A stretch of DNA of 64,000 nucleotides from an uncultured Eubacteriales bacterium. GTDB lineage: Bacteria > Bacillota > Clostridia > Monoglobales > CAYZNM01. Under the pieces are notes generated by a model that saw nothing but the letters and a program-made list of their open reading frames with translations, made no database searches and had not been told where the DNA came from. A program made the translations under genes and the position numbers. How positions within the stretch are numbered: the stretch's first letter is position 1; the number at the start of each line of letters is the position of its first letter. Of the stretch, positions 1 through 64,000 are shown piece by piece. The stretch spans positions 4,565 to 68,564 of the forward strand of contig CAYZNM010000006.1 of the NCBI GenBank assembly GCA_964479875.1, given 5' to 3'.

Positions 1-231
1 CTAGTCGAGATAAAAGAGCGCGAACACTACGCCTCACTTGCAGAAATCAAAGGTGAGCAGCGCGAAATCGCATGGGGCAGCCAAATCCGCTCCTACGTTT
101 TCTGCCCCTACACAATGGTAAAAGACCACCGCACAGGCTTTGAAGTAGGCAACGTGCAATCAGTCATGGACGGAGAACTCGACGGCTTCATCAACGCCGA
201 GCTAAAGCGCGGCGCAGGCAAATCTGACTGA
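1..231 (+). CDS. prfB: peptide chain release factor 2, C-terminal fragment (5' end outside window)
   Basis: Frame 1 is open from the window edge to TGA at 229-231. Translation ...[49 protein letters not shown] matches the conserved RF2 C-terminus. Confidence 0.85.
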
Positions 232-273
232 TTCCGTCGCTAATGCCTATTCATATTTTCAGGAGATGAAAAA

Positions 274-600
274 ATGAAGAAAAAAGTAATTGTTCTAGGT
301 ATAATCTTCGCCATCATCGCAGGTACTACCTTTTCTTTTGGAATCTTCAAAAATCCCAACTTCAACATAAATGATTTTTGCGCCAATTTATCTTCTGAGT
401 TTATCGGATGGGTGCTTGCTGTAACTGTATTTCAATACTATGTTGATGAAAAGATAGCGGCGCGAAAAGGCCCTCAAAAGAAGGCCGACAACTCATTAAG
501 TGTAGCCGATGAGATTCTAAAGTTCAAAAACTTGTTGGATAACGGCGTTATTACACAAGAAGAATTCGAGAAGGGCAAAGAATGCTTATTTGCAAAATGA
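274..600 (+). CDS. small membrane protein with SHOCT-like C-terminal motif
   Basis: 108-aa ORF with an AGGAG RBS upstream of the ATG. N-terminal hydrophobic helix (VIVLGIIFAIIAGTTFSF). C-terminal ILKFKNLLDNGVITQEEFEKGKECLF resembles SHOCT domains. AT-richer than neighbours by eye. Confidence 0.7.
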   Translation: MKKKVIVLGIIFAIIAGTTFSFGIFKNPNFNINDFCANLSSEFIGWVLAVTVFQYYVDEKIAARKGPQKKADNSLSVADEILKFKNLLDNGVITQEEFEKGKECLFAK

Positions 601-612
601 GTATAATTTCCG

Positions 613-1095
613 CTATCGGTTGAGTATATAAATAGACAGATTCAATATCGCTGCGAAGCATAGCCAAAGCAGATACGGTACTTGCAAATACGCGGCAGTC
701 GGCGATATTTTGTAGAACCTGCGAATCATCACAACGACAAGCAGTATCAGCAGCAGTATCCAATAGAAGGAGAATAACCTCCACTCGAGGTTGAAGAAAA
801 AGTACGTCCACAACGAATTTACAATTAATTGCAGGAAGTATATCGTGAGCGCGGATTTTTTCGACGGGTCGTCCGACATATAGATTATGTAGGACGACAC
901 GCCCATAAGCGCGTACAATATCGCCCACACGATAGGGAATACAACAGGAGGCGGCGCAAATGCAGGCTTGTCCAGCGTTTGAAAGCCCATGCTGCTGTCG
1001 CCCAATACGCTGCCTATAAATCCTGCAAGCAGCGCGATTGCAATGGATATGCCAACTCCTGCCAAAAGCGATAATGTAGATTTGTTGTTTTTCAC
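613..1095 (-). CDS. tspO: TspO/MBR family tryptophan-rich sensory protein
   Basis: 160 aa, about 5 hydrophobic helices, Trp-rich. Motifs FPIVWAILYALMG, LQLIVNSLWTYFFF and PYLLWLCFAAILN are typical of TspO. Confidence 0.85.
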   Translation of the reverse strand: MKNNKSTLSLLAGVGISIAIALLAGFIGSVLGDSSMGFQTLDKPAFAPPPVVFPIVWAILYALMGVSSYIIYMSDDPSKKSALTIYFLQLIVNSLWTYFFFNLEWRLFSFYWILLLILLVVVMIRRFYKISPTAAYLQVPYLLWLCFAAILNLSIYILNR

Positions 1096-1167
1096 AGAAA
1101 TTCTCCTTTATAGAACGTTATGGTAATAATTATGTACAAGCATAAGAATTTATGCACGTTGCATTAT

Positions 1168-1190
1168 AGGGGCGGACTTTGTTCGCCCGC
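1168..1190. repeat. REP-like GC hairpin (GGGCGGAC-ttt-GTTCGCCC), related to the GGGCG..CGCCCCTACA family
   Basis: The inverted repeat was read directly, in the tspO/prfA divergent gap. Confidence 0.5.
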
Positions 1191-1219
1191 TTTAAAATAC
1201 AGAATCATCGAGGACATTT

Positions 1220-2287
1220 ATGCAAGATAGATTGCAAGGCATTAAAGAAAGACACGAAGAATTGACGCACAAAATAAGCACGCCCGAGGTAATTGCAGAC
1301 AACGAGCTGTTCTCCAAGCTGTGCAAGGAGCATTCCGAGCTTACGCCTATCGTGGAGCGTTTTAACGAATACGAGAGCGTGGTCAAGGCGATTGCCGACT
1401 GCGAGGCGTTGCTTGCCAATCCTGCCGAAAAGGAGTACCACGAGCTTGCCGAGCTGGAGCTTGCCGAGCATAGGGAGAAGCTGCCGCAGCTTAACGAACA
1501 GCTAAAGCTTATGCTGCTGCCGAAAGACCCTAACGACGACAAGAGCGTTATCATAGAAATACGCGGCGGTGCAGGCGGCGATGAAGCCGCACTGTTCGCA
1601 AGCAACCTTTTGCGCATGTACTCGATGTACGCCGAAAGCAAACGCTGGAAGGTTGAAATGTTGAGCCTAAAGCAAACAGAATTGGGCGGCATAAAGGAAG
1701 TCGCGTTCGAGATAGACGGAAACGGCGCATACTCGCGCTTCAAGTATGAGAGCGGCGTCCACCGCGTACAACGCGTGCCCGAAACCGAAAGCAGCGGACG
1801 CATACACACCTCCACCGTGACCGTGGCAGTGCTGCCCGAAGTCCCCGAGGTTGAGCTTGTCATCAACCCCAACGACTTAAAGATAGACGTATATCGCTCC
1901 AGCGGCGCAGGCGGACAGCACGTCAACACAACAGACTCCGCAATTCGCATAACCCATATTCCCACAGGCTTAGTAGTATCCTGCCAAGACGAAAAGAGCC
2001 AGCATAAGAACAAGGATAAGGCGATGAAGATTCTGCGTTCGCGCCTGTTTGAGATTTTGCAGGACGAGCAAAACGCCGCAGTCGCAGCCGACCGACGCAA
2101 GCAAGTAGGCACAGGCAATCGCAACGAGCGCATTCGCACCTACAACTATCCGCAAGGGCGTGTCACCGACCACCGCGTGGGGCTTACGATAAATCGAATA
2201 GATGCAGTGCTAAACGGCGACATCGACGAAATCGTGGACGCATTGCACGCAAAGACGCAGCTGGAGCAGTTGTCGTCGGGCGAGTGA
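1220..2287 (+). CDS. prfA: peptide chain release factor 1
   Basis: 355 aa with a GGQ loop ([23 protein letters not shown]) and a PxT tripeptide region ([14 protein letters not shown]). Full-length RF1 architecture. Confidence 0.97.
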
Positions 2288-2398
2288 ATCAAACGGCGGT
2301 TGATTTTCATACACGCAGCCTCCATTGAATTCAACCATGATTTGTACTATAATTAACCTATCGAAAGCTTTCGCAAATCAAACAAAGGAGCATTGATT

Positions 2399-3235
2399 AT
2401 GGGTGTGCAAAAAATGGGCGAGATTATATGCAAGCTTCGCAAGGAGCGCGGAATGACGCAGGAGGAATTAGGCAAATGCGTTGGCGTGACCACGCAAGCT
2501 GTGTCAAAGTGGGAATGCGGTGGCGTGCCGGATATTGAGCTTGTGCCTGTGATAGCCGATTGCTTCGGCATATCGACAGACGAGTTGTTCGGTCGCAATG
2601 TCACTGATTATTGCGACTTAGAGATTGCAATAGCTAAAAAGATTGTCGACCTCCCCAACAAGGAACGCATGAAAGTCGTGTTTGACATGTGTTGGAAGTT
2701 GCTTTGCGCAATAGGCGGCGACATGTTTCCCATAAAGCCAGAGAACGGGTTGGACGAAATTACAAAAGACATGGACTGCCCTCATTATTCTCAACAAATA
2801 TGGAACGAGGGGATTGGGCTGATGTGCTTATATCCTCAGCGCTATTTCGCACTTATTCCTGATATGGAAAATATGCCGCAGTATTTGTTTGAAGATGTTG
2901 ACCTTGGAAAATTTTTTGAGGATATGGGCGACAAGGATATGTACAATGCGTTGCTGTTGCTTTACAAGAGGGATAATAAATCCTTCACAGACAAGCTTTT
3001 ATGCAAAAACCTAGGCATATCCGAGCAAAAGGCTGCCGAGATAATAGACACATTAAAAAGCTGGAACAGTATAATGGTGAACGAGGTAGAGCTTGACGAT
3101 GAGGTTCAGCGGATATACACCTTCCGCGCAAACCCTGCGTTTGTTCCGCTGATGCTGTATGCACGAGAGATGGCGCAGCACCCTACCACCTATAGCTGGT
3201 TTAACCAAAACAGAAGTAAACCTTATTTGAAATAA
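2399..3235 (+). CDS. XRE-family HTH transcriptional regulator with uncharacterised C-terminal domain
   Basis: N-terminus IICKLRKERGMTQEELGKCVGVTTQAVSKWECG is a canonical Cro/C1 HTH. AAGGAG lies 8 nt before the ATG at 2399 (the ORF track starts at TTG 2393). The roughly 210-aa C-terminal part was not recognised. Confidence 0.8.
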   Translation: MGVQKMGEIICKLRKERGMTQEELGKCVGVTTQAVSKWECGGVPDIELVPVIADCFGISTDELFGRNVTDYCDLEIAIAKKIVDLPNKERMKVVFDMCWKLLCAIGGDMFPIKPENGLDEITKDMDCPHYSQQIWNEGIGLMCLYPQRYFALIPDMENMPQYLFEDVDLGKFFEDMGDKDMYNALLLLYKRDNKSFTDKLLCKNLGISEQKAAEIIDTLKSWNSIMVNEVELDDEVQRIYTFRANPAFVPLMLYAREMAQHPTTYSWFNQNRSKPYLK

Positions 3236-3240
3236 ACACT

Positions 3241-3324
3241 TGTAGGGGCGCGCATTGCGCGTCCGCGGATTACCCACACACATTCGCGGTAAACCCACGG
3301 ACGCGCTAATAGCGCGCCCCTACA
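3241..3324. repeat. 84-bp REP-like compound hairpin (TGTAGGGGCGCGC ... GCGCGCCCCTACA)
   Basis: Outer arms TGTAGGGGCGCGC/GCGCGCCCCTACA and inner arms GCGCGTCCGCGG/CCACGGACGCGC were read directly. It sits between convergent XRE genes and probably also acts as a bidirectional terminator. A second long copy lies at 13646-13716. Confidence 0.8.
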
Positions 3325-3326
3325 AT

Positions 3327-3662
3327 TTAGATTTGGTGATTGTATAACATTGAAAAAAGTTTATCTATAACATCGCGATTTTCGGGCGAAAACTCTCTAT
3401 ATTTATTGATTAAACGTACTTCTGCTTCGTCGCACAAAATTCTCTTGTCGTCGATGGCTTTATTCTTGATTAGAGTGTTTCCCACTAAATAATCAATAGT
3501 TGTATCAAAATATAGCGCAATGGCTTTTAATGTTGCAATATCCGGCTCTATATCCCGGTTTTCATATTGATTAATCGATTGTTGGCTCGTTGATAATATT
3601 TCAGCTAATTTGAGTTGGCTGATACCTCTTTCTTCACGTAACTTTTTTAAGTTTTTTAGCAT
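3327..3662 (-). CDS. XRE-family HTH repressor-like protein (111 aa)
   Basis: LKKLREERGISQLKLAEILSTSQQSINQYENRDIEPDIATLKAIALYFDTTIDYLVG is a canonical Cro/C1 HTH. AT-rich gene, divergent from a strong promoter/operator region. Confidence 0.88.
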   Translation of the reverse strand: MLKNLKKLREERGISQLKLAEILSTSQQSINQYENRDIEPDIATLKAIALYFDTTIDYLVGNTLIKNKAIDDKRILCDEAEVRLINKYREFSPENRDVIDKLFSMLYNHQI

Positions 3663-3691
3663 GTTTACCCCTCTGCATTAGTATGGAGTAA

Positions 3692-3773
3692 ATATTAACA
3701 ATAAATTATTGTTAAATCAAACAATTATATTTTGTTTATATGTATTGACAACAAAAATATATTGTTGTATAAT
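3692..3773. promoter_or_regulatory. bidirectional promoter pair with three ACAA-N7-TTGT inverted-repeat operators
   Basis: Leftward promoter: TTGATT (3715-3720, minus) -17- TAATAT (3692-3697). Rightward promoter: TTGACA (3745-3750) -17- TATAAT (3768-3773). Inverted repeats at 3695-3715, 3719-3737 and 3748-3768. Confidence 0.65.
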
Positions 3774-3793
3774 ACTAAAAAGGGGGAATTTTT

Positions 3794-3946
3794 GTGGACG
3801 TTGAAAAAAATTTCGATAAATTTCTTGAGCAAGACCTTTATGACAATGTTGAAGAATTATTGTTTCAAATAATAAGAAAGGCTTACATGGCAGGCTACAA
3901 AGCAGGTTTCAACGAATACATGACAAAGATAATAGAGAACCAATGA
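3794..3946 (+). CDS. hypothetical 50-aa acidic helical protein, translationally coupled to tsaC
   Basis: GTG start 5 nt after AGGGGGAA. The stop TGA (3944-3946) overlaps the tsaC ATG (3943) as ATGA. Missing from the ORF track because of its length and GTG start. No recognised domain. Confidence 0.5.
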   Translation: MDVEKNFDKFLEQDLYDNVEELLFQIIRKAYMAGYKAGFNEYMTKIIENQ

Positions 3947-4896
3947 CCAAACTATTAACTAGCAAAGACATAAATGAAGCCGCCGACATAATCCGCCGCG
4001 GCGGCATAGTCGGCATACCTACCGAAACAGTCTACGGCTTAGGTGCGAACGCGCTTGATTCGGCGGCAGTGGCGAAAATATTCACAGCAAAGGGACGTCC
4101 GTCGGACAATCCTCTGATTGTGCATGTAGCTTCTATTTCCGCAGTTAGCGAAGTTGCGCACGATATATGCGATACTGCATATGCCTTGATGGAGCGATTT
4201 TTCCCCGGGGCACTCACGATTGTGCTGCCTAAGCGCGAGGTTGTGCCTTATGCCACTACGGCAGGGCTTGACACTGTCGCTGTGCGTTGCCCTGCGCACC
4301 CGATTGCACGTGCGGTAATAACCGCAAGCGGTGTACCTATCGCCGCTCCGTCCGCGAATTTATCGGGCAAGCCAAGCCCTACGGCGGCCGCGCATGTTAT
4401 GGCGGACATGAGCGGACGCATTGACGCTGTGCTGGACGACGGAGAATGCGGAATCGGGCTTGAATCTACAGTGGTAGCGATACGCGAAGGCAAGGCTGTA
4501 ATCCTGCGCAGCGGCGGCGTTACGATGGAGCAACTTTCGGAAGTGTGTCCCACGATTATGAACACGTCGCACGCAGAAAAGCCTGTAAGTCCCGGACAAA
4601 AGTACAAGCACTACGCGCCCGACGCGCCGTTGTTTTTTGTGGACGAAATCGCTGAGGTTGAACGCGTTTGCGAGAATTACGCGAAAGTGGGCGTAATCTG
4701 CGTGGGCGAAAGCGAGCTGCCGCACAACTGCATTGTAAAACGCGCAGAAGATACTTCCGAATACGCTCGAATACTTTACGCAGCATTGCGCGAGTTCGAC
4801 AGCATAGGCGTGGACTGCATATGCGCCATAAGAGCAAACGGCGGCGGAATCGCCGCTGCGTTGGAGGACAGGCTCTCACGCGCGGCAATAAAATAA
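3943..4896 (+). CDS. tsaC: L-threonylcarbamoyladenylate synthase (Sua5/YwlC type, TsaC plus Sua5 C-terminal domain)
   Basis: 317 aa. IPTETVYGLGANALDSAAVAKIFTAKGRPSDNPLIVHV is the YrdC/Sua5 signature. Confidence 0.93.
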   Translation: MTKLLTSKDINEAADIIRRGGIVGIPTETVYGLGANALDSAAVAKIFTAKGRPSDNPLIVHVASISAVSEVAHDICDTAYALMERFFPGALTIVLPKREVVPYATTAGLDTVAVRCPAHPIARAVITASGVPIAAPSANLSGKPSPTAAAHVMADMSGRIDAVLDDGECGIGLESTVVAIREGKAVILRSGGVTMEQLSEVCPTIMNTSHAEKPVSPGQKYKHYAPDAPLFFVDEIAEVERVCENYAKVGVICVGESELPHNCIVKRAEDTSEYARILYAALREFDSIGVDCICAIRANGGGIAAALEDRLSRAAIK

Positions 4897-4925
4897 GGGG
4901 CGGCATTATGCCAGCCCCTTTTTAT
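4897..4925. terminator. bidirectional rho-independent terminator between convergent tsaC and the AAC(3)-like gene
   Basis: GGGGCGGCAT-TATGCCAGCCCC hairpin followed by TTTTTATT. Confidence 0.7.
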
Positions 4926-5734
4926 TATTCGCAAATTGGTCCGCCTGCGATTGCGTCGTCGCAGCGTCCGCATTGGTCGGAGCAGCGCGTTATTTCGGGA
5001 TTTTGGAGTATTGCATTTTTGCCAATTTCCACCATCTCTTTTGCAGGGTAACACAACCATTGGCTTTCGCCTACTGTGATTGTGCTTAAGATTGGCTTTA
5101 GGGAATCCATGAGGTTGTTGAAGCCTTCGGAGCAGCTTCCTACCCGTACAGGGATTGGGTTGCCTGATGTGTCGTTCGCCCAACGCAGGAATAGGTTGCG
5201 GCCGGCGAGTTGTTCGGCGTAGTGGATAATTGTGGCTTTGGTGAGGGTTACTCCTGCAAGCAGGACGTAGCCGTCTAGCTTACATAACGTTTCAAATGAA
5301 GCGTACAAATTTGTGGGCGATTGGTCGCGCACTAGTGCGTCGGCGTGTGCGCCTATTGCAGAGAAGGAGTTTAGCGGATTGTAGCCGCGCTTTCGCTGCG
5401 GATTTTGTGCTACGCATTGCGGAATTACGCCCATTGCGTCGAGGGTTATGTCCGTGCTGTCTGTTGTGAATATGCGTGTGTTGAAAGTTTCGTTAGGGTT
5501 CGCATAATCGTATGCGTTGCGCGGAGGCGTGTGTCCTTGAATTGGCGCAGTTTCGTTGTCATAGGTGAATGTGGGTACGAGAATTGTGCAGCCTGAATCG
5601 AGGAATGCGTCGACAATTGTTTGCGCTCCGCCGTCTACACGTCCGAAGGATTTCAATGAGGAGTGCAGGCATATCGCTTTGTTTTCTATGCCTAGGGCGT
5701 GGATTGCTTGTGTGATGTTGTCTTTAGTTGTCAT
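4925..5734 (-). CDS. AAC(3)-family aminoglycoside N-acetyltransferase-like protein
   Basis: 269 aa. LHSSLKSFGRVDGGAQTIVDAFLDSGCTILVPTFTY and HYAEQ motifs are typical of the AAC(3)/YokD family. Cys-rich tail CSDQCGRCDDAIAGGPIC. Confidence 0.75.
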   Translation of the reverse strand: MTTKDNITQAIHALGIENKAICLHSSLKSFGRVDGGAQTIVDAFLDSGCTILVPTFTYDNETAPIQGHTPPRNAYDYANPNETFNTRIFTTDSTDITLDAMGVIPQCVAQNPQRKRGYNPLNSFSAIGAHADALVRDQSPTNLYASFETLCKLDGYVLLAGVTLTKATIIHYAEQLAGRNLFLRWANDTSGNPIPVRVGSCSEGFNNLMDSLKPILSTITVGESQWLCYPAKEMVEIGKNAILQNPEITRCSDQCGRCDDAIAGGPICE

Positions 5735-5748
5735 GTGTTCTCCGTATT

Positions 5749-6984
5749 TTATAGCTTTAATTCTTCTTTTAGCTGCGGCGTTAGCTTTATCGGCTTATCC
5801 TGCTCGCGCGTTTGCTTTTGGTTTATGTCGCCTAGTAAACTCCAGCGGCGAGTGATTTCGGTGGGTTCTTGTGCGGGCTTTGTGTAGTCGGTGAGGTCGA
5901 TTAGGTATTCGCCGTCGCCGTCGATTTTCATTGTGGCAACGCGGCGTTGCTTTGTCATGTGCCAGCTTATTTCTTTGTCCGCGTCGGAGCCGCCTATGCC
6001 TGTGCCGCGTTGGCGGAAGCGATAGTTTATGTTGTCGTTGTTTTTGTAGTGTTCGCGCCACAGCAGACCGAAGTCGCCCATTGTCGGCATTTGCACGTCA
6101 GGCCAACGCTCCTTTATTTTGGCAAGCCATTCATATGTGCCTTCGTACAAGTTTTCAAATCTTGTCTTTTCCTCGAAAAGGCTTTGCTCGTACAGATTGG
6201 TGATCCAGCCGAAGCCGTTTAAGTCGTAGCCCGTGTCGTAATGTGCAGCGCATGTTGCTATCATTTCGCGCAGCGCGGTTTCTTTTGGGAATGCGAGCAA
6301 GGTTTCGATTGGGCCTACGCCTTGGCGGCTGTTGAAGCCGTCGGCGAAGCCTTCGCGGCGCGCCGTCAAGAAGTCGCAGGTCCAGCCGTCGAGATTTACG
6401 CAGTCGATGAAGTCGCTTTCGCTTTGTGCAGGCTTGCAGAAATGTTCGGTTGAGGGATAGTAGGGGTAGCATATGCTGCCCTCACCGTCTTGGTTGTCGA
6501 TTGCGTATTGGCTCCAGATGTTCCCTTGGCATACGTGTATGCCTTCGTGTTCGGCTAGGTATTGTTGGTTTGCGGCGGAGAGGAAGCCTGAAATGACGCT
6601 CTTTGGATTGAAGCCATCGCCCATGAATGCGCGCACCTTTGCCAATCCGTCGCGCAGCTGCTCGTTAACCTCGTCGCGTGTAGCGAAAGCGTTGGCGAAA
6701 AAGCCGCCGCTTATGTAGGTCACGTCGTCGCCGTATTGGGCGTGGAAGCTTTTCACAAGCTCGCGTATCTGCTGATAGTTTTCGGATTCGTTAATCAGCG
6801 CAAGCCAGCTGAATGCCCACGTTATGTTTCCACCAGGGATTGCCTTTGACACTAAGTCGCGGAATCGCTGTATGTTTTCAGGCGAGTGCATGTGATATTC
6901 ATCCTCACCGATGCGTTTGTCGTGGCGCACTTCGATTTGGTTGCAGCGTATTACTGTGTTGAGTGTTAGGTAGCGTCCTGTCAT
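5749..6984 (-). CDS. hypothetical protein, possibly DUF3863-like carbohydrate-active enzyme
   Basis: GGAGGA RBS before the ATG at 6984 (MTGRY...); the track ORF starts earlier, at 7020. Long clean ORF. My recollection of similarity to DUF3863 proteins is weak. Adjacent to an AraC/GyrI regulator. Confidence 0.45.
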   Translation of the reverse strand: MTGRYLTLNTVIRCNQIEVRHDKRIGEDEYHMHSPENIQRFRDLVSKAIPGGNITWAFSWLALINESENYQQIRELVKSFHAQYGDDVTYISGGFFANAFATRDEVNEQLRDGLAKVRAFMGDGFNPKSVISGFLSAANQQYLAEHEGIHVCQGNIWSQYAIDNQDGEGSICYPYYPSTEHFCKPAQSESDFIDCVNLDGWTCDFLTARREGFADGFNSRQGVGPIETLLAFPKETALREMIATCAAHYDTGYDLNGFGWITNLYEQSLFEEKTRFENLYEGTYEWLAKIKERWPDVQMPTMGDFGLLWREHYKNNDNINYRFRQRGTGIGGSDADKEISWHMTKQRRVATMKIDGDGEYLIDLTDYTKPAQEPTEITRRWSLLGDINQKQTREQDKPIKLTPQLKEELKL

Positions 6985-7047
6985 GTTTCCTCCAAAAATG
7001 AATGTGAAATAGCGGAGCACATAAAATGCGCTCCGCGTTGTTAATAC

Positions 7048-7896
7048 CTACTTCTTTTTAATCGGAATCCATACTTCGCCTATGGCAAATTTGGCTGTGC
7101 CGTAGTACATCTCGAATGATGGATTCGGTGCTTGCTCATAGTCCGAGGTGGGAAACCATTCGGAATATATGCGCCGCCACATGTCTTGCATTTCGCAATC
7201 CGGCACTTGGAAGATTGCCCATGTCAACTCAGGAATTTGTAGCCGCGTAAATTCCTCGGGTATTTCGCAGTTTTTCGGCACGTTGTAGCAAATCATGTAC
7301 TTGAAGCCGGAATCGGTGTGGTCATACAATGCAGCGTGCAGGCAAGTGTCGTGGCTGCGTCCGAGCACCGCGTTCATTCGGTCGACGCTTCCATCGTCGT
7401 CGCATTTTCTACAAAACGCAGGCACATCGATAAACGCTTGCTCCATGCTTGCGCTTACAACGCCGTATACGCCAAACACCTCGAACGCTTCTTTCTCTTC
7501 AATACGATAGTTCATCTCTGTATCTCCTTTGATTGAAATGTGAAAGGACATACGGGGGTAAGCTTTTAGGGCTATGCCTTTGTCGCGCGCGGAAGCAGGC
7601 GATACGCCGTGCATACTTTTGAAGGCGCGCGAGAATGCCTCGGGCGATTCGTAGCCGAATTCGAGTGCCACGTCGATAACCTTTGCTTTACTCTGCTGCA
7701 GGTCGAAGGCGGCAAGCGTCAATCGCCGCCGCCTGATATATTCCGAAAGCGGCACGCCTGTGATAAACGAGAACATTCTCTGGAAGTGATAGGTAGAGCA
7801 GCAGGCAAGCTGCGCTGCTTTGTCATAGTGTATCTCTCCGCGGAGGTTGCCCTCGATATAGTCCATTGCGCTGTTCATGCAATTAAGCCAATCCAT
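7048..7896 (-). CDS. AraC-family transcriptional regulator with GyrI-like effector-binding domain
   Basis: N-terminal AraC HTHs (STYHFQRMFSFITGVPLSEYIRRRRL ... FGYESPEAFSRAFKSMHGVSP). The C-terminal roughly 150 aa is GyrI-like (small-molecule binding). Confidence 0.88.
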   Translation of the reverse strand: MDWLNCMNSAMDYIEGNLRGEIHYDKAAQLACCSTYHFQRMFSFITGVPLSEYIRRRRLTLAAFDLQQSKAKVIDVALEFGYESPEAFSRAFKSMHGVSPASARDKGIALKAYPRMSFHISIKGDTEMNYRIEEKEAFEVFGVYGVVSASMEQAFIDVPAFCRKCDDDGSVDRMNAVLGRSHDTCLHAALYDHTDSGFKYMICYNVPKNCEIPEEFTRLQIPELTWAIFQVPDCEMQDMWRRIYSEWFPTSDYEQAPNPSFEMYYGTAKFAIGEVWIPIKKK

Positions 7897-7989
7897 GTAA
7901 CCCCTCCTTTCGAGATAATTGTATCACTTGCGCTCGAGGTGCGCATTGCATTTCATGCACCGATTTATCATGTGAATCATGCAATCCCC

Positions 7990-8598
7990 TCATAATCCAT
8001 TCCACGACTTTAATTCGCTCTCACTACACACGCCAATATAACAATGGGTTTTGTCGAATTTTTCAGGGATTAGACCATATACAGTTAATCGGGAATGACC
8101 CTCTACAACAATATATTTTTCGTTGTCGCTCGTTATCAATATGATTGGTCGAAAGGAGTTGCCTTGAATTAAATATTCTTTGCCTTTGAGGAAGTTATCA
8201 TTTGAAACGTTGTAGATTTCTATTCCTTCATTTATTGTTTGGGCAGCAACTTTAGGTAAACCTGTATGCTTGGATAGTTCGTTCCAATAAGAATAGTTTA
8301 TATATCTTATTTTATCAATATCACTTTCGTCGAAGATAGCGTAAACCCATTCTGTGATGGTTGGAAATTTTTCAAATAGACCTTCGTTTTGCCCATAGCC
8401 CCTGAAATCTGCTAGAACTTGCTTTCGTGCTGCGTTTTCTTGCTCATCGTTTGTATTTGCACTTGTTATTATTTGCTCATCTACATGCAGCTTTTCTAGG
8501 GTATCCTTTATTTTAGCTCTGAAACGTTCGGATTCAAATTCAGCAGAAAGGAATTCTAGTATGATTTCGCTTTCAAGTGATTTACGTAGTATTTTCAT
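7990..8598 (-). CDS. hypothetical protein (202 aa), possible ParB/Srx-like fold
   Basis: Clean AT-rich ORF 9 nt downstream of the 348-aa ORF. The C-terminal KYIVVEGHSRLTVYG resembles the DGxHR-type motif of ParB-like nuclease domains. Weak. Confidence 0.6.
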   Translation of the reverse strand: MKILRKSLESEIILEFLSAEFESERFRAKIKDTLEKLHVDEQIITSANTNDEQENAARKQVLADFRGYGQNEGLFEKFPTITEWVYAIFDESDIDKIRYINYSYWNELSKHTGLPKVAAQTINEGIEIYNVSNDNFLKGKEYLIQGNSFRPIILITSDNEKYIVVEGHSRLTVYGLIPEKFDKTHCYIGVCSESELKSWNGL

Positions 8599-8607
8599 GG
8601 ATGTTGT

Positions 8608-9654
8608 TTATGCGTATTTTTGTTGGGTTTCTAGGTATGTGAATAGTGTGTCGGCTAGTTCTTGATCGAGGCGTTCCCATTCGTGTTGGGGGAATTGGGG
8701 GCATAGTTGGTATTGTGAGCCGTTGTAGTTTGCGTTGGCTGTGAATTGCTTGGATTTGCCGCCTTTTGTGCAGGCTAGGCATGAGTTGCAGGGTCTGCAT
8801 ATTTTGATGAAGTGTTTTTGCAGCAGTGGGTCAAGGCTTGCGAAGTCCTCGAGCATTGCTTTTTCGCCTACGCCTGACATTGTGCCGAAGCGGAATAAGT
8901 CTTTTTTGCGTCCGTTGAATACTATTTTGAAGCCTGTGTCTTTGCTGCCGATTGTGAATTTTATGTCTAAGCCTAGTCCTGTTTTGCCGAAGTATATGCT
9001 TATGCTTTGTGCGAAGCCTTTTCGGAGGTATGTTTGCGCTGTTTCTAGGAGGAAGCCGTTGTAGTCGTATAGGTCGTCGATTCTTTGGAGTAAGTGGTCA
9101 TAGCTTCCATTGAAGGAGCAGCACGCGAATGCGAATAGGTCATCTGTTTGCGATAGTAGGTGTAGGGCGTTAAGTAGTTCGGCGGATTGAAATTGTAGTG
9201 TTATGTCGTTTTTGATTGCTGTGCAGGTTATGCCTAGCTTTTGGAAGAAGGCGGCGAAGGGCTTTTTGTAGGCGGCTTTATGTTCTTTTAGCTTGGGTTT
9301 GTCGATGGTTAAGGTGCTGCCGTCTGCTTTTCCTGCTAGGCCTGCTATTAGTAGGAATTTGTAGAAGGTGTAGAGCTTGTCGTAGATTTCCATGAAGATG
9401 TCGTTTAGCTCGGGGATTTGGTTGTTGCAGACGTGCCAGTCGAAGGCTTGGTCTGGGGTTGTGGGCAATTCCAATAGCGTTGGGTCTTGGTAAAGGGTGT
9501 CGATGATGTTGGCGAATAGGGTGTGTAGGTCCTTTTGCGCACTTTCGCTTGCGATGTTCGAGGATATGGGGGCGAAGTCGGAGAACATGAAGTTGAAGCT
9601 CCATAGTACGCGTTGCGATATGTTGTCGAATGTTGGGTTTTTTGCAATCTTCAT
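8608..9654 (-). CDS. hypothetical protein (348 aa) with C-terminal CxxCxxCxxC...CP cysteine cluster
   Basis: Clean ORF with no recognised domain. CRPCNSCLACTKGG...QLCPQF suggests a metal or Fe-S binding site. Confidence 0.65.
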   Translation of the reverse strand: MKIAKNPTFDNISQRVLWSFNFMFSDFAPISSNIASESAQKDLHTLFANIIDTLYQDPTLLELPTTPDQAFDWHVCNNQIPELNDIFMEIYDKLYTFYKFLLIAGLAGKADGSTLTIDKPKLKEHKAAYKKPFAAFFQKLGITCTAIKNDITLQFQSAELLNALHLLSQTDDLFAFACCSFNGSYDHLLQRIDDLYDYNGFLLETAQTYLRKGFAQSISIYFGKTGLGLDIKFTIGSKDTGFKIVFNGRKKDLFRFGTMSGVGEKAMLEDFASLDPLLQKHFIKICRPCNSCLACTKGGKSKQFTANANYNGSQYQLCPQFPQHEWERLDQELADTLFTYLETQQKYA

Positions 9655-9685
9655 GGGTGCACCTTCCTATATGATGTGATATAGC

Positions 9686-9711
9686 AAAGGCGACCGCTAT
9701 GGGTCGCCTTT
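9686..9711 (-). terminator. rho-independent terminator after ileS
   Basis: AAAGGCGACC-cata/gcta-GGTCGCCTTT perfect hairpin immediately 3' of the ileS stop. Confidence 0.7.
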
Positions 9712-9715
9712 ATGC

Positions 9716-12700
9716 TTAAGCTTTAGCAACGCCGATGGTGCAGGTTACGTCGTCTAGCTCCAGTTGCTTTAATGTGGATTCGCCGTTGTGGGAGTTGAGG
9801 GATTTGGCGAGGGTTTCTTGCATTAGCTTGTCGCCGAATATCTCCAGCACTTGCTTTAGTAGGGCGTTGTCTGTGGTTACTGTGAGGTGGATTCTGTCTT
9901 CCACGTTTAGGCCTGCTTCTTTGCGTAGGACTTGACATTGGCGCAGGACTTCGCGGAATAGGCCCTCTTGTTCCAACTCGGGAGTGATGGTGGTGTCTAG
10001 GGCGATGGTTACGCGGTCACTTTGGGTCACGCAGATGTTTTCCTTGCACTTTGTGCTTAGGGTGAGCAGGGAAGGGGTTAGGGCGTGTGCGCCTACTTGT
10101 ACGTCCGCGCCGCTCTCGAATGCTGCGACTGCTTGCTTCATTTGGTCGGCGGGCATTTCGGCGAGCAGTTGTTTTACGGCGTTTGCGTCGCCTTTTAGTA
10201 CGCGGCCTGCTTCTCTAAAGTTGAGGGTTAGGAATTTGTCGTAGAGTTCTCCTGCGTTGTCGATTACTTCTATGGCTTTTATATTGAGTTCATCTTTGAT
10301 GATGTCGTTGTATTCGGCGATTGCTTGCTTTAGGGCGTTGCTGTCGCCGATTGGGGCTAGCTGCATGTTTTGCAGGGGTTGGCGCACCTTGAGCTGCTGC
10401 TCGTTGCGCAGCTTTAGGGCTAGGGTTACAATTTCGCGAACGTATGAAGCGTTTTCGATTATGCCGCTGTCGATTGCTTGCACCTTGGGGAAATCTACAA
10501 GGTGGATTGATTCGGGCGCGGATTGCTCGTACTTGCGCACCATTTGCTGCCAAACGTAGTCGCACATGAAGGGCATGATGGGCGCCATTACGACTGTGAT
10601 TGTCTTTATGGCGTTGTACAGGCTTACATAGGCGGCGCGTTTGTCGTCGCTTGTGCCTTCTTTCCAGAAGCGGCGGCGGTTTACGCGAATGTACCAATTG
10701 GAGAGGTCATCAATCATTGCCTCGAATTGCGCAACTACTTCGGGGGTGTTGTAGGCTGCGTATGCAGCGTCGCAGCTTGCGATGTATTGCTGCAAGCGTG
10801 CGTTCAGCCATTTATCGGTGATGTCGAGCAGCTTTTCGTCTACAGGGGAGGTTACGTCGGGTTGTTCAAGGTCGGCGTAGGTCATAAAGAAGACGTAGCT
10901 GTTCCATAAGCCCAGCATTTTGCGCTTGGCTTCATCGCCTAGGGTGTAGCCGAAGCGTACGTCGTTGGATATGCTTGCTCCTGCGAAAAGGTAGCGGATT
11001 GTGTCCGCACCGATTATATCCGCGACTTCGTTGAACTTTAGGGAGTTGCCTGTTTTGCTGAATTTGGAGCCGTCCTCGGCTACAACTGCGTTGTATGCCA
11101 TTACGTGTTCGTATGGGGCGCGGTCTTCTAGGACAACGCTCATAAATAGCATGGAGTAGAACCATAGGCGCACTTGCTCGCGCATTTCGGAAACCCACTC
11201 GGCAGGGAAGTATTTCTTCCATGCTTCTTTGTCGGAGAAGTAGCCCATTGTGCTGTAGGGGACTATGCCTGCGTCGAGCCATACGTCGCCTACTTCGGGG
11301 ATACGTGCGACTTCGCAGCCGCATTCGCATTTTATTTTTACTTCGTCAATCCACGGTCTGTGCAGTTCGGGCGGATTGTAGATGCCGTCGCTTAGGGATA
11401 GTAGTTCTTCGCGCGAACCTACTACTGTTAACTTGCCGCAGTTGTCGCAAGGGTAAATGGGCAGGGGTAAGCCGTAGAAGCGTTTGCGGGAGATGTTCCA
11501 GTCGCCCATGTTGTCGAGCCAGTCGTGCATACGCTTGCCGATGTAGGCAGGCGTCCACTTTACAGTGTCGGCGGCGGCTTTAAGGCGCGGCTTTATACCT
11601 TCGGTTTTGATGTACCACTCGCGCACTAGGCGGAACAACACTTCGGTTTTACAACGCCAACACACCGGATAGCTGTGCGTAAATTCTTCTGTGCGGTACA
11701 TTTTGCCGTTTTTGGTGAGGTAGTCGAAGATGTGTTGCGCGGCTTCTTTTGCGCCCATTCCGGCGAGGAAGCCGTATTCGGCTGTGAATCTGCCGCTTTC
11801 GTCTACGGGGCAGATTGCGGCTATGCCGTGAGTTTTGCCTAGCTCGAAGTCCTCTGCGCCGCAGCCTGGGGCGATGTGAACCGTGCCGCTTCCGTCGGTG
11901 GCAGCAACGTCGCTCCATGGGAGGATTTTGTGTTCGATGCCTTGCTGCGCTTTTAGGTCGGGGAAGAAGGTTTCGTAGGTTAAGCCTACTAGGTCGCTGC
12001 CCTTGATTGTGTCAAGGATTGTTTTTTTGCATTGCAGGATTTTGATTACTTCTTTGCCGACGCATATTGGCTTGTCGAATATATCGGTTTGTACTATGCA
12101 GTAGTCGTTTTCGGGGTTTACGGCTAGGGCTACGTTGGCTGTGAGTGTCCAAGGCGTGGTTGTCCATACTAGTATGTCGAAGTCTTTGCCATCAATTGGG
12201 AGTTTCGCAAATACTGAGGTGTGGGTAAGCTCTTTGTATGAGCCGCTCATTTCGTGCTCGGATAGAGATGTGCCGCAGCGCGGACACCATGGCATGGGGC
12301 GATAGGCTTTGTCAATCATGCCCATGTCGTGGCATTTTTTGAGGAAGTGCCATATGCCTTGGATATTTTCGTCGGTGTGGGTGAAGTAGGAGTTGTCCCA
12401 ATCCATCATCTGACCAAGGCGTTTGGATTGCTCGGTGATTACGCCGCTGAAGCGTTGTATGCGCTCTTTACATTTGTTGGTGAAGTTGTCAAGTCCATAT
12501 TCGAGAATGTCGCGCTTATCCTTGAAGCCTAGTTCTTTTTCTACCTCAACCTCAACCCATAGGCCTTGCGAGTCAAAGCCGTTGCGGTAGTGGCAAGAGT
12601 GGCCGTGCATTGCGTGGTAGCGGATGTAGATGTCTTTTAAGCTGCGTCCCCATGCGTGGTGTACACCCATTTGGTTGTTCGCGGTTATGGGACCGTCTAG

Positions 12701-12826
12701 GAAGCGGAAAACCTTGCCGCCTTTATTTTTTTCCTTTAATTTGTCGAAGCAGTTGCAGTCCTCCCAATGTTTGAGTACGCCTTTTTCGAGCTCGACAAAA
12801 TTTGGTATTGTGTCGTATTTTGCCAA
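9716..12826 (-). CDS. ileS: isoleucine--tRNA ligase (long, type-2-like form)
   Basis: 1036 aa. N-terminus MAKYDTIPNFVELEKGVLKHWE..., class-I signature regions (MGVHHAWG, KFSKTGN), a CxxC zinc knuckle (CWRC ... CDNC) and an editing domain. Confidence 0.96.
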   Translation of the reverse strand: MAKYDTIPNFVELEKGVLKHWEDCNCFDKLKEKNKGGKVFRFLDGPITANNQMGVHHAWGRSLKDIYIRYHAMHGHSCHYRNGFDSQGLWVEVEVEKELGFKDKRDILEYGLDNFTNKCKERIQRFSGVITEQSKRLGQMMDWDNSYFTHTDENIQGIWHFLKKCHDMGMIDKAYRPMPWCPRCGTSLSEHEMSGSYKELTHTSVFAKLPIDGKDFDILVWTTTPWTLTANVALAVNPENDYCIVQTDIFDKPICVGKEVIKILQCKKTILDTIKGSDLVGLTYETFFPDLKAQQGIEHKILPWSDVAATDGSGTVHIAPGCGAEDFELGKTHGIAAICPVDESGRFTAEYGFLAGMGAKEAAQHIFDYLTKNGKMYRTEEFTHSYPVCWRCKTEVLFRLVREWYIKTEGIKPRLKAAADTVKWTPAYIGKRMHDWLDNMGDWNISRKRFYGLPLPIYPCDNCGKLTVVGSREELLSLSDGIYNPPELHRPWIDEVKIKCECGCEVARIPEVGDVWLDAGIVPYSTMGYFSDKEAWKKYFPAEWVSEMREQVRLWFYSMLFMSVVLEDRAPYEHVMAYNAVVAEDGSKFSKTGNSLKFNEVADIIGADTIRYLFAGASISNDVRFGYTLGDEAKRKMLGLWNSYVFFMTYADLEQPDVTSPVDEKLLDITDKWLNARLQQYIASCDAAYAAYNTPEVVAQFEAMIDDLSNWYIRVNRRRFWKEGTSDDKRAAYVSLYNAIKTITVVMAPIMPFMCDYVWQQMVRKYEQSAPESIHLVDFPKVQAIDSGIIENASYVREIVTLALKLRNEQQLKVRQPLQNMQLAPIGDSNALKQAIAEYNDIIKDELNIKAIEVIDNAGELYDKFLTLNFREAGRVLKGDANAVKQLLAEMPADQMKQAVAAFESGADVQVGAHALTPSLLTLSTKCKENICVTQSDRVTIALDTTITPELEQEGLFREVLRQCQVLRKEAGLNVEDRIHLTVTTDNALLKQVLEIFGDKLMQETLAKSLNSHNGESTLKQLELDDVTCTIGVAKA

Positions 12827-12838
12827 TGTGATTCTCCT

Positions 12839-13615
12839 TTATTTATTTAAGAAGCCTGTAAGCGGCGAGGAAGCTTCCGCGTCCTTGACTCTGCCTAGGC
12901 CTGATAGGTGCGCTTGTCTCCCTGCGATTATTGCATTTTTGAATGCGGATGCCATTTGGATTGGGTCGCCGCTGGTGGCTATGGCTGTGTTTAGCAGACA
13001 TGCCGATGCGCCCATTTCCATGGCTTCGCAAGCGTCGGAGGGCTTGCCTATGCCTGCGTCGACGATTATTGGTAAGTCGATTTCGTTTATCAGGATTTGG
13101 ATTAGGGCTTTGGTTTGCAGGCCTTTGTTTGAGCCGATGGGTGCGCCTAGGGGCATAATTGCCGCTGCGCCTGCGTTCATCATGCTTCGGGCGGCTGTTA
13201 GGTCGGGAAGCATGTAGGGTAAGACGATGAAACCTTCCTTTGCCAGAATCTCTGTCGCTTTCGCGGATTCGTAGTTATCGGGAAGCAGGTATTTGCTGTC
13301 CTGCATTATCTCAATCTTGACGAAGTCGCCCATTCCGGCGGCTTGGGCAAGACGAGCAATGCGTACGGCTTCGTCGCTGTTGCGCGCGCCTGACGTGTTG
13401 GGCAGCAGCGTCATGTGCTTGGGAATGTGCTGCAATATATTGTCGGTCGGATTGTCTAGGTTGACGCGGCGTAGGGCGACTGTCATAATCTCCGCTCCGC
13501 TGTTTTCGATTATGCGAGGGATAATGCTGTCGTCGCCTAGTTTGCCGCTGCCAATCATTAGGCGGCTTGTGAACTCTTTGCCGCCGAGTAAAAATTTATC
13601 TTCTATTTTATTCAC
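12839..13615 (-). CDS. thiG: thiazole synthase
   Basis: [17 protein letters not shown]...LLPNTSGA...[11 protein letters not shown]...VDAGIG matches ThiG along its length. The track ORF start (13702) runs through a REP element. A GTG at 13615 or TTG at 13621 is more plausible, so the start is uncertain. Confidence 0.9.
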
Positions 13616-13645
13616 CTCCAAAAATATAAATTTGTATAATAAAAA

Positions 13646-13716
13646 TGTAGGGGCGGCCATTGGCCGTCCGTTGTGCGGTGTGCAGAATCCACGGACGCGC
13701 AATGCGCGCCCCTACA
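13646..13716. repeat. 71-bp REP-like compound hairpin inserted between thiS and thiG
   Basis: TGTAGGGGCGGCCATTGGCCGTCCG...CCACGGACGCGCAATGCGCGCCCCTACA has the same architecture as 3241-3324. It abuts the thiS stop codon. Confidence 0.8.
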
Positions 13717-13923
13717 TCAACCGCCGCCTACGAAGTTTAATAATTCTAGTTTGTCGTCGTCTTTTAGTACGACGGTGGCGTAATTCGTAGGGCGGATTAC
13801 TGCGCCGTTTAGCTCGGCTACGACGTTACTCATTGAGTAGCCGAATTTTTTTACTAGGGCGGAAAGTGTTGTACCTTCAGGGAAGGTGGTGCTTTCGCCG
13901 TTTAGGGTTATTGTTACTTCCAT
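13717..13923 (-). CDS. thiS: sulfur carrier protein ThiS
   Basis: 68 aa ending in ...NFVGGG (C-terminal Gly-Gly), upstream of thiG. Confidence 0.9.
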   Translation of the reverse strand: MEVTITLNGESTTFPEGTTLSALVKKFGYSMSNVVAELNGAVIRPTNYATVVLKDDDKLELLNFVGGG

Positions 13924-13938
13924 GTTTCCTCCAGACGC

Positions 13939-15159
13939 TTAGCGGATTTGTCCGCTGCCGCGTATGATGTATTTGTAGCTGCACAGGGCTTCGATTCCCA
14001 TTGGACCGCGTGCGTGCAGCTTTTGTGTGCTTATGCCGATTTCTGCGCCTAGACCGAATTCGCCGCCGTCGGAAAAGCGTGTGCTTGCGTTTAGGTAGAC
14101 GCAGGCCGCGTCGATTGCGTTGAGGAAGCGTTCAGCGGTGGGAATGTGAGTTGCGACTATGCACTCGCTGTGCTTGGAGCTGTAGGCGTTGATGTGGGCG
14201 ATTGCTTCGTCGAGAGTTTCCACTACTTTTACGGCTAGGATTAGGTCGTTGTATTCGGTGCGGTAGTCCTCGTCGGTGGCAGGGATTGTGTTGGGGTAAC
14301 TGCACACCTTCTCGTCGCCGCGAATTTCTACGTCTAGTTTTTGTAATTCTTCTATTATAATGGGAAGGAATTCGTCCGCTACATCTGTATGCACAAGTAG
14401 GGTTTCCATCGAGTTGCAAACCGAGGGACGGCTTATCTTGGCGTTGATTGCTATATTCTTTGCCGTTGCCAAGTCGGCTGATGAATCAACGTAGGTGTGG
14501 CAAATACCTGTGCCTGTTTCAATTGTGGGAATGTTGCTTCCTTCGGTTACGGACTTGATTAAGCCTGCACCGCCGCGCGGGATTAGTAAGTCAACGTATT
14601 CGCGTTGGCGCATAAATTCGGCTACAGTTTCACGAGAGGTGTCGGGGATTATTTGAATGCTGTTGGGCGGGAGTATGTCTTCGACTGATTTTTGCAGGAC
14701 TTCTACAACGCACTTGTTAGTATTTATCGCTTCGCTGCCGCCGCGCAGGATTACGGCGTTGCCTGATTTAATGCAGAGCGCAGAGATGTCCGACGTCACA
14801 TTGGGGCGCGATTCGTAGATTGTGCCGATTACGCCTAGGGGTACGGTCACTTTGGAAATGGCAAGTCCGTTGGGGCGTACGCTGCCGCTTAGGGTAATGC
14901 CGAGTGGGTCGGGAAGTGCCGCGACTTCGCGTATGCCTTGCGCCAATGCGGCGACACGCTCCTTGTTAAGCATTAGTCGGTCGATTTTTGGGCCCGGCTT
15001 TGCGTTGTCGAGATCGAGTTTATTCGCGGTTATGATTGCGTCTGTATTGTCCATTAGTGCGTCGGCCATTGCTGCGAGTGCGCGATTGCGGTCACCGCCG
15101 CCGATTGCGGCAAGCTGCGCGGACGCAGCTTTGGCTGCCTTGCATATTTCTATTAACAT
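13939..15159 (-). CDS. proA: glutamate-5-semialdehyde dehydrogenase
   Basis: 406 aa with full-length similarity to ProA (IYESRPNVT..., NASTRFSDGGEFGLGAEIGISTQKLHARGPMG). Confidence 0.95.
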   Translation of the reverse strand: MLIEICKAAKAASAQLAAIGGGDRNRALAAMADALMDNTDAIITANKLDLDNAKPGPKIDRLMLNKERVAALAQGIREVAALPDPLGITLSGSVRPNGLAISKVTVPLGVIGTIYESRPNVTSDISALCIKSGNAVILRGGSEAINTNKCVVEVLQKSVEDILPPNSIQIIPDTSRETVAEFMRQREYVDLLIPRGGAGLIKSVTEGSNIPTIETGTGICHTYVDSSADLATAKNIAINAKISRPSVCNSMETLLVHTDVADEFLPIIIEELQKLDVEIRGDEKVCSYPNTIPATDEDYRTEYNDLILAVKVVETLDEAIAHINAYSSKHSECIVATHIPTAERFLNAIDAACVYLNASTRFSDGGEFGLGAEIGISTQKLHARGPMGIEALCSYKYIIRGSGQIR

Positions 15160-15168
15160 ATTTTTACC

Positions 15169-15264
15169 TCACATAGTCAATCGCGTTTCTTTCCTCGACT
15201 ATAAAAGTACGACGAACGCTGCTCGAATCAAAGAAATGCGATTGACACGAATCACTGTTTTAAA
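15169..15264 (-). repeat. about 95-bp palindromic intergenic element, copy 1 (14-bp terminal inverted repeats GTCAATCGC(G/A)TTTC / GAAACGCGATTGAC)
   Basis: Hairpin core at 15176-15246 plus the flank ...CACTGTTTTAAA. On the minus strand it aligns with the copies at 58723-58817 and 60270-60364. It sits between alr and proA, and its end supplies the proA RBS context (GACTATGTGAGGTAAAAATATG). Confidence 0.8.
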
Positions 15265-15273
15265 TGAATTTGA

Positions 15274-16338
15274 CTATACAAATTCGCGGATTACGTTGTT
15301 GCTGATGAATAGTGGATTGCAGTCGAGGGTTACGATGTCGCCTACATTTACGCTGTTGCCGATGTGGGCGAAGATGTTGCACATGCAGATACGTCCTACT
15401 ATTTGGCAGGGTGCGTTATTTATGCGTACATAGCGTTTGGCGCGCCACTGCTTTATGTCGTTGTAGATGTAGCGCAGTATGTCGATCAGGCGGAAGGTGT
15501 CGCGGGATTTTTCGATGAATACGCCATCGGTATAGCCTATGGGGATTACGGCGATACGTGCATTGCTTTTGGTGCGGTATACGTCGCCGTAGCCGATGTT
15601 GTGCTTTTTCGGCAGGGTTGCGATGTGCGATACTACCGATTGCGCGTAGCCTACTTTTTTTAGTCCGTTGGGAATTAGTAGGCGTCCGAGCAGCGCGCTG
15701 CCTAGGCGTACTGCGTCTAGGTGCATTTGCGGGTACAGCATGAATCCGTGGGACGACACGATGTGCCGCATTCCAACATTTACGCCGTGTGATTTAATGG
15801 AATCTACAGCTTTGTTGAAGTAGTCAAACTGCGCGTGGCATTGCTTATTCTTGGAGAAGGAGTTGTACAGGTGTGAGTAGATTCCCTCTACTTCTATATT
15901 ATGCTGCTTGATGTAATTGCAAAGCTCGTCCATCTGCTGTGCGTGGAAGCCGTAGCGTCCGAAGCCGCTGTCGATTTTTAGGTGCAGACGCATACGCTCC
16001 TGCCGCTCGGCGCAAGCGTTGCGCAGTGCGGACAGCATACCCATGCTGCCGACCGTGGCGATTAGCTCGAGTTCGGCAATCTCATTCACAAGCAACTCAT
16101 TGCTTTGCAGCAGCAGTATATCGCAGTCGATTCCGCTTTCGCGCAGCTGCCGCGCCTCGTGAATTTCGCTCACGGCGAAAAAGTCTACGCCGAAGCCGCG
16201 CAATACCTGCGCATACTCCGCCGCGCCCAAGCCGTAGCCGTTGCCTTTTACCACCGCGATAATTCGCGCATTAGTCATGCCGCGCAGCTTATCTAGGTTG
16301 AAGCGCATATCTTCCTTATTAATAATAAGCTTGTTCAT
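15274..16338 (-). CDS. alr: alanine racemase
   Basis: 354 aa. The IAVVKGNGYGLG region (PLP-lysine motif) and overall Alr layout. Confidence 0.88.
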   Translation of the reverse strand: MNKLIINKEDMRFNLDKLRGMTNARIIAVVKGNGYGLGAAEYAQVLRGFGVDFFAVSEIHEARQLRESGIDCDILLLQSNELLVNEIAELELIATVGSMGMLSALRNACAERQERMRLHLKIDSGFGRYGFHAQQMDELCNYIKQHNIEVEGIYSHLYNSFSKNKQCHAQFDYFNKAVDSIKSHGVNVGMRHIVSSHGFMLYPQMHLDAVRLGSALLGRLLIPNGLKKVGYAQSVVSHIATLPKKHNIGYGDVYRTKSNARIAVIPIGYTDGVFIEKSRDTFRLIDILRYIYNDIKQWRAKRYVRINNAPCQIVGRICMCNIFAHIGNSVNVGDIVTLDCNPLFISNNVIREFV

Positions 16339-16874
16339 GAAACAAAAAGCTTTCTGTTTTTGAAGCAGTAGTGGAAGCCTGAATAAACCGTGAGTATGAG
16401 CGCGGCGTATATTGCAACCGTGCTAAAAGCAACGCCGTAGACTGCCACAACCGTGATGTTGTCGAAAATTAGCGCACCTATCGCAACAAGCTGAATGAAC
16501 GTTTTAAGCTTACCGACCCTGTCTGCTGCCATAACATAGCCTTGTTCAATTGCTACAATTCGCAGGGTTGTGACCAAAAATTCCCGGGCAATAATTACCA
16601 TTGCTATCCACGAATGAATCTGCGACATCTGCACCAACGCGATTAGTGCGCAGGACACGACAAGCTTGTCCGCCAGGGGGTCGATTAGCTTGCCGAAATT
16701 TGTGACAAGCTGATACTTGCGCGCGATGTATCCGTCCACAAAATCAGTCAGCGACGCAACGACAAATATGACGAATGCCGCTATTGTGTACCCCACCTGC
16801 CCTACGAACATAAAGGCGATGAATACGGGAATTAGCAAAATGCGCAGCATTGTTATTATATTAGGTAGGTTCAT
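16335..16874 (-). CDS. pgsA: CDP-diacylglycerol--glycerol-3-phosphate 3-phosphatidyltransferase
   Basis: 179 aa. CDP-alcohol phosphatidyltransferase motif DFVDGYIARKYQLVTNFGKLIDPLADKL. Its stop overlaps the alr start by 4 nt. Confidence 0.93.
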   Translation of the reverse strand: MNLPNIITMLRILLIPVFIAFMFVGQVGYTIAAFVIFVVASLTDFVDGYIARKYQLVTNFGKLIDPLADKLVVSCALIALVQMSQIHSWIAMVIIAREFLVTTLRIVAIEQGYVMAADRVGKLKTFIQLVAIGALIFDNITVVAVYGVAFSTVAIYAALILTVYSGFHYCFKNRKLFVS

Positions 16875-16898
16875 ATATCCCCCTGTCTGCTTTGGTTG

Positions 16899-18206
16899 TT
16901 AGAATATTTGTTTGCCGAATAGGTCTAAGTCCATGTAGTCTGTGATTTCTACTTGGGCGAATGTGCCGATTTCCTGCGGCTTTGTCGTGGTGAAGTAGAC
17001 TTTTGTGTCCACGTCTACGGTGTCGGCATAGCTTCTGCCGTGGTAATGCTTGATTTCGCTGTCGTATCCTTCGATGAGGACTTTGTAGGTTTTGCCGATA
17101 TTTTGTTCCAGCATGTCCTCCATTATGTCGTGTTGTAGTTCCATTATGGCGTCAGCGCGTTGATGCTTTTCTTCTTCGTCGACTTTGTTTGGGAGTTCTG
17201 CCGATGGTGTGTCCTGCTCGCTGTAGGGGAATACGCCCATGCGCTCGAATTTGTTGTGCCCTACGAAGTGGCACAGTTCGTCGTAAATTTCCTCGGTTTC
17301 TCCAGGGAAGCCTACGATGAAGGTTGTGCGGATTACTACGCCGGGGATTTTTGCGCGGAGCTTGTCGATTAGTTCTTGTAATTCTTGCTTGCTGCCGCCT
17401 CTGCCCATGGTGCGTAGGATTTCATCGTTGCAATGTTGCAACGGCATGTCGATGTAGTTGCAGATTTTGTCGTTTTGCGCGATGAAGTCGATAAGCTCGT
17501 CTGTGATGCGTTCGGGGTAGAGGTAGTGCAGGCGAATCCACTCGATGGCTTCTATGGCGCACAGCTTTTCCAGTAGCGGAACAAGTTGCGGCTTGCCGTA
17601 GAGGTCTTGTCCGTAGTTGGTGGTGTCTTGGGCGATTAGGATTAACTCCTTCGCACCTGCTTCGGCGAAGCTTGACGCTTCAGCGACTATGCTTTCGATG
17701 GTGCGGCTTTGGTAGGGGCCGCGTATGTCGGGAATTACGCAGTATGTGCAGCGATTGTCGCAGCCGTCGGCGACTTTGATGTAGGCAGTGTGCGCTTCCG
17801 CGGTGACGTAGCGCGGCGTGTCGCTTAGTTGATATGTGCCGTCGGTCAGTTCGCAGATGTCGCTTTCGATTGCGTCGACTATATCCGTGTAATGTCCTAC
17901 GCCGACTACGCAGTCGACCTCCGGGATTTCCTTCATTATTTCATCTTTGTGCTTTTGCGCAAGACAGCCGCTTACGATTAATCGCGTGCATTTGCCCTCG
18001 CGCCGATACTCTGCCATTTCCAGGATTGTGTCGATGGCTTCCTGCTCGGCGGCTTCTATGAAGCAGCAGGTGTTTACTACGATGATGTCCGCGTCCTCTT
18101 CGTGAGGCACGACTTCGTAGCCTGCTTCTGATATTTTGTACAGCATTTGCTCGGCGTCAAGCAAATTCTTTTCGCAGCCAAGCTGAACTATTGCTATGTT
18201 TTTCAT
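16899..18206 (-). CDS. rimO: ribosomal protein S12 methylthiotransferase (MiaB/RimO family radical SAM)
   Basis: 435 aa. N-terminal LGCEKNLLDAE...NTCCFI, radical-SAM CDNRCTYC and a C-terminal TRAM-like domain. Confidence 0.85.
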   Translation of the reverse strand: MKNIAIVQLGCEKNLLDAEQMLYKISEAGYEVVPHEEDADIIVVNTCCFIEAAEQEAIDTILEMAEYRREGKCTRLIVSGCLAQKHKDEIMKEIPEVDCVVGVGHYTDIVDAIESDICELTDGTYQLSDTPRYVTAEAHTAYIKVADGCDNRCTYCVIPDIRGPYQSRTIESIVAEASSFAEAGAKELILIAQDTTNYGQDLYGKPQLVPLLEKLCAIEAIEWIRLHYLYPERITDELIDFIAQNDKICNYIDMPLQHCNDEILRTMGRGGSKQELQELIDKLRAKIPGVVIRTTFIVGFPGETEEIYDELCHFVGHNKFERMGVFPYSEQDTPSAELPNKVDEEEKHQRADAIMELQHDIMEDMLEQNIGKTYKVLIEGYDSEIKHYHGRSYADTVDVDTKVYFTTTKPQEIGTFAQVEITDYMDLDLFGKQIF

Positions 18207-18649
18207 TCGGTATTTTCCTTATATTCATCTATCGCCGCGAGGATTTGACTCAGCTCAAAGCCGCGGCGGGATAGGTATGCAATTAATTTATTTCTATCTT
18301 TAGGTTCGTTTATACATAGCGTTGCGCACTTTTTCTCGATTAAGGGCGCAATCGCTTGGTATGTATCGGCGGCGGCTATGGATTTTTGTATGACATGCGC
18401 GTCGACGCCTTTTTCACGCAGCACTGCGTTTATTTTGTGCGAGCCGTAGCCGCGCGCGATTGCTGTTTTGACGTAGCGGCGGGCGTATTCCTCGTCGTTG
18501 AGATAGCCGCTTTCGGCTAGGTAGGCAGTGATTCGCTCCGCCATAGATTCGTCCGCGCCTTTATCGCACAGCTTGCGCGCAATCTCCGCGCGAGTATACA
18601 TTCGTGTGTATATCAGGCGCAGAGCGTATCGCTTCAAGTTTTCTTCCAT
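18203..18649 (-). CDS. recX: recombination regulator RecX
   Basis: 148-aa helical-repeat protein immediately downstream of recA. RLIYTRMYTRAEIARKL... matches the RecX pattern. Confidence 0.85.
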   Translation of the reverse strand: MEENLKRYALRLIYTRMYTRAEIARKLCDKGADESMAERITAYLAESGYLNDEEYARRYVKTAIARGYGSHKINAVLREKGVDAHVIQKSIAAADTYQAIAPLIEKKCATLCINEPKDRNKLIAYLSRRGFELSQILAAIDEYKENTE

Positions 18650-18655
18650 ATTATG

Positions 18656-19717
18656 CTACTCCGCAGATGTATCCTCTGTCGCAGCTTCGGTAAATTCGGC
18701 GTCGGATAGCGGAAGGTCGAAGTCTGCGCCGGCCTCGTTCACCTTGTCCATGATGAGCTTCTCGATTTCGAGAGCCATCTCCTTGTTGTCCTTGAGGAAC
18801 TTTTTCGCGTTATCTCTGCCTTGCCCCAGGCGTTGTTCGCCGTAGTTAAACCACGAGCCTGACTTTTTCACGACGTTCATAGCAACGCCGAGGTCTAGCA
18901 GCGTGCTTTCGTGCGATATGCCTTGTCCGTACATTATGTCGAACTCCGCTACTTTAAAGGGTGGCGCGACTTTGTTTTTGGCAACCTTAACGCGCGTCTT
19001 GTTGCCGACTATGTCAGAGCCTACCTTCAAGGCTTCGCTCTTGCGTACGTCAAGGCGCACCGACGCGTAGAACTTTAACGCCATACCGCCTGTAGTCGTT
19101 TCGGGATTTCCGTAGGAAACGCCGATTTTGCTGCGCAGCTGATTGATGAATATGCAGATGGTGTTAGTCTTGTTGATGATACCGCTTAGCTTTCGCAACG
19201 CTTGCGACATAAGGCGCGCTTGCAAGCCTACGTGGGAATCGCCCATTTCGCCGTCGATTTCGGCTTTCGGCACAAGCGCAGCCACGCTGTCGATTACCAC
19301 TATGTCAATCGCGCTGCTGCGCACGAGAGATTCGGCAATCTCGAGTGCTTGCTCACCAGTATCAGGCTGTGCAACAAGCAGCTCATTTATGTCAACGCCG
19401 AGTGCTTTCGCATAGCGTGGGTCAAGGGCGTGTTCTGCGTCGATAAACGCAGCAACGCCGCCTGCCTTTTGCACCTCCGCCGTGCAATGCAGCGCAACGG
19501 TAGTTTTACCGGACGATTCCGGCCCGAATATCTCAATGATACGTCCGCGCGGCAATCCGCCCACGCCCAGCGCAATATTTAAGGCAAGCGAGCCTGTCGA
19601 AACCACGTCAAAGTGCATTCCTGTATTTTCGCCAAGCTTCATTATAGAGCCTGTGCCGTATTGCTTCTCGATAAAATGAATCGCTTGCTCCAACGCCTTT
19701 TTGCGTTTCTCGTCCAA
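18656..19717 (-). CDS. recA: recombinase RecA
   Basis: 353 aa. GPESSGKTT Walker A and FIDAEHALD; canonical RecA throughout. Confidence 0.98.
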
Positions 19718-19759
19718 AATAAAACCCCCTTTTGATTACCGGTTATTGATTGTGAATTA

Positions 19760-20671
19760 TCAGTTGTTCATCGACAGGTATCGTTCGCCCGTATCAGGCA
19801 GCAGCGTCACTACACCGCTGTGCGACTTTGCAAGCAACGTCGCCGCGTGCAATGCCGCGCCGCCGGATATTCCGCAGAATACGCCTTCGGTTTCGGCAAG
19901 CAGCTTTCGCGCCGCATGACTGCTGTCCTCGTCTACAGTGATTATCTCGTCGATGATGTTTTTGTTGAGGATAGACGGAATGAAGCCTGCGCCTATGCCT
20001 TGAATGCCGTGCTTGCCCGGAGGATTTCCCGAGATTACAGCCGAAGCAGCTGGCTCGACCGCCACGATTTTCACGTGCGGCAGCTTCTCCTTCAGGTATT
20101 CGCCCACGCCTGTGATTGTGCCGCCTGTGCCTACGCCTGCTACAAAGTGCGTGATGTCGCCGCCTGTTGCTGCAAATATTTCGGGCGCGGTCGTGCTCTT
20201 GTGCGCTTGCACATTGGCAGGATTGTCGAATTGCATTGGCATGTATGAGTTAGGCGTTTGCGTGAGCAGCTCGTTCGCCTTTGCGATCGCGCCGCGCATA
20301 CCTTCGGCGGCAGGGGTAAGCACAAGCTCTGCGCCTAAGCCTTTCATCAGCATTCGACGCTCCATCGACATACTTTCGGGCATTACAAGTACGCACTTGT
20401 ACCCACGCGTCACCGCAACATACGCAAGCCCTATGCCTGTGTTGCCGCTTGTAGGCTCGATTATCACGCTGTCGGCTTTAAGCAAGCCGCGCTCCTCTGC
20501 GTCGGTTATCATGGAGAGGGCGACCCTATCCTTGACCGAGCTTAGTGGGTTGAACATCTCAAGCTTTGCCGTTATCGCGTTCACGCCCATACGCTCACTG
20601 TATTTATTCAAGCGCAGCATTGGCGTGTTGCCGATTAATTCTGTAATTGAGTTGTAGATTTTGTTATGCAT
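19760..20671 (-). CDS. cysK: cysteine synthase A (O-acetylserine sulfhydrylase)
   Basis: 303 aa. ELIGNTPMLRLN, NPLSSVKDR (PLP lysine) and GTGGTITG motifs. Confidence 0.95.
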   Translation of the reverse strand: MHNKIYNSITELIGNTPMLRLNKYSERMGVNAITAKLEMFNPLSSVKDRVALSMITDAEERGLLKADSVIIEPTSGNTGIGLAYVAVTRGYKCVLVMPESMSMERRMLMKGLGAELVLTPAAEGMRGAIAKANELLTQTPNSYMPMQFDNPANVQAHKSTTAPEIFAATGGDITHFVAGVGTGGTITGVGEYLKEKLPHVKIVAVEPAASAVISGNPPGKHGIQGIGAGFIPSILNKNIIDEIITVDEDSSHAARKLLAETEGVFCGISGGAALHAATLLAKSHSGVVTLLPDTGERYLSMNN

Positions 20672-20873
20672 ATATTAACCTGCCTTTGGGTATCGGGATT
20701 TGCCTTCCGAGCTCCGTCGCCGTTTCTATCCATTCGGATATTACAGTTTCAACGTTGTGTATCGCTTCGGCGTATGTCGCTCCGTCAGACATGCACCCTG
20801 GCAGCTCCGGCACTTCTGCAACGTAAGCGTTATCCTCGTCGCTCCAAAATATTATTATCTCATATTTATACAT
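20664..20873 (-). CDS. hicB: type II antitoxin, HicB family
   Basis: 69 aa. YEIIIFWSDEDNAYVAEVPELPGCMSDGATYAEAIHNVETVISEWIE is the HicB N-terminal fold signature. It overlaps hicA by 8 nt and the cysK start by 8 nt. Confidence 0.85.
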   Translation of the reverse strand: MYKYEIIIFWSDEDNAYVAEVPELPGCMSDGATYAEAIHNVETVISEWIETATELGRQIPIPKGRLIYA

Positions 20874-21129
20874 CGCTTTTTCCTTTCGATAATTTATACT
20901 TAATAATAATATTGCGGATTTGCTTGATTTGATACATTTTAGCCATATTTTTATTAGGTTGAATATTAATTATCTCTTTAATAGCATGTTTGGTAAAAAT
21001 ATGGTGGTCGCCCTTTATTCTCAATGAAAACCCAAGATACAGAAGCAGATTTACCATGTCGGAAAAACTAATATTCCTAATGTTGTTATCCGTTAGAATA
21101 TCTGTTAATAACTTCTCATTATCGTTCAT
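20866..21129 (-). CDS. hicA: type II toxin, HicA family mRNA interferase
   Basis: 87 aa from the ATG at 21129 (the track ORF starts at 21192 inside glyA). [16 protein letters not shown] matches the HicA GSHH-type motif. The start overlaps the glyA 3' end by 11 nt. Confidence 0.8.
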
Positions 21130-22354
21130 ACAACGGGTACTTCTTGCACAGCGCGTCCACGCGCTCCACAATCTTATCCTTGCTACCCTCATAATCGGTC
21201 AGACAAACATAAATCATGTCCGCGATTTCCTTCATATCGTCAACCTTCATACCGCGTGTTGTCACCGCAGGCGTACCAATGCGAATGCCTGATGTCACCA
21301 TCGGACTAAGCGGCTCTTTCGGGATTGAGTTTTTGTTTACAGTAATGCGCACGCTGTCGAGGTTCTTCTCCGCTTGCTTGCCTGTAATATCCAGCTTGCG
21401 CAGGTCTAGCAGCAGCAAGTGAGTGTCCGTTCCACCGGACACTATGTCAACGCCTTTTTCCTTGAATGAGATTTCAAGCTGCTTTGCGTTCTTTATGATG
21501 TTGGTTTGGTATTCTTTGAACTCAGGCTGCAACGCTTCCTTGAAGCATACGGCCTTGCCTGCGATAATGTGCAGCAGTGGGCCGCCTTGCGTTCCGGGGC
21601 AGATTGCTTTGTCGATGGCTTTTGCGTATTGCTCCTTGCAAAGTATCATGCCGCCGCGAGGTCCGCGCAATGTTTTATGCGTTGTCGTGGTAACGAAGTC
21701 AGCGTATGGCACGGGGGATGGATGCAGCCCTGCCGCGATTAATCCCGCGATGTGTGCCATGTCCACGAGCAGGTATGCGCCTACCGCGTCCGCGATTTCG
21801 CGGAACTTCGCAAAGTCGATGGTGCGCGAATACGCGCTTGCTCCTGCGACAATCATGCGCGGCTTGTGCGTCTTTGCAAGCTCCATGATATTGTCGTAGT
21901 CGAGCAGATTAGTCTTTTCGTCCACCTCATAGCCAACAGGCTTGAAGAAGTCGCCGGAAATATTTACGCTTGCGCCGTGTGTCAAGTGACCGCCGCTGCC
22001 TAGGTTTAAGCCGAGGATAGTGTCGCCCGGACGCAGCATTGCAAAATACACGGCTGTGTTAGCCGACGAACCGCTGTGCGGCTGCACATTCGCGTGCTCC
22101 GCTCCAAACAATTGCTTCGCGCGGTCGATTGCCAGATTCTCCACAACGTCCACGCATTCGCAGCCGCCGTAATAACGTCTGCCCGGATAGCCTTCCGCAT
22201 ACTTATTGGTAAGGTGCGACCCTGCCGCCTCCATAACCGCAGCCGAAGTAAAATTCTCCGACGCGATTAATTCTATATTGTTCTGCTGACGACGAAGCTC
22301 CGCCGCGATAGCGTCCGCAACTTCTCTATCCTGTGCTTTCAGTATATCGAACAT
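21119..22354 (-). CDS. glyA: serine hydroxymethyltransferase
   Basis: 411 aa. [22 protein letters not shown] (PLP lysine). Canonical SHMT. Confidence 0.98.
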
Positions 22355-22401
22355 TTTTAATCTCCTTTATATTTTTCTTTTGCAAGCTATCATATAAAAT
22401 A

Positions 22402-22430
22402 ATTATACATTATAATAGTGTATTTTGCAA
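22402..22430 (-). promoter_or_regulatory. predicted sigma-A promoter of glyA
   Basis: On the minus strand: TTGCAA (22425-22430) -17 nt- TATAAT (22402-22407), about 48 nt upstream of the glyA ATG. Confidence 0.5.
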
Positions 22431-22512
22431 GCACAATAAAGATTTTTTGTGCAATGTTCGCTCCGCCGCAGCTCAACAAAATAAAAACAAAATCCATACA
22501 ATTAGCAGAGTG

Positions 22513-22541
22513 TTGAATGTTCGTTTATAGTGTGTTATAAT
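22513..22541 (+). promoter_or_regulatory. predicted promoter of GNAT gene 1
   Basis: TTGAAT (22513-22518) -17- TATAAT (22536-22541). The promoter/5'UTR block is duplicated upstream of GNAT gene 2. Confidence 0.55.
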
Positions 22542-22578
22542 TTTTGTGAAGGTTACTTAAATTTTAGGAGGGTACATT

Positions 22579-23016
22579 GTGAATATTGAATACAAAGAAA
22601 TCAATGCCGAAATGCTTAAAGAAATAAGTGAAAAATTTGACACTGATTGGATTGTAAAGTATACCAAGCTTGGAAGTGAAGAATTTGGTTTGGCAGCTTT
22701 TGATGGCGATGTTCCCGTAGGATATATAATTATTGCTCCGGCAGCGTTGAGATATCCATTGGAGCATTTAAAAGACGCATTTATCCAAATTATTGAAGTC
22801 GATGAGAATTACCAACGCCGCGGAATAGGGCAACATTTAGTTGCACGTTCAGAAGAATGGGCAAAAAAAGCAGGATTCAAGCAAATTCGCACTCATAGCA
22901 ATGACAAGGCAGCGAACGCGATAAGGATGTGGCATAAATTAAACTATGGTTTGTGCCCACATGTTTATTATGCCGAAGAAGGCTGCATGGGATATTGGGT
23001 TGCAAAAGTTTTATAA
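22579..23016 (+). CDS. GNAT-family N-acetyltransferase
   Basis: 145 aa, GTG start after GGAGGG. Acetyl-CoA motif QRRGIGQHLV. AT-rich. Confidence 0.85.
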   Translation: MNIEYKEINAEMLKEISEKFDTDWIVKYTKLGSEEFGLAAFDGDVPVGYIIIAPAALRYPLEHLKDAFIQIIEVDENYQRRGIGQHLVARSEEWAKKAGFKQIRTHSNDKAANAIRMWHKLNYGLCPHVYYAEEGCMGYWVAKVL

Positions 23017-23050
23017 GCTCTGACATTTCAGCACGTGCAAAATCGCAAAT

Positions 23051-23068
23051 GGGCGGATAATTCCGTCC
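23051..23068. repeat. REP-like hairpin GGGCGGATAATTCCGTCC (degenerate copy)
   Basis: Read directly. Homologous to 23714-23737 and 32209-32232. Confidence 0.6.
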
Positions 23069-23117
23069 ATACATATGCACACCTTTTTGATATAGTTGTG
23101 ATAAGATTAATCGCGTG

Positions 23118-23146
23118 TTAAATATTCCTTTGTTGTGTGTTATAAT
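23118..23146 (+). promoter_or_regulatory. predicted promoter of GNAT gene 2
   Basis: TTAAAT (23118-23123) -17- TATAAT (23141-23146). The downstream UTR GTGTGTTATAATTTTGTTGAAGGTTATTTATATTTGTGGAGG parallels 22528-22572. Confidence 0.55.
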
Positions 23147-23182
23147 TTTGTTGAAGGTTATTTATATTTGTGGAGGTAGAAT

Positions 23183-23635
23183 ATGGCTAAAAAAATGTGC
23201 TATATAATAAACAAGGATAATTTGAGTTTGCACAAAAAACAGGATAATGCAAGGCTATTATTTAGAAGAGATTTTGAAGAATATGACTTTGATATTAAAA
23301 ATATGTTAGGCTGGTATTATCCTAATTTTTGTTATGCAACAATCATTGATAATAAAATAATATCATGTGCAAGTGCCGGACATCATGCGGACAAAGTTTC
23401 TAATAAGATTATAGATATAAGCACGAAAACGCACGAGGATTACAGGCACAAAGGCTATTCAGTTTCAAATGTAGTTGCGTTGTGCGAGTATATTTTTAGT
23501 ATGCATGAAGAAAAGGAAATACTTTGGATAACTGATATTGATAATATTGCCTCGCAAAAAACTGCATTATCAGCCGGATTTACGAAAGTACCCTTTATAT
23601 ACTATTTGTTCAAAAAATTAAAAGCAAAATTATAA
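23183..23635 (+). CDS. GNAT-family acetyltransferase-like protein
   Basis: 150 aa. HRHKGYSVSNVVALCEYI and NIASQKTALSAGF resemble GNAT motifs A/B. AT-rich. Confidence 0.7.
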   Translation: MAKKMCYIINKDNLSLHKKQDNARLLFRRDFEEYDFDIKNMLGWYYPNFCYATIIDNKIISCASAGHHADKVSNKIIDISTKTHEDYRHKGYSVSNVVALCEYIFSMHEEKEILWITDIDNIASQKTALSAGFTKVPFIYYLFKKLKAKL

Positions 23636-23713
23636 TGTTATTAGAGTTAAGATAATGAGCATAATCTTCACAAACAAGCCGCAACATTGCAGCACATTCG
23701 GAATCACGCGCAA

Positions 23714-23737
23714 GGGCGGATAATTCCGCCCCCTACA
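23714..23737. repeat. REP-like hairpin GGGCGGATAATTCCGCCCCCTACA
   Basis: Read directly. Same family as 32209-32232. Confidence 0.7.
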
Positions 23738-23759
23738 TACGTACACCATTTTGCCCCAC

Positions 23760-23788
23760 TTGACTAAACCCTACATTTATAATATAAT
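23760..23788 (+). promoter_or_regulatory. predicted promoter of serC-serA
   Basis: TTGACT (23760-23765) -17- TATAAT (23783-23788). Confidence 0.55.
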
Positions 23789-23822
23789 GAAGATAAATGT
23801 TAGAAAAATACTTGGAGGGCTT

Positions 23823-24896
23823 ATGAATAGAGTGATTAACTTTTCGGCGGGTCCCGCTACTTTACCTGCCGCTGTTTTGGAAAAGGCGCGTGACGAGCTG
23901 CTTTGCTACGGCGAAACAGGCGTCAGCGTAATGGAAATGAGTCACCGCACCAAGATGTTTGAGAATATACTTAACGATACATCAGCTCTGCTTAAAGAGC
24001 TATTGCACATACCTGAAAATTACAAAATTCTCTACATGGCAGGCGGCGCAACACAGCAATTCGCGTCAGTGCCTATGAACTTAGCGCACGGCTTCAAAAA
24101 CGCAAGCTATGCAGTTACAGGCGAATTTGCCAAAAAGGCTGCTGATGAAGCAAAGGCATATCTGCCTATCAACATAGCAGCAGACAGCTCCGCAGACAAA
24201 TACAACCACGTTCCGGCAATAGACGTATCCGCGCTCGACAAAGACACAGCCTACCTGCACATCACAACCAACAACACAGTTTTCGGCACGCACTACTCAT
24301 CTATTCCGGATACTGGCAGCATTCCCCTTGTGGCAGACATGTCCTCCAACATTTTAGGCGAGGAGATGGACATAACGAAATTTGCAGCCGTATACGCAGG
24401 CGCACAAAAGAATATCGGCCTAGCAGGCGTTACAATCGCAATCGTACGCGACGATATGCTTGAGCGCAAAGCGAATCCCCTTACACCCACGACCATGATG
24501 TACAGCAAGTATGCCAAGGAAGGTATGTACAATACCCCTGCGACATACTCCATCTACATGTGCAAGCTAGTGTTCGAGTGGATTAAGGGCTTAGGCGGCG
24601 TAGCGGCAATCGAAGCTATCAACAAGCAAAAGGCCGCGCTGCTCTACGACGCAATCGACAAATCCGCAATATTCAAAGGCAACGTTAAGCCCGAGAGCCG
24701 CTCCATCATGAACGTAACCTTCTCCTCCGGAAACGAAGACACCGATAAACGCTTCCTCGAAGGCGCAGCAAAAGAAGGTATGATTAACCTGAAGGGCCAC
24801 AGAGCAACAGGCGGAATCCGCGCTTCCATCTACAACGCAATGGACTTAGCAAGCGTAAAGGTTCTCGCAGACTACATCAACAACTTTAAGGAGTAG
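23823..24896 (+). CDS. serC: phosphoserine aminotransferase
   Basis: MNRVINFSAGPATLP... canonical SerC N-terminus with a GGAGGG RBS. The track ORF start at 23751 reads through the promoter. Confidence 0.95.
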   Translation: MNRVINFSAGPATLPAAVLEKARDELLCYGETGVSVMEMSHRTKMFENILNDTSALLKELLHIPENYKILYMAGGATQQFASVPMNLAHGFKNASYAVTGEFAKKAADEAKAYLPINIAADSSADKYNHVPAIDVSALDKDTAYLHITTNNTVFGTHYSSIPDTGSIPLVADMSSNILGEEMDITKFAAVYAGAQKNIGLAGVTIAIVRDDMLERKANPLTPTTMMYSKYAKEGMYNTPATYSIYMCKLVFEWIKGLGGVAAIEAINKQKAALLYDAIDKSAIFKGNVKPESRSIMNVTFSSGNEDTDKRFLEGAAKEGMINLKGHRATGGIRASIYNAMDLASVKVLADYINNFKE

Positions 24897-24900
24897 GCGC

Positions 24901-26064
24901 ATGTACAATATTCTCACTTTAAATAAAATCGCAGCAATAGGAACGAATGTATTCGGCGACAATTATAAGGTGGCGTCCGAGATTGATAATCCCACGGCGA
25001 TACTGGTGCGAAGCGCGGCAATGCACGACATGGAGCTTCCCGAAAGCGTTGTAGGCGTAGCACGCGCAGGTGCAGGCGTGAACAACATTCCGATTGACAG
25101 CTACAGCAAAAAAGGCGTTGTTGTGTTTAACACTCCGGGCGCGAACGCTAACGCAGTGAAGGAGCTTGTTATCGCCGCAATGCTGCTGTCCAGCCGCAAA
25201 ATCGTGGACGGCATAAATTGGGCGAATGGACTGGAAAAGAATGACGACGTGCCTAAGCTGGTAGAAAAAGGCAAGTCGCAATTCGGCGGCTGTGAAATAG
25301 CAGGCAAGCGTTTGGGCATAATAGGCTTAGGCGCAATCGGCGCGTTGGTTGCAAACGCAGCTCTTGCACTCGGCATGGAAGTTATCGGCATCGACCCTTA
25401 TATCTCAGTAGAAGGCGCATGGCGTCTGCCCAACTTTGTAAAGCGTGCCGCAAGCAACAAGGAGATATTTGAAACCTGCGACTACATCACAATGCACGCC
25501 CCCCTGACAAGCGAAACCACCGACACGATCGACATGGAAGCCTTGTCGCAACTTAAAAAAGGCGTAAAGATTATAAACACCTCCCGCGGCGCACTCGTAA
25601 ACACCGAAGCCGTGTTAAAAGGCATAGAGGAAGGCATAATCTCCTGCTACGTAACCGACTTCCCAGATAAAGACATGATCGGCAAGCCCGGAATCATCGC
25701 AATCCCTCACCTAGGCGCAAGCACCGAGGAAAGCGAAGACAACTGCGCAGTTATGGCAGCAAGCCAAATCAAAGACTTCATCGAAAACGGCAACATCGTA
25801 AACTCCGTGAACTTCCCCAATGTTACAATGGAGCGTCAAACAAAATACCGCATTGCAGTTACGCATAAGAATATCCCCAACATGCTAGGCAATATCAGCC
25901 TTGCCGTAGGCAGCCTCGGCATAAACATCAACGACATGTTAAACAAGAGCAAAGGCGAAAACGGCTACACATTAATCGACATCGACGACGCCGTGACACA
26001 GGAGCTGCTCGACAAAATCGCAGGCATAGACGGCATATTTAAGGTGCGCGAGTGCAAGGCGTAG
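24901..26064 (+). CDS. serA: D-3-phosphoglycerate dehydrogenase (with C-terminal ACT-like domain)
   Basis: 387 aa. NAD-binding GIIGLGAIG and a D-2-hydroxyacid dehydrogenase core, downstream of serC. Confidence 0.9.
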   Translation: MYNILTLNKIAAIGTNVFGDNYKVASEIDNPTAILVRSAAMHDMELPESVVGVARAGAGVNNIPIDSYSKKGVVVFNTPGANANAVKELVIAAMLLSSRKIVDGINWANGLEKNDDVPKLVEKGKSQFGGCEIAGKRLGIIGLGAIGALVANAALALGMEVIGIDPYISVEGAWRLPNFVKRAASNKEIFETCDYITMHAPLTSETTDTIDMEALSQLKKGVKIINTSRGALVNTEAVLKGIEEGIISCYVTDFPDKDMIGKPGIIAIPHLGASTEESEDNCAVMAASQIKDFIENGNIVNSVNFPNVTMERQTKYRIAVTHKNIPNMLGNISLAVGSLGININDMLNKSKGENGYTLIDIDDAVTQELLDKIAGIDGIFKVRECKA

Positions 26065-26094
26065 TTCTTATCCTAAACCATATAGGTGACAAAA

Positions 26095-26340
26095 ATGAGG
26101 TTGTCCAAAAACGCAGCCAAATGGTTGGATAACGCCGATAACTCTACGGCAAAAAGAATAATCGATGCAATAAAACGTTTACCTGCGGGTGATGTAATCC
26201 CGTTAAAAGGTAGTAGCAATGAATTCAGGCTTAGAATAGGCAAGTATAGGGTAGTGTTCACGAAGGAAATGAACGATATATATGTAACGAGGATAGACAG
26301 CCGAGGTGGAATCTATAAAGGATTGTGGGTGATGATATGA
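26095..26340 (+). CDS. RelE/ParE-superfamily type II toxin
   Basis: AIKRLPAGDVIPLKGSSNEFRLRIGKYRVVFTKEMNDIYVTRIDSRGGIYK is the RelE/StbE pattern (..yRlRiGdyRviy...i.v..i.hR...Y). The ATG at 26095 follows AGGTG (the track uses GTG 26086). Confidence 0.8.
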   Translation: MRLSKNAAKWLDNADNSTAKRIIDAIKRLPAGDVIPLKGSSNEFRLRIGKYRVVFTKEMNDIYVTRIDSRGGIYKGLWVMI

Positions 26341-26552
26341 CACAAAAAAGAGAGCGGTTAAGAGGTATCATAGACATAATACCAGAAGAAGATATTGACA
26401 GGTTATATGTCATGCTTTCTGCTTTGATACCAGACGATGTGTTAACGCCCGAAGAACGCAAAGATGTAGATGAGAGCTATACTCAAATACTAAAAGGTGA
26501 CTATATCGACATCGACGAATACGAACGAAAGAGAAACTTACAATCCCATTAA
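26337..26552 (+). CDS. putative cognate antitoxin (acidic, no recognised DNA-binding fold)
   Basis: 71 aa. Its ATG overlaps the toxin TGA (ATGA). Acidic helical protein with an LTPEERKDVDESY motif. Assigned only from position and coupling. Confidence 0.5.
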   Translation: MTQKRERLRGIIDIIPEEDIDRLYVMLSALIPDDVLTPEERKDVDESYTQILKGDYIDIDEYERKRNLQSH

Positions 26553-27392
26553 ATGATTAACATAAAACAAATGCAAACCGCGATGGCTGAGTACGGCTTA
26601 TCCTTCAACAAAGCCCTAGGGCAAAATTTCCTCACAAACAGGGAAACACTCGAGTTCATAGCAGAAACAAGCGGCATTACGCAAGACAGCGGCGTTATCG
26701 AAATAGGCGCGGGTCTAGGCACACTCACGCGAGTGCTTGCCGCGTTTTGCGCCCGCGTCGTATCGGTTGAAGTCGACAACGGACTTTATCGCTACCTAAG
26801 CGACAATGTTGCAAGCGACAGCATAACCATAATCAACGCCGACGCAACAAAGTTAAACTTCGGCGACGTCGCGCGGCAGTATCTGCCTGATATGCCGATA
26901 TATGTTGCGGCGAACCTCCCCTACTGCATAACGAGTGAGATTATTTTCAAGCTGCTGGAGGAATTGCCGCAGTGTCAGCGCATGACCTATATGGTGCAAA
27001 AGGAAGTCGCAGACAGACTAAAAGCTAAGCCCTCGACTAAAGCGTACGGCAGCCTATCCGTAGGCGTGCAATATCGCTGCGACGTAGAACTGGTGCGCCT
27101 AGTCGGCGCAGGGCAATTCTATCCGCCGCCCAAAGTAGGCTCGGCGATAATCACCCTCACGCGACACAACAGATACACCTGCGCAAACGAGCAACTTCTC
27201 CTTAAAATAATCCGCGCCGCATTCGGTCAGCGGCGCAAAACCCTAGCCAATGCAATAGCAAACAGCGGCATACTCGACATCCCCAAGGAAAAGCTGCAAG
27301 ATACGCTGCAATCGCTTTTCGGCAACGAATCAATCCGCGGCGAAGCCCTCCACATCAGCGACTTCATCAAACTAACCGACGCCCTATGCTAA
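26553..27392 (+). CDS. rsmA: 16S rRNA (adenine1518/1519-N6)-dimethyltransferase
   Basis: 279 aa. LGQNFL, VIEIGAGLGTLT and NLPY motifs of KsgA/RsmA. Confidence 0.95.
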   Translation: MINIKQMQTAMAEYGLSFNKALGQNFLTNRETLEFIAETSGITQDSGVIEIGAGLGTLTRVLAAFCARVVSVEVDNGLYRYLSDNVASDSITIINADATKLNFGDVARQYLPDMPIYVAANLPYCITSEIIFKLLEELPQCQRMTYMVQKEVADRLKAKPSTKAYGSLSVGVQYRCDVELVRLVGAGQFYPPPKVGSAIITLTRHNRYTCANEQLLLKIIRAAFGQRRKTLANAIANSGILDIPKEKLQDTLQSLFGNESIRGEALHISDFIKLTDALC

Positions 27393-28000
27393 ACTACAAA
27401 ACTGTAAACTTCGGCACAGCCGAGGAAACAATCAAACGCTCACGCTTTATTGCAAGCGTAGCAAACGTATGCGAGCAAGATGAAGCCTCACGCTTCATAG
27501 AGCAAGTCCGCGACCGCGAAAAAGGCGCAAGCTGCAACCCCTACGCCTATATCCTGCGCAAAGACAACTTCGCCAAGTATTCCGATGACGGCGAATTATC
27601 AGGCAGCGCAGGCTTGCCAATACTCGACGTACTAAAACGCGAGGGCTTAACCGACTGCTGCGTCGTCATCACACGCTATTACGGCGGCGTAAAGCTAGGC
27701 TCAGGCGGCCTGCTCCGCGCATTCGCGTCCACAGCAAAGTTAGGCATAGACGCAGCAGGAATCGTCAACAAAACATACTGCTTCCAAAACATCATCACAG
27801 TAGACTACAAGCTATATCAAATCGCAATCAACGAAATCAACAAAGTCGGCATAAACACAACAATCGATTACGGTGAGGACATCACAATCACAACCTACAT
27901 ACCCCACACATGCGGCGACATCACCGAAAAACTCACCGACGCAACCAACGGGAATGTAATCATTTTAAAGCAAAGTGAGGGCATATATATCAATGCGTAG
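27386..28000 (+). CDS. yigZ: YigZ/IMPACT-family protein
   Basis: 204 aa. KRSRFIASV...[16 protein letters not shown]...[17 protein letters not shown] is the UPF0029 signature. Confidence 0.88.
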
Positions 28001-29645
28001 CGATATTGAAATTGCACAGGCGGCAAAAATGCTGCCCATTACCGAGGTTGCGGCAAAGCTTGGGATTGATGCCGACGATATGGAGCATTACGGCAAGTAT
28101 AAGGCGAAGCTGACTTGTGCTATAGATGAAAGCAAGAGCGGCAAGCTTATTCTTGTGACAGCAATAAATCCAACGCCTGCCGGCGAGGGTAAGACTACCA
28201 CCACAATCGGCTTAGGCGACGCATTGTCGCGTATCGGCAAAAAGACCGCACTTGCATTGCGCGAGCCGTCGTTAGGTCCTGTAATGGGGATAAAAGGCGG
28301 CGCGGCAGGCGGCGGCTATGCGCAAGTTGTGCCGATGGAGGATATAAACCTCCACTTCACAGGCGACATGCACGCAATCACAGCGGCGAACAATCTCCTT
28401 TCCGCAATGCTCGACAATCACATAAAGCAAGGCAACGAACTCAACATAGACATAAACAACATCACACACAAACGCTGCATGGACATGAACGACCGCTCGC
28501 TGCGTCAAACCGTAATAGGCTTAGGCGGAAGCGTCAACGGCATACCGCGCCAAGACGGCTTTATAATAACAGTGGCAAGCGAGGTTATGGCGATACTCTG
28601 TCTAGCCGCCGATATGCAGGATTTAAAGGCGCGGTTGTCGCGTATGATTGTTGCCTACGACATGAGCGGAAAGGCAATAACCGCCGCCGACCTGCAAGCA
28701 GTTGGCGCAATGGCGCTATTGCTAAAAGACGCAATCAAGCCTAACCTTGTGCAAACATTGGAAGGCACTCCCTGCGTAATGCACGGCGGTCCATTCGCAA
28801 ACATCGCTCACGGCTGCAACAGCATTACAGCGACAAAGCTTGCGCTTGCACATGCGGACTATGTTGTCACCGAAGCAGGCTTCGGCGCAGACTTAGGCGC
28901 GGAAAAATTCTTCGACATAGTATGCCGCTACGGCGAACTCACTCCCTCCTGCACTGTACTCGTAGCCACAATCCGCGCCCTAAAGTATAACGGCGGCGTA
29001 AAAAAGGAAAACTTAGGAACGGAGGACTTGCAAGCACTGCAACGCGGAATCGTAAACCTAGACGCACACATCGACAACCTACGCGGCTTCGGCATACCTG
29101 TAATCGTAAACCTCAACATCTTCGCAAGCGACACAGCAGCCGAGCGCGAATACATGCGCAACTACTGCCAAAGCAAGGGCATACCCTTCGCGGAAAACGA
29201 ATGCTTCGCCAAAGGAGGCGAAGGCGCAGTCGCACTTGCAGAGCAAGTAGTCGCAGCGTGCGACGCTCCCTCCGACTTCAAATACGTATACGCACTCGAC
29301 GCAACAATCGCCGAAAAAATTGACAAACTAGCAAGCACAATCTACGGCTGCCAAACAACCTACACACCCAAAGCCCTAAAACAAATAGACAAAATCAACA
29401 GCCTAGGCTACGGCAACCTGCCAATCTGCGTTGCAAAAACGCAATACAGCCTAACCGACAACCCAAGCCTGCTAGGACGTCCGCGCGGTCACACCATCAC
29501 AATACGCGAAGTCGAAATCAGCGCAGGCGCAGGCTTCATCGTCGTAATGGCAGGCGACATCATAAGAATGCCCGGGCTGCCCAAAAAACCATCAGCGCAA
29601 AACATCGACATACACGACGACGGCATCATCGTAGGATTATTCTAA
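27993..29645 (+). CDS. fhs: formate--tetrahydrofolate ligase
   Basis: [16 protein letters not shown]..., [15 protein letters not shown]. Canonical FTHFS. The start at 27993 overlaps the yigZ stop. Confidence 0.97.
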
Positions 29646-29646
29646 T

Positions 29647-30060
29647 ATGAAAAACTTTATCACAAGAAACGGTCGCGAAACCTTCGACATAGGCTTCAAC
29701 CTAGCGCGAACGCTTTCCGGCGGCAGCGTAGTAGCCCTAAGCGGCAAAATAGGCGCAGGCAAAACCACGCTAATCCAAGGCATAGCTGCCTACTTCGGAA
29801 TCGACGACATCTCCAGCCCCACCTTCACAATCATACACGAATACGACAGCTCCCCCCCAATCTACCACATCGACGCCTATCGAATCGGCGACAAAGTTCA
29901 CGACCGCGACCTACTAGCCGACTACATGAGCGACGAAGCGATAACCCTAATCGAATGGGCAGACAACGTAAGCCAAATCCTGCCCCCCGGAGCAATCACA
30001 ATCGAAATCGAATACATCGACGAAACAACTCGCCGCATTTCCACGTCAAACAATATGTAG
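29647..30060 (+). CDS. tsaE: tRNA t6A biosynthesis ATPase TsaE
   Basis: 137 aa. Walker A GKIGAGKTTLIQG, SPTFTIIHEY, HIDAYR and IEWAD motifs. Confidence 0.92.
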   Translation: MKNFITRNGRETFDIGFNLARTLSGGSVVALSGKIGAGKTTLIQGIAAYFGIDDISSPTFTIIHEYDSSPPIYHIDAYRIGDKVHDRDLLADYMSDEAITLIEWADNVSQILPPGAITIEIEYIDETTRRISTSNNM

Positions 30061-30121
30061 GGATGGGGTTTCCAAACAAGATTTTCGGCAATAATTTAAT
30101 CAGTTGCAAGAGGAGGTTCTT

Positions 30122-30469
30122 ATGCACACAAAAATAGAAAACAGCAACGGCTCAATTTTCATCTCGCTAAACGCGATAGCGCAAATCGCATCCGACGTAG
30201 TATCGCGCTGCTTCGGCGTAGTAGGCTTAGCACAGGGTAAAATTGACGGCATAGCAAAACGCCTAAAAGGCGAAACTACCGAAAACGGCATACGCGTTTT
30301 CGCAGCAAAAGAAGGCCTGACCATCGAACTAAGCGTAATAAGCGAATACGGAGTAAACATAAAAGAAATGTCAGCAAGCATAATCAACAACGTAAAATAC
30401 TCCGTAGAAAATCAAACAGGCTTCAGCGTAACACAAGTACGTGTAAACGTAGACGGAATAAGAATTTAA
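30122..30469 (+). CDS. Asp23/Gls24-family envelope stress protein (YloU-like)
   Basis: AGAGGAGG RBS and ATG at 30122. The pattern IAQIASDVVSRCFGVVGL... plus its position upstream of the DAK2 protein and recG match yloU. Confidence 0.88.
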   Translation: MHTKIENSNGSIFISLNAIAQIASDVVSRCFGVVGLAQGKIDGIAKRLKGETTENGIRVFAAKEGLTIELSVISEYGVNIKEMSASIINNVKYSVENQTGFSVTQVRVNVDGIRI

Positions 30470-30471
30470 CT

Positions 30472-30572
30472 AAAAGTGAAGAGTGAAAAATGAAAAGTGA
30501 AAAGTTAAAAACAAAGGATTAAAGCGAATACGCTTTTATAACTCTTCACTTTTCGCTCTTCACTTTTCACTT
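30472..30572. repeat. heptamer-armed hairpin enclosing a mini-terminator
   Basis: The left arm is tandem 7-mers AGTGAAG AGTGAAA AATGAAA AGTGAAA (30472-30507). Central hairpin AAAGCG-AATA-CGCTTTT (30521-30537). The right arm is the imperfect reverse complement (30541-30572). Confidence 0.75.
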
Positions 30573-30589
30573 AATAAAGGGGTGACGAA

Positions 30590-32182
30590 TTGACAGAGAT
30601 AAACGGCAAGCTGCTTATGTTTATGGTTAAAAACGCCGCCGCAAACTTGGACAACCGCAAGGCGGAGATTGATGCGCTCAATGTATTCCCTGTTCCGGAC
30701 GGCGATACAGGTACAAACATGGCAATGACGCTTAACACAGCGTATTCGCACGTGCGCGATTATGAAGCGGCAGGTACAGGCGATTTGCTTGAGAAGGTAG
30801 CGGCTGCATCACTTCGCGGAGCGCGCGGAAACAGCGGCGTTATACTGTCGCAGCTTTTCCGAGGACTTGCGAAAAACCTTAGCGGCAGCAAAACTATTAC
30901 GACTTCAAAGCTTGCCTACGCCTTAAAGGAAGGCAGCGAAACTATATATAAAGCCGTGATGAAGCCTACCGAGGGCACGATGCTTACGGTGGTGCGCGAG
31001 GTCGCGGACTGTGCGATAAAGTACGCTCGCGAGTGCAGCGAAATAGTGTCTTTCCTGCAATATTTGCACGACAGGGCAATCGTAAGCTTGAACAACACGC
31101 CGAACCTCCTACCTATACTAAAGCAAGCAAACGTCGTAGACGCAGGCGGCGCAGGAATAGTCGCGATACTGCAAGGCTTCGCCAAAGCCGCGGCCGGCGA
31201 GGAAATCGCATACTCCAACATGACGCATGTGGTTGAGAAGCGCGCAGTCAACGCCGACATCAAGTACATCTACTGCACGGAGCTGCTCATCTTCAAATAC
31301 AGCCCCAACGCAAGCGCATTGCCTTTCCGTCAAGCAATAGACGAGGATTGCGACTCCCTTCTCGTAATCGACGACGGCGACATCGTAAAGGTGCATATCC
31401 ACACCAACAATCCCGGACAGGTGCTAATCCACGCGTCGCGCCTAGGCGAAATGTCCAACATAAAAATCGACAACATGAAGGAGCAGCATAACGAAAAGTT
31501 GTTCGTCGCCGAACCGCAGAAGCGCTACGGCATAGTTGCAGTAGCAAACGGCGAGGGTCTGCACGACATATTCCTCAAAATGGGCGTGGACTTCGTGGTG
31601 GACGGAGGTCAAAGCTCCAACCCTTCAACCGAGGACATACGCAAAGCCGTTGAGTGCGTGAGCGCGTCTGAAATATTCATACTTCCTTGCAACAAGAACA
31701 TAATCACGACAGCGCGGCAAGTCGCAAGCCTCACCAAAAAGAAGGTGCACGTAATAAACGCGTCCACAATTCCGCAAGGCATCAGCGCGATACTAGCCTT
31801 CAACCCAGACGCCGAAACAGAAGAAAACCTTGAAGCAATGCAATCATCCCTGTCAGAAGTGAAATCAGGCAGCATAACACATGCGCACCGCAACTCCGTT
31901 TTCGGACGTCAGCGCATAGCGAAAGGCGACGTGCTCGGGCTAAACGAAGGCAGCATAAACGTAGTAGGCAAGGACGTACACGCCGCGGCGATTGACTTAA
32001 TCGCAGACATGCAAGCGGCGGACGACGACTGCGCCGCGATAACTCTGTACTACGGCTGCGACGTATCTGCCGAAGATGCCGAAAATTTGGCAAAAGAGCT
32101 GATGGAGATTTACCCTGACAGCGACATATTCTGCTACAACGGCGGACAACCGATTTACGACTACATCATCTCGATAGAGTAA
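30590..32182 (+). CDS. DAK2 domain-containing protein (YloV-like)
   Basis: 530 aa, TTG start. N-terminal DAK2 motif NVFPVPDGDTGTNM plus a DegV-like C-terminal half. Conserved yloU-yloV-recG order. Confidence 0.9.
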   Translation: MTEINGKLLMFMVKNAAANLDNRKAEIDALNVFPVPDGDTGTNMAMTLNTAYSHVRDYEAAGTGDLLEKVAAASLRGARGNSGVILSQLFRGLAKNLSGSKTITTSKLAYALKEGSETIYKAVMKPTEGTMLTVVREVADCAIKYARECSEIVSFLQYLHDRAIVSLNNTPNLLPILKQANVVDAGGAGIVAILQGFAKAAAGEEIAYSNMTHVVEKRAVNADIKYIYCTELLIFKYSPNASALPFRQAIDEDCDSLLVIDDGDIVKVHIHTNNPGQVLIHASRLGEMSNIKIDNMKEQHNEKLFVAEPQKRYGIVAVANGEGLHDIFLKMGVDFVVDGGQSSNPSTEDIRKAVECVSASEIFILPCNKNIITTARQVASLTKKKVHVINASTIPQGISAILAFNPDAETEENLEAMQSSLSEVKSGSITHAHRNSVFGRQRIAKGDVLGLNEGSINVVGKDVHAAAIDLIADMQAADDDCAAITLYYGCDVSAEDAENLAKELMEIYPDSDIFCYNGGQPIYDYIISIE

Positions 32183-32208
32183 GAGTAATGTCATATTGAA
32201 ATACACGC

Positions 32209-32232
32209 GGGCGGATAATATCCGCCCCTACA
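32209..32232. repeat. REP-like hairpin GGGCGGATAATATCCGCCCCTACA
   Basis: Read directly. It probably also terminates the yloV-like gene. Confidence 0.7.
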
Positions 32233-32245
32233 TATGGGGAAATTT

Positions 32246-34198
32246 ATGCTGCACGATGAAATAGACACCCTCGAAGGAGTGAAGGAAAAGCGCAAGAAGC
32301 TGCTGTCAAAGCTTGGCATTAACACCGTGATGGATTTGCTGAACCACTTTCCGCGTGGATACGAGGACAGGTCAAAGTACAAGCTCGTGTTCGAGGTGCA
32401 AGACGGTGAAACCGTAAGCCTTGCCGTGACTGCGATGCATAAGCCTACCACCTACACGATGGCAGGCAAAGGCTTTCGCACAGTCCAGCGCGTAAAAGCC
32501 GCCGACAATTCAGGCATTATCACGCTGACGTGGTTCAACCAGCGGCACATTGCCGCAAGCATAAGCGAAGGCGACAGCTTGCTAGTCTACGGAAAAGCCA
32601 AAGTCACATCGACCGAACGCTCAATAATCACCCCTGCCTACGAAAAAGTGTCGCAGCCAAAGCTTATGGGGCGAATCGTGCCCACATATCCACTCACCTC
32701 CGGCGTAACGCAAAATATCCTACGCAACCTCACGCTGCGACTAATCGAAAGCGACTATCTAAACGAAGTCGAGGAAATACTGCCGCCCGAAGTTATAACG
32801 CACTTCAACCTAACCCCAATCGCGGAAGCATACAAAAACATACACTATCCAACGGACGAAGCCGCCCTCGAATCAGCGCGGCACAATCTAATCTTCCGCG
32901 AGTTATACATGCTTTACGCAGGAATCATGCTGAACGCAGACAAGCCGCGTCCTGCGAGTACGCCAATGCCAAGCTGCGCAATGCTGCGCGGCTTTTGTAC
33001 ATCTCTGCCGTTTTCGCTTACGAAGCCGCAGATTAACGCGATAAACGAAATCCGCCTGTCTATGGCGTGCGACACGCAGATGAATCGGCTGCTGCAAGGC
33101 GATGTAGGCTCGGGCAAAACTGTAGTCGCCGCCGCCGCAATGCTAGTCGCGCACGAAAACGGCGCACAAAGCGCAATCATGGCGCCCACCGAAATCCTAG
33201 CCGCGCAGCACTACGAATCCCTCACCGAGCTATACAAAGGCTATGACATCAAGCTGACCCTACTAACAGGCAGCCTCTCTGCAAGAGAAAAAAAGCAAGC
33301 CATAGCGGCAATCGCAAGCGGCGACACGCAGATAGCAGTCGGCACGCACGCAATCTTTCAGCAGCATGTAGAATTTCAAAACCTCGGCCTGGCAGTCCTC
33401 GACGAGCAACATCGCTTCGGCGTACTGCAACGCGAAGCCCTAGCTCAAAAAGGCAGCAACCCCCACATCCTCAACATGTCCGCAACCCCAATCCCGCGTT
33501 CCCTCGCGCTAGTGCTATACGCAGACATGGACATCTCCGTCATAAACCAAATGCCAATCGGCCGCAAGCCAATCAAAACATATGTAGTAAACCAAGATTA
33601 CCGAAAACGCATATACAACTTCCTGCTAGAGCAAATAAGACAAGGTCATCAAGCCTACATCGTCTGCCCCCTAGTCGAAGAAAACGACGACACCGAACTA
33701 AACAGCGTAAAAACCTACACCAAAAACCTAAAGCAGCAGCTAAACAAAAACATCGAGCTGCTCCACGGCAAGCTCCCTGCCAAAGAAAAAGACAGCATAA
33801 TGCAACGCTTCCTTGCGCGCGACATAGACATTCTCGTGTCCACAACAGTAATCGAGGTAGGCGTAAATGTTCCAAACGCCACTGTAATGGTTGTAGAGGA
33901 CGGCGACAGATTCGGCTTATCGCAGCTGCACCAGCTTCGTGGCCGAGTAGGTAGAAGCAGCACACAATCCTACTGCATAATCGTCACCGACACCAAAAGC
34001 GAAAAATCCAAAAGCAGGCTAGATTTCTTCAAGTCCACCACCGACGGCTTCGCCCTAGCCGAATACGACCTACAAGCGCGCGGCGCAGGCGACTTATTCG
34101 GCACAAAGCAGCACGGCTTGCCAACGCTGCGAATCGCAAACCTCTACCGCGATTTCGATATTTTACAGAAAATCAAAGAATATTTACAAACTATGTAG
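32246..34198 (+). CDS. recG: ATP-dependent DNA helicase RecG
   Basis: LLNHFPRGYEDR wedge region, Walker A GDVGSGKT, DEQHRFG. The ATG at 32246 has a GGGGA RBS. The track start at 32234 abuts the REP hairpin. Confidence 0.95.
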   Translation: MLHDEIDTLEGVKEKRKKLLSKLGINTVMDLLNHFPRGYEDRSKYKLVFEVQDGETVSLAVTAMHKPTTYTMAGKGFRTVQRVKAADNSGIITLTWFNQRHIAASISEGDSLLVYGKAKVTSTERSIITPAYEKVSQPKLMGRIVPTYPLTSGVTQNILRNLTLRLIESDYLNEVEEILPPEVITHFNLTPIAEAYKNIHYPTDEAALESARHNLIFRELYMLYAGIMLNADKPRPASTPMPSCAMLRGFCTSLPFSLTKPQINAINEIRLSMACDTQMNRLLQGDVGSGKTVVAAAAMLVAHENGAQSAIMAPTEILAAQHYESLTELYKGYDIKLTLLTGSLSAREKKQAIAAIASGDTQIAVGTHAIFQQHVEFQNLGLAVLDEQHRFGVLQREALAQKGSNPHILNMSATPIPRSLALVLYADMDISVINQMPIGRKPIKTYVVNQDYRKRIYNFLLEQIRQGHQAYIVCPLVEENDDTELNSVKTYTKNLKQQLNKNIELLHGKLPAKEKDSIMQRFLARDIDILVSTTVIEVGVNVPNATVMVVEDGDRFGLSQLHQLRGRVGRSSTQSYCIIVTDTKSEKSKSRLDFFKSTTDGFALAEYDLQARGAGDLFGTKQHGLPTLRIANLYRDFDILQKIKEYLQTM

Positions 34199-34282
34199 GG
34201 TTCGCATTCATGCGAACCGTTGTTACAATATCAACACGTTAATATCGTTGGGATTCCGGAACGCATAAATGCGTTCCCTACG
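34194..34282. terminator. double-hairpin REP-like bidirectional terminator between convergent recG and topA
   Basis: TGTAGGG-TTCGCATTCATGCGAA-CC ... GGAACGCATAAATGCGTTCC-CTACG. The recG TAG stop lies in the left outer arm and the topA stop (CTA on the plus strand) lies in the right outer arm. Confidence 0.7.
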
Positions 34283-36377
34283 ATTTCTTCCCGCATTCCT
34301 TATTGCTGCAACGCTGCGTTTCCTTGCCTTTGGCTTTGTACACCACCATAGGGGATTTGCATTTTTCGCAGAGCTTGCCCGAGGGCATATCCCATGTCAT
34401 CAATGGGCAGCCGCCTTCTTCTGTGTGATTCTCGCACACGTAGTACAGCCTGCTTTTTTTAGTCTTGCGTTCGACTACTCTCGCGCCGCATATGGGGCAG
34501 GGGGTGTCGATGAATTTAAGTATCGGCTTGGCGTTGCGGCATTCAGGGTAGCCGGGGCAGGCTAGGAATTTGCCGTATTTGCTCATCTTGTACACCATGA
34601 GCCTGCCGCATTTGTCGCACTCTACGTCGCTTACTTCGTCCTTTATGGTAATTTCAGCCATCTCAACTTGCGCCTTTGACAGCACTTCGTGGAAGGGTTT
34701 GTAGAATTCGTCGACGATGTGACGCCATGTGTCAGTGCCGTCTTCTATGCAGTCGAGCTGCTCCTCTAGGTTCGCAGTGAAGTGTACGTCCACGTATTCG
34801 GCGAAAAAGCGCACCATGAGGTCGGTGACGATTTTGCCGAGCTCGGTCGGGGTCAGAATCTTGCCCTTGCTTTTGGTGACGTAGCCGCGCGAGATTATCG
34901 TGGTGATTATTGGCGCATAGGTGGAAGGGCGGCCGATTCCTTCTTCTTCCAGCGTCTTTATTAGTGTGGCTTCGGTGTATTGGGGAGGCGGCTCGGTGAA
35001 GTGCTGCTTTTCGGCGATGTCCAGTAGCTTTAGCTCTGTGCCTTCGGGCAAGGCTTCGGGCATGTCATCTTTTTTCTTTTTGGGGTCGGCGTAGACTTTT
35101 AGGAAGCCGTCGAATTTTATAGCAGAGCCTGTCGCCCTGAAGATGTAGCCGTTGGCAGTTATATCCATGCTCACCGTGTCGTAAATAGCGTTTTGCATTT
35201 GCGACGCGACAAATCGTTCCCATATCATTTTGTACAGCTTATATTGCTCGGGCGAAAGTGAAGCCTTGGCGCGGTCGGGGGTGATTGCTACGTCGGTGGG
35301 GCGAATTGCTTCGTGCGCGTCTTGGGTATTCTTTTTCGCTTTGTATTCGCGTTTTTCGGCGATTGCGTAGTTGCCACCGATTTCGGTCGTGATGTAGTCG
35401 CGTGCGGCGGAAAATGCGTCGTCGGAAATTCGCAGGGAGTCGGTGCGCATGTAGGTGATAAGTCCGACTGCGCCTACTCCTGTGACGTTCACGCCCTCGT
35501 ACAATTGCTGCGCAATTGCCATGGTGCGGCGGGTGTCAAAGCTTAGCTTGTTGGATGCGTCCTGCTGCAATGTGCTTGTTGTATATGGAGTTGGCGCAGA
35601 GCGTGTCTTTTCTCCCACCTTGGTTTTGGTCACAACAAATTTTGCGCCCTTTATCGCAGCAAGCACTTTTCGCACATCAGCAAGTCTTACGTCAGATTCG
35701 CCCTTCATGCCTTCCTTGGAGCGCAGCTCAATCTTGCCGTTGCTGTCACCGAAAAATTCTGCGATATATTTCTTCTTTTTATGTTCAAGCTGCGCAGTTA
35801 TCGTGAAGTATTCTACGGGCGCAAATGCGTCAATCGCATTCTGCCTATCTACGATAATGCGCGTCGCCACGCTTTGCACTCTGCCTGCGGAAAGTCCGCG
35901 CTTCACCTTTTCCCACAGCAGGGGGCTTATCTTGTAGCCCACGATTCTGTCGAGTATGCGCCGCGCAACTTGCGCGTCAACCTTATCCATATCGATTGGA
36001 CGCGGCTCTTTTATCGCGTTCTTCACCGCCGTCTTGGTAATCTCGTTAAACGTAATGCGGCATTGGTCGCTGCTGTCTATTCCTAAGTATTCGGCTAAGT
36101 GCCACGATATAGCTTCACCCTCGCGGTCAGGGTCGGTCGCAAGGAATACTTTTTTCGCATTCTTCGCATTCTTCTTCAAAGCTTGCAGCACATCACCTTT
36201 GCCGCGAATTGTAATGTAGCGCGGCTCATAATTCTGCTCGACGTCCACGCCGAACGAACTCTTGGGCAAATCCCGTATATGCCCCATGCTTGCAAGCACC
36301 TGATAATTCTTGCCTAAGTATTTTTTTATAGTGGAAGCCTTTGCCGGCGACTCCACTATAACCAGATAATCACTCAT
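34278..36377 (-). CDS. topA: DNA topoisomerase I
   Basis: MSDYLVIVESPAKA (TOPRIM), active-site region YMRTDS and C-terminal CxxC zinc ribbons. GAGGGAG RBS before the ATG at 36377. Confidence 0.97.
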   Translation of the reverse strand: MSDYLVIVESPAKASTIKKYLGKNYQVLASMGHIRDLPKSSFGVDVEQNYEPRYITIRGKGDVLQALKKNAKNAKKVFLATDPDREGEAISWHLAEYLGIDSSDQCRITFNEITKTAVKNAIKEPRPIDMDKVDAQVARRILDRIVGYKISPLLWEKVKRGLSAGRVQSVATRIIVDRQNAIDAFAPVEYFTITAQLEHKKKKYIAEFFGDSNGKIELRSKEGMKGESDVRLADVRKVLAAIKGAKFVVTKTKVGEKTRSAPTPYTTSTLQQDASNKLSFDTRRTMAIAQQLYEGVNVTGVGAVGLITYMRTDSLRISDDAFSAARDYITTEIGGNYAIAEKREYKAKKNTQDAHEAIRPTDVAITPDRAKASLSPEQYKLYKMIWERFVASQMQNAIYDTVSMDITANGYIFRATGSAIKFDGFLKVYADPKKKKDDMPEALPEGTELKLLDIAEKQHFTEPPPQYTEATLIKTLEEEGIGRPSTYAPIITTIISRGYVTKSKGKILTPTELGKIVTDLMVRFFAEYVDVHFTANLEEQLDCIEDGTDTWRHIVDEFYKPFHEVLSKAQVEMAEITIKDEVSDVECDKCGRLMVYKMSKYGKFLACPGYPECRNAKPILKFIDTPCPICGARVVERKTKKSRLYYVCENHTEEGGCPLMTWDMPSGKLCEKCKSPMVVYKAKGKETQRCSNKECGKKS

Positions 36378-36428
36378 TAACTCCCTCACTTTGCGCCGCG
36401 GCTGCGCGGCTGACGTAAACAGGGCGCA

Positions 36429-37442
36429 TTAAACCTTCTCGCCCGGACTGGTCCTTCTATATTTTGTGCCGTTTATAAGCTTAATCATGCCTGTTATTTC
36501 CAGCTTGGACAATAATCCAAGCAGCTTACCTGTCGCAATAGCTGTCGATTGCAGTATTTCCTCAAAGTTTGCAGGTGCTGACAATCTGTCCATAACCGCG
36601 ATTTCTTCGTCGGTCAAGCCCTGCTTGCTGTAGTTTTCGGCAGGTACGCCATTTTCTTCTATATCATTATAAACACTAACCTTTAAGTTTATTCTTGCAA
36701 TTATGTCGGCGGCATCGCGTACAGGTGTTGCGCCGTTTCGTATGAGCAGCTCGGGTGCATGTCTTCGCTCTGCGTCTTTTATGCCTTCGACGGCGAAAAC
36801 CTTGCGCCGCTGCTTTATTGCGGCGTTGGCAGCGTTGATTGTGCCGCTTTTGCTTTTGCCTTCGATTACAAGCACGCCTTTGCTTAGCCCTGTGATGATT
36901 CTGTTGCGCTTGGGAAAATAGATGTGGTTGGGCGATGTGTTGGGCGCGAGCTCGCTTATGACAAGTCCGTGCTGTTCGATTTGGTCGCGCAATCGCTCGT
37001 TTTCGCGCGGGTAGTAGTGCGTAAGTCCACAGCCGAGTACGGCGATTGTACCGCCGATTCCCTCGAGTGCGCCTTTGTGCGCATAGCTGTCTATACCCTT
37101 CGCAAGTCCGCTCACTACGGTAATTCCGCTTTGGGACAAGCCGTGCGAGATTTTGCACGCGTAGTCGATTCCATCGGCGGAGGGCGAACGCGTACCTACA
37201 ACTGCGACAGATGTATTTTGCAAAAGCTCCACATTCCCAATCCCAAACAACACTACAGGGCTATTTGGTATGTCTGATAGCTGCTGTGGATACTCGCTGC
37301 TATTGTAGTCGATTATCCGTATATTGTCACGGCAGCAGGTGTCAATCATTTTATGTATTAAGTTTAAGTTTTTGTTGCCGAGCCGTGCGACTTCCTCGTG
37401 GGACAATCCTCGCGCGGCGTTGTAATTGCTTTGCTCGTACAC
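36429..37442 (-). CDS. dprA: DNA-processing protein DprA
   Basis: 337 aa. VVSGLAKGIDSYAHKGAL..GGTIAVLGCGL Rossmann-like DprA core, upstream of topA. Confidence 0.9.
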   Translation of the reverse strand: MYEQSNYNAARGLSHEEVARLGNKNLNLIHKMIDTCCRDNIRIIDYNSSEYPQQLSDIPNSPVVLFGIGNVELLQNTSVAVVGTRSPSADGIDYACKISHGLSQSGITVVSGLAKGIDSYAHKGALEGIGGTIAVLGCGLTHYYPRENERLRDQIEQHGLVISELAPNTSPNHIYFPKRNRIITGLSKGVLVIEGKSKSGTINAANAAIKQRRKVFAVEGIKDAERRHAPELLIRNGATPVRDAADIIARINLKVSVYNDIEENGVPAENYSKQGLTDEEIAVMDRLSAPANFEEILQSTAIATGKLLGLLSKLEITGMIKLINGTKYRRTSPGEKV

Positions 37443-37549
37443 GTCGCGGAATGAGCCGTAGAGGTTGTGCAGGCCGACTATCGCGCTGTTGCTTAAGTTT
37501 AAGTAATACTTGAGCCATAGCAGATAGAGAGTGTCGTTCGATATTTGTA

Positions 37550-38311
37550 CTATAATAATCCCATCCTATCCGCTATTGTGTAAACGCAAACTGCGCCTGC
37601 CGCCGCTGCGTTTAATGAGGAGCAGCCGCTCCGCATTGGTATTGTCACCTTTTCGCAGTTTTGCAGCGACATAACCTCGGGCGACACGCCGTGCGCTTCG
37701 CTTCCTATTATTATTGCGGCTTTTTCGCCTATGGTTGTGTTGAAAATAGATTGGTTCGTCGCAGGTGAGGTGACGAGCAATGTGTAGCCTTTAAGGTTTT
37801 GCAGAAAATTTATGTCGACGTCGAAAACAGGTAATCGCAGAATCGAGCCCATTGTCGAACGCACAACCTTGTTGTTGTACAAGCTCACGCAATTGTTGAG
37901 CAGCAGCACAGCGTCGACAAAGCCGCACTCCGCCGTGCGGATAAGCGTGCCGAGATTCCCAGGGTCGCTAACTCCGTCAAGTACAAGCAGCAGCCTATAG
38001 TTATCGCTAAATTCCCACTCAAACTTGCGCACAACGCACATAACGCCCTGCGACGCCATAGTGTCCGACACATGCGCGAACAAACTATCCGTAACAAGAT
38101 AAACAGGCTTGTCCGAAACCTTCTCAAGCTCACGCGCCTTGTCCATGCTGTCTGCGACAAAATACTCAATATTAGCAGCGCATGACGAAATACACTCGTC
38201 GACAATGCGCTTGCCTTCGAGCGTAAAAACGCCGTCCTTACCCGAATTATCCTTGAGCCGACGTAGTTGCTTTATGATTGCGTTCTGCTTTGAGCTTATA
38301 AGATTTATCAT
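37550..38311 (-). CDS. TrmH/SpoU-family RNA 2'-O-methyltransferase
   Basis: 253 aa. SpoU motifs LDGVSDPGNLGTLIRTA, IIGSEAHGVS and SLNAAAAGAV. Confidence 0.85.
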   Translation of the reverse strand: MINLISSKQNAIIKQLRRLKDNSGKDGVFTLEGKRIVDECISSCAANIEYFVADSMDKARELEKVSDKPVYLVTDSLFAHVSDTMASQGVMCVVRKFEWEFSDNYRLLLVLDGVSDPGNLGTLIRTAECGFVDAVLLLNNCVSLYNNKVVRSTMGSILRLPVFDVDINFLQNLKGYTLLVTSPATNQSIFNTTIGEKAAIIIGSEAHGVSPEVMSLQNCEKVTIPMRSGCSSLNAAAAGAVCVYTIADRMGLL

Positions 38312-38964
38312 ATACCGTTTAAATTGGATAGCTTTGCCAGCGATTCGTTCGTACCCATTGCTAAGATTGTGTCGCCGGAGAGGAATACATCTTCGGCGGC
38401 AGGGTACACCTTTATGCTGCCGTCGCGCTTTATCGCAAGCACGTTTACGTTGTACTTCGCGCGGACGTTAATCTGTATGAGCGTTTTGTCAATCCACGAC
38501 GCAGGTATCGGCACTTCCACGATTCCGTAGTCGGGCGACAGCTCAAGGAAGTCGATTATGTTGGTGTAGGATAAATTGTTCGCGACGCGTACGCCCATGT
38601 CGCGTTCGGGCAGCACTATGCTGTCCGCGCCAACTTTGGACAATACCTTGCCGTGAATTTCACTTTGCGCCTTAGACACAACGTGCCGCACGCCTAGCTC
38701 CTTCAACAGCATTGTCGCCATTACGGAATCTTCCATACTGCTTGCAACTGCGACTATGCCGCAGTCGAATCCGCTAACGCCTAGCTGCCGCAGTGTACCT
38801 TCGTCCTCGACATCGGCGATAACTGCTTGCGTTACTTGATTCGCGATTTCCTGCACACGTTCTTCGTCCTTGTCTATCGCAAGCACTTCGTTGCCAAGCT
38901 GATACAGCTCAATCGCAACCGACGTGCCAAACCGTCCCAACCCAATTACAACAAATGATTTCAT
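38308..38964 (-). CDS. trkA: TrkA/KtrA-family K+ uptake regulatory subunit
   Basis: 218 aa. N-terminal Rossmann VIGLGRFG plus a C-terminal TrkA_C domain. Adjacent to the TrkH/KtrB gene. Confidence 0.9.
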   Translation of the reverse strand: MKSFVVIGLGRFGTSVAIELYQLGNEVLAIDKDEERVQEIANQVTQAVIADVEDEGTLRQLGVSGFDCGIVAVASSMEDSVMATMLLKELGVRHVVSKAQSEIHGKVLSKVGADSIVLPERDMGVRVANNLSYTNIIDFLELSPDYGIVEVPIPASWIDKTLIQINVRAKYNVNVLAIKRDGSIKVYPAAEDVFLSGDTILAMGTNESLAKLSNLNGI

Positions 38965-38973
38965 ATCTATACC

Positions 38974-40362
38974 TTAACCAACCAGAATCTTTTCCTCGGG
39001 GTATTTTATCTTGTTCTTGTACGGCTTGTTGAGCCGCTCGGTGAATGCAAGCGTCATCGACAACACGCCTATGCGCCCGAAAAACATCAGTATTATCATA
39101 ATGATTTTGCCGTACAGCGAAAGTGTAGCTGTTACGCCGACCGATAGTCCAACTGTGCCGAACGCGCTCACTACCTCGAACGCAACGTCCAAGAACGGCG
39201 AATATGTGCCGAACAGCAGCATTATTGTCGCGACGATAACTATGAGCAGCGCAATCACAATTGTAGCCTGCGCGCGCATAACTGCGTTGTGCGATATGCG
39301 GCGGTGGAATATTGTCACTTCGCCGCGTCCCTTTGATACCATGATGATGGACAGCAAAAGAATGCAGACTGTGACTGTCTTTATGCCGCCTGCCGTAGAG
39401 CCGGGCGAGCCTCCGATAAACATAAGCAGCAGCGTGATAAACTTTGTGCGCTCCGTCGTAAGAGCGTAGTCGACCGTGTTAAATCCAGCCGTACGCGGCG
39501 TAATGGATTGAAACAGCGACGCGACAATCTTGTCGAAAAAATTCATCTCGCCTATCGTGGCATTATTCTTGTACTCGAACACGAAAAACATCACAAAGCC
39601 GAACAAAATCAATGCCATTGTAGTGAACAAAGTGAGCTTGGAATGCAACCGCAGACTTTTGAAATTCCTGCACCGTGACACGTCAAGTATAACCAAAAAT
39701 CCGATACCGCCCAAAAATATGAGGGCAATAATCACAAAGTTGACAAGATAATCCTTAGCAAAATAAGTAAGCGAGGAATATGGAGCAAACTCCCCCATCA
39801 GGTCGAATCCTGCGTTGCAGAATGCCGACACCGAATGGAAAAGCCCCTTCCATAACCCGCCGAAAAATCCAAAATAAGGGATAAACCTAATTGACAGCAG
39901 CAGTCCGCCCACAAGCTCTATCGCGAGCGCGACAACGACAATGCGCCGTGCCAAAAAGGTTATGCCCTCCATGTCATAGCTGTTAATGCTTTCTTTGATG
40001 AGCAAACGCGTGTTAAGCGAAATAGTGCGCCGAAGCATAAGCGAAAACAGCGTGGCTATCGTCATGAAGCCAAGTCCGCCTATTTGTATCAGCAGCAATA
40101 TAACCGCTTGCCCAAAAAATGTAAACTTTGTATAAGTATCAACCACAACAAGTCCTGTAACGCAGGTCGCTGAGGTTGCTGTAAATAACGCGTTAATGAA
40201 GGAAAGAGGCGCGCCCTTGACTGAAATCGGCAGCATAAGCAACGCCGAGCCGATTGCAATCACCGCCACGAACATTAGTATTATCGCCTGCGTTTGCGTG
40301 AAACGCTTTTTCCTAACCACACGTACGCTATTGAATATGCCCAATTTACCACCTTTTACCAC
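38974..40362 (-). CDS. trkH: TrkH/KtrB-family K+ transporter
   Basis: Polytopic membrane protein with repeated selectivity-filter-like segments (TATCVTGL, NAGFD, RTAGFN, TVGLS). The start is uncertain: GTG 40362, or TTG 40344 preceded by AAGGTGG. Confidence 0.88.
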   Translation of the reverse strand: MVKGGKLGIFNSVRVVRKKRFTQTQAIILMFVAVIAIGSALLMLPISVKGAPLSFINALFTATSATCVTGLVVVDTYTKFTFFGQAVILLLIQIGGLGFMTIATLFSLMLRRTISLNTRLLIKESINSYDMEGITFLARRIVVVALAIELVGGLLLSIRFIPYFGFFGGLWKGLFHSVSAFCNAGFDLMGEFAPYSSLTYFAKDYLVNFVIIALIFLGGIGFLVILDVSRCRNFKSLRLHSKLTLFTTMALILFGFVMFFVFEYKNNATIGEMNFFDKIVASLFQSITPRTAGFNTVDYALTTERTKFITLLLMFIGGSPGSTAGGIKTVTVCILLLSIIMVSKGRGEVTIFHRRISHNAVMRAQATIVIALLIVIVATIMLLFGTYSPFLDVAFEVVSAFGTVGLSVGVTATLSLYGKIIMIILMFFGRIGVLSMTLAFTERLNKPYKNKIKYPEEKILVG

Positions 40363-40372
40363 ATTAGGTTTG

Positions 40373-40407
40373 TTGTAGGAATCGGGCGAACGCAGTTCGC
40401 CCCTACA
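40373..40407. repeat. REP-like hairpin TTGTAGGAATC-GGGCGAACGCAGTTCGCCC-CTACA (likely rplT terminator)
   Basis: Read directly. A near-identical core lies at 58629-58650. Confidence 0.7.
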
Positions 40408-40409
40408 GG

Positions 40410-40763
40410 TTATAGGGCTGCTTTTGCTGCGTCAACTAGCTTCGTGAAAGCTGCTGCGTCGTGGATTGCTATTTCGGACAGCATTTTTCTGTTGATGTTG
40501 ATGTTAGCTCTCTTTAGGCCGTTCATGAAACGGGAGTAGCTGATTCCGTTGTTTCTTGCCGCTGCGTTGATACGCGCTATCCAAAGTTGGCGGAAGTCGC
40601 GCTTCTTTAAGCGGCGGCCAACGTATGCGTGCATCAATGACTTCATTACGGCTTCGTTCGCCGTTTTAAACAAGCGTGAGCGTGAACCGCGGAAGCCCTT
40701 TGCCAGCTTTATTATTTTCTTATGTCTTTTGCGTGTAACTACAGCGCTTTTAATCCTTGCCAT
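40410..40763 (-). CDS. rplT: 50S ribosomal protein L20
   Basis: [28 protein letters not shown]... canonical L20. Confidence 0.98.
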
Positions 40764-40808
40764 ATCTTTTCTCCTTTAATATTATCGTAAATTCAACTAA
40801 GCCGTTTT

Positions 40809-41012
40809 TTAGCTGTAAGGCATTAAAGCCTTGATTGCCTTTGCGTTGGTTTGGTCAACGTAATCGGTTTTTCTGTAGTTTCTCTTGCGCTTGGTTGATT
40901 TTTTAGTAAGAATGTGGCTTCGGAAAGCGTGGTCTCTCTTTATTTTACCGTTTTTATTGATTCTGAATCTTTTCTTGGCACCCTTATGTGTCTTAAGCTT
41001 ATACTTGGTCAT
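40809..41012 (-). CDS. rpmI: 50S ribosomal protein L35
   Basis: [26 protein letters not shown]... canonical L35. Confidence 0.97.
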
Positions 41013-41154
41013 TACAGGGAATCTCCTTCTGTATATATCTTTTAAAATACCTAAGCAGGTATGATAAAGCGTTAGATGAGCATTTGTGATTGCGTTTGTT
41101 GCCGCATTAACAAGTGCCTTGCGAAATCAAGGCTTAATTATCTTTTACATAAAA

Positions 41155-41673
41155 TTAGGGTTTCTCCACTCTGGGAGTTAGATGCATGAACATGTTCTTG
41201 CCCTCAAGCTTGGGCATTTTTTCGATTATCGCGATGTCGTTGAGCTGCGCGCCGAAACGTTTGAGAAGCTGCTCGCCCAGTGAGGCATGAGTAATCTCGC
41301 GGCCGCGGAAGCGTATGCTGACTTTAACCTTGTCGCCGTCTAAAATAAACTTTTTGGCGTGGTTAAACTTTGTGTTAAAGTCGTGTTCGTCGATGTTGCT
41401 GCTTAGGCGAATTTCCTTAACAACTACCATCTTTTGGTTTTTGCGCTGCTCTTTTTCTTTTTTCGTAAGCTCGAAGCGATATTTGCCGTAGTCCATGATT
41501 TTGCATACGGGCGGAGTCGCTTGCGGCGCAATTTTGACTAAATCAAGGTTTTTGTTTATTGCCATTTCCTGCGCTTGCCTAATTGGCACGATTCCGATAG
41601 CGGCACCGTCGCTGTCTATCAGGCGCACTTCCTTATCCCTAATCTTGTCGTTAATAATTAAATCCTTGCTAAT
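41155..41673 (-). CDS. infC: translation initiation factor IF-3 (ATT start)
   Basis: ISKDLIINDKIRDKEVRLIDSDG... canonical IF-3. GGAGGT lies 6 nt upstream of an ATT codon at 41673. The ATG at 41712 used by the ORF track adds a non-conserved extension. Confidence 0.93.
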   Translation of the reverse strand: MSKDLIINDKIRDKEVRLIDSDGAAIGIVPIRQAQEMAINKNLDLVKIAPQATPPVCKIMDYGKYRFELTKKEKEQRKNQKMVVVKEIRLSSNIDEHDFNTKFNHAKKFILDGDKVKVSIRFRGREITHASLGEQLLKRFGAQLNDIAIIEKMPKLEGKNMFMHLTPRVEKP

Positions 41674-41831
41674 GTTAACACCTCCATAAAAATAAAAAAA
41701 GCGTGAAGCCATAAGACGTCACACCACACCAAAATTGCTATCCTAAGTAACCGCAAAGCCCTTGCCGTACGGTGAGAAGTGTGACTTCTTCTTGCATTAT
41801 CCATGATAGCACATTGCTGCGCGTTTGTCAA
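41674..41831 (-). promoter_or_regulatory. infC operon promoter plus structured leader (candidate L20-responsive attenuator)
   Basis: On the minus strand: TTGACA (41826-41831) -17- TATCAT (41803-41808). A leader of about 120 nt ends in a GTGTGA...TCACGC hairpin followed by TTTTTTTATTTTTA just before the infC RBS. Confidence 0.45.
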
Positions 41832-41865
41832 CATAAATTTTCCACGGTGCTTGCGCGCAAATAAA

Positions 41866-41886
41866 AAGGGCGGGGTGTCCGCCCTT
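41866..41886 (-). terminator. terminator after the 589-aa surface protein gene
   Basis: AAGGGCGG-ggtgt-CCGCCCTT hairpin, with a T-run on the minus strand. Confidence 0.65.
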
Positions 41887-41891
41887 GAAAT

Positions 41892-43661
41892 TTATTTTGT
41901 GCTGCTCATCTTTCTTTTGAGAACGACTGCGCCTGTTATTGACGCAAGACCTAGCAGTGAGAATAACAGCATTCTGTTGTTGTCGCCTGTGTAGGGGACT
42001 TCCGGTTCAAGGCCGCCTAGTGGGATTAGTCCGTCAAGGATGTCGAAGTCCTCGAAGTCGAAGTCCTCAAGGCTTGTGCCTTCGGGCAGGTCGAGGTAAC
42101 CCAGCGGCACTCCGTTTTCGTCTAGCACTACAAAGTCGCCGTTTTCATTTTGTGTTATGGTGAAGCTTCTGCCGTTTTGCTCAACTGTGCGTTGTGTTTG
42201 AACGTTTTGCTGTTGTTGCGTATTTTCCTCTGTTGCAGGCTCTTGAGAAGGTTCGGGGGATGTGGATTCCTCCGGCTCGGAAGATTCCTCGGGTGTTGTA
42301 GATTCTTCGGGGGTTGATGATTCCTCAGGCTCTTCCGTGATGGAAGGTACGGTTATGTCAGGCGTCGAGGAAGGCGCAGGAGTGGGGCGTCTTGAAGGCG
42401 TGGGAGATGCGCTCGGCGATGCAGAGGGCGATTCGGCCGGCTCGTCGGAAGGAGTTACTTCTGGAGATTCACTCGGTGTGGGTTCGGGAGATTCGGACGG
42501 CGTAGTCGAAGTAGACGCACTCGGCGTGGGTGTGGGTGTTGCCGATGAAGATGCACTCGGTGTCGGCGTAGGTGTTGCTGTTGAAGATGAGCTCGGTGTG
42601 GGTGTGGGAACCGCCTTCTTTATTCCGGATAAGTCATACATTACGAATGCAGGGTTGCAGGAGATGTCGCCGTTATGCTTGTGATAGCATTCTTTAACAT
42701 GCTGATGGGTTGTGTCGGTAATTTTGCATACCAAATCAGTAGTATCGTATTTTTCATTAGCGGCATAAATTACCAGCTTGATGAAGCCGTCATTTTTTAT
42801 CTTATCAAGCAACGCACTGTCTTTTATGGTTATATCTTTGCTTCCTATTTGTTGCCAATTATCCCAGTCTACGTATTTCTGCGATAAATCACCGAATACT
42901 TCCTTGAGCTTACCTACATCTTCTGTTTTTCCGTCGTATTCATTTTTAAGAGTGCCCGATTGCCCAACGTATACGCCGTTTACAAATGCAATCCAAGCGT
43001 TGTCCGCTGCGATTGTTAATTTTAAATTTTCTTCGAGGTATAGGGGTTTATCCTTAACATCGATTGTATGTGTAACTTTAATTACGTCGCCGGAGGTTGG
43101 GTTTTTTACATCGCTTGATTCCCAGATTTTTTCCGCGCCGTTTGCTGTAAGCTCATCATACTTTTCCTTGCCGCCAATGTCTTGCAAGCCTTTATCCCAT
43201 GTATCGTTGTTAAACTCTTGGTTCGGCTTATCATTTATCGGGTAGTCCGTTTTTGTACTGTCGTGGTCGTCTTCGTTTTCAGTGCCTTCATCTGTTTGCC
43301 CAATTACAGCAGGGGCAGGTGTTGCTGTTGAATCGGCAGGAGCTAGCGTTTCTTTCGGTCGAGGATTGCCTTGGTCGTCCTTGTCAATCGTCGTTACAGC
43401 ACCTGTAACGTTTTCAACAGTAATCGTGCCTTCTGTTTTTGTTGAATCCGTTGTGCTGATAACCTTAACGTCCTCGATGTTCACTTCCTTGGAATCGAGT
43501 TTAATATTCTCGTTGACAGCGATATATAAATCCAATTGCACTTGAGTTGAAGTTTCGGAATCACTGCCATCTCCATTTTCTGCCAAGATGTATATAGGCA
43601 CAAGCGCAGTTATCATGCTGATAACCAGCAACATCGCTAAAAATCTGTATCCCTTTTTCAT
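41892..43661 (-). CDS. cell-surface protein with signal peptide, beta-sandwich-like domain, Pro/Thr/Ser linker and VPYTGD sortase-type anchor
   Basis: 589 aa. N-terminal signal MKKGYRFLAMLLVISMITALVPIYILA. PT/S-rich linker. C-terminus ...LEPEVPYTGDNNRMLLFSLLGLASITGAVVLKRKMSSTK (motif, hydrophobic stretch, basic tail). Confidence 0.85.
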   Translation of the reverse strand: MKKGYRFLAMLLVISMITALVPIYILAENGDGSDSETSTQVQLDLYIAVNENIKLDSKEVNIEDVKVISTTDSTKTEGTITVENVTGAVTTIDKDDQGNPRPKETLAPADSTATPAPAVIGQTDEGTENEDDHDSTKTDYPINDKPNQEFNNDTWDKGLQDIGGKEKYDELTANGAEKIWESSDVKNPTSGDVIKVTHTIDVKDKPLYLEENLKLTIAADNAWIAFVNGVYVGQSGTLKNEYDGKTEDVGKLKEVFGDLSQKYVDWDNWQQIGSKDITIKDSALLDKIKNDGFIKLVIYAANEKYDTTDLVCKITDTTHQHVKECYHKHNGDISCNPAFVMYDLSGIKKAVPTPTPSSSSTATPTPTPSASSSATPTPTPSASTSTTPSESPEPTPSESPEVTPSDEPAESPSASPSASPTPSRRPTPAPSSTPDITVPSITEEPEESSTPEESTTPEESSEPEESTSPEPSQEPATEENTQQQQNVQTQRTVEQNGRSFTITQNENGDFVVLDENGVPLGYLDLPEGTSLEDFDFEDFDILDGLIPLGGLEPEVPYTGDNNRMLLFSLLGLASITGAVVLKRKMSSTK

Positions 43662-43763
43662 TTTACATTACCTCCGTTCAGTTGTGCTGCTATTGTATAT
43701 TTATTATAGCAACCAAAAGTTACATTATGGTGACAAATTGGGTTTTATTGTATTTAAATAAAA

Positions 43764-43795
43764 GCAAAAAGAAGCAGGCAATTGCTGCTTCTTTT
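43764..43795 (-). terminator. terminator after the 900-aa surface protein gene
   Basis: GAAGCAG-gcaattg-CTGCTTC perfect hairpin flanked by A/T runs. Confidence 0.65.
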
Positions 43796-43841
43796 ATGAG
43801 GCAATGAAACTAACTTAGCGAATTTTTAATTCTAGGATAAT

Positions 43842-46544
43842 TTATTTTTGTTGGTTAAGCTTGCGCTTTAGCAGGAATGCGCCTGCGACCGAAACTAGGC
43901 CGGCTAGTGCGTAGAAGGAAGCATTGCTGCTGTCGCCTGTGTAGGGTACAGGCTCGGGTTCGGACTCAAGGCCGCCTAGCGGAATCAGTCCGTCCATGAT
44001 GTCGAACTCTTCAAAGTCGAAATCTTCAAGGGCTGTGCCTTCGGGAAGCTCGAGGTAACCGAGAGGTATGCCGTTTTCGTCAAGCACCATTACCGTGCCG
44101 TCGTCGTTTTGTTGAAGCGTGAGGTCGCGGTTGTTTTGTGTAACGGCGCGTTGCTGTGTGGGCTGCTCGTTTTGTGTTTGTGTTGTTGGGGCTGGGCTTT
44201 CGCTTGGTTGAGCAGGTTCGTTGGTGGGTTCGTCTGTCTGCTCATCTCTCGGTTCGTCTGTCGGCTCTGGTTCATCTGTGGCTTCTGGTTGTTCTGTTAC
44301 AGTAGGACCTACTATTTCAGGTGAAGCAGAGGGCGAAGGAGCAGGACTAGTTGAAGCCGATGGGCTGGGGCTAGGGCTTTCGCTTGCTTCCGTCGAGGGA
44401 GAAGGCGATGGGCTTGGGCTTTCGCTTACTTCAGGGGAAGGCGATGGGCTAGTTGAAGCGGATGGGCTTGGGCTTGTTGATGTTGCAGGCGTTGTATCTA
44501 CGTTTCTAACGTAGAGGAAGTTTATGGTATTGCCGTTTTCTGCAACTGTTACTGTTTGAGCTTCAGCGCCCTGTAATGTGAAGCCTGTTTTGTTTATTGC
44601 GTTTGCCGTGAAGGGCTTGCCTACTTCCTTGCCTGTTCTTGTGAAGTTGTCAACTTGATTCGTTGTGCCTACGGCAGGGTTTGCGTCGATCGTGCGGTAT
44701 GTGTGGATTTCAAGCACGTCGGCCGTAAGTGCTGCAAGCGTTATTACTTTTTCATATACAACCGTTAGCTCTAAGCCCTTTTCAGCAGTGCGCGTTAAGC
44801 TTGTGTCGGTGTTTTTCGCCTTGCTGTTGGTTGTTACGTTTACGAGCTTGTATTCCGCGTCCGCTTTGGAAGTGATTTCAAACTCTTTGCCGTCTGTCAG
44901 GCCTGTAATAGTATCAGTGCTGCCCTTTGCTGTAACCTTATTTCTCGAAACAAGAGCACCTGTGTGGTTGTTTGTTACGTCGTAGAATTCATGGGTTACA
45001 GGAACACTGTATGAAGATATGTTCGTTACCTTGTGGTATTCGATTGTTATTTCTTGGTTCTTGTTGGCAGTTGTTGGGATTGTACCTTGTAATTCATAGC
45101 CATAACTAGTTTTATTTAAAATTGATATGCTTTCGTTATCATTTTTAACTGTTAAGCTATCAGTTGATTTTAGTTCTTCGTTTTCCTCTCTTGCAGTTTC
45201 TGAACCATCTACTTTTGTTACATCATAGTATTTATGATGTACTGTCACAGGGTAAGTGGGTGTTGGGTCGTACACATATCTGATTTCCAACTCGTATCCA
45301 TATTGCGTTTTTGCAAAATCACCAATTGAAGTCGGAAAGGCAGTTACTCTCTTATAAGTTTTCGAGCCATCCACGTATTGTGCGCTGTTGATAACATTCT
45401 TTAAAACCCCATTTTCAAAGTTGCTAAGAGGAATACCATAAAACCCTTGGTTTCCGTTAGGATAGTATCCTTTTTTTACCTCTACGCCATTCTCAACTTC
45501 ATATAAAAAGTGGTCAACGTAAAAGTCGTACTTTGTAGAATTCATTACATACTGTATTGTAAACTCTTCTCCGCCATATACGTAGTAGGAAGAAGAACCG
45601 CTTATTGAACCGCCGTTTTGCAGGTATGAGTATGGCGAGTATGTCTTTCCGTCATTATCGTGCCTTTGGTAGTCCATCGGAGTTATAAATTGATACGGAG
45701 AAGGCCTCTGAGTTTTAAAAGGAACGATTTGCTCAAAAGTACCTTTTTTATTGCCTGGTGTTACTGAACCCTCGTAATACTCATGTGTAATCTTAACTTG
45801 GAATTCGTAATCTTCACAAACGTTATGAACGTATTCGAGGTTGATTACGTTTTGGCTAGTGTCAGATGATACTTGATGTTTAGTTATTGAGGTTTTTAAT
45901 ACAAAGGGTTCATCACAGTCGTGGCTTTTGCTTATTGCAGTTGGGGTGAAATCACTTCCTACTTCCTGATCCTCGAAAGTTTCAGGTACTGTTTCGGTTG
46001 AAACAACCGGATTCTTGTTGCTGCCGCTTCCTGTTCCGAATGTGTTTACAACTTTGTAAATGTGATTTACAGTAACGGTGGAGGTAGATGGAATTGCAGC
46101 CGCAAACGGAGTCATGCCTAGAGCAGCCATGCCCATTTCAGGAAGGTCCTCTTCTGCTTCTTCTTCATCGTCTGCTTCAAGGGATTCTTTTTCGTCGGCT
46201 ACCTCGTCTGATCCTTTTTCTGTTTCTTCTTCGATTACTTGATGGTTGCTTTTATCGTCAGATTCGTTGTCGATTACTTCTTCCTCTTCGTCGGAGAGTT
46301 CTTCATCTACTTTCTCTTCTTCGTTGGCTTCTTCATTGGTTGTGTCATCTTCCGATTCTTCGGTTTCATCAATGGTTGTATCGTCAATTGTGTCGTCAGC
46401 CGCATCTTCAGCCTTGTCGATTATTTGCAAAGCGGCAGATTCTTCGTCAACTTCGTCGGCGAAAACTACGCTGTTTATCGGCATGAATGCTGACAGCACG
46501 CAAACAGATAGGAGAATCGCTAAGTACCTTTTTAAGTTTTTCAT
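43842..46544 (-). CDS. large cell-surface adhesin-like protein with acidic N-terminal region, repeated beta domains, PS-rich linker and VPYTGD sortase-type anchor
   Basis: 900 aa. Signal MKNLKRYLAILLSVCVLSAFMPINSVVFA. A D/E-rich segment. At least 5 repeats beginning V.V.H.YY-like (VNHIYKV, ITHEYYEG, VHHKYYDV, VTHEFYDV, EIHTYRT). C-terminus ...PEPVPYTGDSSNASFYALAGLVSVAGAFLLKRKLNQQK. Confidence 0.85.
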   Translation of the reverse strand: MKNLKRYLAILLSVCVLSAFMPINSVVFADEVDEESAALQIIDKAEDAADDTIDDTTIDETEESEDDTTNEEANEEEKVDEELSDEEEEVIDNESDDKSNHQVIEEETEKGSDEVADEKESLEADDEEEAEEDLPEMGMAALGMTPFAAAIPSTSTVTVNHIYKVVNTFGTGSGSNKNPVVSTETVPETFEDQEVGSDFTPTAISKSHDCDEPFVLKTSITKHQVSSDTSQNVINLEYVHNVCEDYEFQVKITHEYYEGSVTPGNKKGTFEQIVPFKTQRPSPYQFITPMDYQRHDNDGKTYSPYSYLQNGGSISGSSSYYVYGGEEFTIQYVMNSTKYDFYVDHFLYEVENGVEVKKGYYPNGNQGFYGIPLSNFENGVLKNVINSAQYVDGSKTYKRVTAFPTSIGDFAKTQYGYELEIRYVYDPTPTYPVTVHHKYYDVTKVDGSETAREENEELKSTDSLTVKNDNESISILNKTSYGYELQGTIPTTANKNQEITIEYHKVTNISSYSVPVTHEFYDVTNNHTGALVSRNKVTAKGSTDTITGLTDGKEFEITSKADAEYKLVNVTTNSKAKNTDTSLTRTAEKGLELTVVYEKVITLAALTADVLEIHTYRTIDANPAVGTTNQVDNFTRTGKEVGKPFTANAINKTGFTLQGAEAQTVTVAENGNTINFLYVRNVDTTPATSTSPSPSASTSPSPSPEVSESPSPSPSPSTEASESPSPSPSASTSPAPSPSASPEIVGPTVTEQPEATDEPEPTDEPRDEQTDEPTNEPAQPSESPAPTTQTQNEQPTQQRAVTQNNRDLTLQQNDDGTVMVLDENGIPLGYLELPEGTALEDFDFEEFDIMDGLIPLGGLESEPEPVPYTGDSSNASFYALAGLVSVAGAFLLKRKLNQQK

Positions 46545-46712
46545 AATATTTTCCTTTCTATATGGTTACAATATCCCTCTTGTAACTTTAACCTTGTATA
46601 TTCAGTTTAGCATTCAAAAGTTACAAAACGGTTTCATTTGGACAATTTTTATTCAGTTTTTTACTATTTTTTCAAGATACTTTTATGTAAAAAAAGAGGG
46701 CGTGTGCCCCCT

Positions 46713-47882
46713 TTAATTTGCAAGCTTAAAGATGTCGACTATCTCGGCTTTGTCTAGCTCGATGTAGGACGGAAGCTTGCGTTTGCCTTGATTTGTGCAG
46801 CTTTCGGCCATGGGCTCGAATGCGGACTCGGGTATGCCAAGCTCGCGCATTGTCGTGGGCATGTGCAGCTCGCGGAAGAATTGCTCGGTGCGCGATATGC
46901 CCTCTAGGGCAAGCTGCTCGTCGTTATCGCCCGATATGCCCCATACATTTTTCGCATACTGCGCGAACCGTAAAGTATTGTACCTATACACATACTTCGC
47001 CCACGCAGGGAACGCTACGGATAATCCTGCGGCGTGTGCTACGTTGTCGTAGAAGCCGCTGATTTCATGCTCAAGCTGATGGCATACGAAAAAGAAGTTG
47101 CGGCCTGCACCTGTAAGCTCGTTGTGCGACAGGCTGCCTGCCCACATTAGAGTGGCGCGTGCGTCGTAGTCGCGCGGATTTTGCATTGCGGCGCGTCCTG
47201 CGTTGATTACGGCTTTCAGCAAGCCCTCGGCGATATTATCCGTAAGCTCAGTCGGCGGATAGTCGCCGAAATAACGCTCAAGCGTGTGCATCATTATGTC
47301 AACTACGCCGCACGCTGTTTGGTATGCGTCCACGGTATAGGTGAGCTCAGGGTTGCATATCGCAAACAGCGGACGGTTGTACGGCGAATTGTATCCGCGC
47401 TTTAGCCCAATCTCATCGTTGGTGATAACGCAGGATTGGCTCATCTCGCTGCCGGAAGCCGAAAGCGTAAGCACCACGCCTACAGGCAGCGCAGCCGCAG
47501 GCTCTGCCTGCCGCGAGTTAAACAGCCACGGGTCGCAATCTGCGACAGCTCCTGCCGCAATCGACTTCGCGCTGTCAATCGCACTGCCGCCGCCTACTGC
47601 AAGCACAAGCTGCACGCCATTGTCGCGGCACAACTTCACGCCCTCGCGCACAAGCGACAGCTTCGGATTAGGCTCAACTCCGCCCAATTCCACGAACGAA
47701 ACTCCCGCTGCGTTAAGCGACTGCACTACCGCGTCGTATATGCCAAATTTTTTAACGCTGCCCTTGCCGTAATGCAGTAAAACCTTTGTAAAGCCATAAG
47801 ACTTTACAACCTCGCCAACCTTAGTATGCGTGTCTTTTCCAAAAATTACATTCGTCGGCGTGTAAAATACAAAGTCTTTCAT
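46713..47882 (-). CDS. iron-containing (group III) alcohol dehydrogenase
   Basis: 389 aa. GGGSAIDSAK NAD(P) motif and a His-rich metal site (HQLEHEISGFYDNVAHAAG). Resembles butanol/1,2-propanediol dehydrogenases. Confidence 0.88.
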   Translation of the reverse strand: MKDFVFYTPTNVIFGKDTHTKVGEVVKSYGFTKVLLHYGKGSVKKFGIYDAVVQSLNAAGVSFVELGGVEPNPKLSLVREGVKLCRDNGVQLVLAVGGGSAIDSAKSIAAGAVADCDPWLFNSRQAEPAAALPVGVVLTLSASGSEMSQSCVITNDEIGLKRGYNSPYNRPLFAICNPELTYTVDAYQTACGVVDIMMHTLERYFGDYPPTELTDNIAEGLLKAVINAGRAAMQNPRDYDARATLMWAGSLSHNELTGAGRNFFFVCHQLEHEISGFYDNVAHAAGLSVAFPAWAKYVYRYNTLRFAQYAKNVWGISGDNDEQLALEGISRTEQFFRELHMPTTMRELGIPESAFEPMAESCTNQGKRKLPSYIELDKAEIVDIFKLAN

Positions 47883-47891
47883 CTATACCTC

Positions 47892-48383
47892 CTATTTTAA
47901 ATTCACTCGTTTGCTGTTGCTCGCGTAGCCGTGGCAGATTGCAATAGCAATCGCGTCCGCCGTATCGTCAGGCTTGGGCGTTTCTGCCAATTTCAAAATC
48001 GTCTTCACCATATACTGCACCTGCTTCTTATCCGCCCTGCCATAACCTGTTACGGCTTGCTTAACTTGCAGCGGCGTGTACTCGTACACCGAAAGCCCAT
48101 TGTTCGCACCTGAAAGCAGCAGCACGCCACGCGCCTGCCCTACCATTATCGCAGTTTTCGCGTTGTCGTTGAAGAACAATTCCTCAATCGCCATGCACTC
48201 AGGCTTGTACCGCTCGATGATGTAGCACATGTCTTCGTATATCATTTTAAGGCGCACGTGCATGTCGGTCTTGGGCGGACTTTCGACTATGCCGTACTCG
48301 ATAGGGCGATACTTGCGCCCCTCGTAATCGAGCACGGCAAAGCCTACGGTCGCAAGCCCAGGGTCTACGCCTAGGATTCGCAT
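47892..48383 (-). CDS. ruvC: crossover junction endodeoxyribonuclease RuvC
   Basis: MRILGVDPGLATVGFAVL..., ...DDTADAIAIAICH. Canonical RuvC catalytic residues. Confidence 0.95.
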   Translation of the reverse strand: MRILGVDPGLATVGFAVLDYEGRKYRPIEYGIVESPPKTDMHVRLKMIYEDMCYIIERYKPECMAIEELFFNDNAKTAIMVGQARGVLLLSGANNGLSVYEYTPLQVKQAVTGYGRADKKQVQYMVKTILKLAETPKPDDTADAIAIAICHGYASNSKRVNLK

Positions 48384-49618
48384 TTGCGCACGATGTCCAT
48401 TACGGCGTTGTTCCAGTCGATTATGCGCTGCGGCTCGTACATACAGGTGCTTACGTCCTTTAGTATAAACTCCACAGGCGTGCCGTATTTATTGCAAGCT
48501 TCAATCGTTTTCTTTATGTCGTTTTTCACAAGGTCGATGTCGAAGGTGCTTCCGCTTAAGAATGCGGGGTTCGGCTTGTTGGATACAACGTAAGCGTCGC
48601 CCATTTGGCGCGCTGCGTTGTCAACGTCTGCCCACGGGCTCATTGAGATTTTGCGCACGTTTTTGATTCGCTTGATTATTTCTATTTTCCTATCTAAAGG
48701 CTCACAGCAGCCGTAGTACACATGCCCGAAGTCCGCGTAATAGGGCAGTGCGTACTCTATCTCGAACTCATTGTGCATATCGGGCGACACAGCCGAAAAC
48801 ATCTGCGCCATTCCCGCAACCCACGTATCGGCAGGAGTAGGCTTTTCTTCATTATAATTACCGCTTGGCAAATCATAGCAATGCGCGCCGCTGCAATGCA
48901 CCAAATCAGGTGCGGCAGTTAGTGCGCCAAGCTCAATCAATTGCCGCTTTTGCTCAAACGCCATGTCTGCGAACTTGCGCACTGTCTTATGCACAAATTC
49001 GGGGCGGTCAAGCATATCGTACAGCACAGCAGTAACCGAGCGATACTTCGATATCTCGTCCCACGGAATAAACATAGTTGCAACGCCGCCTATGCGTATC
49101 GGCAGGATATCGCCGAATATATCGTGCAGCATGTCGTGAGTAGCCTTTGTCGCCTGCTCATCGTGATACAAATCGGGCAGCAGCAGCTTTTCGAGCGATT
49201 CCTCGTCGGGCAGCGTATCGTGGTATTCGTGGCTCACAACGTCGTTGCGCGCATCGAAAGTCTTAATGCTCTCATCCACGAAATTAACCTCGTTGCGATT
49301 GCGTATCGCCTTGGTTATCTCAAAGTACGGGCGCACAACCATATCGCCCGAAAAATTGCGCCACTTAAAAATAGTGCGGCGCAGCGAACCCTCGACCCAA
49401 TGCAAGTCCTTGTTCTCGCATTGCAGCACAAGATAATCGCACTTCGCTTCAAGCTCACCCCACGGCAATTGGTCAAGCATAACCATCGGCCGCACAGGCT
49501 TTAACGCATTAATCCGCTTCCACAGCTCAACAATTTCCGCCTGAATCGGCAGCGCGGCAATTTCCGCGACATCAGTCGCAAGCGCGCGCAGTATATCCCT
49601 ATCCTTTTGATTTATCAT
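48371..49618 (-). CDS. hypothetical protein, possibly URO-D-like TIM-barrel family
   Basis: About 415 aa. The ATG at 49618 is preceded by GGGGG (the track uses TTG 49624). The stop overlaps the ruvC start by 13 nt. Family assignment rests on weak recollection only. Confidence 0.6.
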   Translation of the reverse strand: MINQKDRDILRALATDVAEIAALPIQAEIVELWKRINALKPVRPMVMLDQLPWGELEAKCDYLVLQCENKDLHWVEGSLRRTIFKWRNFSGDMVVRPYFEITKAIRNRNEVNFVDESIKTFDARNDVVSHEYHDTLPDEESLEKLLLPDLYHDEQATKATHDMLHDIFGDILPIRIGGVATMFIPWDEISKYRSVTAVLYDMLDRPEFVHKTVRKFADMAFEQKRQLIELGALTAAPDLVHCSGAHCYDLPSGNYNEEKPTPADTWVAGMAQMFSAVSPDMHNEFEIEYALPYYADFGHVYYGCCEPLDRKIEIIKRIKNVRKISMSPWADVDNAARQMGDAYVVSNKPNPAFLSGSTFDIDLVKNDIKKTIEACNKYGTPVEFILKDVSTCMYEPQRIIDWNNAVMDIVRKCES

Positions 49619-49671
49619 AAACAACCCCCATATATAAATATAATTTATTATACCACACTAAAAAATAAAAT

Positions 49672-49768
49672 GCGACTAAAAACTAAAAACTAATGGTGAA
49701 GGGCTGTTGAAGAAACGCGCTTCGCGCGTTTTATTAGTCTTTCACCCTTCACCATTAGTTTTTAGTCG
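49672..49768. repeat. heptamer-armed hairpin enclosing a mini-terminator (second copy of the architecture)
   Basis: Left arm CGACTAAAAACTAAAAACTAATGGTGAAGGGC. Central AAACGCGC-TTCG-GCGCGTTTT (49713-49732). Right arm TCTTTCACCCTTCACCATTAGTTTTTAGTCG. Located in a divergent promoter gap. Confidence 0.75.
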
Positions 49769-49875
49769 TTTTCCAGTTCTATTTTCCATATTATGGCATA
49801 GAATTATATATATCAAGGCTCGGCATGACATTGGTATGAAAGATTAATTAACCTAAGATATAGGAGTGTATAAAT

Positions 49876-50538
49876 ATGTTGCAAGATTTAGGGACAAATA
49901 ATAAAGTTGAGGTTGCGGGAACAGTTACAAGTGAGATGACCTTTAACCATGAAGTGTACGGCGAATCGTTTTTCTCTTTCATGCTAAAGGTGCCTCGCCT
50001 GAGCGATGTTTCGGATTATATAATGGTTACGGCGAGCGAGCGTCTGCTTATGGGGCAGGAGTATAAAATCGGAAGCCTGCTCTACATCACAGGGCAGTAT
50101 CGTTCCTACAACAATTTCGCGCCGGAAGGCAACAAGCTTATACTCACAGTATTCGCAAAAGACATACTTCCGCTCACCGAGCTTTCGGAAAAAAGCGTAA
50201 ACAACATTTACTTAAACGGTTTCGTATGCAAAGAGCCTGTATATCGCACAACGCCGCTGAATCGTGAAATCGCGGACATACTGCTTGCTGTTAACCGCAC
50301 ATACAAAAAATCTGATTACATCCCATGTATAGCCTGGGGCAGAAACGCGCGCTATGTAGGCAAGCTGAATGTAGGCGACAACCTAGTGATATGGGGCAGA
50401 GTGCAAAGCCGCGACTATCAAAAGAAGGGCGATGATGAATCCATCACCTTAAAGACCGCCTACGAAGTAAGTATATCAAAATTAGAACTAGGCAAAATAA
50501 TAATCCCATCGTACGAAGAGGGCATGGAGTATAACTAA
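49876..50538 (+). CDS. tandem double-OB-fold protein, SSB-like
   Basis: 220 aa. The two halves align with each other (VEVAGTVTSEMTF...ITGQYRSYN and IYLNGFVCKEPVY...IWGRVQSRDY), a typical OB/SSB pattern. No acidic C-terminal tail. Confidence 0.55.
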   Translation: MLQDLGTNNKVEVAGTVTSEMTFNHEVYGESFFSFMLKVPRLSDVSDYIMVTASERLLMGQEYKIGSLLYITGQYRSYNNFAPEGNKLILTVFAKDILPLTELSEKSVNNIYLNGFVCKEPVYRTTPLNREIADILLAVNRTYKKSDYIPCIAWGRNARYVGKLNVGDNLVIWGRVQSRDYQKKGDDESITLKTAYEVSISKLELGKIIIPSYEEGMEYN

Positions 50539-50736
50539 AAAGTATTATTTTACTTTTTTGGAATCATTTGTAACTATTGCATTAAATTTTTCTTTAGAAT
50601 AAGTCACATTGCATATATTTCCAGTATATAAAAGCTGTTACGACAAAGAATATAAACACGATACAGCGTATCGTATATGCAATGTACGATATGGTGTATC
50701 TGGATAATATCAAATTATACAAAGGAGAGATACATC

Positions 50737-50955
50737 GTGGCATCTAATAATTACGGAAGCAACAGAGTTTTAGTACCTGAGGCTAAGGAAGCATTAAACA
50801 AGTTCAAAATGGAGGCAGCTTCTGAAGTAGGCGTTAACCTAAAGAACGGCTACAACGGCGACTTAACTTCCAGACAAGCAGGCAGCGTTGGCGGTCAAAT
50901 GGTTAAGAAAATGATCCAACAAGCCGAGAGCAAGTTAATGCAAAACCAATTTTAA
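50737..50955 (+). CDS. alpha/beta-type small acid-soluble spore protein
   Basis: GTG at 50737 after AAAGGAGAG. ...VLVPEAKEALNKFKMEAASEVGVNL...GDLTSRQAGSVGGQMVKKMI is the SASP signature. Confidence 0.92.
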   Translation: MASNNYGSNRVLVPEAKEALNKFKMEAASEVGVNLKNGYNGDLTSRQAGSVGGQMVKKMIQQAESKLMQNQF

Positions 50956-51074
50956 GTATATATAAAGCGTGAGCTTTATAGCATATAGCGTACACACGCG
51001 AAAGGACGCCGGAATAACTCCGGCTCCTTTGTTGTATAATCGTATTGGCGTAAATTTACATAAGGACTATAAAA

Positions 51075-51782
51075 ATGAAACGGTTTATGAGAAGAGTGCT
51101 GCCGCGTATGCGCTATGGTATGCGCAGCAGGAATGGGAAGCTGCGTGCGGTTATTGTAGTTGCCGCTGTGTTTATTTTATTGTTGTGGCTGTTTAATACA
51201 GTGACAAGCAGGCTTATTCCGATTGCCGCTTCCCTTGCCGAATCCGAGGCGCAGGAGATAATCAACCTTTCGGTAAATCAAGCACTTGCCGAAAAAATAC
51301 TCGACGGACAGCTGGACTACAACAAATTCTACACCATAGCCAAGGATGACAAAGGCAACATCACAGGCGTGGTCGCAAACGTAGTCCAGCTTAATATTTT
51401 AAAGGCGCAGCTTGTTGAAGCGATACAAAATAAAATGAGCAACATCACGGCAGACGACATTTACATACCAATAGGCAGTTTGTTTAATAATGAAATATTC
51501 TCTAACAGAGGCTTCAAGATACCGATTAAGCTATTGGCTGTCGGTTCTATTAATGTTGATTTTTCGGACAGCTTCTCTGACGCGGGAATAAATCAGACAA
51601 AGCATGAAATTCAGCTGGATTTAATAAGCAGCGTGACGATGTTGTTCCCGATAGGGAGCATTACGACGAACATTACGACGTCGCTGCCGCTTGCGCAGAC
51701 GATTATCGTGGGGACTGTGCCACAGTCGTACACGACGATAAATTTGGGGGAGGGTTTGAAGGAGGTGCTGGATGAGCTGTAG
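51075..51782 (+). CDS. yunB: sporulation protein YunB
   Basis: 235 aa. N-terminal TM, then AESEAQEIINLSVNQALAEKI...VVQLNILKAQLVEAIQ... resembles YunB. Confidence 0.65.
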   Translation: MKRFMRRVLPRMRYGMRSRNGKLRAVIVVAAVFILLLWLFNTVTSRLIPIAASLAESEAQEIINLSVNQALAEKILDGQLDYNKFYTIAKDDKGNITGVVANVVQLNILKAQLVEAIQNKMSNITADDIYIPIGSLFNNEIFSNRGFKIPIKLLAVGSINVDFSDSFSDAGINQTKHEIQLDLISSVTMLFPIGSITTNITTSLPLAQTIIVGTVPQSYTTINLGEGLKEVLDEL

Positions 51783-51818
51783 GAACTATGCGTATAGGGT
51801 TATGAGCAGCCAGATTAT

Positions 51819-52694
51819 TTATTCAAAATCTATTTGTACTTCGTACCAATAATTTTGTTCTGTTAAATAATCATTATTCCTGCTTTCAACTATATGTAGT
51901 TTCCATGAAATAAGTATCAAAACAAACATAATGAGTATAATTGCATTAGTGAATATAAATGGCTTTAGCTTTGGTTCATCAGCTTTCCTTACCAACCTAT
52001 CTATGTAGTAAAATAAGCCAAAAAGCATATTGATAATAACAAAACCTATCAATAATACAATAAAGGCCACTCGATAAATAGATGATTGATGAAAATTTTC
52101 AAGCACCGAAGTTGAAAAAGCTATACCGGCAGTAAATGCTAATACAACAGCAGCAAAAATCCCCAGAATAGCAATATACTCTTTTTGTGAGCTTCTTAAT
52201 TTATCGTCCACACCTTTAATATCTTGCTTAAGCTTTCGCGCCTCACTATTGAATGAATTAATTTGAGACTTTACATCGTCCAAACTATCATCCTTCAAAA
52301 GCTCCCTTTCCACCTTGTCCCAATATGTTAATCTTGCCAATTCAAGGCTTACATGGTCATATAACTTCTTTAGGTTATCACTTATATCTATCAATTCCCC
52401 ATTAGTTTCTTTATTCAATGGTCGATAACCACTTATAATTAGTAATAGATTTTGTCCAAGAATATCTGTATTACCAATCTTATCTCCTTGCTTGATGTCG
52501 GTCAATACAACAAATATATCGGAATAGAAATGCCGAAACTCTTTATTCTTATCTTTGGAATAATATAGATTTTCTAGTCTTCGATAAAAAGATGCACGAT
52601 CGCTTTTATTCGATAGTGCATCTTGGGTCTCACTTAACTCATATAAAATTTTCTTTAATTCTTCTCTATGCTTTTGTTCGTCATTCCACAGCAT
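51819..52694 (-). CDS. uncharacterised 291-aa protein: helical/coiled-coil N-terminal region plus 3 C-terminal TM helices (candidate toxin/effector partner of the Panacea-domain gene)
   Basis: Very AT-rich ORF starting 5 nt after the DUF4065 gene stop. TM segments YIAILGIFAAVVLAFTAGIAF, IYRVAFIVLLIGFVIINMLFGLFYYI and FIFTNAIILIMFVLILISW. No recognised catalytic motif. Confidence 0.75.
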   Translation of the reverse strand: MLWNDEQKHREELKKILYELSETQDALSNKSDRASFYRRLENLYYSKDKNKEFRHFYSDIFVVLTDIKQGDKIGNTDILGQNLLLIISGYRPLNKETNGELIDISDNLKKLYDHVSLELARLTYWDKVERELLKDDSLDDVKSQINSFNSEARKLKQDIKGVDDKLRSSQKEYIAILGIFAAVVLAFTAGIAFSTSVLENFHQSSIYRVAFIVLLIGFVIINMLFGLFYYIDRLVRKADEPKLKPFIFTNAIILIMFVLILISWKLHIVESRNNDYLTEQNYWYEVQIDFE

Positions 52695-52699
52695 AAAAA

Positions 52700-53113
52700 T
52701 TACCCCAATTTTTTTATTAAATACAGAGGAATTACTCCGTGGTTTCCACGACCTTCATCGTAAATTTTAGCCCATGCACCATTTTGTTTATGAGTATCCT
52801 TCACCATATCCCATGGATTTAATTCTCGTTTTTCCTCTATAATACAATCTATGCGATTATCTAAAATTTGAACGTTATCATACTTTGTAGAAATAGGCAT
52901 AGCTCCGTGACCAGAGAAATGATAATATACATTCGGTACAACCGGACCAAACTGCCATGCTTCGATGTCATCAGAAAAGGCCTGTTCATTTCGCTCTAAG
53001 AAATCCTTTTGTATATAATACAAAATCTTCTGAAGTTGCAAGTTGCTAATTGGGCAACCATCGTTATAACACTTTGTTACTATATACTTAGATAATTCAA
53101 GTGCAGAATACAT
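52700..53113 (-). CDS. Panacea (DUF4065, SocA/GepA-like) domain protein, putative antitoxin
   Basis: MYSALELSKYIV...NLQLQKILYYIQKDFLERNEQAFSDDIEAWQFGPVVPNVYYHF matches the DUF4065 core (LQKLLYY.Q....f.d.ieAW.yGPVv..vY). GGAGGG RBS 6 nt before the ATG at 53113. Confidence 0.8.
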   Translation of the reverse strand: MYSALELSKYIVTKCYNDGCPISNLQLQKILYYIQKDFLERNEQAFSDDIEAWQFGPVVPNVYYHFSGHGAMPISTKYDNVQILDNRIDCIIEEKRELNPWDMVKDTHKQNGAWAKIYDEGRGNHGVIPLYLIKKLG

Positions 53114-53155
53114 ACATTGCCCTCCATTCGTTTCAAGTTTTATTACCACAGTTCT

Positions 53156-53184
53156 ATTATATTCTATTTATTTGATTTTGTCAA
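53156..53184 (-). promoter_or_regulatory. consensus sigma-A promoter of the DUF4065 two-gene module
   Basis: On the minus strand: TTGACA (53179-53184) -17- TATAAT (53156-53161). Confidence 0.6.
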
Positions 53185-53196
53185 CAAAAAAATAAA

Positions 53197-53239
53197 CACA
53201 AATAAAACCTAATACTTGCTAATAGGTTTTATTTGTGTT
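53197..53239 (-). terminator. long perfect hairpin terminator after tRNA-Arg
   Basis: ACACAAATAAAACCTA-loop-TAGGTTTTATTTGTGT, followed on the minus strand by TTTATTTTTTT. Confidence 0.7.
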
Positions 53240-53249
53240 ACAATATCTT

Positions 53250-53325
53250 TGGCGTGCCTGGCAGGATTTGAACCTGCGACCTACTGATTCGTAGTCAGTC
53301 ACTCTATCCGCTGAGCTACAAGCAC
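53250..53325 (-). tRNA. tRNA-Arg (anticodon ACG), CCA encoded
   Basis: Minus strand GTGCTTGTAGCTCAGCGGATAGAGTGACTGACTACGAATCAGTAGGTCGCAGGTTCAAATCCTGCCAGGCACGCCA. It folds as a cloverleaf: acceptor GTGCTTG/CAGGCAC, anticodon loop CTACGAA, T-arm GCAGG-TTCAAAT-CCTGC. Confidence 0.92.
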
Positions 53326-53361
53326 TTATTCGATTTTTGCCGCTTTTCTGTCGGCTTTTAT

Positions 53362-53390
53362 ATAATAGCATACTTTTAAATAAAATGCAA
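53362..53390 (-). promoter_or_regulatory. predicted promoter of tRNA-Arg
   Basis: On the minus strand: TTGCAT (53385-53390) -17- TATTAT (53362-53367). Confidence 0.5.
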
Positions 53391-53410
53391 GTGTTTTTTT
53401 AAAAAAATTT

Positions 53411-53431
53411 GCAGCGGGATTATCCCGCTGC
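53411..53431 (-). terminator. terminator after the glycoside hydrolase gene
   Basis: GCAGCGGGAT-T-ATCCCGCTGC hairpin with AAATTTTTTT on the minus strand. Confidence 0.7.
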
Positions 53432-53445
53432 TTTGGGCGTTTTTG

Positions 53446-55326
53446 TTACTTTTGCTTAGGGAAGCGGATTTCTTCCAGCCAATCGGGCTTGTCGTAGGTT
53501 TCGGTGGTGTCCGTCCACTCGTTGAAGTTGCGGATTGTGGATACTGCCATGTAGACCATTAGTGCGCCCCAGTGGTAGAATTTGTCGCTTGCGCTTTCGG
53601 CTGTGATGGCGTTGTAGTTTTCGCCTACTGCGCCGTGCTCTTTCCAACACTTGATGAAGAGATTGTAGCCGCGGCGTACTACCTCGCGCCATATATCCAT
53701 GCGACCTGTGCGCATTATGCCTTCGGCTGCGATGAAGTTGGTGGGTGCCCATATGCGTCCGCGCCAGTAGTCTTGCTCGGGGAAGGTTGCGTCGCAGCGC
53801 GCTATGTTGGGGATTACATAGTCGCCCCAGAATTCGTTTTCGTTTAAGAGGTGGTCGTTGATTAGGTGGTTTTCGCGTTCCTTGTCAGCTATGCCTGCGG
53901 TTAGGGCGTAGAAGTGGGTGAGGGATAGGGTGGGGTCGAACTCGCCGTTCCAGTGCTTGTTCATGTAGCACTTTACGCTGTCGTCCCATAGCTCGCGGTT
54001 GATTTTTTCGGCTAGGGTTACGCGGCGGGATTCTAGCTCCTTGCGTTCGTCCTCTTTGCCTAGGAGTGTCGCCATTTTTTCCAGGATTTCGCAGTCCATT
54101 ACCATTAGGCAGTTTAAGCCTGCGTAGGATAATTCTAGGCAGTGCAGCTTTTCGTTGAAGACTGCTCTGTCCCACATCGGCGAGTTGTCTATGCCGCTTT
54201 CCCATTGTGCGCCTATGCGCGCGGCGCATTCGTCGCAGTTCCACGCTTCGTCGGTGGGTTCAAATTCCCACGGGGTGGAGGCAAGCTCCAACAGGCCGTC
54301 GCCATTGAAGTCGCGCTCGCGGAAGCGCCAGCGATTCCACTCGAGTAAGCCGTTGAAACATTCTTCGATAAACCATTTGTCGCCGTATTGTAGGTACAGC
54401 TTCCACGCAACCATTGCGCCGACTTGGGGCTCGCTGCGGTCGCGGCTTGGGCCTCTGCCGCCGCCTAGGTTGGGAATCATACCTTCGGGGGTTACCTCTT
54501 CCATGATGGAGAAGAATGTGGAGTAGGCGTGGTTTTTGTCGAGCAGGCCGTATTGCAGTGCAGCAAAGAATGTGTCCCAGCCGAATAATACATAGTCGCC
54601 GAAGCCGGAGGGGCGTTTGCACCAGTTGCGGCTTACGGGGGTGACAACTCTGTCGTTGGTGAAGTCGTAGACTTTGTTCCACAGCAGACTGCGGCGCATT
54701 GCAGACAACGCCTCGCCTAGGTCGCCTTTGGCAGTGATTGTGCTTTCGAGCCACTTCTCACGCGAATCCACTAGCATTTTGTCGATTTCGACTTCGTTCG
54801 CGCTGCTGTTGACTGTAAAGTAAACTGCCTTGTCAGCAGCTCCGTACACATGCGGTGCAGTTACAGGATTCCACGTAGGCTTATCGCAACCATTCACTAC
54901 GCGTAAAGTAAATTGCTTGTCACCTGTTTTTGCCACCGCATTGTCGCCCTCATACGAAAACGACATCTTTCGCGAGAACAGTTCCCCTGCTTCAAGTGCA
55001 ACGCACATGCCAAACCTTGCTTTAATAGGCGTAACCTTCATGCAGAGCGAATCCTTGCAGGCAGTCGCTTCCACCTTGTACTCACCGCCTTCAATTGATA
55101 CAATAACCTCGCTGTAGCTGCCGTCCAGCGAATGCTCGCCGAATGTTACAACCTCGTCCCAGCCTATGTTGTAGCAGTACCTGTTAAGGTGCGGCACGAA
55201 AAAGCTTAGGTTGACCCTAAGCCGTTCGGGCATTAGCACATGCGCAGTCACCGACTGCGAATCCCATGTGTTCCACCCTTGTGCGATTTCATCATAAAGC
55301 TGCTTTGAACGCTTTGAAATTACCAT
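53446..55326 (-). CDS. six-hairpin (alpha/alpha)6 glycoside hydrolase, GH63/GH37-like (MGH1/trehalase-like)
   Basis: 626 aa. C-terminal catalytic-domain motifs (GWDTFF, EFWGDYVIPN, QDYWRGRIWAPTNF) resemble the GH63/trehalase-like clan. Substrate unknown. Confidence 0.7.
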   Translation of the reverse strand: MVISKRSKQLYDEIAQGWNTWDSQSVTAHVLMPERLRVNLSFFVPHLNRYCYNIGWDEVVTFGEHSLDGSYSEVIVSIEGGEYKVEATACKDSLCMKVTPIKARFGMCVALEAGELFSRKMSFSYEGDNAVAKTGDKQFTLRVVNGCDKPTWNPVTAPHVYGAADKAVYFTVNSSANEVEIDKMLVDSREKWLESTITAKGDLGEALSAMRRSLLWNKVYDFTNDRVVTPVSRNWCKRPSGFGDYVLFGWDTFFAALQYGLLDKNHAYSTFFSIMEEVTPEGMIPNLGGGRGPSRDRSEPQVGAMVAWKLYLQYGDKWFIEECFNGLLEWNRWRFRERDFNGDGLLELASTPWEFEPTDEAWNCDECAARIGAQWESGIDNSPMWDRAVFNEKLHCLELSYAGLNCLMVMDCEILEKMATLLGKEDERKELESRRVTLAEKINRELWDDSVKCYMNKHWNGEFDPTLSLTHFYALTAGIADKERENHLINDHLLNENEFWGDYVIPNIARCDATFPEQDYWRGRIWAPTNFIAAEGIMRTGRMDIWREVVRRGYNLFIKCWKEHGAVGENYNAITAESASDKFYHWGALMVYMAVSTIRNFNEWTDTTETYDKPDWLEEIRFPKQK

Positions 55327-55336
55327 AGTATCCTCT

Positions 55337-56650
55337 TTAGTTTTTTATTTTATCCGCAAGTAAGTTTGCGTAGGATTTTATTGTGTCTTGGTCTTCCCCT
55401 TCTATCATTATGCGAATTAGTGGTTCTGTGCCAGATTTTCGGATTAGCAGCCTGCCGTTTCCGTCTAGGATTTCTTCTATGCGCTTTATCTCGTCTACGA
55501 CTTCGGGGGCGGATAGGCGGCTTTCGTCTACGTCGCGGACGTTTACTAGGATTTGTGGGTAGACTGTCATTATTTTTGCCATGTGGCTTACTTTTTTGCC
55601 GCGGGCAATTTCGGCTATGCAGAGGGCGGTTAGTGTGCCGTCGCCTGTTACAGAGAAGTGCGGCAGGATTATGTGGCCGGATTGCTCACCGCCTACGGAA
55701 TAGCCGCCTTGCTGCATTTCTTGCAGGACGTATTTGTCGCCGACAGGGGTTTTCAGTATGTTGATTCCCATCTTTTCGGCGGCTTTGAACATGCCTAGGT
55801 TGCTCATAACTGTGGCTACGATTGTGTTGTGGTTAAGCTTGCCTTGTTTCTTTAGGTCGTCGGCGATAATCAGCATGATTTTGTCGCCGTCGACTATTTC
55901 GCCGTTTTCGTCTACGCATAGTGCGCGGTCGCAGTCGCCGTCGAATGCGAAGCCCATGTCGTAACCACCGCTTTTCACAAGCTCACACAAGCCGCCCATA
56001 TGCGTAGAGCCGCAGTCTTTGTTTATATTTGCACCGTCGGGAGTTGTGTTAATACAGGTTATGTCCGCGCCCAGACGCTTGAATACAGCAGGGGCAATGG
56101 CATATGCTGCGCCGTTTGCGCAATCCAGCGCAATGCGCATACCTTCAAGGCTGCCGCTTGCGCATTCGCAGAGGAAGTCGAGGTAAGGGCTTATGTCCAC
56201 GTCCTTGCAATGCCCTATGTCGAAGGGGGAAGCAAGCGGAACTTCGCTTATGTTATCTATGTAGTATTCTATCTCTTCTTCTATATCGTCGCTTAACTTG
56301 TTGCCGCTTTTGTTGAAAAACTTAATGCCGTTTTGTTCACATGGATTATGGGACGCAGATATTACAACTCCTGCTTCCGCTTGGTGTAGCCGCGTCAAGA
56401 ATGATACGGCAGGCGTAGGTACAACTCCCGCGTACAATATGTCTGCGCCGACAGAGAGTATCCCTGCCGCCATTGCCGATTGCAGCATATCGCAGGATAG
56501 CCGCGTGTCCTTGCCTATCACCAACTTGGATTTATCATAATGCTTCGTGAGTACATACGCGCCTGCTACGCCTAATCTATATGCAAGCTCTGCTGTGAGG
56601 TTTTGGTTGGCGATACCTCTAACGCCGTCTGTTCCAAAATACTTGCCCAT
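55337..56650 (-). CDS. glmM: phosphoglucosamine mutase
   Basis: MGKYFGTDGVRG..., active site ISASHNP, FDGDCDR. Canonical GlmM downstream of cdaA-cdaR. Confidence 0.97.
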   Translation of the reverse strand: MGKYFGTDGVRGIANQNLTAELAYRLGVAGAYVLTKHYDKSKLVIGKDTRLSCDMLQSAMAAGILSVGADILYAGVVPTPAVSFLTRLHQAEAGVVISASHNPCEQNGIKFFNKSGNKLSDDIEEEIEYYIDNISEVPLASPFDIGHCKDVDISPYLDFLCECASGSLEGMRIALDCANGAAYAIAPAVFKRLGADITCINTTPDGANINKDCGSTHMGGLCELVKSGGYDMGFAFDGDCDRALCVDENGEIVDGDKIMLIIADDLKKQGKLNHNTIVATVMSNLGMFKAAEKMGINILKTPVGDKYVLQEMQQGGYSVGGEQSGHIILPHFSVTGDGTLTALCIAEIARGKKVSHMAKIMTVYPQILVNVRDVDESRLSAPEVVDEIKRIEEILDGNGRLLIRKSGTEPLIRIMIEGEDQDTIKSYANLLADKIKN

Positions 56651-56712
56651 GTTTTTCCTCCTATTTAAAAGGACGCGTGGATAGCGCGCCCCTGCTATTT
56701 TTGTTGTATTGC

Positions 56713-57729
56713 CTAATCGTAAATCCTTTGCATTTGAATTGTTACATTTTCCCAGTCGCCTTGCTCTGTCGTTACATTTTCAGGCAGATCTAGGGGGGTG
56801 TTGAAGGTTGCGCCCTCTAGGTATGTGTTGGCTTCTATCTTCTTGGTGCTTACCTTGGTGATGGAATCGATTAACGCTTTTGGCCCTAGGATTGTCACCT
56901 CTTGGTTGCCTAAAATAATCGGGTTGTATGAGAACGACAGTGTTTCAGATGTTTCAACAATCTCGCCGTCTATTTCTTCTTCGGTCGTTTTGAAGTCCTT
57001 GCCTTGCTTGGGCGAATAGACTATCTCAATCGGCACTTTTTTCTTTTTAAGCACCTGATACTTTATCTCGACGCTTTCTATGCCTGATTGAATCATGCCC
57101 TTGTCAACCTCGGCTCCGCTTGCGTTTATGAAGTCAATCTCGGCTTTTTCAACTATGTCGTCAACTTTGTTGCCTATATCTACTGTGATTACGGCGTGGT
57201 CAATTGCGTCGACGTATGATTGGGGGCCTTCGACTTTGACTTGGCTTTCGGATTGAGTTTTCTCGCCGATGATGTATTCGCTTCCTAGCTCGCCTTCGGT
57301 TTTAACCTCTATTGGCAGGGTTTTTGTCACCTTTGTTTCAAGCTCAAGCGTGAATGAGCCTGGGCTTATCGCAGTCACGGCTATGTCAGGGCTGCTTGGA
57401 ACAAGTATCGCGCCTACCTTTAGGTCGTATATTCCCGGGGCGTTGCATACTGCAAGGTCAACGTTCGCACGTATGTCGTCCGCGATAATGCGATGTACCT
57501 TGTTGCGGCTGCCTTTAATCGTTATGTCAGTGGAGAGATTCTCATCCTTGCGAATTATCACTAAGTTGCGGTTGGTGATTTCAAGCGTGTTGGTGTAGTA
57601 AACATGCACGCCTCGGATAACTCGCTCCGTTTCGGGGTCGAGTATGATGGAGAGGTAGAACCATAAGCCTATCGCAAGCACTACAGACAGTATCTTTATC
57701 CCTAAATCATCTAAGAAATATTTCTTCAT
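56713..57729 (-). CDS. cdaR: CdaR (YbbR-domain) regulator of diadenylate cyclase
   Basis: 338 aa with an N-terminal TM and repeated YbbR-like beta domains. Overlaps the cdaA stop by 4 nt. Confidence 0.85.
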   Translation of the reverse strand: MKKYFLDDLGIKILSVVLAIGLWFYLSIILDPETERVIRGVHVYYTNTLEITNRNLVIIRKDENLSTDITIKGSRNKVHRIIADDIRANVDLAVCNAPGIYDLKVGAILVPSSPDIAVTAISPGSFTLELETKVTKTLPIEVKTEGELGSEYIIGEKTQSESQVKVEGPQSYVDAIDHAVITVDIGNKVDDIVEKAEIDFINASGAEVDKGMIQSGIESVEIKYQVLKKKKVPIEIVYSPKQGKDFKTTEEEIDGEIVETSETLSFSYNPIILGNQEVTILGPKALIDSITKVSTKKIEANTYLEGATFNTPLDLPENVTTEQGDWENVTIQMQRIYD

Positions 57730-58601
57730 GCTTGCTCACTCTTTCCGCTTTTCTTCTGCCTTGGGCGGCGTACGTGCTTTTTTTCGACAGGCTTCAACAT
57801 TTGATATATGCGTTTGTAGAGTACGTCGGGCGTGAGGTGGCGCGTGAGATTGCCGTCTAGGGCTATGGAGATTGTGCCTGTTTCCTCCGATGTGATTATG
57901 CAGATACAGTCCGCACTTTCGCTCATCCCGATAGCGGCACGGTGACGCGTACCCAATTGGCTGTCAAGCTGATTATTCTGCGTGAGGGGGAGTATGCAGG
58001 CGGCTGCCTTAATGCGCAAGTCCTGCACAACAACAGCTCCGTCATGCAGCGGCGTATCCTTGATGAATATGTTAAGCAGCAGCTCCTTGCTTATGCAAGC
58101 GTCGGTGAGTATACCTGTGGAGGCTATGTCGTCAAGCTTAGTCCTGCGCTCGATTATGATTAGGCAGCCTAGCTTTTCGCGCGACAATTCCGCAACAGCG
58201 TCGGCGATAGCGCGGCAGTTATGCTGCACTTCCTCATCCTTCACCTTTACCTCGGTAAAGTTTACTATTCCGCCGATTTTGCTCCTGCCCATCTGTTCAA
58301 GCGCGCGCCTAAACTCAGGCTGGAACAGCACGATGACCGCGATAAGCCCAACCTGCACAGCATTAATCAATATGTAGTTCACCATTATAAGCTTGAACCA
58401 CTCGCTCACGAATAAAAGCAGCAAAATAATGACTATGCCCTTGAGCAGCTGCGCCGCACGCGATTTCTTTACAAACCTTATCAGCTGAAAGATAACGTAC
58501 GCCACAATAGCAATATCAAGATAGTCAGCCAGACGCATATACAGCAGGGTGGTAGCAATATTGCTCATGAATATGTCAATTAGCTCCAATATATCACCCA
58601 C
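57726..58601 (-). CDS. cdaA: diadenylate cyclase CdaA
   Basis: 291 aa. 3 N-terminal TM helices plus a DAC domain (GALIIIER-like GCLIIIERR, DGAVVV, RHRAAIG). Confidence 0.95.
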   Translation of the reverse strand: MGDILELIDIFMSNIATTLLYMRLADYLDIAIVAYVIFQLIRFVKKSRAAQLLKGIVIILLLLFVSEWFKLIMVNYILINAVQVGLIAVIVLFQPEFRRALEQMGRSKIGGIVNFTEVKVKDEEVQHNCRAIADAVAELSREKLGCLIIIERRTKLDDIASTGILTDACISKELLLNIFIKDTPLHDGAVVVQDLRIKAAACILPLTQNNQLDSQLGTRHRAAIGMSESADCICIITSEETGTISIALDGNLTRHLTPDVLYKRIYQMLKPVEKKHVRRPRQKKSGKSEQA

Positions 58602-58628
58602 TCACAATGTATTTCTAAATCGGCAATC

Positions 58629-58650
58629 GGGCGAACGCTGTTCGCCCCTA
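58629..58650. repeat. REP-like hairpin GGGCGAACGCTGTTCGCCCCTA
   Basis: Near-identical to the core at 40384-40407. Confidence 0.7.
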
Positions 58651-58722
58651 TGTGTATTTATTCTATCATATTATAATGGTCTTGTCGAGTGTATTTTAGC
58701 ATGTAGCAGATAGTCAATTAAC

Positions 58723-58817
58723 TTTAAAACTGTCTGCTAGTCAATCGCGTTTCTTTGATTACATCTGCATTTATCGCACTTCTATTGTTATTGATTGAAA
58801 CGCGATTGACTATATTA
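58723..58817 (+). repeat. about 95-bp palindromic intergenic element, copy 2
   Basis: TTTAAAACTGTCTGCTA-GTCAATCGCGTTTCTTTGATT...TTGATTGAAACGCGATTGAC-TATATT. The 14-bp terminal inverted repeats are perfect and the interior diverges from the other copies. Confidence 0.8.
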
Positions 58818-58864
58818 CAATTGTGTTAAATTTTTGTTACAAAATTATTACATAAAATGCCCCC

Positions 58865-59983
58865 TTATAAAGTTTTTATACATTTGAGGAAGTAGTCGAT
58901 GTCTTCCTTTGTCGTGAGCGACGATATGCTTGCTCGGAGTATTCCGTATTTTACTGTGCCTAGTGTGGTGTGCGCAAGCACGCTACAGTGCATTCCGCCG
59001 CGTGTTGCTATGTCGTATTTATCGGACAATAACTGCGCAGTGTCTGCGCTGTCCCTGCCGATTAAATCTATCGCGAACACGCCTACTCTGTTTGAGCCGC
59101 CGAGTAATCGTATGCCGTGAATCTCTTTGAGCTTGCTCTCGAAATATCGGATAAGCGGAGCTTCATGCTCGTACATTCCGCGCCGCGAATTTTGCAGGAT
59201 ATACTGGACGCCTGCGTTAAGCCCCGCTATGCCCAGGGTGTTAAGCGTGCCGCTTTCGTATCTGTCAGGTAAAAAGTCAGGCTGCTCCAGGCTTTCGGAG
59301 TAGCTGCCTGTGCCGCCGAATTTTAGCGGAATCAAGTCCATGCCCTCGCCGATGTACAATCCACCTGTGCCTGTAGGGCCGAACAAGCCTTTGTGTCCCG
59401 GGAATGCAAGCATGTCGATGCACATATCGTCAACGTCAATCGGCAGAATCCCTGCTGTTTGTGCAGCGTCCACTAAAAAAGGTATGCCGAGCGAGCGTAC
59501 CGTTTTGCCTATCGCTTTTATGTTGTTTATCGTGCCTGTCACATTGGAAGCGTGCGTCGCAACTACAAGGCATGTGTCGTCTGTGATACAGCTGCCTATT
59601 GTCGCCGCCTTGACCTCGCCGTTGTTGTCTGCTTTTGCTACGGAATATCGCGCACCTGCGCCGACTATCGGGCGTATGACGGAGTTATGCTCCATGCCTG
59701 TGATGACTACGTGCGGATTCTTCGACTTTTTGATGATTCCGTTGATTGCAAGGTTTAGCGCTTCAGTGCAGTTTGATGTAAAAATGATTCGGGAGCTGTC
59801 GCTTATGTTAAAGAGAGCGGCCAAGCTCTCTCTTAGGTTGAAGCATGTTTCGGCGGCGCGCATTGACGCGCTGTGCGAACCTCTGCCTGCGTTCGCCATA
59901 TAATTGTACATACAATCGCTTAACGCTTCATAGACGCATTGCGGCTTTATCAAGGTTGTCGCGGCGTTGTCAAGGTATACCAT
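58865..59983 (-). CDS. class V aminotransferase-fold cysteine desulfurase-family protein
   Basis: 372 aa. MVYLDNAATT..., AFPGHKGLFGPTGTGGL (PLP-lysine region), HCSVLAH. Paired with a DUF3343 gene. Confidence 0.85.
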   Translation of the reverse strand: MVYLDNAATTLIKPQCVYEALSDCMYNYMANAGRGSHSASMRAAETCFNLRESLAALFNISDSSRIIFTSNCTEALNLAINGIIKKSKNPHVVITGMEHNSVIRPIVGAGARYSVAKADNNGEVKAATIGSCITDDTCLVVATHASNVTGTINNIKAIGKTVRSLGIPFLVDAAQTAGILPIDVDDMCIDMLAFPGHKGLFGPTGTGGLYIGEGMDLIPLKFGGTGSYSESLEQPDFLPDRYESGTLNTLGIAGLNAGVQYILQNSRRGMYEHEAPLIRYFESKLKEIHGIRLLGGSNRVGVFAIDLIGRDSADTAQLLSDKYDIATRGGMHCSVLAHTTLGTVKYGILRASISSLTTKEDIDYFLKCIKTL

Positions 59984-59986
59984 CGC

Positions 59987-60232
59987 CTACACCTCGTAAT
60001 ACTCGTTGCCGCGCATACGGAACGTACGCTTAGGCGTAATACCGATTTGTTGGCACGCTTTAAGCACAGCGTTCAGCTTATCCTTGCGAACTTTAACCGA
60101 ATACGAGCAGCCGTTTAATCCAAGCGACCGCGGCGTATGAATAACCGCCACAAAATCGCCTTCATATTTAAAGTGATTTTTCAATCTCATAGCAAAGGTT
60201 ATCGAACTAAACGCTATTATATAATAATCCAT
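59987..60232 (-). CDS. DUF3343-family small protein (putative S/Se-relay accessory)
   Basis: 81 aa from the ATG at 60232 (GGAGGG RBS). MDYYIIAFSSITFAMRLKNHF... pattern and its position upstream of a cysteine desulfurase are typical of DUF3343. Confidence 0.7.
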   Translation of the reverse strand: MDYYIIAFSSITFAMRLKNHFKYEGDFVAVIHTPRSLGLNGCSYSVKVRKDKLNAVLKACQQIGITPKRTFRMRGNEYYEV

Positions 60233-60269
60233 CTTTTCCCTCCGTAAAACATTTATATACTCAGCACAG

Positions 60270-60364
60270 TTTAAAACTGTGAGCAAGTCAATCGCGTTTC
60301 TTTGATTCTATCGGCGTTTATCAAACGAATATAGTCGAGGAATGAAACGCGATTGACTGTGTGA
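60270..60364 (+). repeat. about 95-bp palindromic intergenic element, copy 3
   Basis: TTTAAAACTGTGAGCAA-GTCAATCGCGTTTCTTTGATTC...GTCGAGGAATGAAACGCGATTGAC-TGTGTGA. Same orientation as copy 2. Very similar to the reverse complement of copy 1. Confidence 0.8.
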
Positions 60365-60426
60365 ACCAATATAGGTTTATAGAAATAGGGTTTTATTATA
60401 TAATATGCGTGGTGGCGTTGGGTAGT

Positions 60427-60454
60427 GAGGAATTAGGAATGAGGAATGAGGAAT
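60427..60454 (+). repeat. four tandem heptamers (GAGGAAT TAGGAAT GAGGAAT GAGGAAT) abutting the HigB-like promoter
   Basis: Read directly. The array ends 6 nt upstream of the -35 TTGACT. Confidence 0.75.
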
Positions 60455-60460
60455 TGGGGG

Positions 60461-60489
60461 TTGACTTTATATATCATATATGGTATAAT
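60461..60489 (+). promoter_or_regulatory. predicted promoter of the HigB/HigA-like pair
   Basis: TTGACT (60461-60466) -17- TATAAT (60484-60489). Confidence 0.6.
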
Positions 60490-60528
60490 TAATCCATAAC
60501 AAGGGAATAATACAAATGAGGATTGCTT

Positions 60529-60876
60529 ATGTGGTCTGTGGAATACTATGAATTGGAAAACGGATATAAACCCGCATATGAGTTTATAAATGGGCTGTCC
60601 TCTAAAATGAGGGCAAAAGCTTTCAAGGAACTGGAAATACTGCAAGGGATGGGGAACCAACTTAGAGAACCATACTCTAAGCCTATTCAAGACGGCATAT
60701 TTGAGCTTAGAATAAAATTAGGAATTGATATTTCACGAGTGTTTTATTTCTTTTATGTTGGGAATAAAATCATTTTAACGAATGGTTTTATAAAGAAAAC
60801 ACAAAAAACGCCAAAAAATGAGATCGAAAAAGCTATGCGCTATAAACAAGATTATGACAGGAGGCAATCATTATGA
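60529..60876 (+). CDS. Gp49/HigB-like (DUF891) RelE-superfamily toxin
   Basis: WSVEYYELENGYKPAYEFINGLSSKMRAKAFKELEILQGMGNQLREPYSKPIQDGIFELRIK...RVFYFFYVGNKIILTNGFIKKTQKTP matches the phage Gp49 family pattern. Confidence 0.85.
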   Translation: MWSVEYYELENGYKPAYEFINGLSSKMRAKAFKELEILQGMGNQLREPYSKPIQDGIFELRIKLGIDISRVFYFFYVGNKIILTNGFIKKTQKTPKNEIEKAMRYKQDYDRRQSL

Positions 60877-61142
60877 CGCTGGAACAACATTTAGAGGAAC
60901 AACTGAAAAATCCTGAATTTGCAAAAGAGTATAAAGCCTTAGAATCCGAATACGAGATTATAAAACAAGTAATCATCGCCCGAAACGAATTAAATTTAAC
61001 TCAAAAAGAACTCGCCGAACGAACCGGAATCAAACAAAGCAACATCAGCCGCTTGGAGAGCGGCAATTACAATCCCTCGATAGGCTTCTTGAAGAAAATC
61101 GCCGAAGGGCTTGGAAAAGAATTGCATATAGAATTTAGGTAG
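60873..61142 (+). CDS. XRE-family HTH antitoxin (HigA-like)
   Basis: 89 aa. 4-nt overlap with the toxin stop. LNLTQKELAERTGIKQSNISRLESGNYNPSIGFLKKIAEGLG HTH. Confidence 0.85.
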   Translation: MTLEQHLEEQLKNPEFAKEYKALESEYEIIKQVIIARNELNLTQKELAERTGIKQSNISRLESGNYNPSIGFLKKIAEGLGKELHIEFR

Positions 61143-61177
61143 TGGCGGGGCTTTACTCCGCCCGTTTCTAAAATGTG

Positions 61178-61687
61178 TCAACTATACATGTCAGCTACGC
61201 CTTGCAGGAAGTCAATGATTATGATGTGCTCCTTCTTCCAAATGATGCAATCATAGGCATACAGTCCGCAAATAAATATTAGCAACAGAATGTCAAACAG
61301 TGCTATGGGGATTGGGATATTTGCTATGCCGCCGCTTGATGTGCTTATAAGCATGGTGAAGCAAAAATAGAAGCAAAGGAAAAGAGCATAGTGTATGCGC
61401 GACAGTTTTGTCAGCTTGCGCTTCCCTGAAACAATAATGAAGCCATTGGACTCACTTATTTCGCCGTAAAATGACCACGGCACAAAGCATCCGCGGCCGG
61501 AGTTCTCCTCCGGCGTTCTGTTTCGGTGTAGGACGAATTTGTCGCGGTCGAATGTCGAGCGTATGCTGTTTTGGTCGTAGCCTCAGCCGAAAAAGCCGTA
61601 CGTCCATGTGTCCTCGAAAGGGAGGGTGCGGGCTTTGACGTAACTAATGAATTCGGCTTTGGTGCAGTTTATTTTGTATGTAAGCAT
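61178..61687 (-). pseudogene. membrane protein paralog of 61704-62219 interrupted by a single in-frame TGA
   Basis: The ATG at 61687 (AAGGGG RBS) opens a 170-codon frame to 61178 with one TGA at codon 35 (61583-61585). It aligns without gaps to the upstream paralog (MLTYKINCTKAEF / MITLRINCTKGEF; ...DFLQGVADMYS / ...DFLNEVADFYS). Confidence 0.7.
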
Positions 61688-61703
61688 CGTTAACCCCTTT
61701 GCG

Positions 61704-62219
61704 TTACGCTCCCGAATAAAAATCAGCCACCTCGTTTAAGAAGTCCGCGATTTTATTGTACTCTTTCTTGAACGCCAATGAATAAAGCTTTGTTGAGCAA
61801 TAAAAAAACAGCGCGGACGCAATACATGGAATTAGGAAAAAGCCTAAATCCCTGAAGAAGATGTAGTTAAACCCATCATTGAATAATGCCATAGCCAAAA
61901 AACCAAGAGATGGTAGCAACGGACTTATTCGCGCAAACCTTGTGTATTCAAAATAGCCTACAACCACAATGCCGTCGCTGCATTCGTTTATTTCGCCCCA
62001 GAAGGATTTTGGCGCAATTGCGCCCGGGGCAAATATATCGCCTGCGCTTTTGTTGAGGTGGAGTGTGAAGCTGTTTTCTTCAAACGAGCTTTGTATTTTG
62101 GTTCTTTTGAAGTCAAAGCCTGACACCCCGTAAAACCATGTGTTTTTGAAGGGGATTGTGTGGGATTTTATATAATTAACAAATTCACCTTTTGTGCAAT
62201 TTATTCTCAAAGTTATCAT
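61704..62219 (-). CDS. hypothetical membrane protein (candidate immunity-type protein)
   Basis: Soluble N-terminal half plus 2-3 hydrophobic helices (LLPSLGFLAMALF, GFFLIPCIASALFFY). The start is placed at 62219 by alignment with the paralog (the track uses GTG 62237). The RBS is poor either way. Confidence 0.6.
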   Translation of the reverse strand: MITLRINCTKGEFVNYIKSHTIPFKNTWFYGVSGFDFKRTKIQSSFEENSFTLHLNKSAGDIFAPGAIAPKSFWGEINECSDGIVVVGYFEYTRFARISPLLPSLGFLAMALFNDGFNYIFFRDLGFFLIPCIASALFFYCSTKLYSLAFKKEYNKIADFLNEVADFYSGA

Positions 62220-62267
62220 TGTTGAATTTACCGTCACTTTCGTTCGTATATACCCCCTTAATTAAGA

Positions 62268-62824
62268 TTAAGGGGGTATATACACTTTATTGAGAATATT
62301 TCGCTCTTTCTTTTTATCACTTCTCCATAGGACTATCCCTCCGTTAACAGTTCCGTAAAATCCAATATCGTATTTTGGATTTAAGGACTTGGGGATTAAA
62401 GATTTTGGCGAGATAACTCCGCTAGTCCCAGTATGTTTGCCCACTATTTCAATACTTCCTAACAAAGGACCACCACCGCCACCTATTGATACAGAAGTAT
62501 ATGATGGGTTCAAATAGTCATCTAGTGTCATATCCTCAAATTGACATATTGTGACGCCTGCAGAGCCTCCGACCCCCCTCCTATACTTCCGCCCAAAACC
62601 AATGCTGTGTTACCCTGACTATCTTTTACAAGTTGTATATTTCCTCCGCCATACACTCCAAGACCAACAGAAACTCCCAGCGAAACAACAGTCACTCTAT
62701 TAACATTTTCTGAGTTTTTGCCTGTGGGGTTATAGTTAGCATCAATGCCTTTGCCGAGCGCAGTTGTGATGTGTGCAGTTTCTTTTGCGCCGAATGTGCC
62801 TTTGAACAGTCCGCTGATTCCACC
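62268..62824 (-). pseudogene. start-less, frameshifted glycine-rich module (orphan C-terminal cassette?)
   Basis: The frame opens right after a TGA at 62825-62827 with no start codon: GGISGLFKGTFGAKETAH...LGGSIGGG. It shifts frame at a G6 run (C6 on the plus strand, 62573-62578) into VGGSAGVTICQFEDMTLDDY...KVYIPP (track ORF 62268-62531). One extra G restores a 185-codon frame. Confidence 0.6.
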
Positions 62825-62829
62825 TCACA

Positions 62830-63529
62830 TTATATCACCGGCTTTCTTAGAGTGTCAAGGAAGTTAGGGAACGAAATTACCTGTATTCCTGCGTCCTTGA
62901 TTGGGTCAAAAATGTAGTCGGGGGCTGTGCTGTAGACTACGATTGTTTCGGGGGAGATTGTTTCTGCCATTTTGTACAGCCCTCCTATGAAATAAAATAG
63001 GTTGGCTTTGTCACGCAAGCTGCCGTAGGTGCTTACAGCGACCGTGCAGCCCGTCAGGCACGCAGCTCGCCAGTGGCGAGCGGTTTTGCGTGCAGCCTTG
63101 GGGTATGCCCTCGAATGCAAAGGCGTAGGTGCGCTCGTCGCCCCAACGAATGTTGGGGATTACGTTTTGCCCTTTGCTTTGCAGCCAATATGCTAATACG
63201 CGGCTGCGATATGTGTTGTATATCTGCATAGCCAGCGGCATGTCGCGGTATAGGCTGAAGTCAGGCGATATTACGCCCTCGAATCGGCATAGCAAGTTTT
63301 CGTATTGCTTAGGTTTGTTCCACACGCACTCGAACTTGCAGTCGTGCAGGTAGAAGTGAATCCATTGCGCGAAATCCTGCGTGCGCGCCGCTCTGTCGAT
63401 GGGCAGCAGTCTGTTTGGGACTGCCGCGCACCTTTGCAGAATGGGAAATTCGTGCGTGTCACTGAATTGTGCGCCTTGCGTTAGCTCGGAATTAAATACG
63501 TTGTACGCTTTTTCTGCGATGTTTGTCAT
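62830..63529 (-). pseudogene. DUF4417-like gene disrupted by a 46-bp insertion
   Basis: ATG at 63529 (GGAGGT RBS). ...WIHFYLHDCKFECVWNKPKQYENLLCRFEGVISPDFSLYRDMPLAMQIYNTYRSRVLAYWLQSKGQNVIPNIRWGDE resembles DUF4417. The frame breaks at 63043-63097. Track ORFs 63011-63619 and 62830-63120 are the two halves, and removing 46 bp gives 654 nt in frame. Confidence 0.7.
63043..63097. mobile_element. 37-bp hairpin-containing insert flanked by 9-bp direct repeats (CGTGCAGCC) inside the DUF4417-like gene
   Basis: Direct repeats at 63043-63051 and 63089-63097. Insert 63052-63088 contains the perfect hairpin GCTCGCC-AGT-GGCGAGC (63065-63081). Its nature is unknown: a footprint or a miniature element. Confidence 0.45.
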
Positions 63530-63686
63530 TTGACCTCCGTTTCGTTTGATGTTGCTGTAATGTGATATATTATACCATAAATGTTGTAATTTGTCAACGT
63601 ATGTTCTGTTTTGTCGCATTGTGATTCACATGTTGATGGGTTTTATCGCACGAAAAAAGCCACACGTTTGTGCGGCTTGGGTGGTG

Positions 63687-64000
63687 TTACCATTTGTCGA
63701 CTTTTAGGAATTCTTCTATGTCGTTGAGGTTGATGTAGATGGTTTCATCCCATTCTCGCTTGTATATTCCATATATTGCCAAATATCCCGGAATTAGATA
63801 AAATGAGCATTTTTTGTTGTACTCCTCCAGCACCGACCCAATGTCGAGGTCGCATTGCGCGAGCAGTTCTTTTACATAGTCAACACTCAGTCCGTTTAAC
63901 ACTCCGTTAGTGATAGCTAAAGATTTTTCTACACCCTCTTCATTCATCGCCTGGGTATAATAAAGTGATGAATCGTATATTTTCCCGCTGTTTTTGATAA
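63687..64000 (-). CDS. hypothetical protein, 5' end probably outside window
   Basis: The track ORF starts at the ATG at 63947, but that frame stays open to the window edge (...IKNSGKIYDSSLYYTQAMNEEGVEK...) and no RBS precedes the ATG. No recognised domain. A hairpin (63655-63680 region) follows the stop. Confidence 0.5.
   Translation of the reverse strand, partial: IKNSGKIYDSSLYYTQAMNEEGVEKSLAITNGVLNGLSVDYVKELLAQCDLDIGSVLEEYNKKCSFYLIPGYLAIYGIYKREWDETIYINLNDIEEFLKVDKW

What the first reader, a model, noticed from the sequence alone, without database searches (positions are those of the whole stretch)
41892..46625. Paralogous surface proteins with a non-canonical VPYTGD sorting signal, a shared C-terminal pre-anchor module of about 90 aa, and a shared promoter box
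Both genes (589 aa and 900 aa) end with nearly the same module.
- 589 aa: ...QRTVEQNGRSFTITQNENGDFVVLDENGVPLGYLDLPEGTSLEDFDFEDFDILDGLIPLGGLEPEVPYTGD + hydrophobic stretch + KRK.
- 900 aa: ...QRAVTQNNRDLTLQQNDDGTVMVLDENGIPLGYLELPEGTALEDFDFEEFDIMDGLIPLGGLESEPEPVPYTGD + hydrophobic stretch + KRK.

The anchor motif is VPYTG rather than LPxTG, which implies a dedicated sortase specificity. No sortase gene lies in this window.

Upstream of the module each protein has a Pro/Ser/Thr linker encoded by degenerate tandem DNA repeats. The passenger regions are unrelated: a single beta-sandwich-like domain in one, and an acidic region plus at least 5 repeats starting V.V.H.YY in the other.

The two promoters share a box of about 30 bp (TGTAACTTTTGAATGCTAAACTGAATATACAA and TGTAACTTTTGGTTGCTATAATAAATATACAA; plus-strand positions 46596-46625 and 43693-43724). 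It includes an extended -10 (TGcTAAACT / TGcTATAAT), suggesting co-regulation.

The conserved acidic DFDFE(D/E)FDI(L/M)DGLIPLGG segment just before the anchor is not a feature I can assign to a known domain.
Basis: partly seen in the sequence, partly recalled or inferred. Interest (0 to 1): 0.55.

Follow-up and report, generated by a model that had tools for sequence, protein, structure and literature searches.

The report
Paired wall-anchored proteins, new pre-anchor domain
Two neighbouring genes of an uncultured gut-type Clostridia bacterium encode ordinary sortase-type cell-wall surface proteins, but both carry, just before the anchor, a small acidic folded domain from a family that no database describes.

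Summary
Two minus-strand genes (589 aa, 41892-43661; 900 aa, 43842-46544) share four things:
- a Sec signal peptide;
- a Pro/Ser/Thr linker;
- a C-terminal module of about 100 aa (64% identical);
- the ending VPYTGD + hydrophobic stretch + KRK.

Each gene has its own terminator and a shared 32-bp promoter box (27/32 identical; the best of 300 shuffles reached 24).

The interpretation needs correcting in one place. VPYTGD is not a new kind of signal. The module belongs to a family of at least 40 proteins from metagenomes of uncultured Clostridia, and it always lies 2-45 aa before an xPxTG[D] sorting signal. Position 1 of that signal is N (25 of 37), S, V, I or L, and it changes between closely related modules. 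This matches known clostridial class B signals ((S/P)PxTG, NPxTG) and pilin signals (VPDTG, IPQTG).

The module core (about 63 aa) has these properties:
- no significant match in Pfam, NCBIfam or PDB;
- a confident predicted fold (pLDDT 80-84), a four-stranded beta-meander;
- strongly acidic and nearly free of Lys and Arg;
- under purifying selection (dN/dS 0.25).

Its function is unknown. My best guess is a wall-proximal or sortase-recognition domain. The window holds no sortase; the rest of the genome could not be checked.

The parts
43842..46544 (-). Gene for the 900-aa surface protein. Layout: signal peptide aa 1-29; acidic region aa 30-~150; six divergent repeats aa ~157-690; PST/acidic linker aa 691-797; module; sorting signal.
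   Evidence: ORF. The same protein is found in four Logan assemblies and one NCBI contig. TIGR01167 LPXTG_anchor scores 18.9 bits against a cut-off of 15.9.
44475..46076 (-). Six divergent repeats of about 80-95 aa (x-V-x-V-x-H-x-Y ... I-x-x-x-Y-V). Possibly MucBP-like.
   Evidence: Repeat alignment A4: H7, Y71 and V72 are invariant. The last repeat matches Pfam MucBP below threshold (E 0.035, 15.3 bits against 23).
43965..44153 (-). Pre-anchor module core of the 900-aa protein (aa 798-860, QRAVTQ...IPLGGLE).
   Evidence: AF2 pLDDT is about 90 over this stretch. Direct repeat D1.
43860..43949 (-). Cell-wall sorting signal of the 900-aa protein: VPYTGD + hydrophobic stretch + KRK.
46594..46625 (-). 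Promoter box of the 900-aa gene: TGTAACTTTTGAATGCTAAACTGAATATACAA, with TGn-extended -10 TGcTAAACT and no -35. It ends 49 nt before the ATG.
43767..43795 (-). Intrinsic terminator after the 900-aa gene.
   Evidence: 11-bp stem followed by a T run.
41892..43661 (-). Gene for the 589-aa surface protein. Layout: signal peptide aa 1-27; orphan passenger aa 28-345; PST/acidic linker aa 346-489; module; sorting signal.
   Evidence: ORF. NCBI calls it from M10 (580 aa). GGAGG lies 8 nt before the upstream ATG.
42006..42194 (-). Pre-anchor module core of the 589-aa protein (aa 490-552).
   Evidence: dN/dS against the 900-aa copy is 0.25, with dS 0.82.
41910..41999 (-). Cell-wall sorting signal of the 589-aa protein: VPYTGD + hydrophobic stretch + KRK.
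   Evidence: TIGR01167 scores 13.6 bits and PF00746 15.6 bits, both below their cut-offs.
43693..43724 (-). Promoter box of the 589-aa gene: TGTAACTTTTGGTTGCTATAATAAATATACAA, with TGcTATAAT. It ends 31 nt before the ATG.
41866..41886 (-). Intrinsic terminator after the 589-aa gene. The infC promoter follows it.

Best explanation
**What the genes are**
These are two tandem genes for sortase-anchored cell-wall proteins, probably adhesins, in an uncultured spore-forming Clostridia bacterium. Each gene is transcribed on its own. Each protein has these parts, in order:
- a Sec signal peptide;
- a passenger region that differs between the two proteins;
- a long Pro/Ser/Thr/Glu linker, which would span the wall;
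- an acidic beta-domain of about 63 aa;
- a tripartite sorting signal (VPYTGD, hydrophobic stretch, KRK).

**How it most likely works**
A sortase encoded elsewhere cleaves between T and G and joins the Thr to peptidoglycan. Judging from relatives, it is most likely a housekeeping class B-type enzyme, as in C. difficile. VPYTGD is a position-1 variant of the [N/S/V/I]PxTG[D] signals used throughout the family that carries this domain. It is not a new signal type.

The domain is a member of an undescribed family that always sits directly before such signals, on many kinds of passenger. After anchoring it would be the wall-proximal base of the protein. I infer that it either helps the sortase recognise or position the substrate, or interacts with the wall. 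Neither role is shown.

The two genes share a constrained 32-bp element that holds a TGn-extended -10, so they are probably co-regulated.

**Shown:** the sequence architecture, the existence of the family, the predicted fold and the selective constraint.

**Inferred:** sortase dependence, sortase class, the domain's function and co-regulation.
For: **Architecture and paralogy.**

**Anchor models.** TIGR01167 passes for the 900-aa protein. It matches 12 of 16 family members.

**The family.**
- Full HMMER against 1.84 billion representative proteins finds relatives whose match is always C-terminal.
- A metagenome scan adds 28 loci.
- 37 unique members have a spacer of 2-45 aa (median 13) between module and signal. 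Signal position 1 is N 25, S 5, V 3, I 3, A 1. Position 6 is D in 32 of 37.
- Long members carry Cna_B, FctA, SpaA, Flg_new, MucBP or DUF7601 passengers.

**Sortases near members.** A class B sortase (TIGR03064, 184.7 bits) lies 3 kb upstream of an NPGTGE member. A class C sortase (NF033745, 241 bits) lies directly upstream of another member.

**Fold.** AF2 gives pLDDT 84 and 80, with about 90 over the core: four antiparallel strands, then a short helix and a strand.

**Constraint.** dN/dS is 0.25 with dS 0.82. The module is 24% D+E and 2% K+R.

**Promoter box and terminators.**

**Literature.** C. difficile SrtB is a class B housekeeping sortase. It cleaves (S/P)PxTG between T and G and works better when the downstream native residues are included, as in the peptide SDSPKTGDN (PMC4155245). 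B. anthracis SrtB needs residues beyond the pentapeptide (PMC11987632).
Against: - No sortase gene lies in the 64-kb window, and the rest of the genome could not be read.
- The 589-aa protein scores below the anchor-model cut-offs.
- The variable spacer (2-45 aa) argues against a fixed geometric coupling between the domain and the sortase active site.
- Most family members have no sortase nearby.
- There is no experimental data for any member.
- The passenger functions are unknown. MucBP is matched only below threshold.
Confidence: 0.72

Rival explanations
1. The proteins are pilus subunits polymerised by a class C sortase. V/I/Y-PxTG signals are typical of pilins, and the module would be part of the pilin base.
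For: - VPDTG, IPQTG and YPRTG are the signals of the S. pneumoniae pilins (PMC5640630).
- One family member (L091) lies directly after a class C sortase, which itself follows another substrate's C-terminus.
- Several members carry FctA, SpaA or Cna_B pilin-type domains.
Against: - No sortase of any class lies next to the two window genes.
- Each gene is monocistronic between terminators.
- Neither protein matches FctA, SpaA or Cna_B.
- The module has no Lys that could act as a nucleophile.
- Most members have NPxTGD and no adjacent sortase.
Confidence: 0.1
2. The C-terminus is only a transmembrane anchor. The xPxTG-like sequence is not processed, and the proteins stay in the membrane.
For: - No sortase lies in the window.
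- The 589-aa protein falls below the TIGR01167 and Pfam cut-offs.
- In C. difficile some proteins with SPSTG or SPQTG are not processed by sortase (PMC5569036).
Against: - P, T, G and D of the motif are kept in 32-37 of 37 family members, while the hydrophobic stretch varies freely.
- The motif-TM-basic tail arrangement is the canonical sorting signal.
- Sortases are present in relatives' contigs.
Confidence: 0.08
3. The module is a regulated release or cleavage site, or a non-covalent wall- or cation-binding domain. It would act after anchoring, not during sortase recognition. The model is ZmpI/PPEP-1 cleavage just upstream of the anchor in C. difficile adhesins.
For: - The title and abstract of PMC4591827 (listed) report that ZmpI protease-mediated cleavage controls the surface exposure of C. 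difficile sortase substrates. That the cuts fall just before the anchor is my recollection; I did not open the paper.
- The module is highly acidic (24% D+E) and tethered by a spacer of variable length.
- The G-W...W-x-I-F-D-x-x-G hairpin pattern looks like cell-wall-binding or WG-type repeats. This rests on my own reading of the sequences only.
Against: - The module has no Pro-Pro cleavage motif of the PPEP type.
- It is predicted to be a compact fold, not a linker.
- It has no Pfam hit to CW_binding or WG repeats.
- No structural match has E below 0.09.
Confidence: 0.1

Closest known systems
LPXTG-type sortase substrates (TIGR01167 / Pfam PF00746 Gram_pos_anchor)
   Same: N-terminal signal peptide. 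C-terminal pentapeptide, then a hydrophobic stretch, then a basic tail. A Pro-rich wall-spanning linker. Variable passenger.
   Different: Position 1 is Val, not Leu. A conserved folded acidic domain lies directly before the signal. Only one of the two proteins reaches the TIGR01167 cut-off.
Clostridial class B (housekeeping) sortase substrates: C. difficile SrtB (S/P)PxTG; NCBIfam NF033846 'Rumino_NPXTG'; TIGR03063 srtB_target
   Same: The PxTG core is followed by D, as in SPKTGD(N) of C. difficile. The family that shares the module mostly uses NPxTGD or SPxTGD. A class B sortase is found near one member.
   Different: The window proteins have V at position 1 and do not match NF033846 or TIGR03063. 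The published substrates are not described as having this pre-anchor domain.
NCBIfam NF033073 'doubled motif LPXTG anchor domain'
   Same: The weak alignment covers the '...IPLGG...xPxTG + TM' part in 9 of 16 members. That is an upstream hydrophobic-P-L-G motif followed by the sorting motif.
   Different: Scores are 13-23 bits against a cut-off of 48. The beta-meander part (DENGVPLG...LPEG) is not covered.
Pilin sorting signals of S. pneumoniae RrgA/B/C (YPRTG, IPQTG, VPDTG)
   Same: A non-Leu hydrophobic residue at position 1, including Val.
   Different: No adjacent class C sortase, no pilin-type domains, and monocistronic genes.

Membership tests
Sortase-anchored (LPXTG-type) cell-wall protein | N-terminal Sec signal peptide | tested here: met
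   By inspection. The 900-aa protein starts MKNLKRYLAILLSVCVLSAFMPINSVVFA|DE and the 589-aa protein starts MKKGYRFLAMLLVISMITALVPIYILA|EN. No signal-peptide predictor was available.
Sortase-anchored (LPXTG-type) cell-wall protein | C-terminal xPxTG motif, then a hydrophobic stretch, then a basic tail | tested here: met
   The regex scan of the six-frame translation finds exactly these two cases.
Sortase-anchored (LPXTG-type) cell-wall protein | Score at or above the curated cut-off of TIGR01167 / PF00746 | tested here: inconclusive
   TIGR01167 (cut-off 15.9): the 900-aa protein scores 18.9 and passes; the 589-aa protein scores 13.6 and fails. PF00746 (cut-off 20): 19.5 and 15.6, so both fail.
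Sortase-anchored (LPXTG-type) cell-wall protein | A sortase encoded in the same genome | not testable with these tools
   None lies in the 64-kb window.
NPXTG-anchored / sortase B targets (NF033846, TIGR03063) | Asn at position 1 and an HMM score above the cut-off | tested here: not met
   The window proteins have Val and do not match either model. Among relatives, 5 of 16 match NF033846 and one passes (25.2 bits against 23.5).
Doubled-motif LPXTG anchor (NF033073) | HMM score of at least 48 bits | tested here: not met
   13.2 bits for the whole protein and 19.4 bits for the fragment. The best relative scores 22.6.
Pilin (class C sortase substrate) | Adjacent class C sortase and pilin-type domains (FctA/SpaA/Cna_B) | tested here: not met
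   No sortase in the window. No such Pfam domains in either protein.
MucBP repeat adhesin (PF06458) | Repeats scoring at least 23 bits | tested here: not met
   The best repeat scores 15.3 bits (E 0.035), a second scores 9.2 bits, and the other four score nothing.
Any described domain, for the pre-anchor module | A significant match in Pfam, NCBIfam, PDB sequences or PDB folds | tested here: not met
   Pfam and NCBIfam give only anchor models. The PDB profile search has a best E of 0.16. Foldseek has a best E of 0.095 and 0.15, and the local resemblance is only to single beta-propeller blades.

The most novel reading that the evidence does not exclude
The acidic beta-domain of about 63 aa is a folded extension of the sorting signal. 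It would be a docking or positioning domain read by the housekeeping (class B-type) sortase of this group of Clostridia. Substrate choice would then be set by a domain rather than by the pentapeptide, which would explain why position 1 of the pentapeptide drifts freely (N/S/V/I/L) in the family.
Probability: 0.15. Interest if true: 0.6.

Novelty: new variant of a known kind. Interest (0 to 1): 0.35.

Why it matters
Sortase substrates are usually recognised by a pentapeptide plus a membrane-retention signal. Here a conserved, folded, acidic domain always sits next to the signal in at least 40 large adhesin- or pilin-like proteins of uncultured gut Clostridia, and it is absent from the domain databases.

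This matters in three ways:
- It would give annotators a new marker for surface proteins in these poorly known bacteria.
- If the domain contributes to sortase recognition or wall insertion, it would extend what counts as a sorting signal.
- It could be useful for sortase-based protein ligation.

Otherwise the locus is an ordinary pair of paralogous wall-anchored proteins.

Tried and rejected
**Searches that found little or nothing**
- The word-indexed homologue search with the 103-aa module found nothing.
- The same search with the whole 900-aa protein found only the protein itself.
- With the family profile it found only 6 proteins.
- The genome-collection scan with the module patterns found no relative.
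- The second genome scan, with IF3, returned 80 Oscillospirales-like loci. The syntenic regions hold no sortase substrates, so the two genes are not conserved at this position in relatives.
- tblastn of the passengers against all fetched loci gave nothing. tblastn of the 589-aa passenger against plasmids also gave nothing. Both passengers remain orphans.
- Literature searches for the NCBIfam model names and for the SRA run numbers found nothing.

**Hits rejected as spurious**
- HMMER hits P0005, P0013, P0017 and P0020 are repeat proteins (SprB-like, WD40 and others). Weak per-repeat similarity is summed in them.

**Ideas considered and dropped**
- An invertible or shuffling promoter: there are no inverted repeats around the boxes.
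- A sporulation-sigma reading of the box (its ATACAAT part): only loose resemblance, and I recalled the consensus from memory.
- The module as a leftover of a recent duplication: rejected because synonymous sites are near saturation (dS 0.8-1.1) and the module exists in many other proteins.
- An RNA element: Rfam finds none in the region.
Full report
**1.

The region contains two minus-strand ORFs, 41892-43661 (589 aa) and 43842-46544 (900 aa).
- BLASTP aligns their C-terminal 158 residues at 53% identity (E 2e-46). The signal peptides align weakly (E 0.001). Nothing aligns between these two ends.
- The last 100-103 residues are 64% identical.
- Both proteins end VPYTGD + 17-18 hydrophobic residues + KRK. 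These are the only such ends in the six-frame translation of the window.
- Each gene is followed by an intrinsic terminator (43767-43795 and 41866-41886). The upstream alcohol-dehydrogenase gene also ends in one (46693-46714). The two genes are therefore separate transcription units.
- Short tandem DNA repeats lie in both Pro/Ser/Thr linkers.
- The 900-aa protein has six divergent repeats of about 80-95 aa. The last one matches Pfam MucBP below threshold (E 0.035).
- The 589-aa passenger matches nothing.

**2. The promoter box is real and constrained**

- The 32-nt boxes at 46594-46625 and 43693-43724 are 27/32 identical. In 300 shuffles of the two intergenic regions the best match averaged 19.4 and never exceeded 24.
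- A 3-mismatch search finds only these two copies in 64 kb, with none expected.
- Synonymous sites in the homologous coding parts are close to saturation: dS is 0.82 in the module, 1.0 in the anchor and 1.1 in the signal peptide. A neutral 32-nt stretch would not stay 84% identical at that divergence, so the box is under selection.
- The box holds a TGn-extended -10 (TGcTAAACT / TGcTATAAT) and has no -35 at a proper spacing.
- Conservation also covers about 11 nt upstream (TGTAACTTTTG) and about 10 nt downstream of the -10. This may be a factor-binding site that overlaps the promoter. That reading is inference.
- There are no inverted repeats of the kind that flank invertible promoters.

**3. 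The organism**

- The same locus occurs in four Logan assemblies (SRR10912415-18) and on a 159.5-kb NCBI contig.
- Neighbouring genes include YunB and a small acid-soluble spore protein, so the organism forms spores.
- Its IF3 is at most 64% identical to the best of 598 matches among GTDB species representatives. All the best matches are Clostridia or Oscillospirales-type MAGs.
- None of 80 syntenic infC regions in those relatives holds a sortase substrate.

**4. The module is a family, not a private duplication**

- A full HMMER search of 1.84 billion representative proteins with the two-sequence profile found about 15 real relatives. In each, the match is at the C-terminus. Four repeat proteins among the hits were rejected as spurious.
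- A metagenome scan added 28 loci.
- The consensus reads as follows: an acidic/aromatic stretch, then (I/V)PL(A/S)NGW(F)A..DG.W.IFDENGVPLG.I.LPEG..IE(D/E)YD...LIPL(G/A), then a spacer, then xPxTG(D), then a hydrophobic stretch and a basic tail.
- Among 37 unique members the spacer is 2-45 aa (median 13). Signal position 1 is N 25, S 5, V 3, I 3, A 1, and three further variants have LPATG. Position 5 is G in 34 of 37 and position 6 is D in 32 of 37. The module is 24% Asp+Glu and 2% Lys+Arg.
- The window's two copies are the most divergent members. Their nearest relative is 51-57% identical. They lack the first IPL-NGW part.
- Long members carry Cna_B, FctA, SpaA, Flg_new, MucBP or DUF7601/DUF5979 passengers. 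The module is thus a cassette shared by many adhesin- or pilin-like proteins.

**5. The sorting signal**

- Position 1 changes between close relatives. VPKTGD is nearest to NPGTGE (68% module identity), IPKTGD to NPKTGN (74%), and SPQTGD to NPITGE (70%). Val at position 1 is one state of a labile position and does not by itself call for a dedicated sortase.
- Known signals already cover this range:
  - NPxTG/NPQTN for class B sortases, which also need residues outside the pentapeptide (PMC11987632).
  - (S/P)PxTG for the single housekeeping class B sortase of C. difficile. It cleaves between T and G, and the assay peptide was SDSPKTGDN (PMC4155245).
  - YPRTG, IPQTG and VPDTG for S. pneumoniae pilins (PMC5640630).
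- NCBIfam models behave accordingly. TIGR01167 matches 12 of 16 members, NF033846 'NPXTG-anchored' matches 5 of 16 (one above its cut-off), and srtB_target matches 1 of 16.
- In related contigs a class B sortase (TIGR03064, 184.7 bits) lies 3 kb upstream of one member, and a class C sortase (NF033745, 241 bits) lies directly upstream of another.
- Most members have no sortase nearby, as expected for a housekeeping enzyme.
- The window has none.

**6. The module is not a described domain**

- Pfam and NCBIfam return only anchor models. NF033073 'doubled motif LPXTG' gives a weak partial match of 13-23 bits against a cut-off of 48. That match covers the IPLG...xPxTG part.
- A family-profile search of PDB sequences gives nothing better than E 0.16.
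- AlphaFold2 predicts a confident compact fold. With 16 sequences the mean pLDDT is 84, and about 90 or more over residues 1-50 of the model. With 18 sequences and no membrane helix the mean is 80. The fold has four antiparallel strands, then the acidic stretch with a short helix, then a short strand at GLIPL.
- Foldseek against the PDB finds no match below E 0.09. The best local superpositions are single beta-propeller blades, which is a generic resemblance.
- Between the two paralogs the module core has dN/dS 0.25.

**7. Most likely mechanism**

- Shown: the architecture of a sortase substrate, a conserved folded pre-anchor domain, selective constraint, and a shared promoter element.
- Inferred: Sec export; retention by the hydrophobic stretch and KRK; cleavage of VPYT|G by a sortase encoded elsewhere, probably class B housekeeping type; and linkage to peptidoglycan. 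The long linker would span the wall and the passenger would be displayed.
- The domain would end up at the wall-proximal base. Two facts point to a role tied to anchoring, either substrate recognition or positioning by the sortase, or interaction with the wall:
  - its constant position next to the signal;
  - its independence from passenger type.
- The variable spacer argues against a rigid coupling to the active site.
- Rivals, none of them excluded by experiment:
  - pilin polymerisation by a class C sortase;
  - a plain membrane anchor;
  - a post-anchoring role such as release, or cation or wall binding.

**8. Verdict**

This is an ordinary kind of system, paralogous sortase-type surface proteins. 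Its signal variant lies within known variation. It also carries an undescribed pre-anchor domain family, which is the part worth recording.

Interest is modest. It would rise if the domain proved to be part of what the sortase recognises.

Noticed in passing
window 51819-53325 (-): A SocA_Panacea-domain gene (52700-53113) is followed by a 291-aa gene with no Pfam family (51819-52694). Both lie just downstream of a tRNA gene (53253-53325), in a low-GC stretch (0.39-0.41 against about 0.49). This may be an antitoxin-toxin pair or a small island.
   Followed up: no
window 48371-49624 (-): A 417-aa ORF next to ruvC has no Pfam family on record.
   Followed up: no
L110, L111, L113 (module ORFs): A sub-group of the module family has a Cys-rich stretch (CPCLIGGNCICGDNCSC) before the module and a canonical LPATG signal. 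The module is therefore not tied to non-Leu signals.
   Followed up: partly
L091 72-2235: A pilus-like arrangement. The C-terminus of a substrate (FPETGG + TM) is followed by a class C sortase (283-1137). Next comes a module-bearing protein whose signal reads NAITGD, with Pro replaced by Ala. The contig ends there.
   Followed up: partly
L086-L113 (metagenome loci): All 28 metagenome hits come from a handful of JGI projects (Ga0082212, Ga0123353-6, Ga0209737, Ga0209628, JGI247xx, Ga0154000). I recall these as termite-gut samples but could not verify that with the tools.
   Followed up: no
window 41713-41891 (-): infC has a near-consensus promoter (TTGACA-17-TATCAT with TG, 41831-41803). Rfam finds no L20-leader or other RNA family upstream of the infC-rpmI-rplT genes.
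   Followed up: no
window 46095-46457 (-), aa 30-150 of the 900-aa protein: A very acidic, low-complexity N-terminal region rich in Glu and Asp precedes the repeats. Its role is unknown.
   Followed up: no
window 43971-44030 and 42012-42070 (-): Compared with the family consensus (IEDYD), the two window copies carry a short internal duplication of the acidic/aromatic segment (EDFDF-EEFDI). TRF sees it as a 15-nt repeat at 44001-44029.
   Followed up: partly

Follow-up and report, generated by a model that had tools for sequence, protein, structure and literature searches.

Two adjacent genes in the 64-kb stretch of DNA that we analysed (hereafter the window) most probably constitute a type II PanA-PanT toxin-antitoxin cassette of the T4 family, acquired horizontally and placed in the interval between a tRNA-Arg terminator and yunB (estimated probability about 0.8). 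An earlier sequence-only reading had likewise proposed a PanA-PanT-type pair, and this proposal has held up as the best account of what was observed here: sequence homology, domain architecture, strict linkage of the two genes, foreign base composition and a matching promoter. Toxicity, neutralisation and membrane depolarisation are known from the literature, for another member of the family.

Layout and composition of the locus

The cassette lies between the terminator of tRNA-Arg(ACG) and yunB, with which it is convergent. Its features and those of its upstream border are as follows.

53250..53325, minus strand: tRNA-Arg(ACG), found by ARAGORN and by Rfam RF00005 (68.7 bits)
53195..53239, minus strand: tRNA terminator hairpin, with 20-nt arms, a 5-nt loop and then a U-run (inverted repeat 95% complementary)
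53156..53184, minus strand: putative promoter of the panA-panT operon, TTGACA-17-TATAAT (12/12 match in a promoter scan)
52700..53113, minus strand: panA (gene 1), putative antitoxin of 137 aa, matching PF13274
51819..52694, minus strand: panT (gene 2), candidate T4-type membrane toxin of 291 aa, homologous to T4 members

The tRNA, the hairpin, the promoter element and the coordinates of both genes had been read from the sequence beforehand, and all were reproduced here. The tRNA-Arg(ACG) gene belongs to the host; it bounds the islet on the upstream side and lies outside the cassette. With its flanks (53185-53250) the hairpin folds at -21.9 kcal/mol (z = -6.57; 0 of 200 shuffled sequences were as stable); it is the intrinsic terminator of the tRNA gene and shields the cassette from tRNA read-through. 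The perfect TTGACA-17-TATAAT element, of which the 64-kb window holds 3 copies against 0.04 expected, probably serves as the cassette's own promoter of the sigma-70/sigma-A type. While the longest reading frame of gene 1 begins at a GTG at 53149, an ATG preceded at 6 nt by GGAGGG gives a protein of 137 aa, which is also the length reported by the gene callers for public contigs. The panT gene starts 5 nt past the panA stop codon.

GC content is 0.30-0.35 over positions 51800-53400 compared to 0.43-0.57 in the flanks, and the GC3 values of genes 1 and 2 (0.29 and 0.27) are about 3 sd under the mean of the 52 long ORFs in the window (0.56, sd 0.10). An att search and repeat scan found no direct repeat of the tRNA 3' end, and the ORF list and Pfam showed no integrase among the neighbouring genes, so that the proposed picture of an AT-rich islet with neither integrase nor att duplication proved accurate. 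The locus carries a compositional signature only, lacking the integrase and the tRNA 3' repeat at the far border that define a tRNA-integrated genomic island. Based on the GC3 offset, the presence of the pair on 71 viral contigs and the fact that the best non-self homologue of gene 2 (54% identity) comes from other taxa, we conclude that the pair is a compositionally foreign islet acquired horizontally. A database search for relatives of the host, intended for an empty-site comparison, returned a nearest non-self YunB homologue that was only 37% identical, so that the databases offered no near relative in which to compare the yunB-tRNA-Arg interval. Adjacency to a tRNA was rejected as a trait of the family: a tRNA was present within 1.5 kb at about 12 of 150 homologous loci, which by a rough estimate is near the chance level.

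Relationship of the two proteins to known families

In profile HMM searches, gene 1 matched SocA_Panacea (PF13274; E 2.7e-14; 54.5 bits with a cut-off of 25.7) over profile positions 1-112 of 113, in keeping with its earlier assignment to DUF4065/Panacea, and it also matched phrog_1281 (E 9.6e-31). A further match was to NCBIfam NF047745 SocA_antitoxin (E 1.8e-20), at about 73 bits (73.4) and thus under the 190-bit equivalog cut-off. By its sequence, gene 1 is a stand-alone Panacea (DUF4065/SocA-like) protein and a putative antitoxin.

The AF2 model of gene 2 (mean pLDDT 77) comprises a helical domain (residues 1-133), a linker (134-144) and a coiled-coil stalk continuous with TM1 (141-200); the N-terminal ~133 residues have pLDDT values of 81-93, and the coiled coil itself covers ~141-175 before running into TM1. 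The model and hydropathy place the transmembrane helices at ~176-200 (TM1), 206-235 (TM2) and 244-265 (TM3), followed by an acidic C-tail, and hydropathy and positive-inside analysis predict an N-in/C-out topology. A cytoplasmic helical region followed by three TM helices was therefore correctly anticipated by the sequence-only reading, but of the ~175 residues that it described as charged helical/coiled-coil sequence, residues ~1-133 are more than that and form a conserved and confidently modelled helical domain. Across 135 non-identical homologues, six residues (R54, Y57, K110, D113, H114 and L117) and the TM1 motif YI.ILGIFA..F..G..FS.SVL.N are 85-100% conserved. Gene 2 holds every one of these family-wide residues, and its TM1 carries the near-invariant motif. 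Together with the three-part architecture, the conserved residues could guide mutagenesis of T4 toxins.

Searches of Pfam, NCBIfam and PADLOC with gene 2 gave no significant family (only sub-threshold TM and coiled-coil noise), and no catalytic or toxin domain was found in Pfam; neither gene matched any PADLOC-DB v2 family at E <= 1, which leaves a defence role unsupported by these models. A Foldseek search of the PDB with the AF2 model returned nothing at E < 1, and sequence-profile matches in the PDB, to a RecA-concatemer and a GCN4 coiled coil, were discarded as spurious. BFVD yielded a single match (E 1e-4), an unnamed viral protein that is about as long as gene 2 and is probably homologous to it, and gene 2 also matched phrog_5763 (PHROG 5763) with an E-value of 5.7e-28.

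Sequence alignments linked gene 2 to two putative toxins, WP_125126329.1 (51% identity, E 3e-92, residues 1-259) and the Helicobacter mesocricetorum partner of WP_104721381.1 (32% identity, E 2e-31, nearly full length). Dataset S1 of Kurata et al. (2022, PNAS; PMC8832971) assigns both the WP_125126329.1/WP_125126330.1 pair and the WP_104721381.1 pair to T4. By exact look-up, one of our homologous loci (L026) contains WP_125126329.1 and WP_125126330.1, and another (L080) contains WP_104721381.1; a third T4 entry is matched by the pair in a Mu-like prophage of H. rodentium ATCC 700285, which has the same -20 nt overlap as that entry in the list. The suggestion that gene 2 might represent an undescribed toxin family is contradicted by these two T4 matches and by PHROG 5763. 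Gene 2 is a divergent member of the known PanT cluster T4, with putative toxicity and, at most, a possible role in phage defence. Its link to the validated toxin WP_095295403.1 runs via the T4 clustering in that paper and via alignments to other Helicobacter/Campylobacter members. T4 accessions were absent from the NetFlax supplements, and searching the literature for follow-up studies of the PanT T4 family turned up nothing beyond two papers from the Hauryliuk/Atkinson labs. The discovery value is small, because both the antitoxin domain and its partner toxin family were on record before and one T4 member is characterised; the analysis assigns a putative function to two 'hypothetical' genes of a poorly sampled, deep-branching spore-former.

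Homologues of gene 2 were found at 150 loci, 79 in genomes and 71 on IMG/VR viral contigs. The expected co-occurrence with Panacea genes was evident, as a gene 1 homologue lies directly upstream on the same strand at about 145 of these loci, usually with a gap of 0-8 nt or an overlap of up to ~20 nt, and nine out of nine diverse upstream genes pass PF13274. The loci are spread across several phyla, and their distribution is patchy and phage-linked. With more than 1,000 clusters at 90% identity, the T4 family emerges as very large, almost always Panacea-linked and frequent in Firmicutes of the gut and in the prophages they carry. At five genome loci (L058, L062, L064, L065 and L066) panT is split into two ORFs beside an intact panA, which fits counter-selection of a toxic gene or, alternatively, MAG assembly errors.

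Comparison with characterised toxin-antitoxin pairs

The T4 representative PanT(Hel. sp.), from Helicobacter sp. 13S00482-2, is toxic in E. coli and neutralised by its PanA. Like gene 2, it combines a coiled coil in its N-terminal part with TM helices at the C-terminus, and it strongly depolarises the E. coli membrane with neither pore formation nor SYTOX Green permeabilisation (PMC8832971). Besides PanT(Hel. sp.), the 2022 study tested a single T4 member, WP_074138355.1 from a C. difficile VL_0167 prophage, and scored it as 'not Toxic' in E. coli (PMC8832971).

PanA-PanT(Hel. sp.) (WP_095295401.1/WP_095295403.1) belongs to the same T4 cluster as gene 2 via the accessions of two other members. 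It shares with the window pair the antitoxin-then-toxin order, tight spacing, a stand-alone Panacea antitoxin ('noNTD') and a toxin whose helical/coiled-coil N-terminal region is followed by TM helices at the C-terminus, and the motifs RH.Y, K.LYDH..L and ILGIFA are found in both gene 2 and its Helicobacter homologues. However, gene 2 is only ~30% identical to the Helicobacter branch and is longer (291 aa versus ~233-260 aa), its N-domain and C-tail both being extended; its gene is separated from panA by a 5-nt gap rather than joined by an 11-nt overlap, and its host is a deep-branching spore-forming Firmicute rather than a Helicobacter. The T4 pair WP_125126330.1/WP_125126329.1 of Schaedlerella arabinosiphila DSM 106076 has the same domain order and belongs to the same Clostridia-type subfamily as the window pair; its PanA gene is 4 nt upstream of the putative toxin gene, and its genomic site differs. 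Within this subfamily gene 2 is an outlier, with no relative above 54% identity.

Two other kinds of PanT, PanT(Bar. api.)/PanT D11 (T12) and PanT(Esc. col.) (T3), are similar to T4 in targeting the membrane and in being neutralised by a Panacea-only antitoxin, but they are unrelated to gene 2 in sequence and much smaller. They also form large pores (SYTOX-positive), whereas the T4 toxin depolarises without permeabilisation (PMC8832971). The toxFtsL(D9):PanA pair of Gelidibacter mesophilus (PMC10440598) resembles the window pair in having a large (281-aa), helical, TM-anchored toxin and a stand-alone Panacea protein, which in this case neutralises its toxin directly. Its toxin differs from gene 2 in its FtsL-like/GAF fold and single TM region, and it causes delayed lysis as opposed to rapid depolarisation; we detected no sequence similarity between toxFtsL(D9) and gene 2.

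Proposed mode of action and alternative explanations

The mode of action and biological role that we infer for the pair are as follows. The strong, constitutive-looking promoter would produce a bicistronic panA-panT mRNA, on which panA would be translated from a good Shine-Dalgarno sequence and panT would probably be translationally coupled to it, because only 5 nt separate its start from the panA stop. PanT would insert its three TM helices into the bilayer of the cytoplasmic membrane, while its first ~175 residues (helical domain and stalk) would project into the cytoplasm. Unrestrained PanT would dissipate the membrane potential, probably via an oligomeric ion-conducting assembly lined by TM1 rather than a large pore, and this loss would shut down transcription, translation and replication together. 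PanA may bind PanT directly, most likely at the conserved N-domain or the stalk, and thereby keep it inactive. Stable PanA:PanT complexes were pulled down for five pairs other than the T4 pair (PMC8832971), two other pairs combine a TM toxin with a stand-alone Panacea protein that neutralises it directly (Ernits et al., 2023; PMC10440598), and in the case of PanT D11 the Panacea protein contacts a cytoplasmic segment ahead of the TM region (PMC10440598). PanT would be released after loss or inactivation of PanA, perhaps upon loss of the element or in response to a phage cue.

We suggest only tentatively, and regard as rather doubtful, that domain 1-133 of the Clostridia-type T4 PanT proteins is a regulatory or sensor module gating a three-TM ion-conducting effector, which would make the pair a phage-triggered Abi system borne by prophages and islands and not a mere addiction module. 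This domain carries the motifs RH.YSDIF and K.LYDH..L..AR and has no match among solved structures (Foldseek versus PDB). If this holds, the most widespread PanAT family of gut Firmicutes would have both a new fold for a membrane effector and a testable mechanism of triggering.

We consider it improbable that the genes form a non-classical, prophage-derived module that acts in superinfection exclusion, in Abi or as a holin/antiholin-like switch, in which the Panacea protein would detect some phage cue and the membrane protein would do no harm before being triggered. The 71 viral-contig loci, the PHROG family and the Mu-like Helicobacter prophage are consistent with such a module, as are the T4 member that was non-toxic in E. 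coli (PMC8832971) and the sensory role for Panacea favoured by Ernits et al. (2023; PMC10440598). However, PanT(Hel. sp.) is toxic alone and rescued by PanA, which is classical toxin-antitoxin behaviour (PMC8832971), neither window protein has a PADLOC match, and the pair has no phage genes beside it in the 64-kb window. This explanation also overlaps with the PanA-PanT cassette rather than excluding it, because a toxin-antitoxin pair can be an Abi system.

It is very unlikely that the pair works as a type VI system like SocA-SocB of Caulobacter crescentus, with the Panacea protein as a proteolytic adaptor that delivers the toxin to ClpXP for constant degradation. SocA, the founding Panacea protein (PMC8832971), shares the Panacea domain with gene 1, and gene 1 is partially similar to NF047745, but the score of that match falls far under the equivalog cut-off. 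SocA works as an adaptor for ClpXP, and its toxin SocB is soluble and inhibits the replication clamp, whereas the partner here is a three-TM membrane protein unrelated to SocB, and both ClpXP and Lon were dispensable for PanA in neutralisation assays (Kurata et al., 2022; PMC8832971). Finally, although gene 2 has no catalytic or toxin Pfam domain and the islet no integrase or att site, the notion that gene 2 is an ordinary host housekeeping membrane protein with an incidental Panacea neighbour is in effect ruled out by how regularly the genes are linked (a Panacea gene directly upstream at about 145 of 150 loci, in several phyla and on viral contigs), and it also conflicts with a composition ~3 sd from that of the host, a patchy, phage-linked distribution and the validated toxicity of a T4 member (PMC8832971).

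Layout and composition of the locus

The cassette lies between the terminator of tRNA-Arg(ACG) and the convergent yunB gene, and consists of gene 1 (panA, a putative Panacea antitoxin) and gene 2 (panT, a candidate membrane toxin). All of the elements described in the sequence-only reading, namely the tRNA, the terminator, the promoter and the two genes, were reproduced, at these window coordinates:

53250-53325 (-), tRNA-Arg(ACG), single, found by ARAGORN and Rfam
53195-53239 (-), terminator inverted repeat with 20-nt arms, then a U-run, directly 3' of the tRNA
53184->53156 (-), perfect TTGACA-17-TATAAT, ten bases downstream of the terminator repeat
53113->52700 (-), gene 1, 137 aa, ATG 6 nt after GGAGGG
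52694->51819 (-), gene 2, 291 aa, start 5 nt past the gene 1 stop

The hairpin (-21.9 kcal/mol, z = -6.6 against shuffles) is a textbook intrinsic terminator. Three perfect TTGACA-17-TATAAT sites occur in the 64-kb window, compared with 0.04 expected; the remaining two are at 3745-3773(+) and 63569-63597(-). The longest mechanical ORF of gene 1 begins at a GTG at 53149, and public gene calls take the ATG. A distance of 36 nt separates the end of gene 2 from the yunB stop codon. The surroundings (48371-58601) are those of a spore-former, with YunB, an alpha/beta SASP and an SSB-family protein with OB folds on one side and, past the tRNA, a GH63/MGH1-like hydrolase, GlmM, YbbR and CdaA on the other. 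As first read, the locus has no att duplication or integrase: a search showed that the tRNA 3' end is not duplicated, and none of the neighbours is an integrase gene.

The pair had also been described as an AT-rich islet, and this agrees with its GC content (0.30-0.35, against 0.43-0.57 in the flanks) and with the GC3 of gene 1 (0.29) and gene 2 (0.27), set against a window mean of 0.56 (sd 0.10, 52 long ORFs). Both genes are compositional outliers. Because the host is a deep-branching lineage, whose nearest non-self YunB relative is just 37% identical, insertion is inferable from composition only. The locus was found only in one 159.5-kb NCBI contig and three Logan contigs (SRR10912415, SRR10912416 and SRR10912418). 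Also foreign by composition are two adjacent small GNAT acetyltransferase genes, 22579-23016(+) and 23183-23635(+), with GC of 0.39 and 0.30 and GC3 of 0.32 and 0.29, which form a second islet of this kind in the window. A third low-GC outlier among genes of ~50% GC is a 202-aa ORF at 7990-8598(-) (GC 0.36, GC3 0.31), for which a Pfam search gave no match. Large ORFs of 589 and 900 aa at 41892-46544(-) have lower GC3 (0.41-0.46); the 900-aa protein, with a Pro/acidic repetitive region and a sub-threshold terminal LPXTG-like cell-wall anchor (19.5 bits, cut-off 20), is probably a surface adhesin.

Domains of the two proteins

Profile searches confirmed the Panacea core originally proposed for gene 1 and showed that the domain stands alone: the protein matched PF13274 (SocA_Panacea, DUF4065) over nearly the whole model (E 2.7e-14, 54.5 bits, cut-off 25.7) and phrog_1281 at E 1e-30. 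It is not SocA itself, because its 73 bits against the NCBIfam SocA equivalog fall below the 190-bit cut-off. A sequence search found no related solved structure.

Gene 2 gave nothing significant against Pfam, NCBIfam or PADLOC, and matched PHROG 5763 (function unknown) at E 5.7e-28. An AlphaFold2 model built with 20 homologues (mean pLDDT 77) contains the following parts:

Residues 1-133, compact all-helical N-terminal domain, block pLDDT 81-93
Residues 134-144, low-confidence linker
Residues 141-200, single long helix, a cytoplasmic stalk continuous with TM1
Residues 206-235, TM2
Residues 244-265, TM3
C-terminus, acidic helix

The three hydrophobic segments agree between a Kyte-Doolittle profile and the model, so the TM helices of the sequence-only reading stand; its '175 aa of coiled coil' has to be corrected, since a conserved, globular helical domain takes up most of this stretch. 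The charges (five K/R in the 233-247 loop; six D/E and one K/R in the C-tail) fit a predicted N-in/C-out topology. Foldseek found no PDB match to the model at E < 1.

Among 135 non-identical homologues, 16-51% identical to the window protein, R54, Y57, K110, D113, H114, L117, S205, R208 and a TM1 stretch, Y173-I174-x-ILGIFA-x5-F-x2-G-x2-FS-x-SVL-x-N, are 85-100% conserved. The window protein has every one of these positions.

Relation to toxin cluster T4

The name 'Panacea' for DUF4065 comes from Kurata et al. (2022; PNAS 119:e2102212119, PMC8832971), who also drew up a catalogue of the toxins paired with it. PanT of Helicobacter sp. 13S00482-2 (WP_095295403.1), validated there as a toxin, has an N-terminal coiled-coil-like region and C-terminal TM helices and belongs to cluster T4 of Dataset S1, which has many members in Clostridia, Tissierellia, Negativicutes, Erysipelotrichia, Fusobacteria and Campylobacterales (PMC8832971). 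Exact-sequence look-up identified the toxin WP_125126329.1 and PanA WP_125126330.1 at locus L026 of our collection of gene 2 homologues (Schaedlerella arabinosiphila DSM 106076), and PanA WP_104721381.1 at L080 (Helicobacter mesocricetorum); all three are T4 entries (Dataset S1, PMC8832971). Over nearly its full length, gene 2 is 51% identical to WP_125126329.1 (E 3e-92) and 32% identical to the L080 toxin (E 2e-31). Our sole match in the GenBank phage collection, a Mu-like prophage whose pair overlaps by exactly 20 nt, corresponds to a third entry of T4, that of Helicobacter rodentium ATCC 700285, for which a -20 nt overlap is given (PMC8832971). Homology to the validated WP_095295403.1 would follow from the paper's clustering. 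The suggestion of an undescribed toxin family is thus contradicted by homology to listed T4 members, and the PanA-PanT toxin-antitoxin reading is supported: the pair adds a rather divergent new member to a family that is already catalogued and in part characterised by experiment. What novelty remains lies in the N-terminal domain of gene 2 and in the trigger and role of a module very widespread in gut Firmicutes and prophages.

Homologues of gene 2 formed 1,047 90%-identity clusters in a 5.8-billion-protein database, mostly from gut Clostridia (for example Mediterraneibacter, Eubacterium, Lachnospiraceae and Oscillospiraceae), the best non-self match being just 54% identical. We called ORFs in 79 genome and 71 IMG/VR viral loci with relatives and searched them with profiles of both genes. 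The expected co-occurrence with Panacea genes was found: a gene 1 homologue lay immediately upstream on the same strand in ~145 of the 150, usually 0-8 nt away or overlapping by up to ~20 nt, and nine of nine phylogenetically spread upstream genes passed PF13274. Lying next to a tRNA was not a general feature of the family. The exceptions to linkage were:

L029 and L122, toxin genes at contig ends
L004, Panacea remnant
L076 (189-1380), toxin homologue without the conserved N-terminal ~50 residues, no Panacea gene upstream
L115 (4674-6570), IMG/VR contig, toxin variant with a different N-domain

The L076 toxin, whose start is overlapped by an unrelated 147-aa ORF, looks decayed and orphaned. 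The L115 toxin joins an unrelated domain at its N-terminus to the stalk and 3-TM module, which keeps the ILGIFA motif; the upstream 263-aa protein has no Pfam match and resembles Panacea only faintly (E 0.0016 against the gene 1 profile). L115 may thus carry a relative of the T4 pair that arose by domain swapping. Five genome loci (L058, L062, L064, L065 from Butyrivibrio fibrisolvens 16/4, and L066) have the toxin gene broken into two ORFs, the upstream Panacea gene being intact in four and shortened to 98 aa in L066. These splits could be toxin pseudogenes, a hint that a toxic gene is selected against, or could reflect assembly or frameshift error. The Helicobacter branch (L081, proteins P0177-P0286) turns up very frequently in H. 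pylori genomes and comprises dozens of 90%-identity clusters; its many shorter forms (213-230 aa) suggest frequent truncation.

Proposed action and role

In E. coli the T4 representative indiscriminately inhibited transcription, translation and replication and strongly depolarised the cells (DiSC3(5)) with no uptake of SYTOX Green, and growth was rescued by its cognate PanA (PMC8832971). A second T4 member tested in E. coli, from the C. difficile VL_0167 prophage, was scored 'not Toxic' (PMC8832971). By homology, the window PanT would be a membrane-inserted, potential-dissipating toxin, and its near-invariant TM1 may line an oligomeric ion path.

Five PanAT pairs other than the T4 pair co-purified, and ClpXP and Lon were not required for neutralisation by PanA in that paper's assays (PMC8832971); two other TM toxins are directly neutralised by stand-alone Panacea proteins through contacts with the cytoplasmic part that precedes the TM region (PMC10440598). 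PanA may likewise bind the cytoplasmic N-domain or stalk of PanT and so keep the toxin inactive. Given the strong promoter and the 5-nt gap, panA and panT are probably co-expressed with translational coupling. PADLOC models matched neither cassette protein. The role could be mobile-element addiction or abortive infection, and the abundance of the family in prophages is compatible with both.

What the first reader, a model, noticed from the sequence alone, without database searches (positions are those of the whole stretch)
62830..63529. DUF4417-like gene split by a 37-bp hairpin insert flanked by a 9-bp target-site-like duplication
The two overlapping track ORFs (63011-63619 and 62830-63120) are halves of one gene. 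On the minus strand the junction reads ...CCCCAA GGCTGCACG [CAAAACCGCTCGCCACTGGCGAGCTGCGTGCCTGACG] GGCTGCACG GTCGCT....

Deleting one repeat copy plus the 37-bp insert (46 bp in total) restores ...FEGIPQGCTVAVSTYGSLRDK... and a 654-nt (218-codon) frame.

The insert contains a perfect 7-bp-stem hairpin (GCTCGCC-ACT-GGCGAGC). A 9-bp direct duplication is the hallmark of transposition-type insertion, yet 37 bp is far smaller than any IS or typical MITE. It could be an excision footprint or an unusually tiny mobile hairpin.
Basis: seen in the sequence. Interest (0 to 1): 0.55.

Follow-up and report, generated by a model that had tools for sequence, protein, structure and literature searches.

The report
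DUF4417 gene broken by hairpin insertion
A gene of unknown function in an uncultured spore-forming gut-type bacterium is split by a real 46-base insertion that carries a strong hairpin and a 9-base duplication; it is most likely an ordinary one-off mutation scar that inactivates the gene, not a new mobile element or a ribosome-hopping signal.

Summary
On the minus strand a DUF4417 gene (ATG 63529, stop 62830) is interrupted after codon 147 by 37 nt flanked by two exact GGCTGCACG copies. Removing 46 nt gives a 217-aa protein that matches Pfam DUF4417 end to end (E 7e-56) and aligns to about 50 homologues with no gap.

Logan assemblies of four sequencing runs contain the insert and its right junction. 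They all stop 3 nt inside the first repeat, so only the source contig shows the left junction.

The hairpin is larger than described: 36 nt, 14 bp with a 5-nt bulge, RNA dG -22.7 kcal/mol, z -5.2. It uses 5 nt of the first repeat. Read antisense, it looks like an intrinsic terminator.

I found no second copy in the 64-kb window, viral contigs, GTDB genomes, JGI metagenomes, plasmids or phages. No other family member carries such an insert. It fails the gene-60 bypass criteria: no stop or rare codon after take-off, and a GC-rich gap. It also has no terminal inverted repeats.

Best reading: a recent, non-programmed insertion scar that frameshifts the gene. Its origin is unresolved (break repair or template switch that captured a terminator-like hairpin, or a transposon footprint). 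Low interest.

The parts
63569..63597 (-). Consensus sigma-70 promoter (TTGACA, 17 nt, TG-TATAAT; 12 of 12 matches) upstream of the DUF4417 gene
   Evidence: sequence read
63534..63538 (-). GGAGG ribosome-binding site 4 nt upstream of the ATG at 63529
   Evidence: sequence read
63089..63529 (-). N-terminal part of DUF4417, codons 1-147, ending ...EGIPQGCT. In frame 0 it runs on through the insert to a TGA at 63013-63011, giving the 172-aa product annotated at NCBI (P0001).
63089..63097 (-). First copy of the 9-bp direct repeat GGCTGCACG (codons Gly145-Cys146-Thr147)
63052..63088 (-). 37-nt insert CAAAACCGCTCGCCACTGGCGAGCTGCGTGCCTGACG. It is 68% GC in a 50% GC gene and unique in the window.
63058..63093 (-). 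36-nt hairpin GCACGCA-AAACC-GCTCGCC-ACT-GGCGAGC-TGCGTGC: 14 bp with a 5-nt bulge. The 5' arm starts inside the first repeat. On the + strand it reads as a terminator-like stem-loop followed by GGTTTTG.
63043..63051 (-). Second copy of the 9-bp direct repeat GGCTGCACG
62830..63051 (-). C-terminal part of DUF4417 in the +1 frame (GCTVAVSTYGSLRDK...RKPVI, then stop). It keeps every invariant family residue (G154, L169, P178, Y184, P188).

Best explanation
This is a real, recent, one-off 46-bp insertion mutation in a chromosomal accessory-island copy of a DUF4417 gene, in an uncultured sporulating Firmicute.

Shown:
- The insertion duplicates 9 bp of the target and places 37 nt of GC-rich, compositionally foreign DNA between the copies. 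This DNA forms a hairpin and reads like a terminator on the antisense strand.
- It shifts the reading frame by +1 at the start of a core beta-strand.
- Standard translation therefore gives a 147-aa N-terminal fragment with a 25-aa nonsense tail, and the C-terminal 70 residues are not made.

Inferred:
- The gene is a young pseudogene. Promoter, RBS and all invariant residues are still intact only because too little time has passed for decay.
- The most likely origin is repair of a break, or a replication template switch, that copied or captured a terminator-type hairpin from elsewhere. The 9-bp duplication would come from fill-in of a staggered break or from re-annealing 9 nt upstream.
- Part of the palindrome (TGCGTGC against GCACGCA) is complementary to target-derived bases. 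Fold-back or strand-switch synthesis would produce exactly that.
- The two direct repeats with a hairpin between them make precise loss of the 46 bp by replication slippage plausible, so the knockout could revert.
For: - The frame break and its exact repair are shown.
- Homologues are always a single uninterrupted gene: about 120 proteins and 25 viral loci.
- The junction lies at the start of core strand E147-150 of a confident model (pLDDT 88), so truncation removes part of the fold.
- The insert is present in independent read-based assemblies from four runs.
- It is unique. There is no second copy or donor of 11 nt or more in 64 kb. It is the only one of 17 GC-rich hairpins in the window with a flanking direct repeat of 9 nt or more. 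Five public collections give nothing beyond chance.
- The insert is 68% GC against 50% for the gene.
- The antisense strand gives a terminator-like call.
- The hairpin stem recruits 5 target-derived bases.
- The C-terminal half is no more diverged than expected for the family (0.43 against 0.45) and keeps all invariant residues. This fits a recent event.
- NCBI's annotators also called two separate ORFs, P0001 (172 aa) and P0122 (46 aa).
Against: - No intact allele and no close orthologue (more than 60% identity) was found, so 'recent' is inferred only from the lack of decay.
- The same lack of decay, together with perfect expression signals, would also be seen if the gene were still expressed through some recoding.
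- No donor for the 37 nt was found.
- Local fold-back copying does not explain 17 nt at the 5' end and 6 nt at the 3' end of the insert.
- All four Logan samples break at exactly 63094/63095, which hints at heterogeneity or a second context that I could not see.
- The protein search index demonstrably misses short and cut products, so absences in it are weak evidence.
Confidence: 0.62

Rival explanations
1. Footprint of a transposable element that makes 9-bp target duplications. An IS or transposon inserted here and most of it was later lost by slippage between short repeats near its inverted ends.
For: There is an exact 9-bp duplication bracketing a short palindromic sequence. The insert is compositionally foreign. 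The gene lies in an accessory island with a toxin-antitoxin pair and orphan-looking ORFs.
Against: The outer ends of the 37-mer are not inverted repeats of each other. Only an internal 7-mer is, and in different register (7 nt from one end, 13 nt from the other; sequence). The lower stem uses target-derived bases. No parent IS, and no sequence similar to the remnant, was found in the window, plasmids or phages.
Confidence: 0.15
2. A very small non-autonomous mobile hairpin element (REP-, MITE- or mitochondrial GC-cluster-like) of about 37-46 nt that transposes with a 9-bp target duplication.
For: It has a strong hairpin (z -5.2), is GC-rich relative to its host gene and has a target-site-like duplication. 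Logan contigs from four samples all start 3 nt into the first repeat. This would follow if the 30-mer TGCACGCAAAACCGCTCGCCACTGGCGAGC also occurs in another context in those samples (my inference from k=31 graph logic).
Against: The window holds no other copy, even with 3 mismatches, and no other hairpin with a comparable flanking repeat. Scans of viral, GTDB and JGI collections with a 23-mer and a 21-mer gave only chance hits with unrelated flanks in high-GC genomes. There are no terminal inverted repeats and no REP-type GTAG head. The recurrent Logan breaks also occur at two other strong inverted repeats (58743 and 60289/60310), so they may only reflect trouble with hairpins in short-read data.
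Confidence: 0.1
3. Programmed translational bypassing. The ribosome takes off at one of the GGC/TGC/ACG codons, slides over 46 nt and lands on the matching codon, producing full-length DUF4417. This would resemble T4 gene 60 or the mitochondrial byps of Magnusiomyces.
For: The take-off and landing triplets match (three consecutive codons), the gap is 46 nt, and a stable stem-loop has the take-off codons in its 5' arm. GGG lies 4 nt 5' of the ACG landing codon. The unbypassed product is truncated. The gene keeps a perfect promoter, RBS and all invariant residues.
Against: - The codon after take-off is CAA, the preferred Gln codon here (48 against 27). TGC and ACG are also common, so there is no stop or hungry codon. 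The conserved gene-60 cassettes have one.
- The gap is 68% GC, not AU-rich.
- The loop is ACU, not a UUCG or GNRA tetraloop.
- The upstream peptide is just the conserved DUF4417 core, with no added nascent-peptide signal.
- No homing-endonuclease element is adjacent.
- There is no second instance in about 120 homologues and 25 viral loci.
- Matched codons follow automatically from any target duplication.
Confidence: 0.04
4. Assembly or population artefact. The left junction (N-terminal half joined to the insert) does not exist in any single genome and was created when the MAG assembler resolved a branch.
For: No retrievable Logan contig from the four samples crosses 63094/63095. The N-terminal ORF product P0001 is recorded only from the NCBI contig.
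Against: A misjoin would not be expected to place the N-terminal half of a gene next to the C-terminal half of the same gene, in order, in orientation, and with an exact 9-bp overlap duplication. The insert, the second repeat and 6 nt of the first repeat are in the independent assemblies. Cut gene products are poorly represented in the searchable collections, so the missing left contig is weak evidence.
Confidence: 0.05

Closest known systems
Tn10 'nearly precise excision' remnant (50-bp palindromic remnant between the 9-bp target duplication)
   Same: A short hairpin-forming sequence is bracketed by an exact 9-bp direct duplication inside a gene. It is expected to be lost precisely by slippage between the repeats.
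   Different: Here the ends of the insert are not inverted repeats of each other, no parent element is known, and part of the stem is target-derived.
T4 gene 60 bypass cassette (50-nt coding gap) and its homologues
   Same: [quoted passage not shown]
   Different: There is no stop or rare codon after take-off, the gap is GC-rich instead of AU-rich, and there is no stable tetraloop. There is also no dedicated nascent-peptide extension, no MobA homing-endonuclease element, and no conservation in any relative.
Mitochondrial 'byps' of Magnusiomyces capitatus (81 short inserts in coding sequence that are translationally bypassed)
   Same: Short, structure-forming inserts that disrupt the frame of otherwise intact genes.
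   Different: Byps are many per genome and rely on an unused codon in the A site and on relaxed mitochondrial decoding. Here there is one copy, a normal A-site codon and a bacterial ribosome.
REP elements and small MITEs of bacteria
   Same: Similar size range (REPs are about 20-40 nt) and palindromic, GC-rich character.
   Different: REPs and MITEs are multicopy and mostly intergenic. REPs make no target duplication and carry a conserved head motif, and MITEs have terminal inverted repeats. None of these holds here. This genome does carry a multicopy palindromic family (73 nt, 3 copies), but it is unrelated in sequence.
Rickettsia palindromic elements (RPE) inside protein-coding genes
   Same: A palindromic insert inside a coding sequence.
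   Different: RPEs are 100-150 nt, multicopy, inserted in frame and translated (my own knowledge). This insert is 46 nt, single, and breaks the frame.

Membership tests
DUF4417 (PF14386) protein family (host gene) | Full-length match to the Pfam profile above the gathering score | tested here: met
   The repaired protein scores 189.1 bits against a cut-off of 28.9, over profile 4-176 of 183. It also matches PHROG 8680 and the C-terminal part of PHROG 940.
Gene-60-type translational bypass cassette | [quoted passage not shown] | tested here: met
   GGC TGC ACG occurs at 63097-63089 and again at 63051-63043, 46 nt apart. This follows trivially from any 9-bp duplication.
Gene-60-type translational bypass cassette | [quoted passage not shown] | tested here: not met
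   The next codon is CAA, the preferred Gln codon in eight housekeeping genes of the window (48 against 27 for CAG). TGC (34 against 11) and ACG (35 of 157 Thr codons) are not rare either.
Gene-60-type translational bypass cassette | [quoted passage not shown] | tested here: inconclusive
   The 14-bp bulged stem includes TGC ACG in its 5' arm (dG -22.7, z -5.2). The loop, however, is the triloop ACU, not UUCG or GNRA.
Gene-60-type translational bypass cassette | Mini Shine-Dalgarno a few nt 5' of the landing codon, within AU-rich sequence | tested here: not met
Gene-60-type translational bypass cassette | Conservation of the cassette in relatives and association with a homing-endonuclease element | tested here: not met
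   No other interrupted member was found among the 120 listed homologues and 25 viral loci. The two truncated homologues have other causes. The neighbours are small unknown ORFs.
Gene-60-type translational bypass cassette | Joined protein product is actually made | not testable with these tools
   This needs proteomics, a reporter assay or ribosome profiling.
MITE / IS-derived miniature element | Terminal inverted repeats at the outer ends | tested here: not met
   The left end is CAAAACCGCTCGCC. The reverse complement of the right end is CGTCAGGCACGCAGCTCGCC. Only the internal 7-mer is shared, and out of register (sequence).
MITE / IS-derived miniature element | Target-site duplication | tested here: met
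   Exact 9-bp GGCTGCACG on both sides.
MITE / IS-derived miniature element | Multiple copies in the genome or in relatives | tested here: not met
   There is one copy in 64 kb at up to 3 mismatches and none in five public collections. The rest of this genome could not be searched.
REP (RAYT-mobilised) elements | Multicopy, extragenic, no target duplication | tested here: not met
   This is a single copy, intragenic, with a 9-bp duplication.
Transposon excision footprint (Tn10-remnant type) | Remnant made of the two ends of an identifiable parent element | tested here: inconclusive
   No parent was found in the window, plasmids or phages. ISfinder and the rest of the genome were not available.

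The most novel reading that the evidence does not exclude
The 46-nt hairpin insert is a bacterial counterpart of the mitochondrial byps. [quoted passage not shown] Ribosomes would then hop over it, and the DUF4417 protein would still be made from a chromosomal bacterial gene.
Probability: 0.03. Interest if true: 0.85.

Novelty: new member of a known kind. Interest (0 to 1): 0.22.

Why it matters
As it stands this is mainly an annotation point. The two ORFs (172 aa and 46 aa in the NCBI record) should be one frameshifted DUF4417 pseudogene.

The scar is tidy and could be a small case study of how short palindromic filler DNA gets into bacterial genes. It could also serve as a hairpin-plus-direct-repeat substrate for slippage reversion.

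It would matter much more if the joined protein were made. Natural long-distance translational bypassing in a bacterial chromosomal gene is essentially undocumented outside phage T4 relatives. The evidence here argues against that.

Tried and rejected
1. **Second copies of the insert.** I tried the full 37-mer, the 17-nt hairpin core with 3 mismatches, and k-mers down to 10 nt in the window. I scanned viral, GTDB and JGI collections with a 23-mer and a 21-mer, and ran BLAST of the 55-mer against plasmids and phages. Only chance hits in high-GC genomes turned up, with unrelated flanks.
2. **Rfam scan of 58-64 kb** at E up to 1: nothing.
3. **Close orthologues with or without the insert.** The nearest intact homologue is 59% identical. 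The exact repaired protein is not in the 15-billion collection, although that index misses short and cut products.
4. **Truncated homologues as parallel cases.** L015 is a frameshift in an A-run at another position. L014 loses homology about 6 codons after our junction to an orphan Ntox50 toxin module. Neither has a hairpin insert.
5. **Chimera test.** I compared the nearest relatives of the N-terminal and C-terminal halves. rho is 0.035 against 0.70 for intact members. After removing close relatives, the controls give 0.36 +/- 0.24 and 4% fall lower. This is inconclusive.
6. **Insert-present/insert-absent polymorphism as the cause of the Logan break.** Rejected by graph logic: that would break the contig at 63051, not 63094.
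7. **Tandem duplication of adjacent sequence.** The insert does not resemble the neighbouring 46 nt, apart from a short GCAGCTTGCGTG-like stretch.
8. **Programmed +1 frameshift.** It would put 15 unrelated residues into a core strand, and there is no slippery motif.
9. **Sequencing-adapter origin.** The insert does not resemble common Illumina, PacBio or Nanopore adapters (from memory).
10. **Function of DUF4417.** No NCBIfam or PADLOC hit and no significant PDB fold match (best E 0.015, TM 0.45). The literature only notes fusions to ParB-CTPase domains in phages.

Full report
**1. The observation.**
Read on the minus strand, a gene starts at ATG 63529. It sits behind a 12/12 consensus promoter (TTGACA, 17 nt, TG-TATAAT, 63597-63569) and a GGAGG ribosome-binding site.

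After codon 147 the sequence reads GGCTGCACG | CAAAACCGCTCGCCACTGGCGAGCTGCGTGCCTGACG | GGCTGCACG | GTCGCT. Frame 0 runs on for 25 codons to a TGA at 63013-63011. The rest of the protein lies in the +1 frame, down to the stop at 62830.

Removing one repeat plus the 37 nt (46 nt in all) gives a 217-aa protein.
- It matches Pfam DUF4417 in one stretch (profile 4-176 of 183, E 6.8e-56).
- The halves match profile 4-128 and 125-179.
- Thirteen and then fifty aligned homologues read ...EGIEQGGTVAVST... through the junction with no gap, and every invariant residue of the C-terminal part is kept.

A 9-bp direct repeat within 60 nt is common in this window: 49 cases against about 11 simulated. The repeat is therefore meaningful only because it coincides exactly with the frame break.

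**2. The hairpin is larger than reported.**
The 7-bp stem is the top of a 36-nt stem-loop, GCACGCA-AAACC-GCTCGCC-ACT-GGCGAGC-TGCGTGC (63093-63058).
- It has 14 bp and a 5-nt bulge.
- RNA dG is -22.7 kcal/mol, z -5.2, and none of 200 shuffles folds as well.
- As DNA, dG is -15.6 kcal/mol and z is -5.6.
- The repaired junction without the insert has no unusual structure (z -0.46).

Five bases of the lower stem (GCACG) belong to the first 'target' repeat. On the + strand the same sequence is called as an intrinsic-terminator-like site: stem-loop followed by GGTTTTG. The insert is 68% GC in a 50% GC gene.

**3. Is it real?**
The source is a 159.5-kb NCBI contig. NCBI annotates the two pieces as separate proteins, P0001 (172 aa) and P0122 (46 aa).

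Logan assemblies of four runs (SRR10912415-18) carry the same organism at 100% identity. Two of their contigs contain TGCACG + insert + second repeat + C-terminal half + the downstream genes. The insert and its right junction are therefore independent of the MAG assembler.

All four samples start these contigs at the same base, 63094. That is 3 nt into the first repeat and 1 nt before the foot of the hairpin. No contig I could retrieve spans the left junction.

A simple insert-present/absent polymorphism would break the graph at 63051 instead. The break therefore has another cause. I see three possibilities:
- another context sharing the first 30 nt;
- strain divergence beginning at 63095;
- hairpin-linked trouble in the short-read data.

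The other recurrent breaks (58743 and 60289/60310) also lie at strong inverted repeats. That favours the last, least interesting, reading, but I cannot decide among them.

A misassembly is unlikely. It would have to place the two halves of one gene in order, in orientation, and with an exact 9-bp duplication.

**4. Is it a family?**
- In the window there is no other copy of the insert or its core at up to 3 mismatches, and no shared k-mer of 11 nt or more.
- Of 17 GC-rich 7-bp hairpins in the window, this is the only one with a flanking direct repeat of 9 nt or more.
- Exact-pattern scans of IMG/VR, GTDB representative genomes and JGI metagenomes found nothing with a 23-mer. A 21-mer gave seven hits in high-GC organisms, with background-level identity in the flanks.
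- BLAST of the 55-mer against plasmids and phages gave only E >= 0.3.
- Rfam finds nothing in 58-64 kb.

Within the DUF4417 family, the nearest intact relative is 59% identical and 25 viral loci are uninterrupted. The two truncated homologues I examined are broken differently: an A-run frameshift, and replacement of the C-terminus by an orphan Ntox50 module.

The ends of the 37-mer are not inverted repeats of each other.

**5. What it does.**
An AlphaFold model of the repaired protein is confident (pLDDT 88.4, pTM 0.86). It puts residues 145-147 at the start of core strand 147-150. The frameshift removes a strand and the following helix-strand units, which should inactivate the protein.

The C-terminal half is no more diverged from relatives than is normal for the family (0.43 against 0.45), and the expression signals are perfect. 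So the event is either recent or tolerated.

A test for a chimeric origin of the two halves was inconclusive.

**6. Recoding?**
I compared the site with the conserved features of gene-60-type bypass cassettes (Manning and Atkins, bioRxiv 10.1101/2022.08.31.505936) and with the mitochondrial byps (Atkins et al. 2016, PMC5009743).

Matched codons, gap length and a take-off stem-loop are present, but matched codons follow from any target duplication. Several features fail:
- The A-site codon after take-off is CAA, the preferred Gln codon.
- The gap is GC-rich.
- The loop is not a stable tetraloop.
- The upstream peptide is just the conserved family core.
- No relative shares the feature.

I put bypassing at about 4%. 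A +1 frameshift would insert 15 unrelated residues into a core strand, and I put it below 1%.

**7. Best explanation and origin.**
I conclude that this is a one-off insertion scar that knocks out the gene (confidence about 0.6).

For the origin I favour break repair or a replication template switch that copied a terminator-type hairpin. Two observations support this:
- Part of the palindrome is complementary to target-derived bases.
- The piece looks like an intergenic terminator.

A footprint of an IS with 9-bp duplications (about 0.15) and a genuinely mobile mini-hairpin (about 0.1) remain open. The direct repeats with a hairpin between them should favour precise loss by slippage.

**8. Host gene and context.**
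DUF4417 has no NCBIfam or PADLOC match and no significant PDB fold relative. In phages it is often fused to ParB-CTPase domains.

The gene lies in a low-GC accessory block (about 60.3-64 kb). The block also holds a Gp49/HTH toxin-antitoxin pair and small unknown ORFs. It sits next to the cdaA-ybbR-glmM core genes of a sporulating Firmicute that encodes SASP and YunB.

**9. Verdict.**
The feature is real and was correctly described, but it is ordinary in kind: a young frameshifted pseudogene with an unusually tidy scar. The novel readings are not excluded, but nothing I could test supports them. Interest is low.

Noticed in passing
window 15175-15247, 58739-58811, 60286-60358: There are three copies of a roughly 73-nt palindromic repeat. 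The arms AGTCAATCGCGTTTC / GAAACGCGATTGACT are 15 bp and perfect, around a variable centre of about 43 nt. Two copies flank the Se_S_carrier + cysteine desulfurase operon. There is no Rfam match, and the sequence is unrelated to the DUF4417 insert. It could be a REP/MITE-like family or a regulatory site.
   Followed up: partly
window 58743, 60289/60310, 63094 (Logan loci L001-L006): Contigs assembled independently from four sequencing runs break at identical bases, and each break is at the foot of a strong inverted repeat. Either these hairpins are repeated or variable in the population, or they systematically disturb short-read assembly.
   Followed up: partly
L014 (JGI Ga0131853_10282620) 214-946: A DUF4417 homologue (P0107) loses homology about 6 codons after the position of our junction and is followed by an orphan Ntox50 toxin module and a small ORF. 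This suggests that polymorphic-toxin cassettes recombine next to or into DUF4417 genes.
   Followed up: partly
L015 (ENA k141_97639) 780-950: Another DUF4417 homologue (P0110) is split by a frameshift in a run of A's (…CAAAAAAATTAG…). This is either a sequencing error or a natural homopolymer frameshift.
   Followed up: partly
window 62829-62858 (minus strand): A second perfect 12/12 sigma-70 promoter (TTGACA, 18 nt, TG-TATAAT) overlaps the last codons of the DUF4417 gene and points at the downstream small ORFs.
   Followed up: no
window 62528-62826 (minus strand): The reading frame of the 55-aa glycine-rich ORF stays open for about 43 more codons upstream (GGISGLFKGTFGAKETAHITTALGKG...) with no start codon. 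It begins right after the DUF4417 stop. It may be a start-less orphan module. The next ORF (87 aa) is also glycine-rich and overlaps it by ATGA.
   Followed up: no
window 60523-61150: A Gp49-like (HigB-type) toxin gene lies next to an HTH_3 antitoxin gene, at the inner edge of the low-GC block that contains the DUF4417 gene.
   Followed up: no
tool behaviour: The word-indexed protein search returned nothing for queries whose exact sequence, or a 46-aa part of it, is known to be in the collection. Absence of short or contig-cut products there is therefore not evidence of absence.
   Followed up: yes
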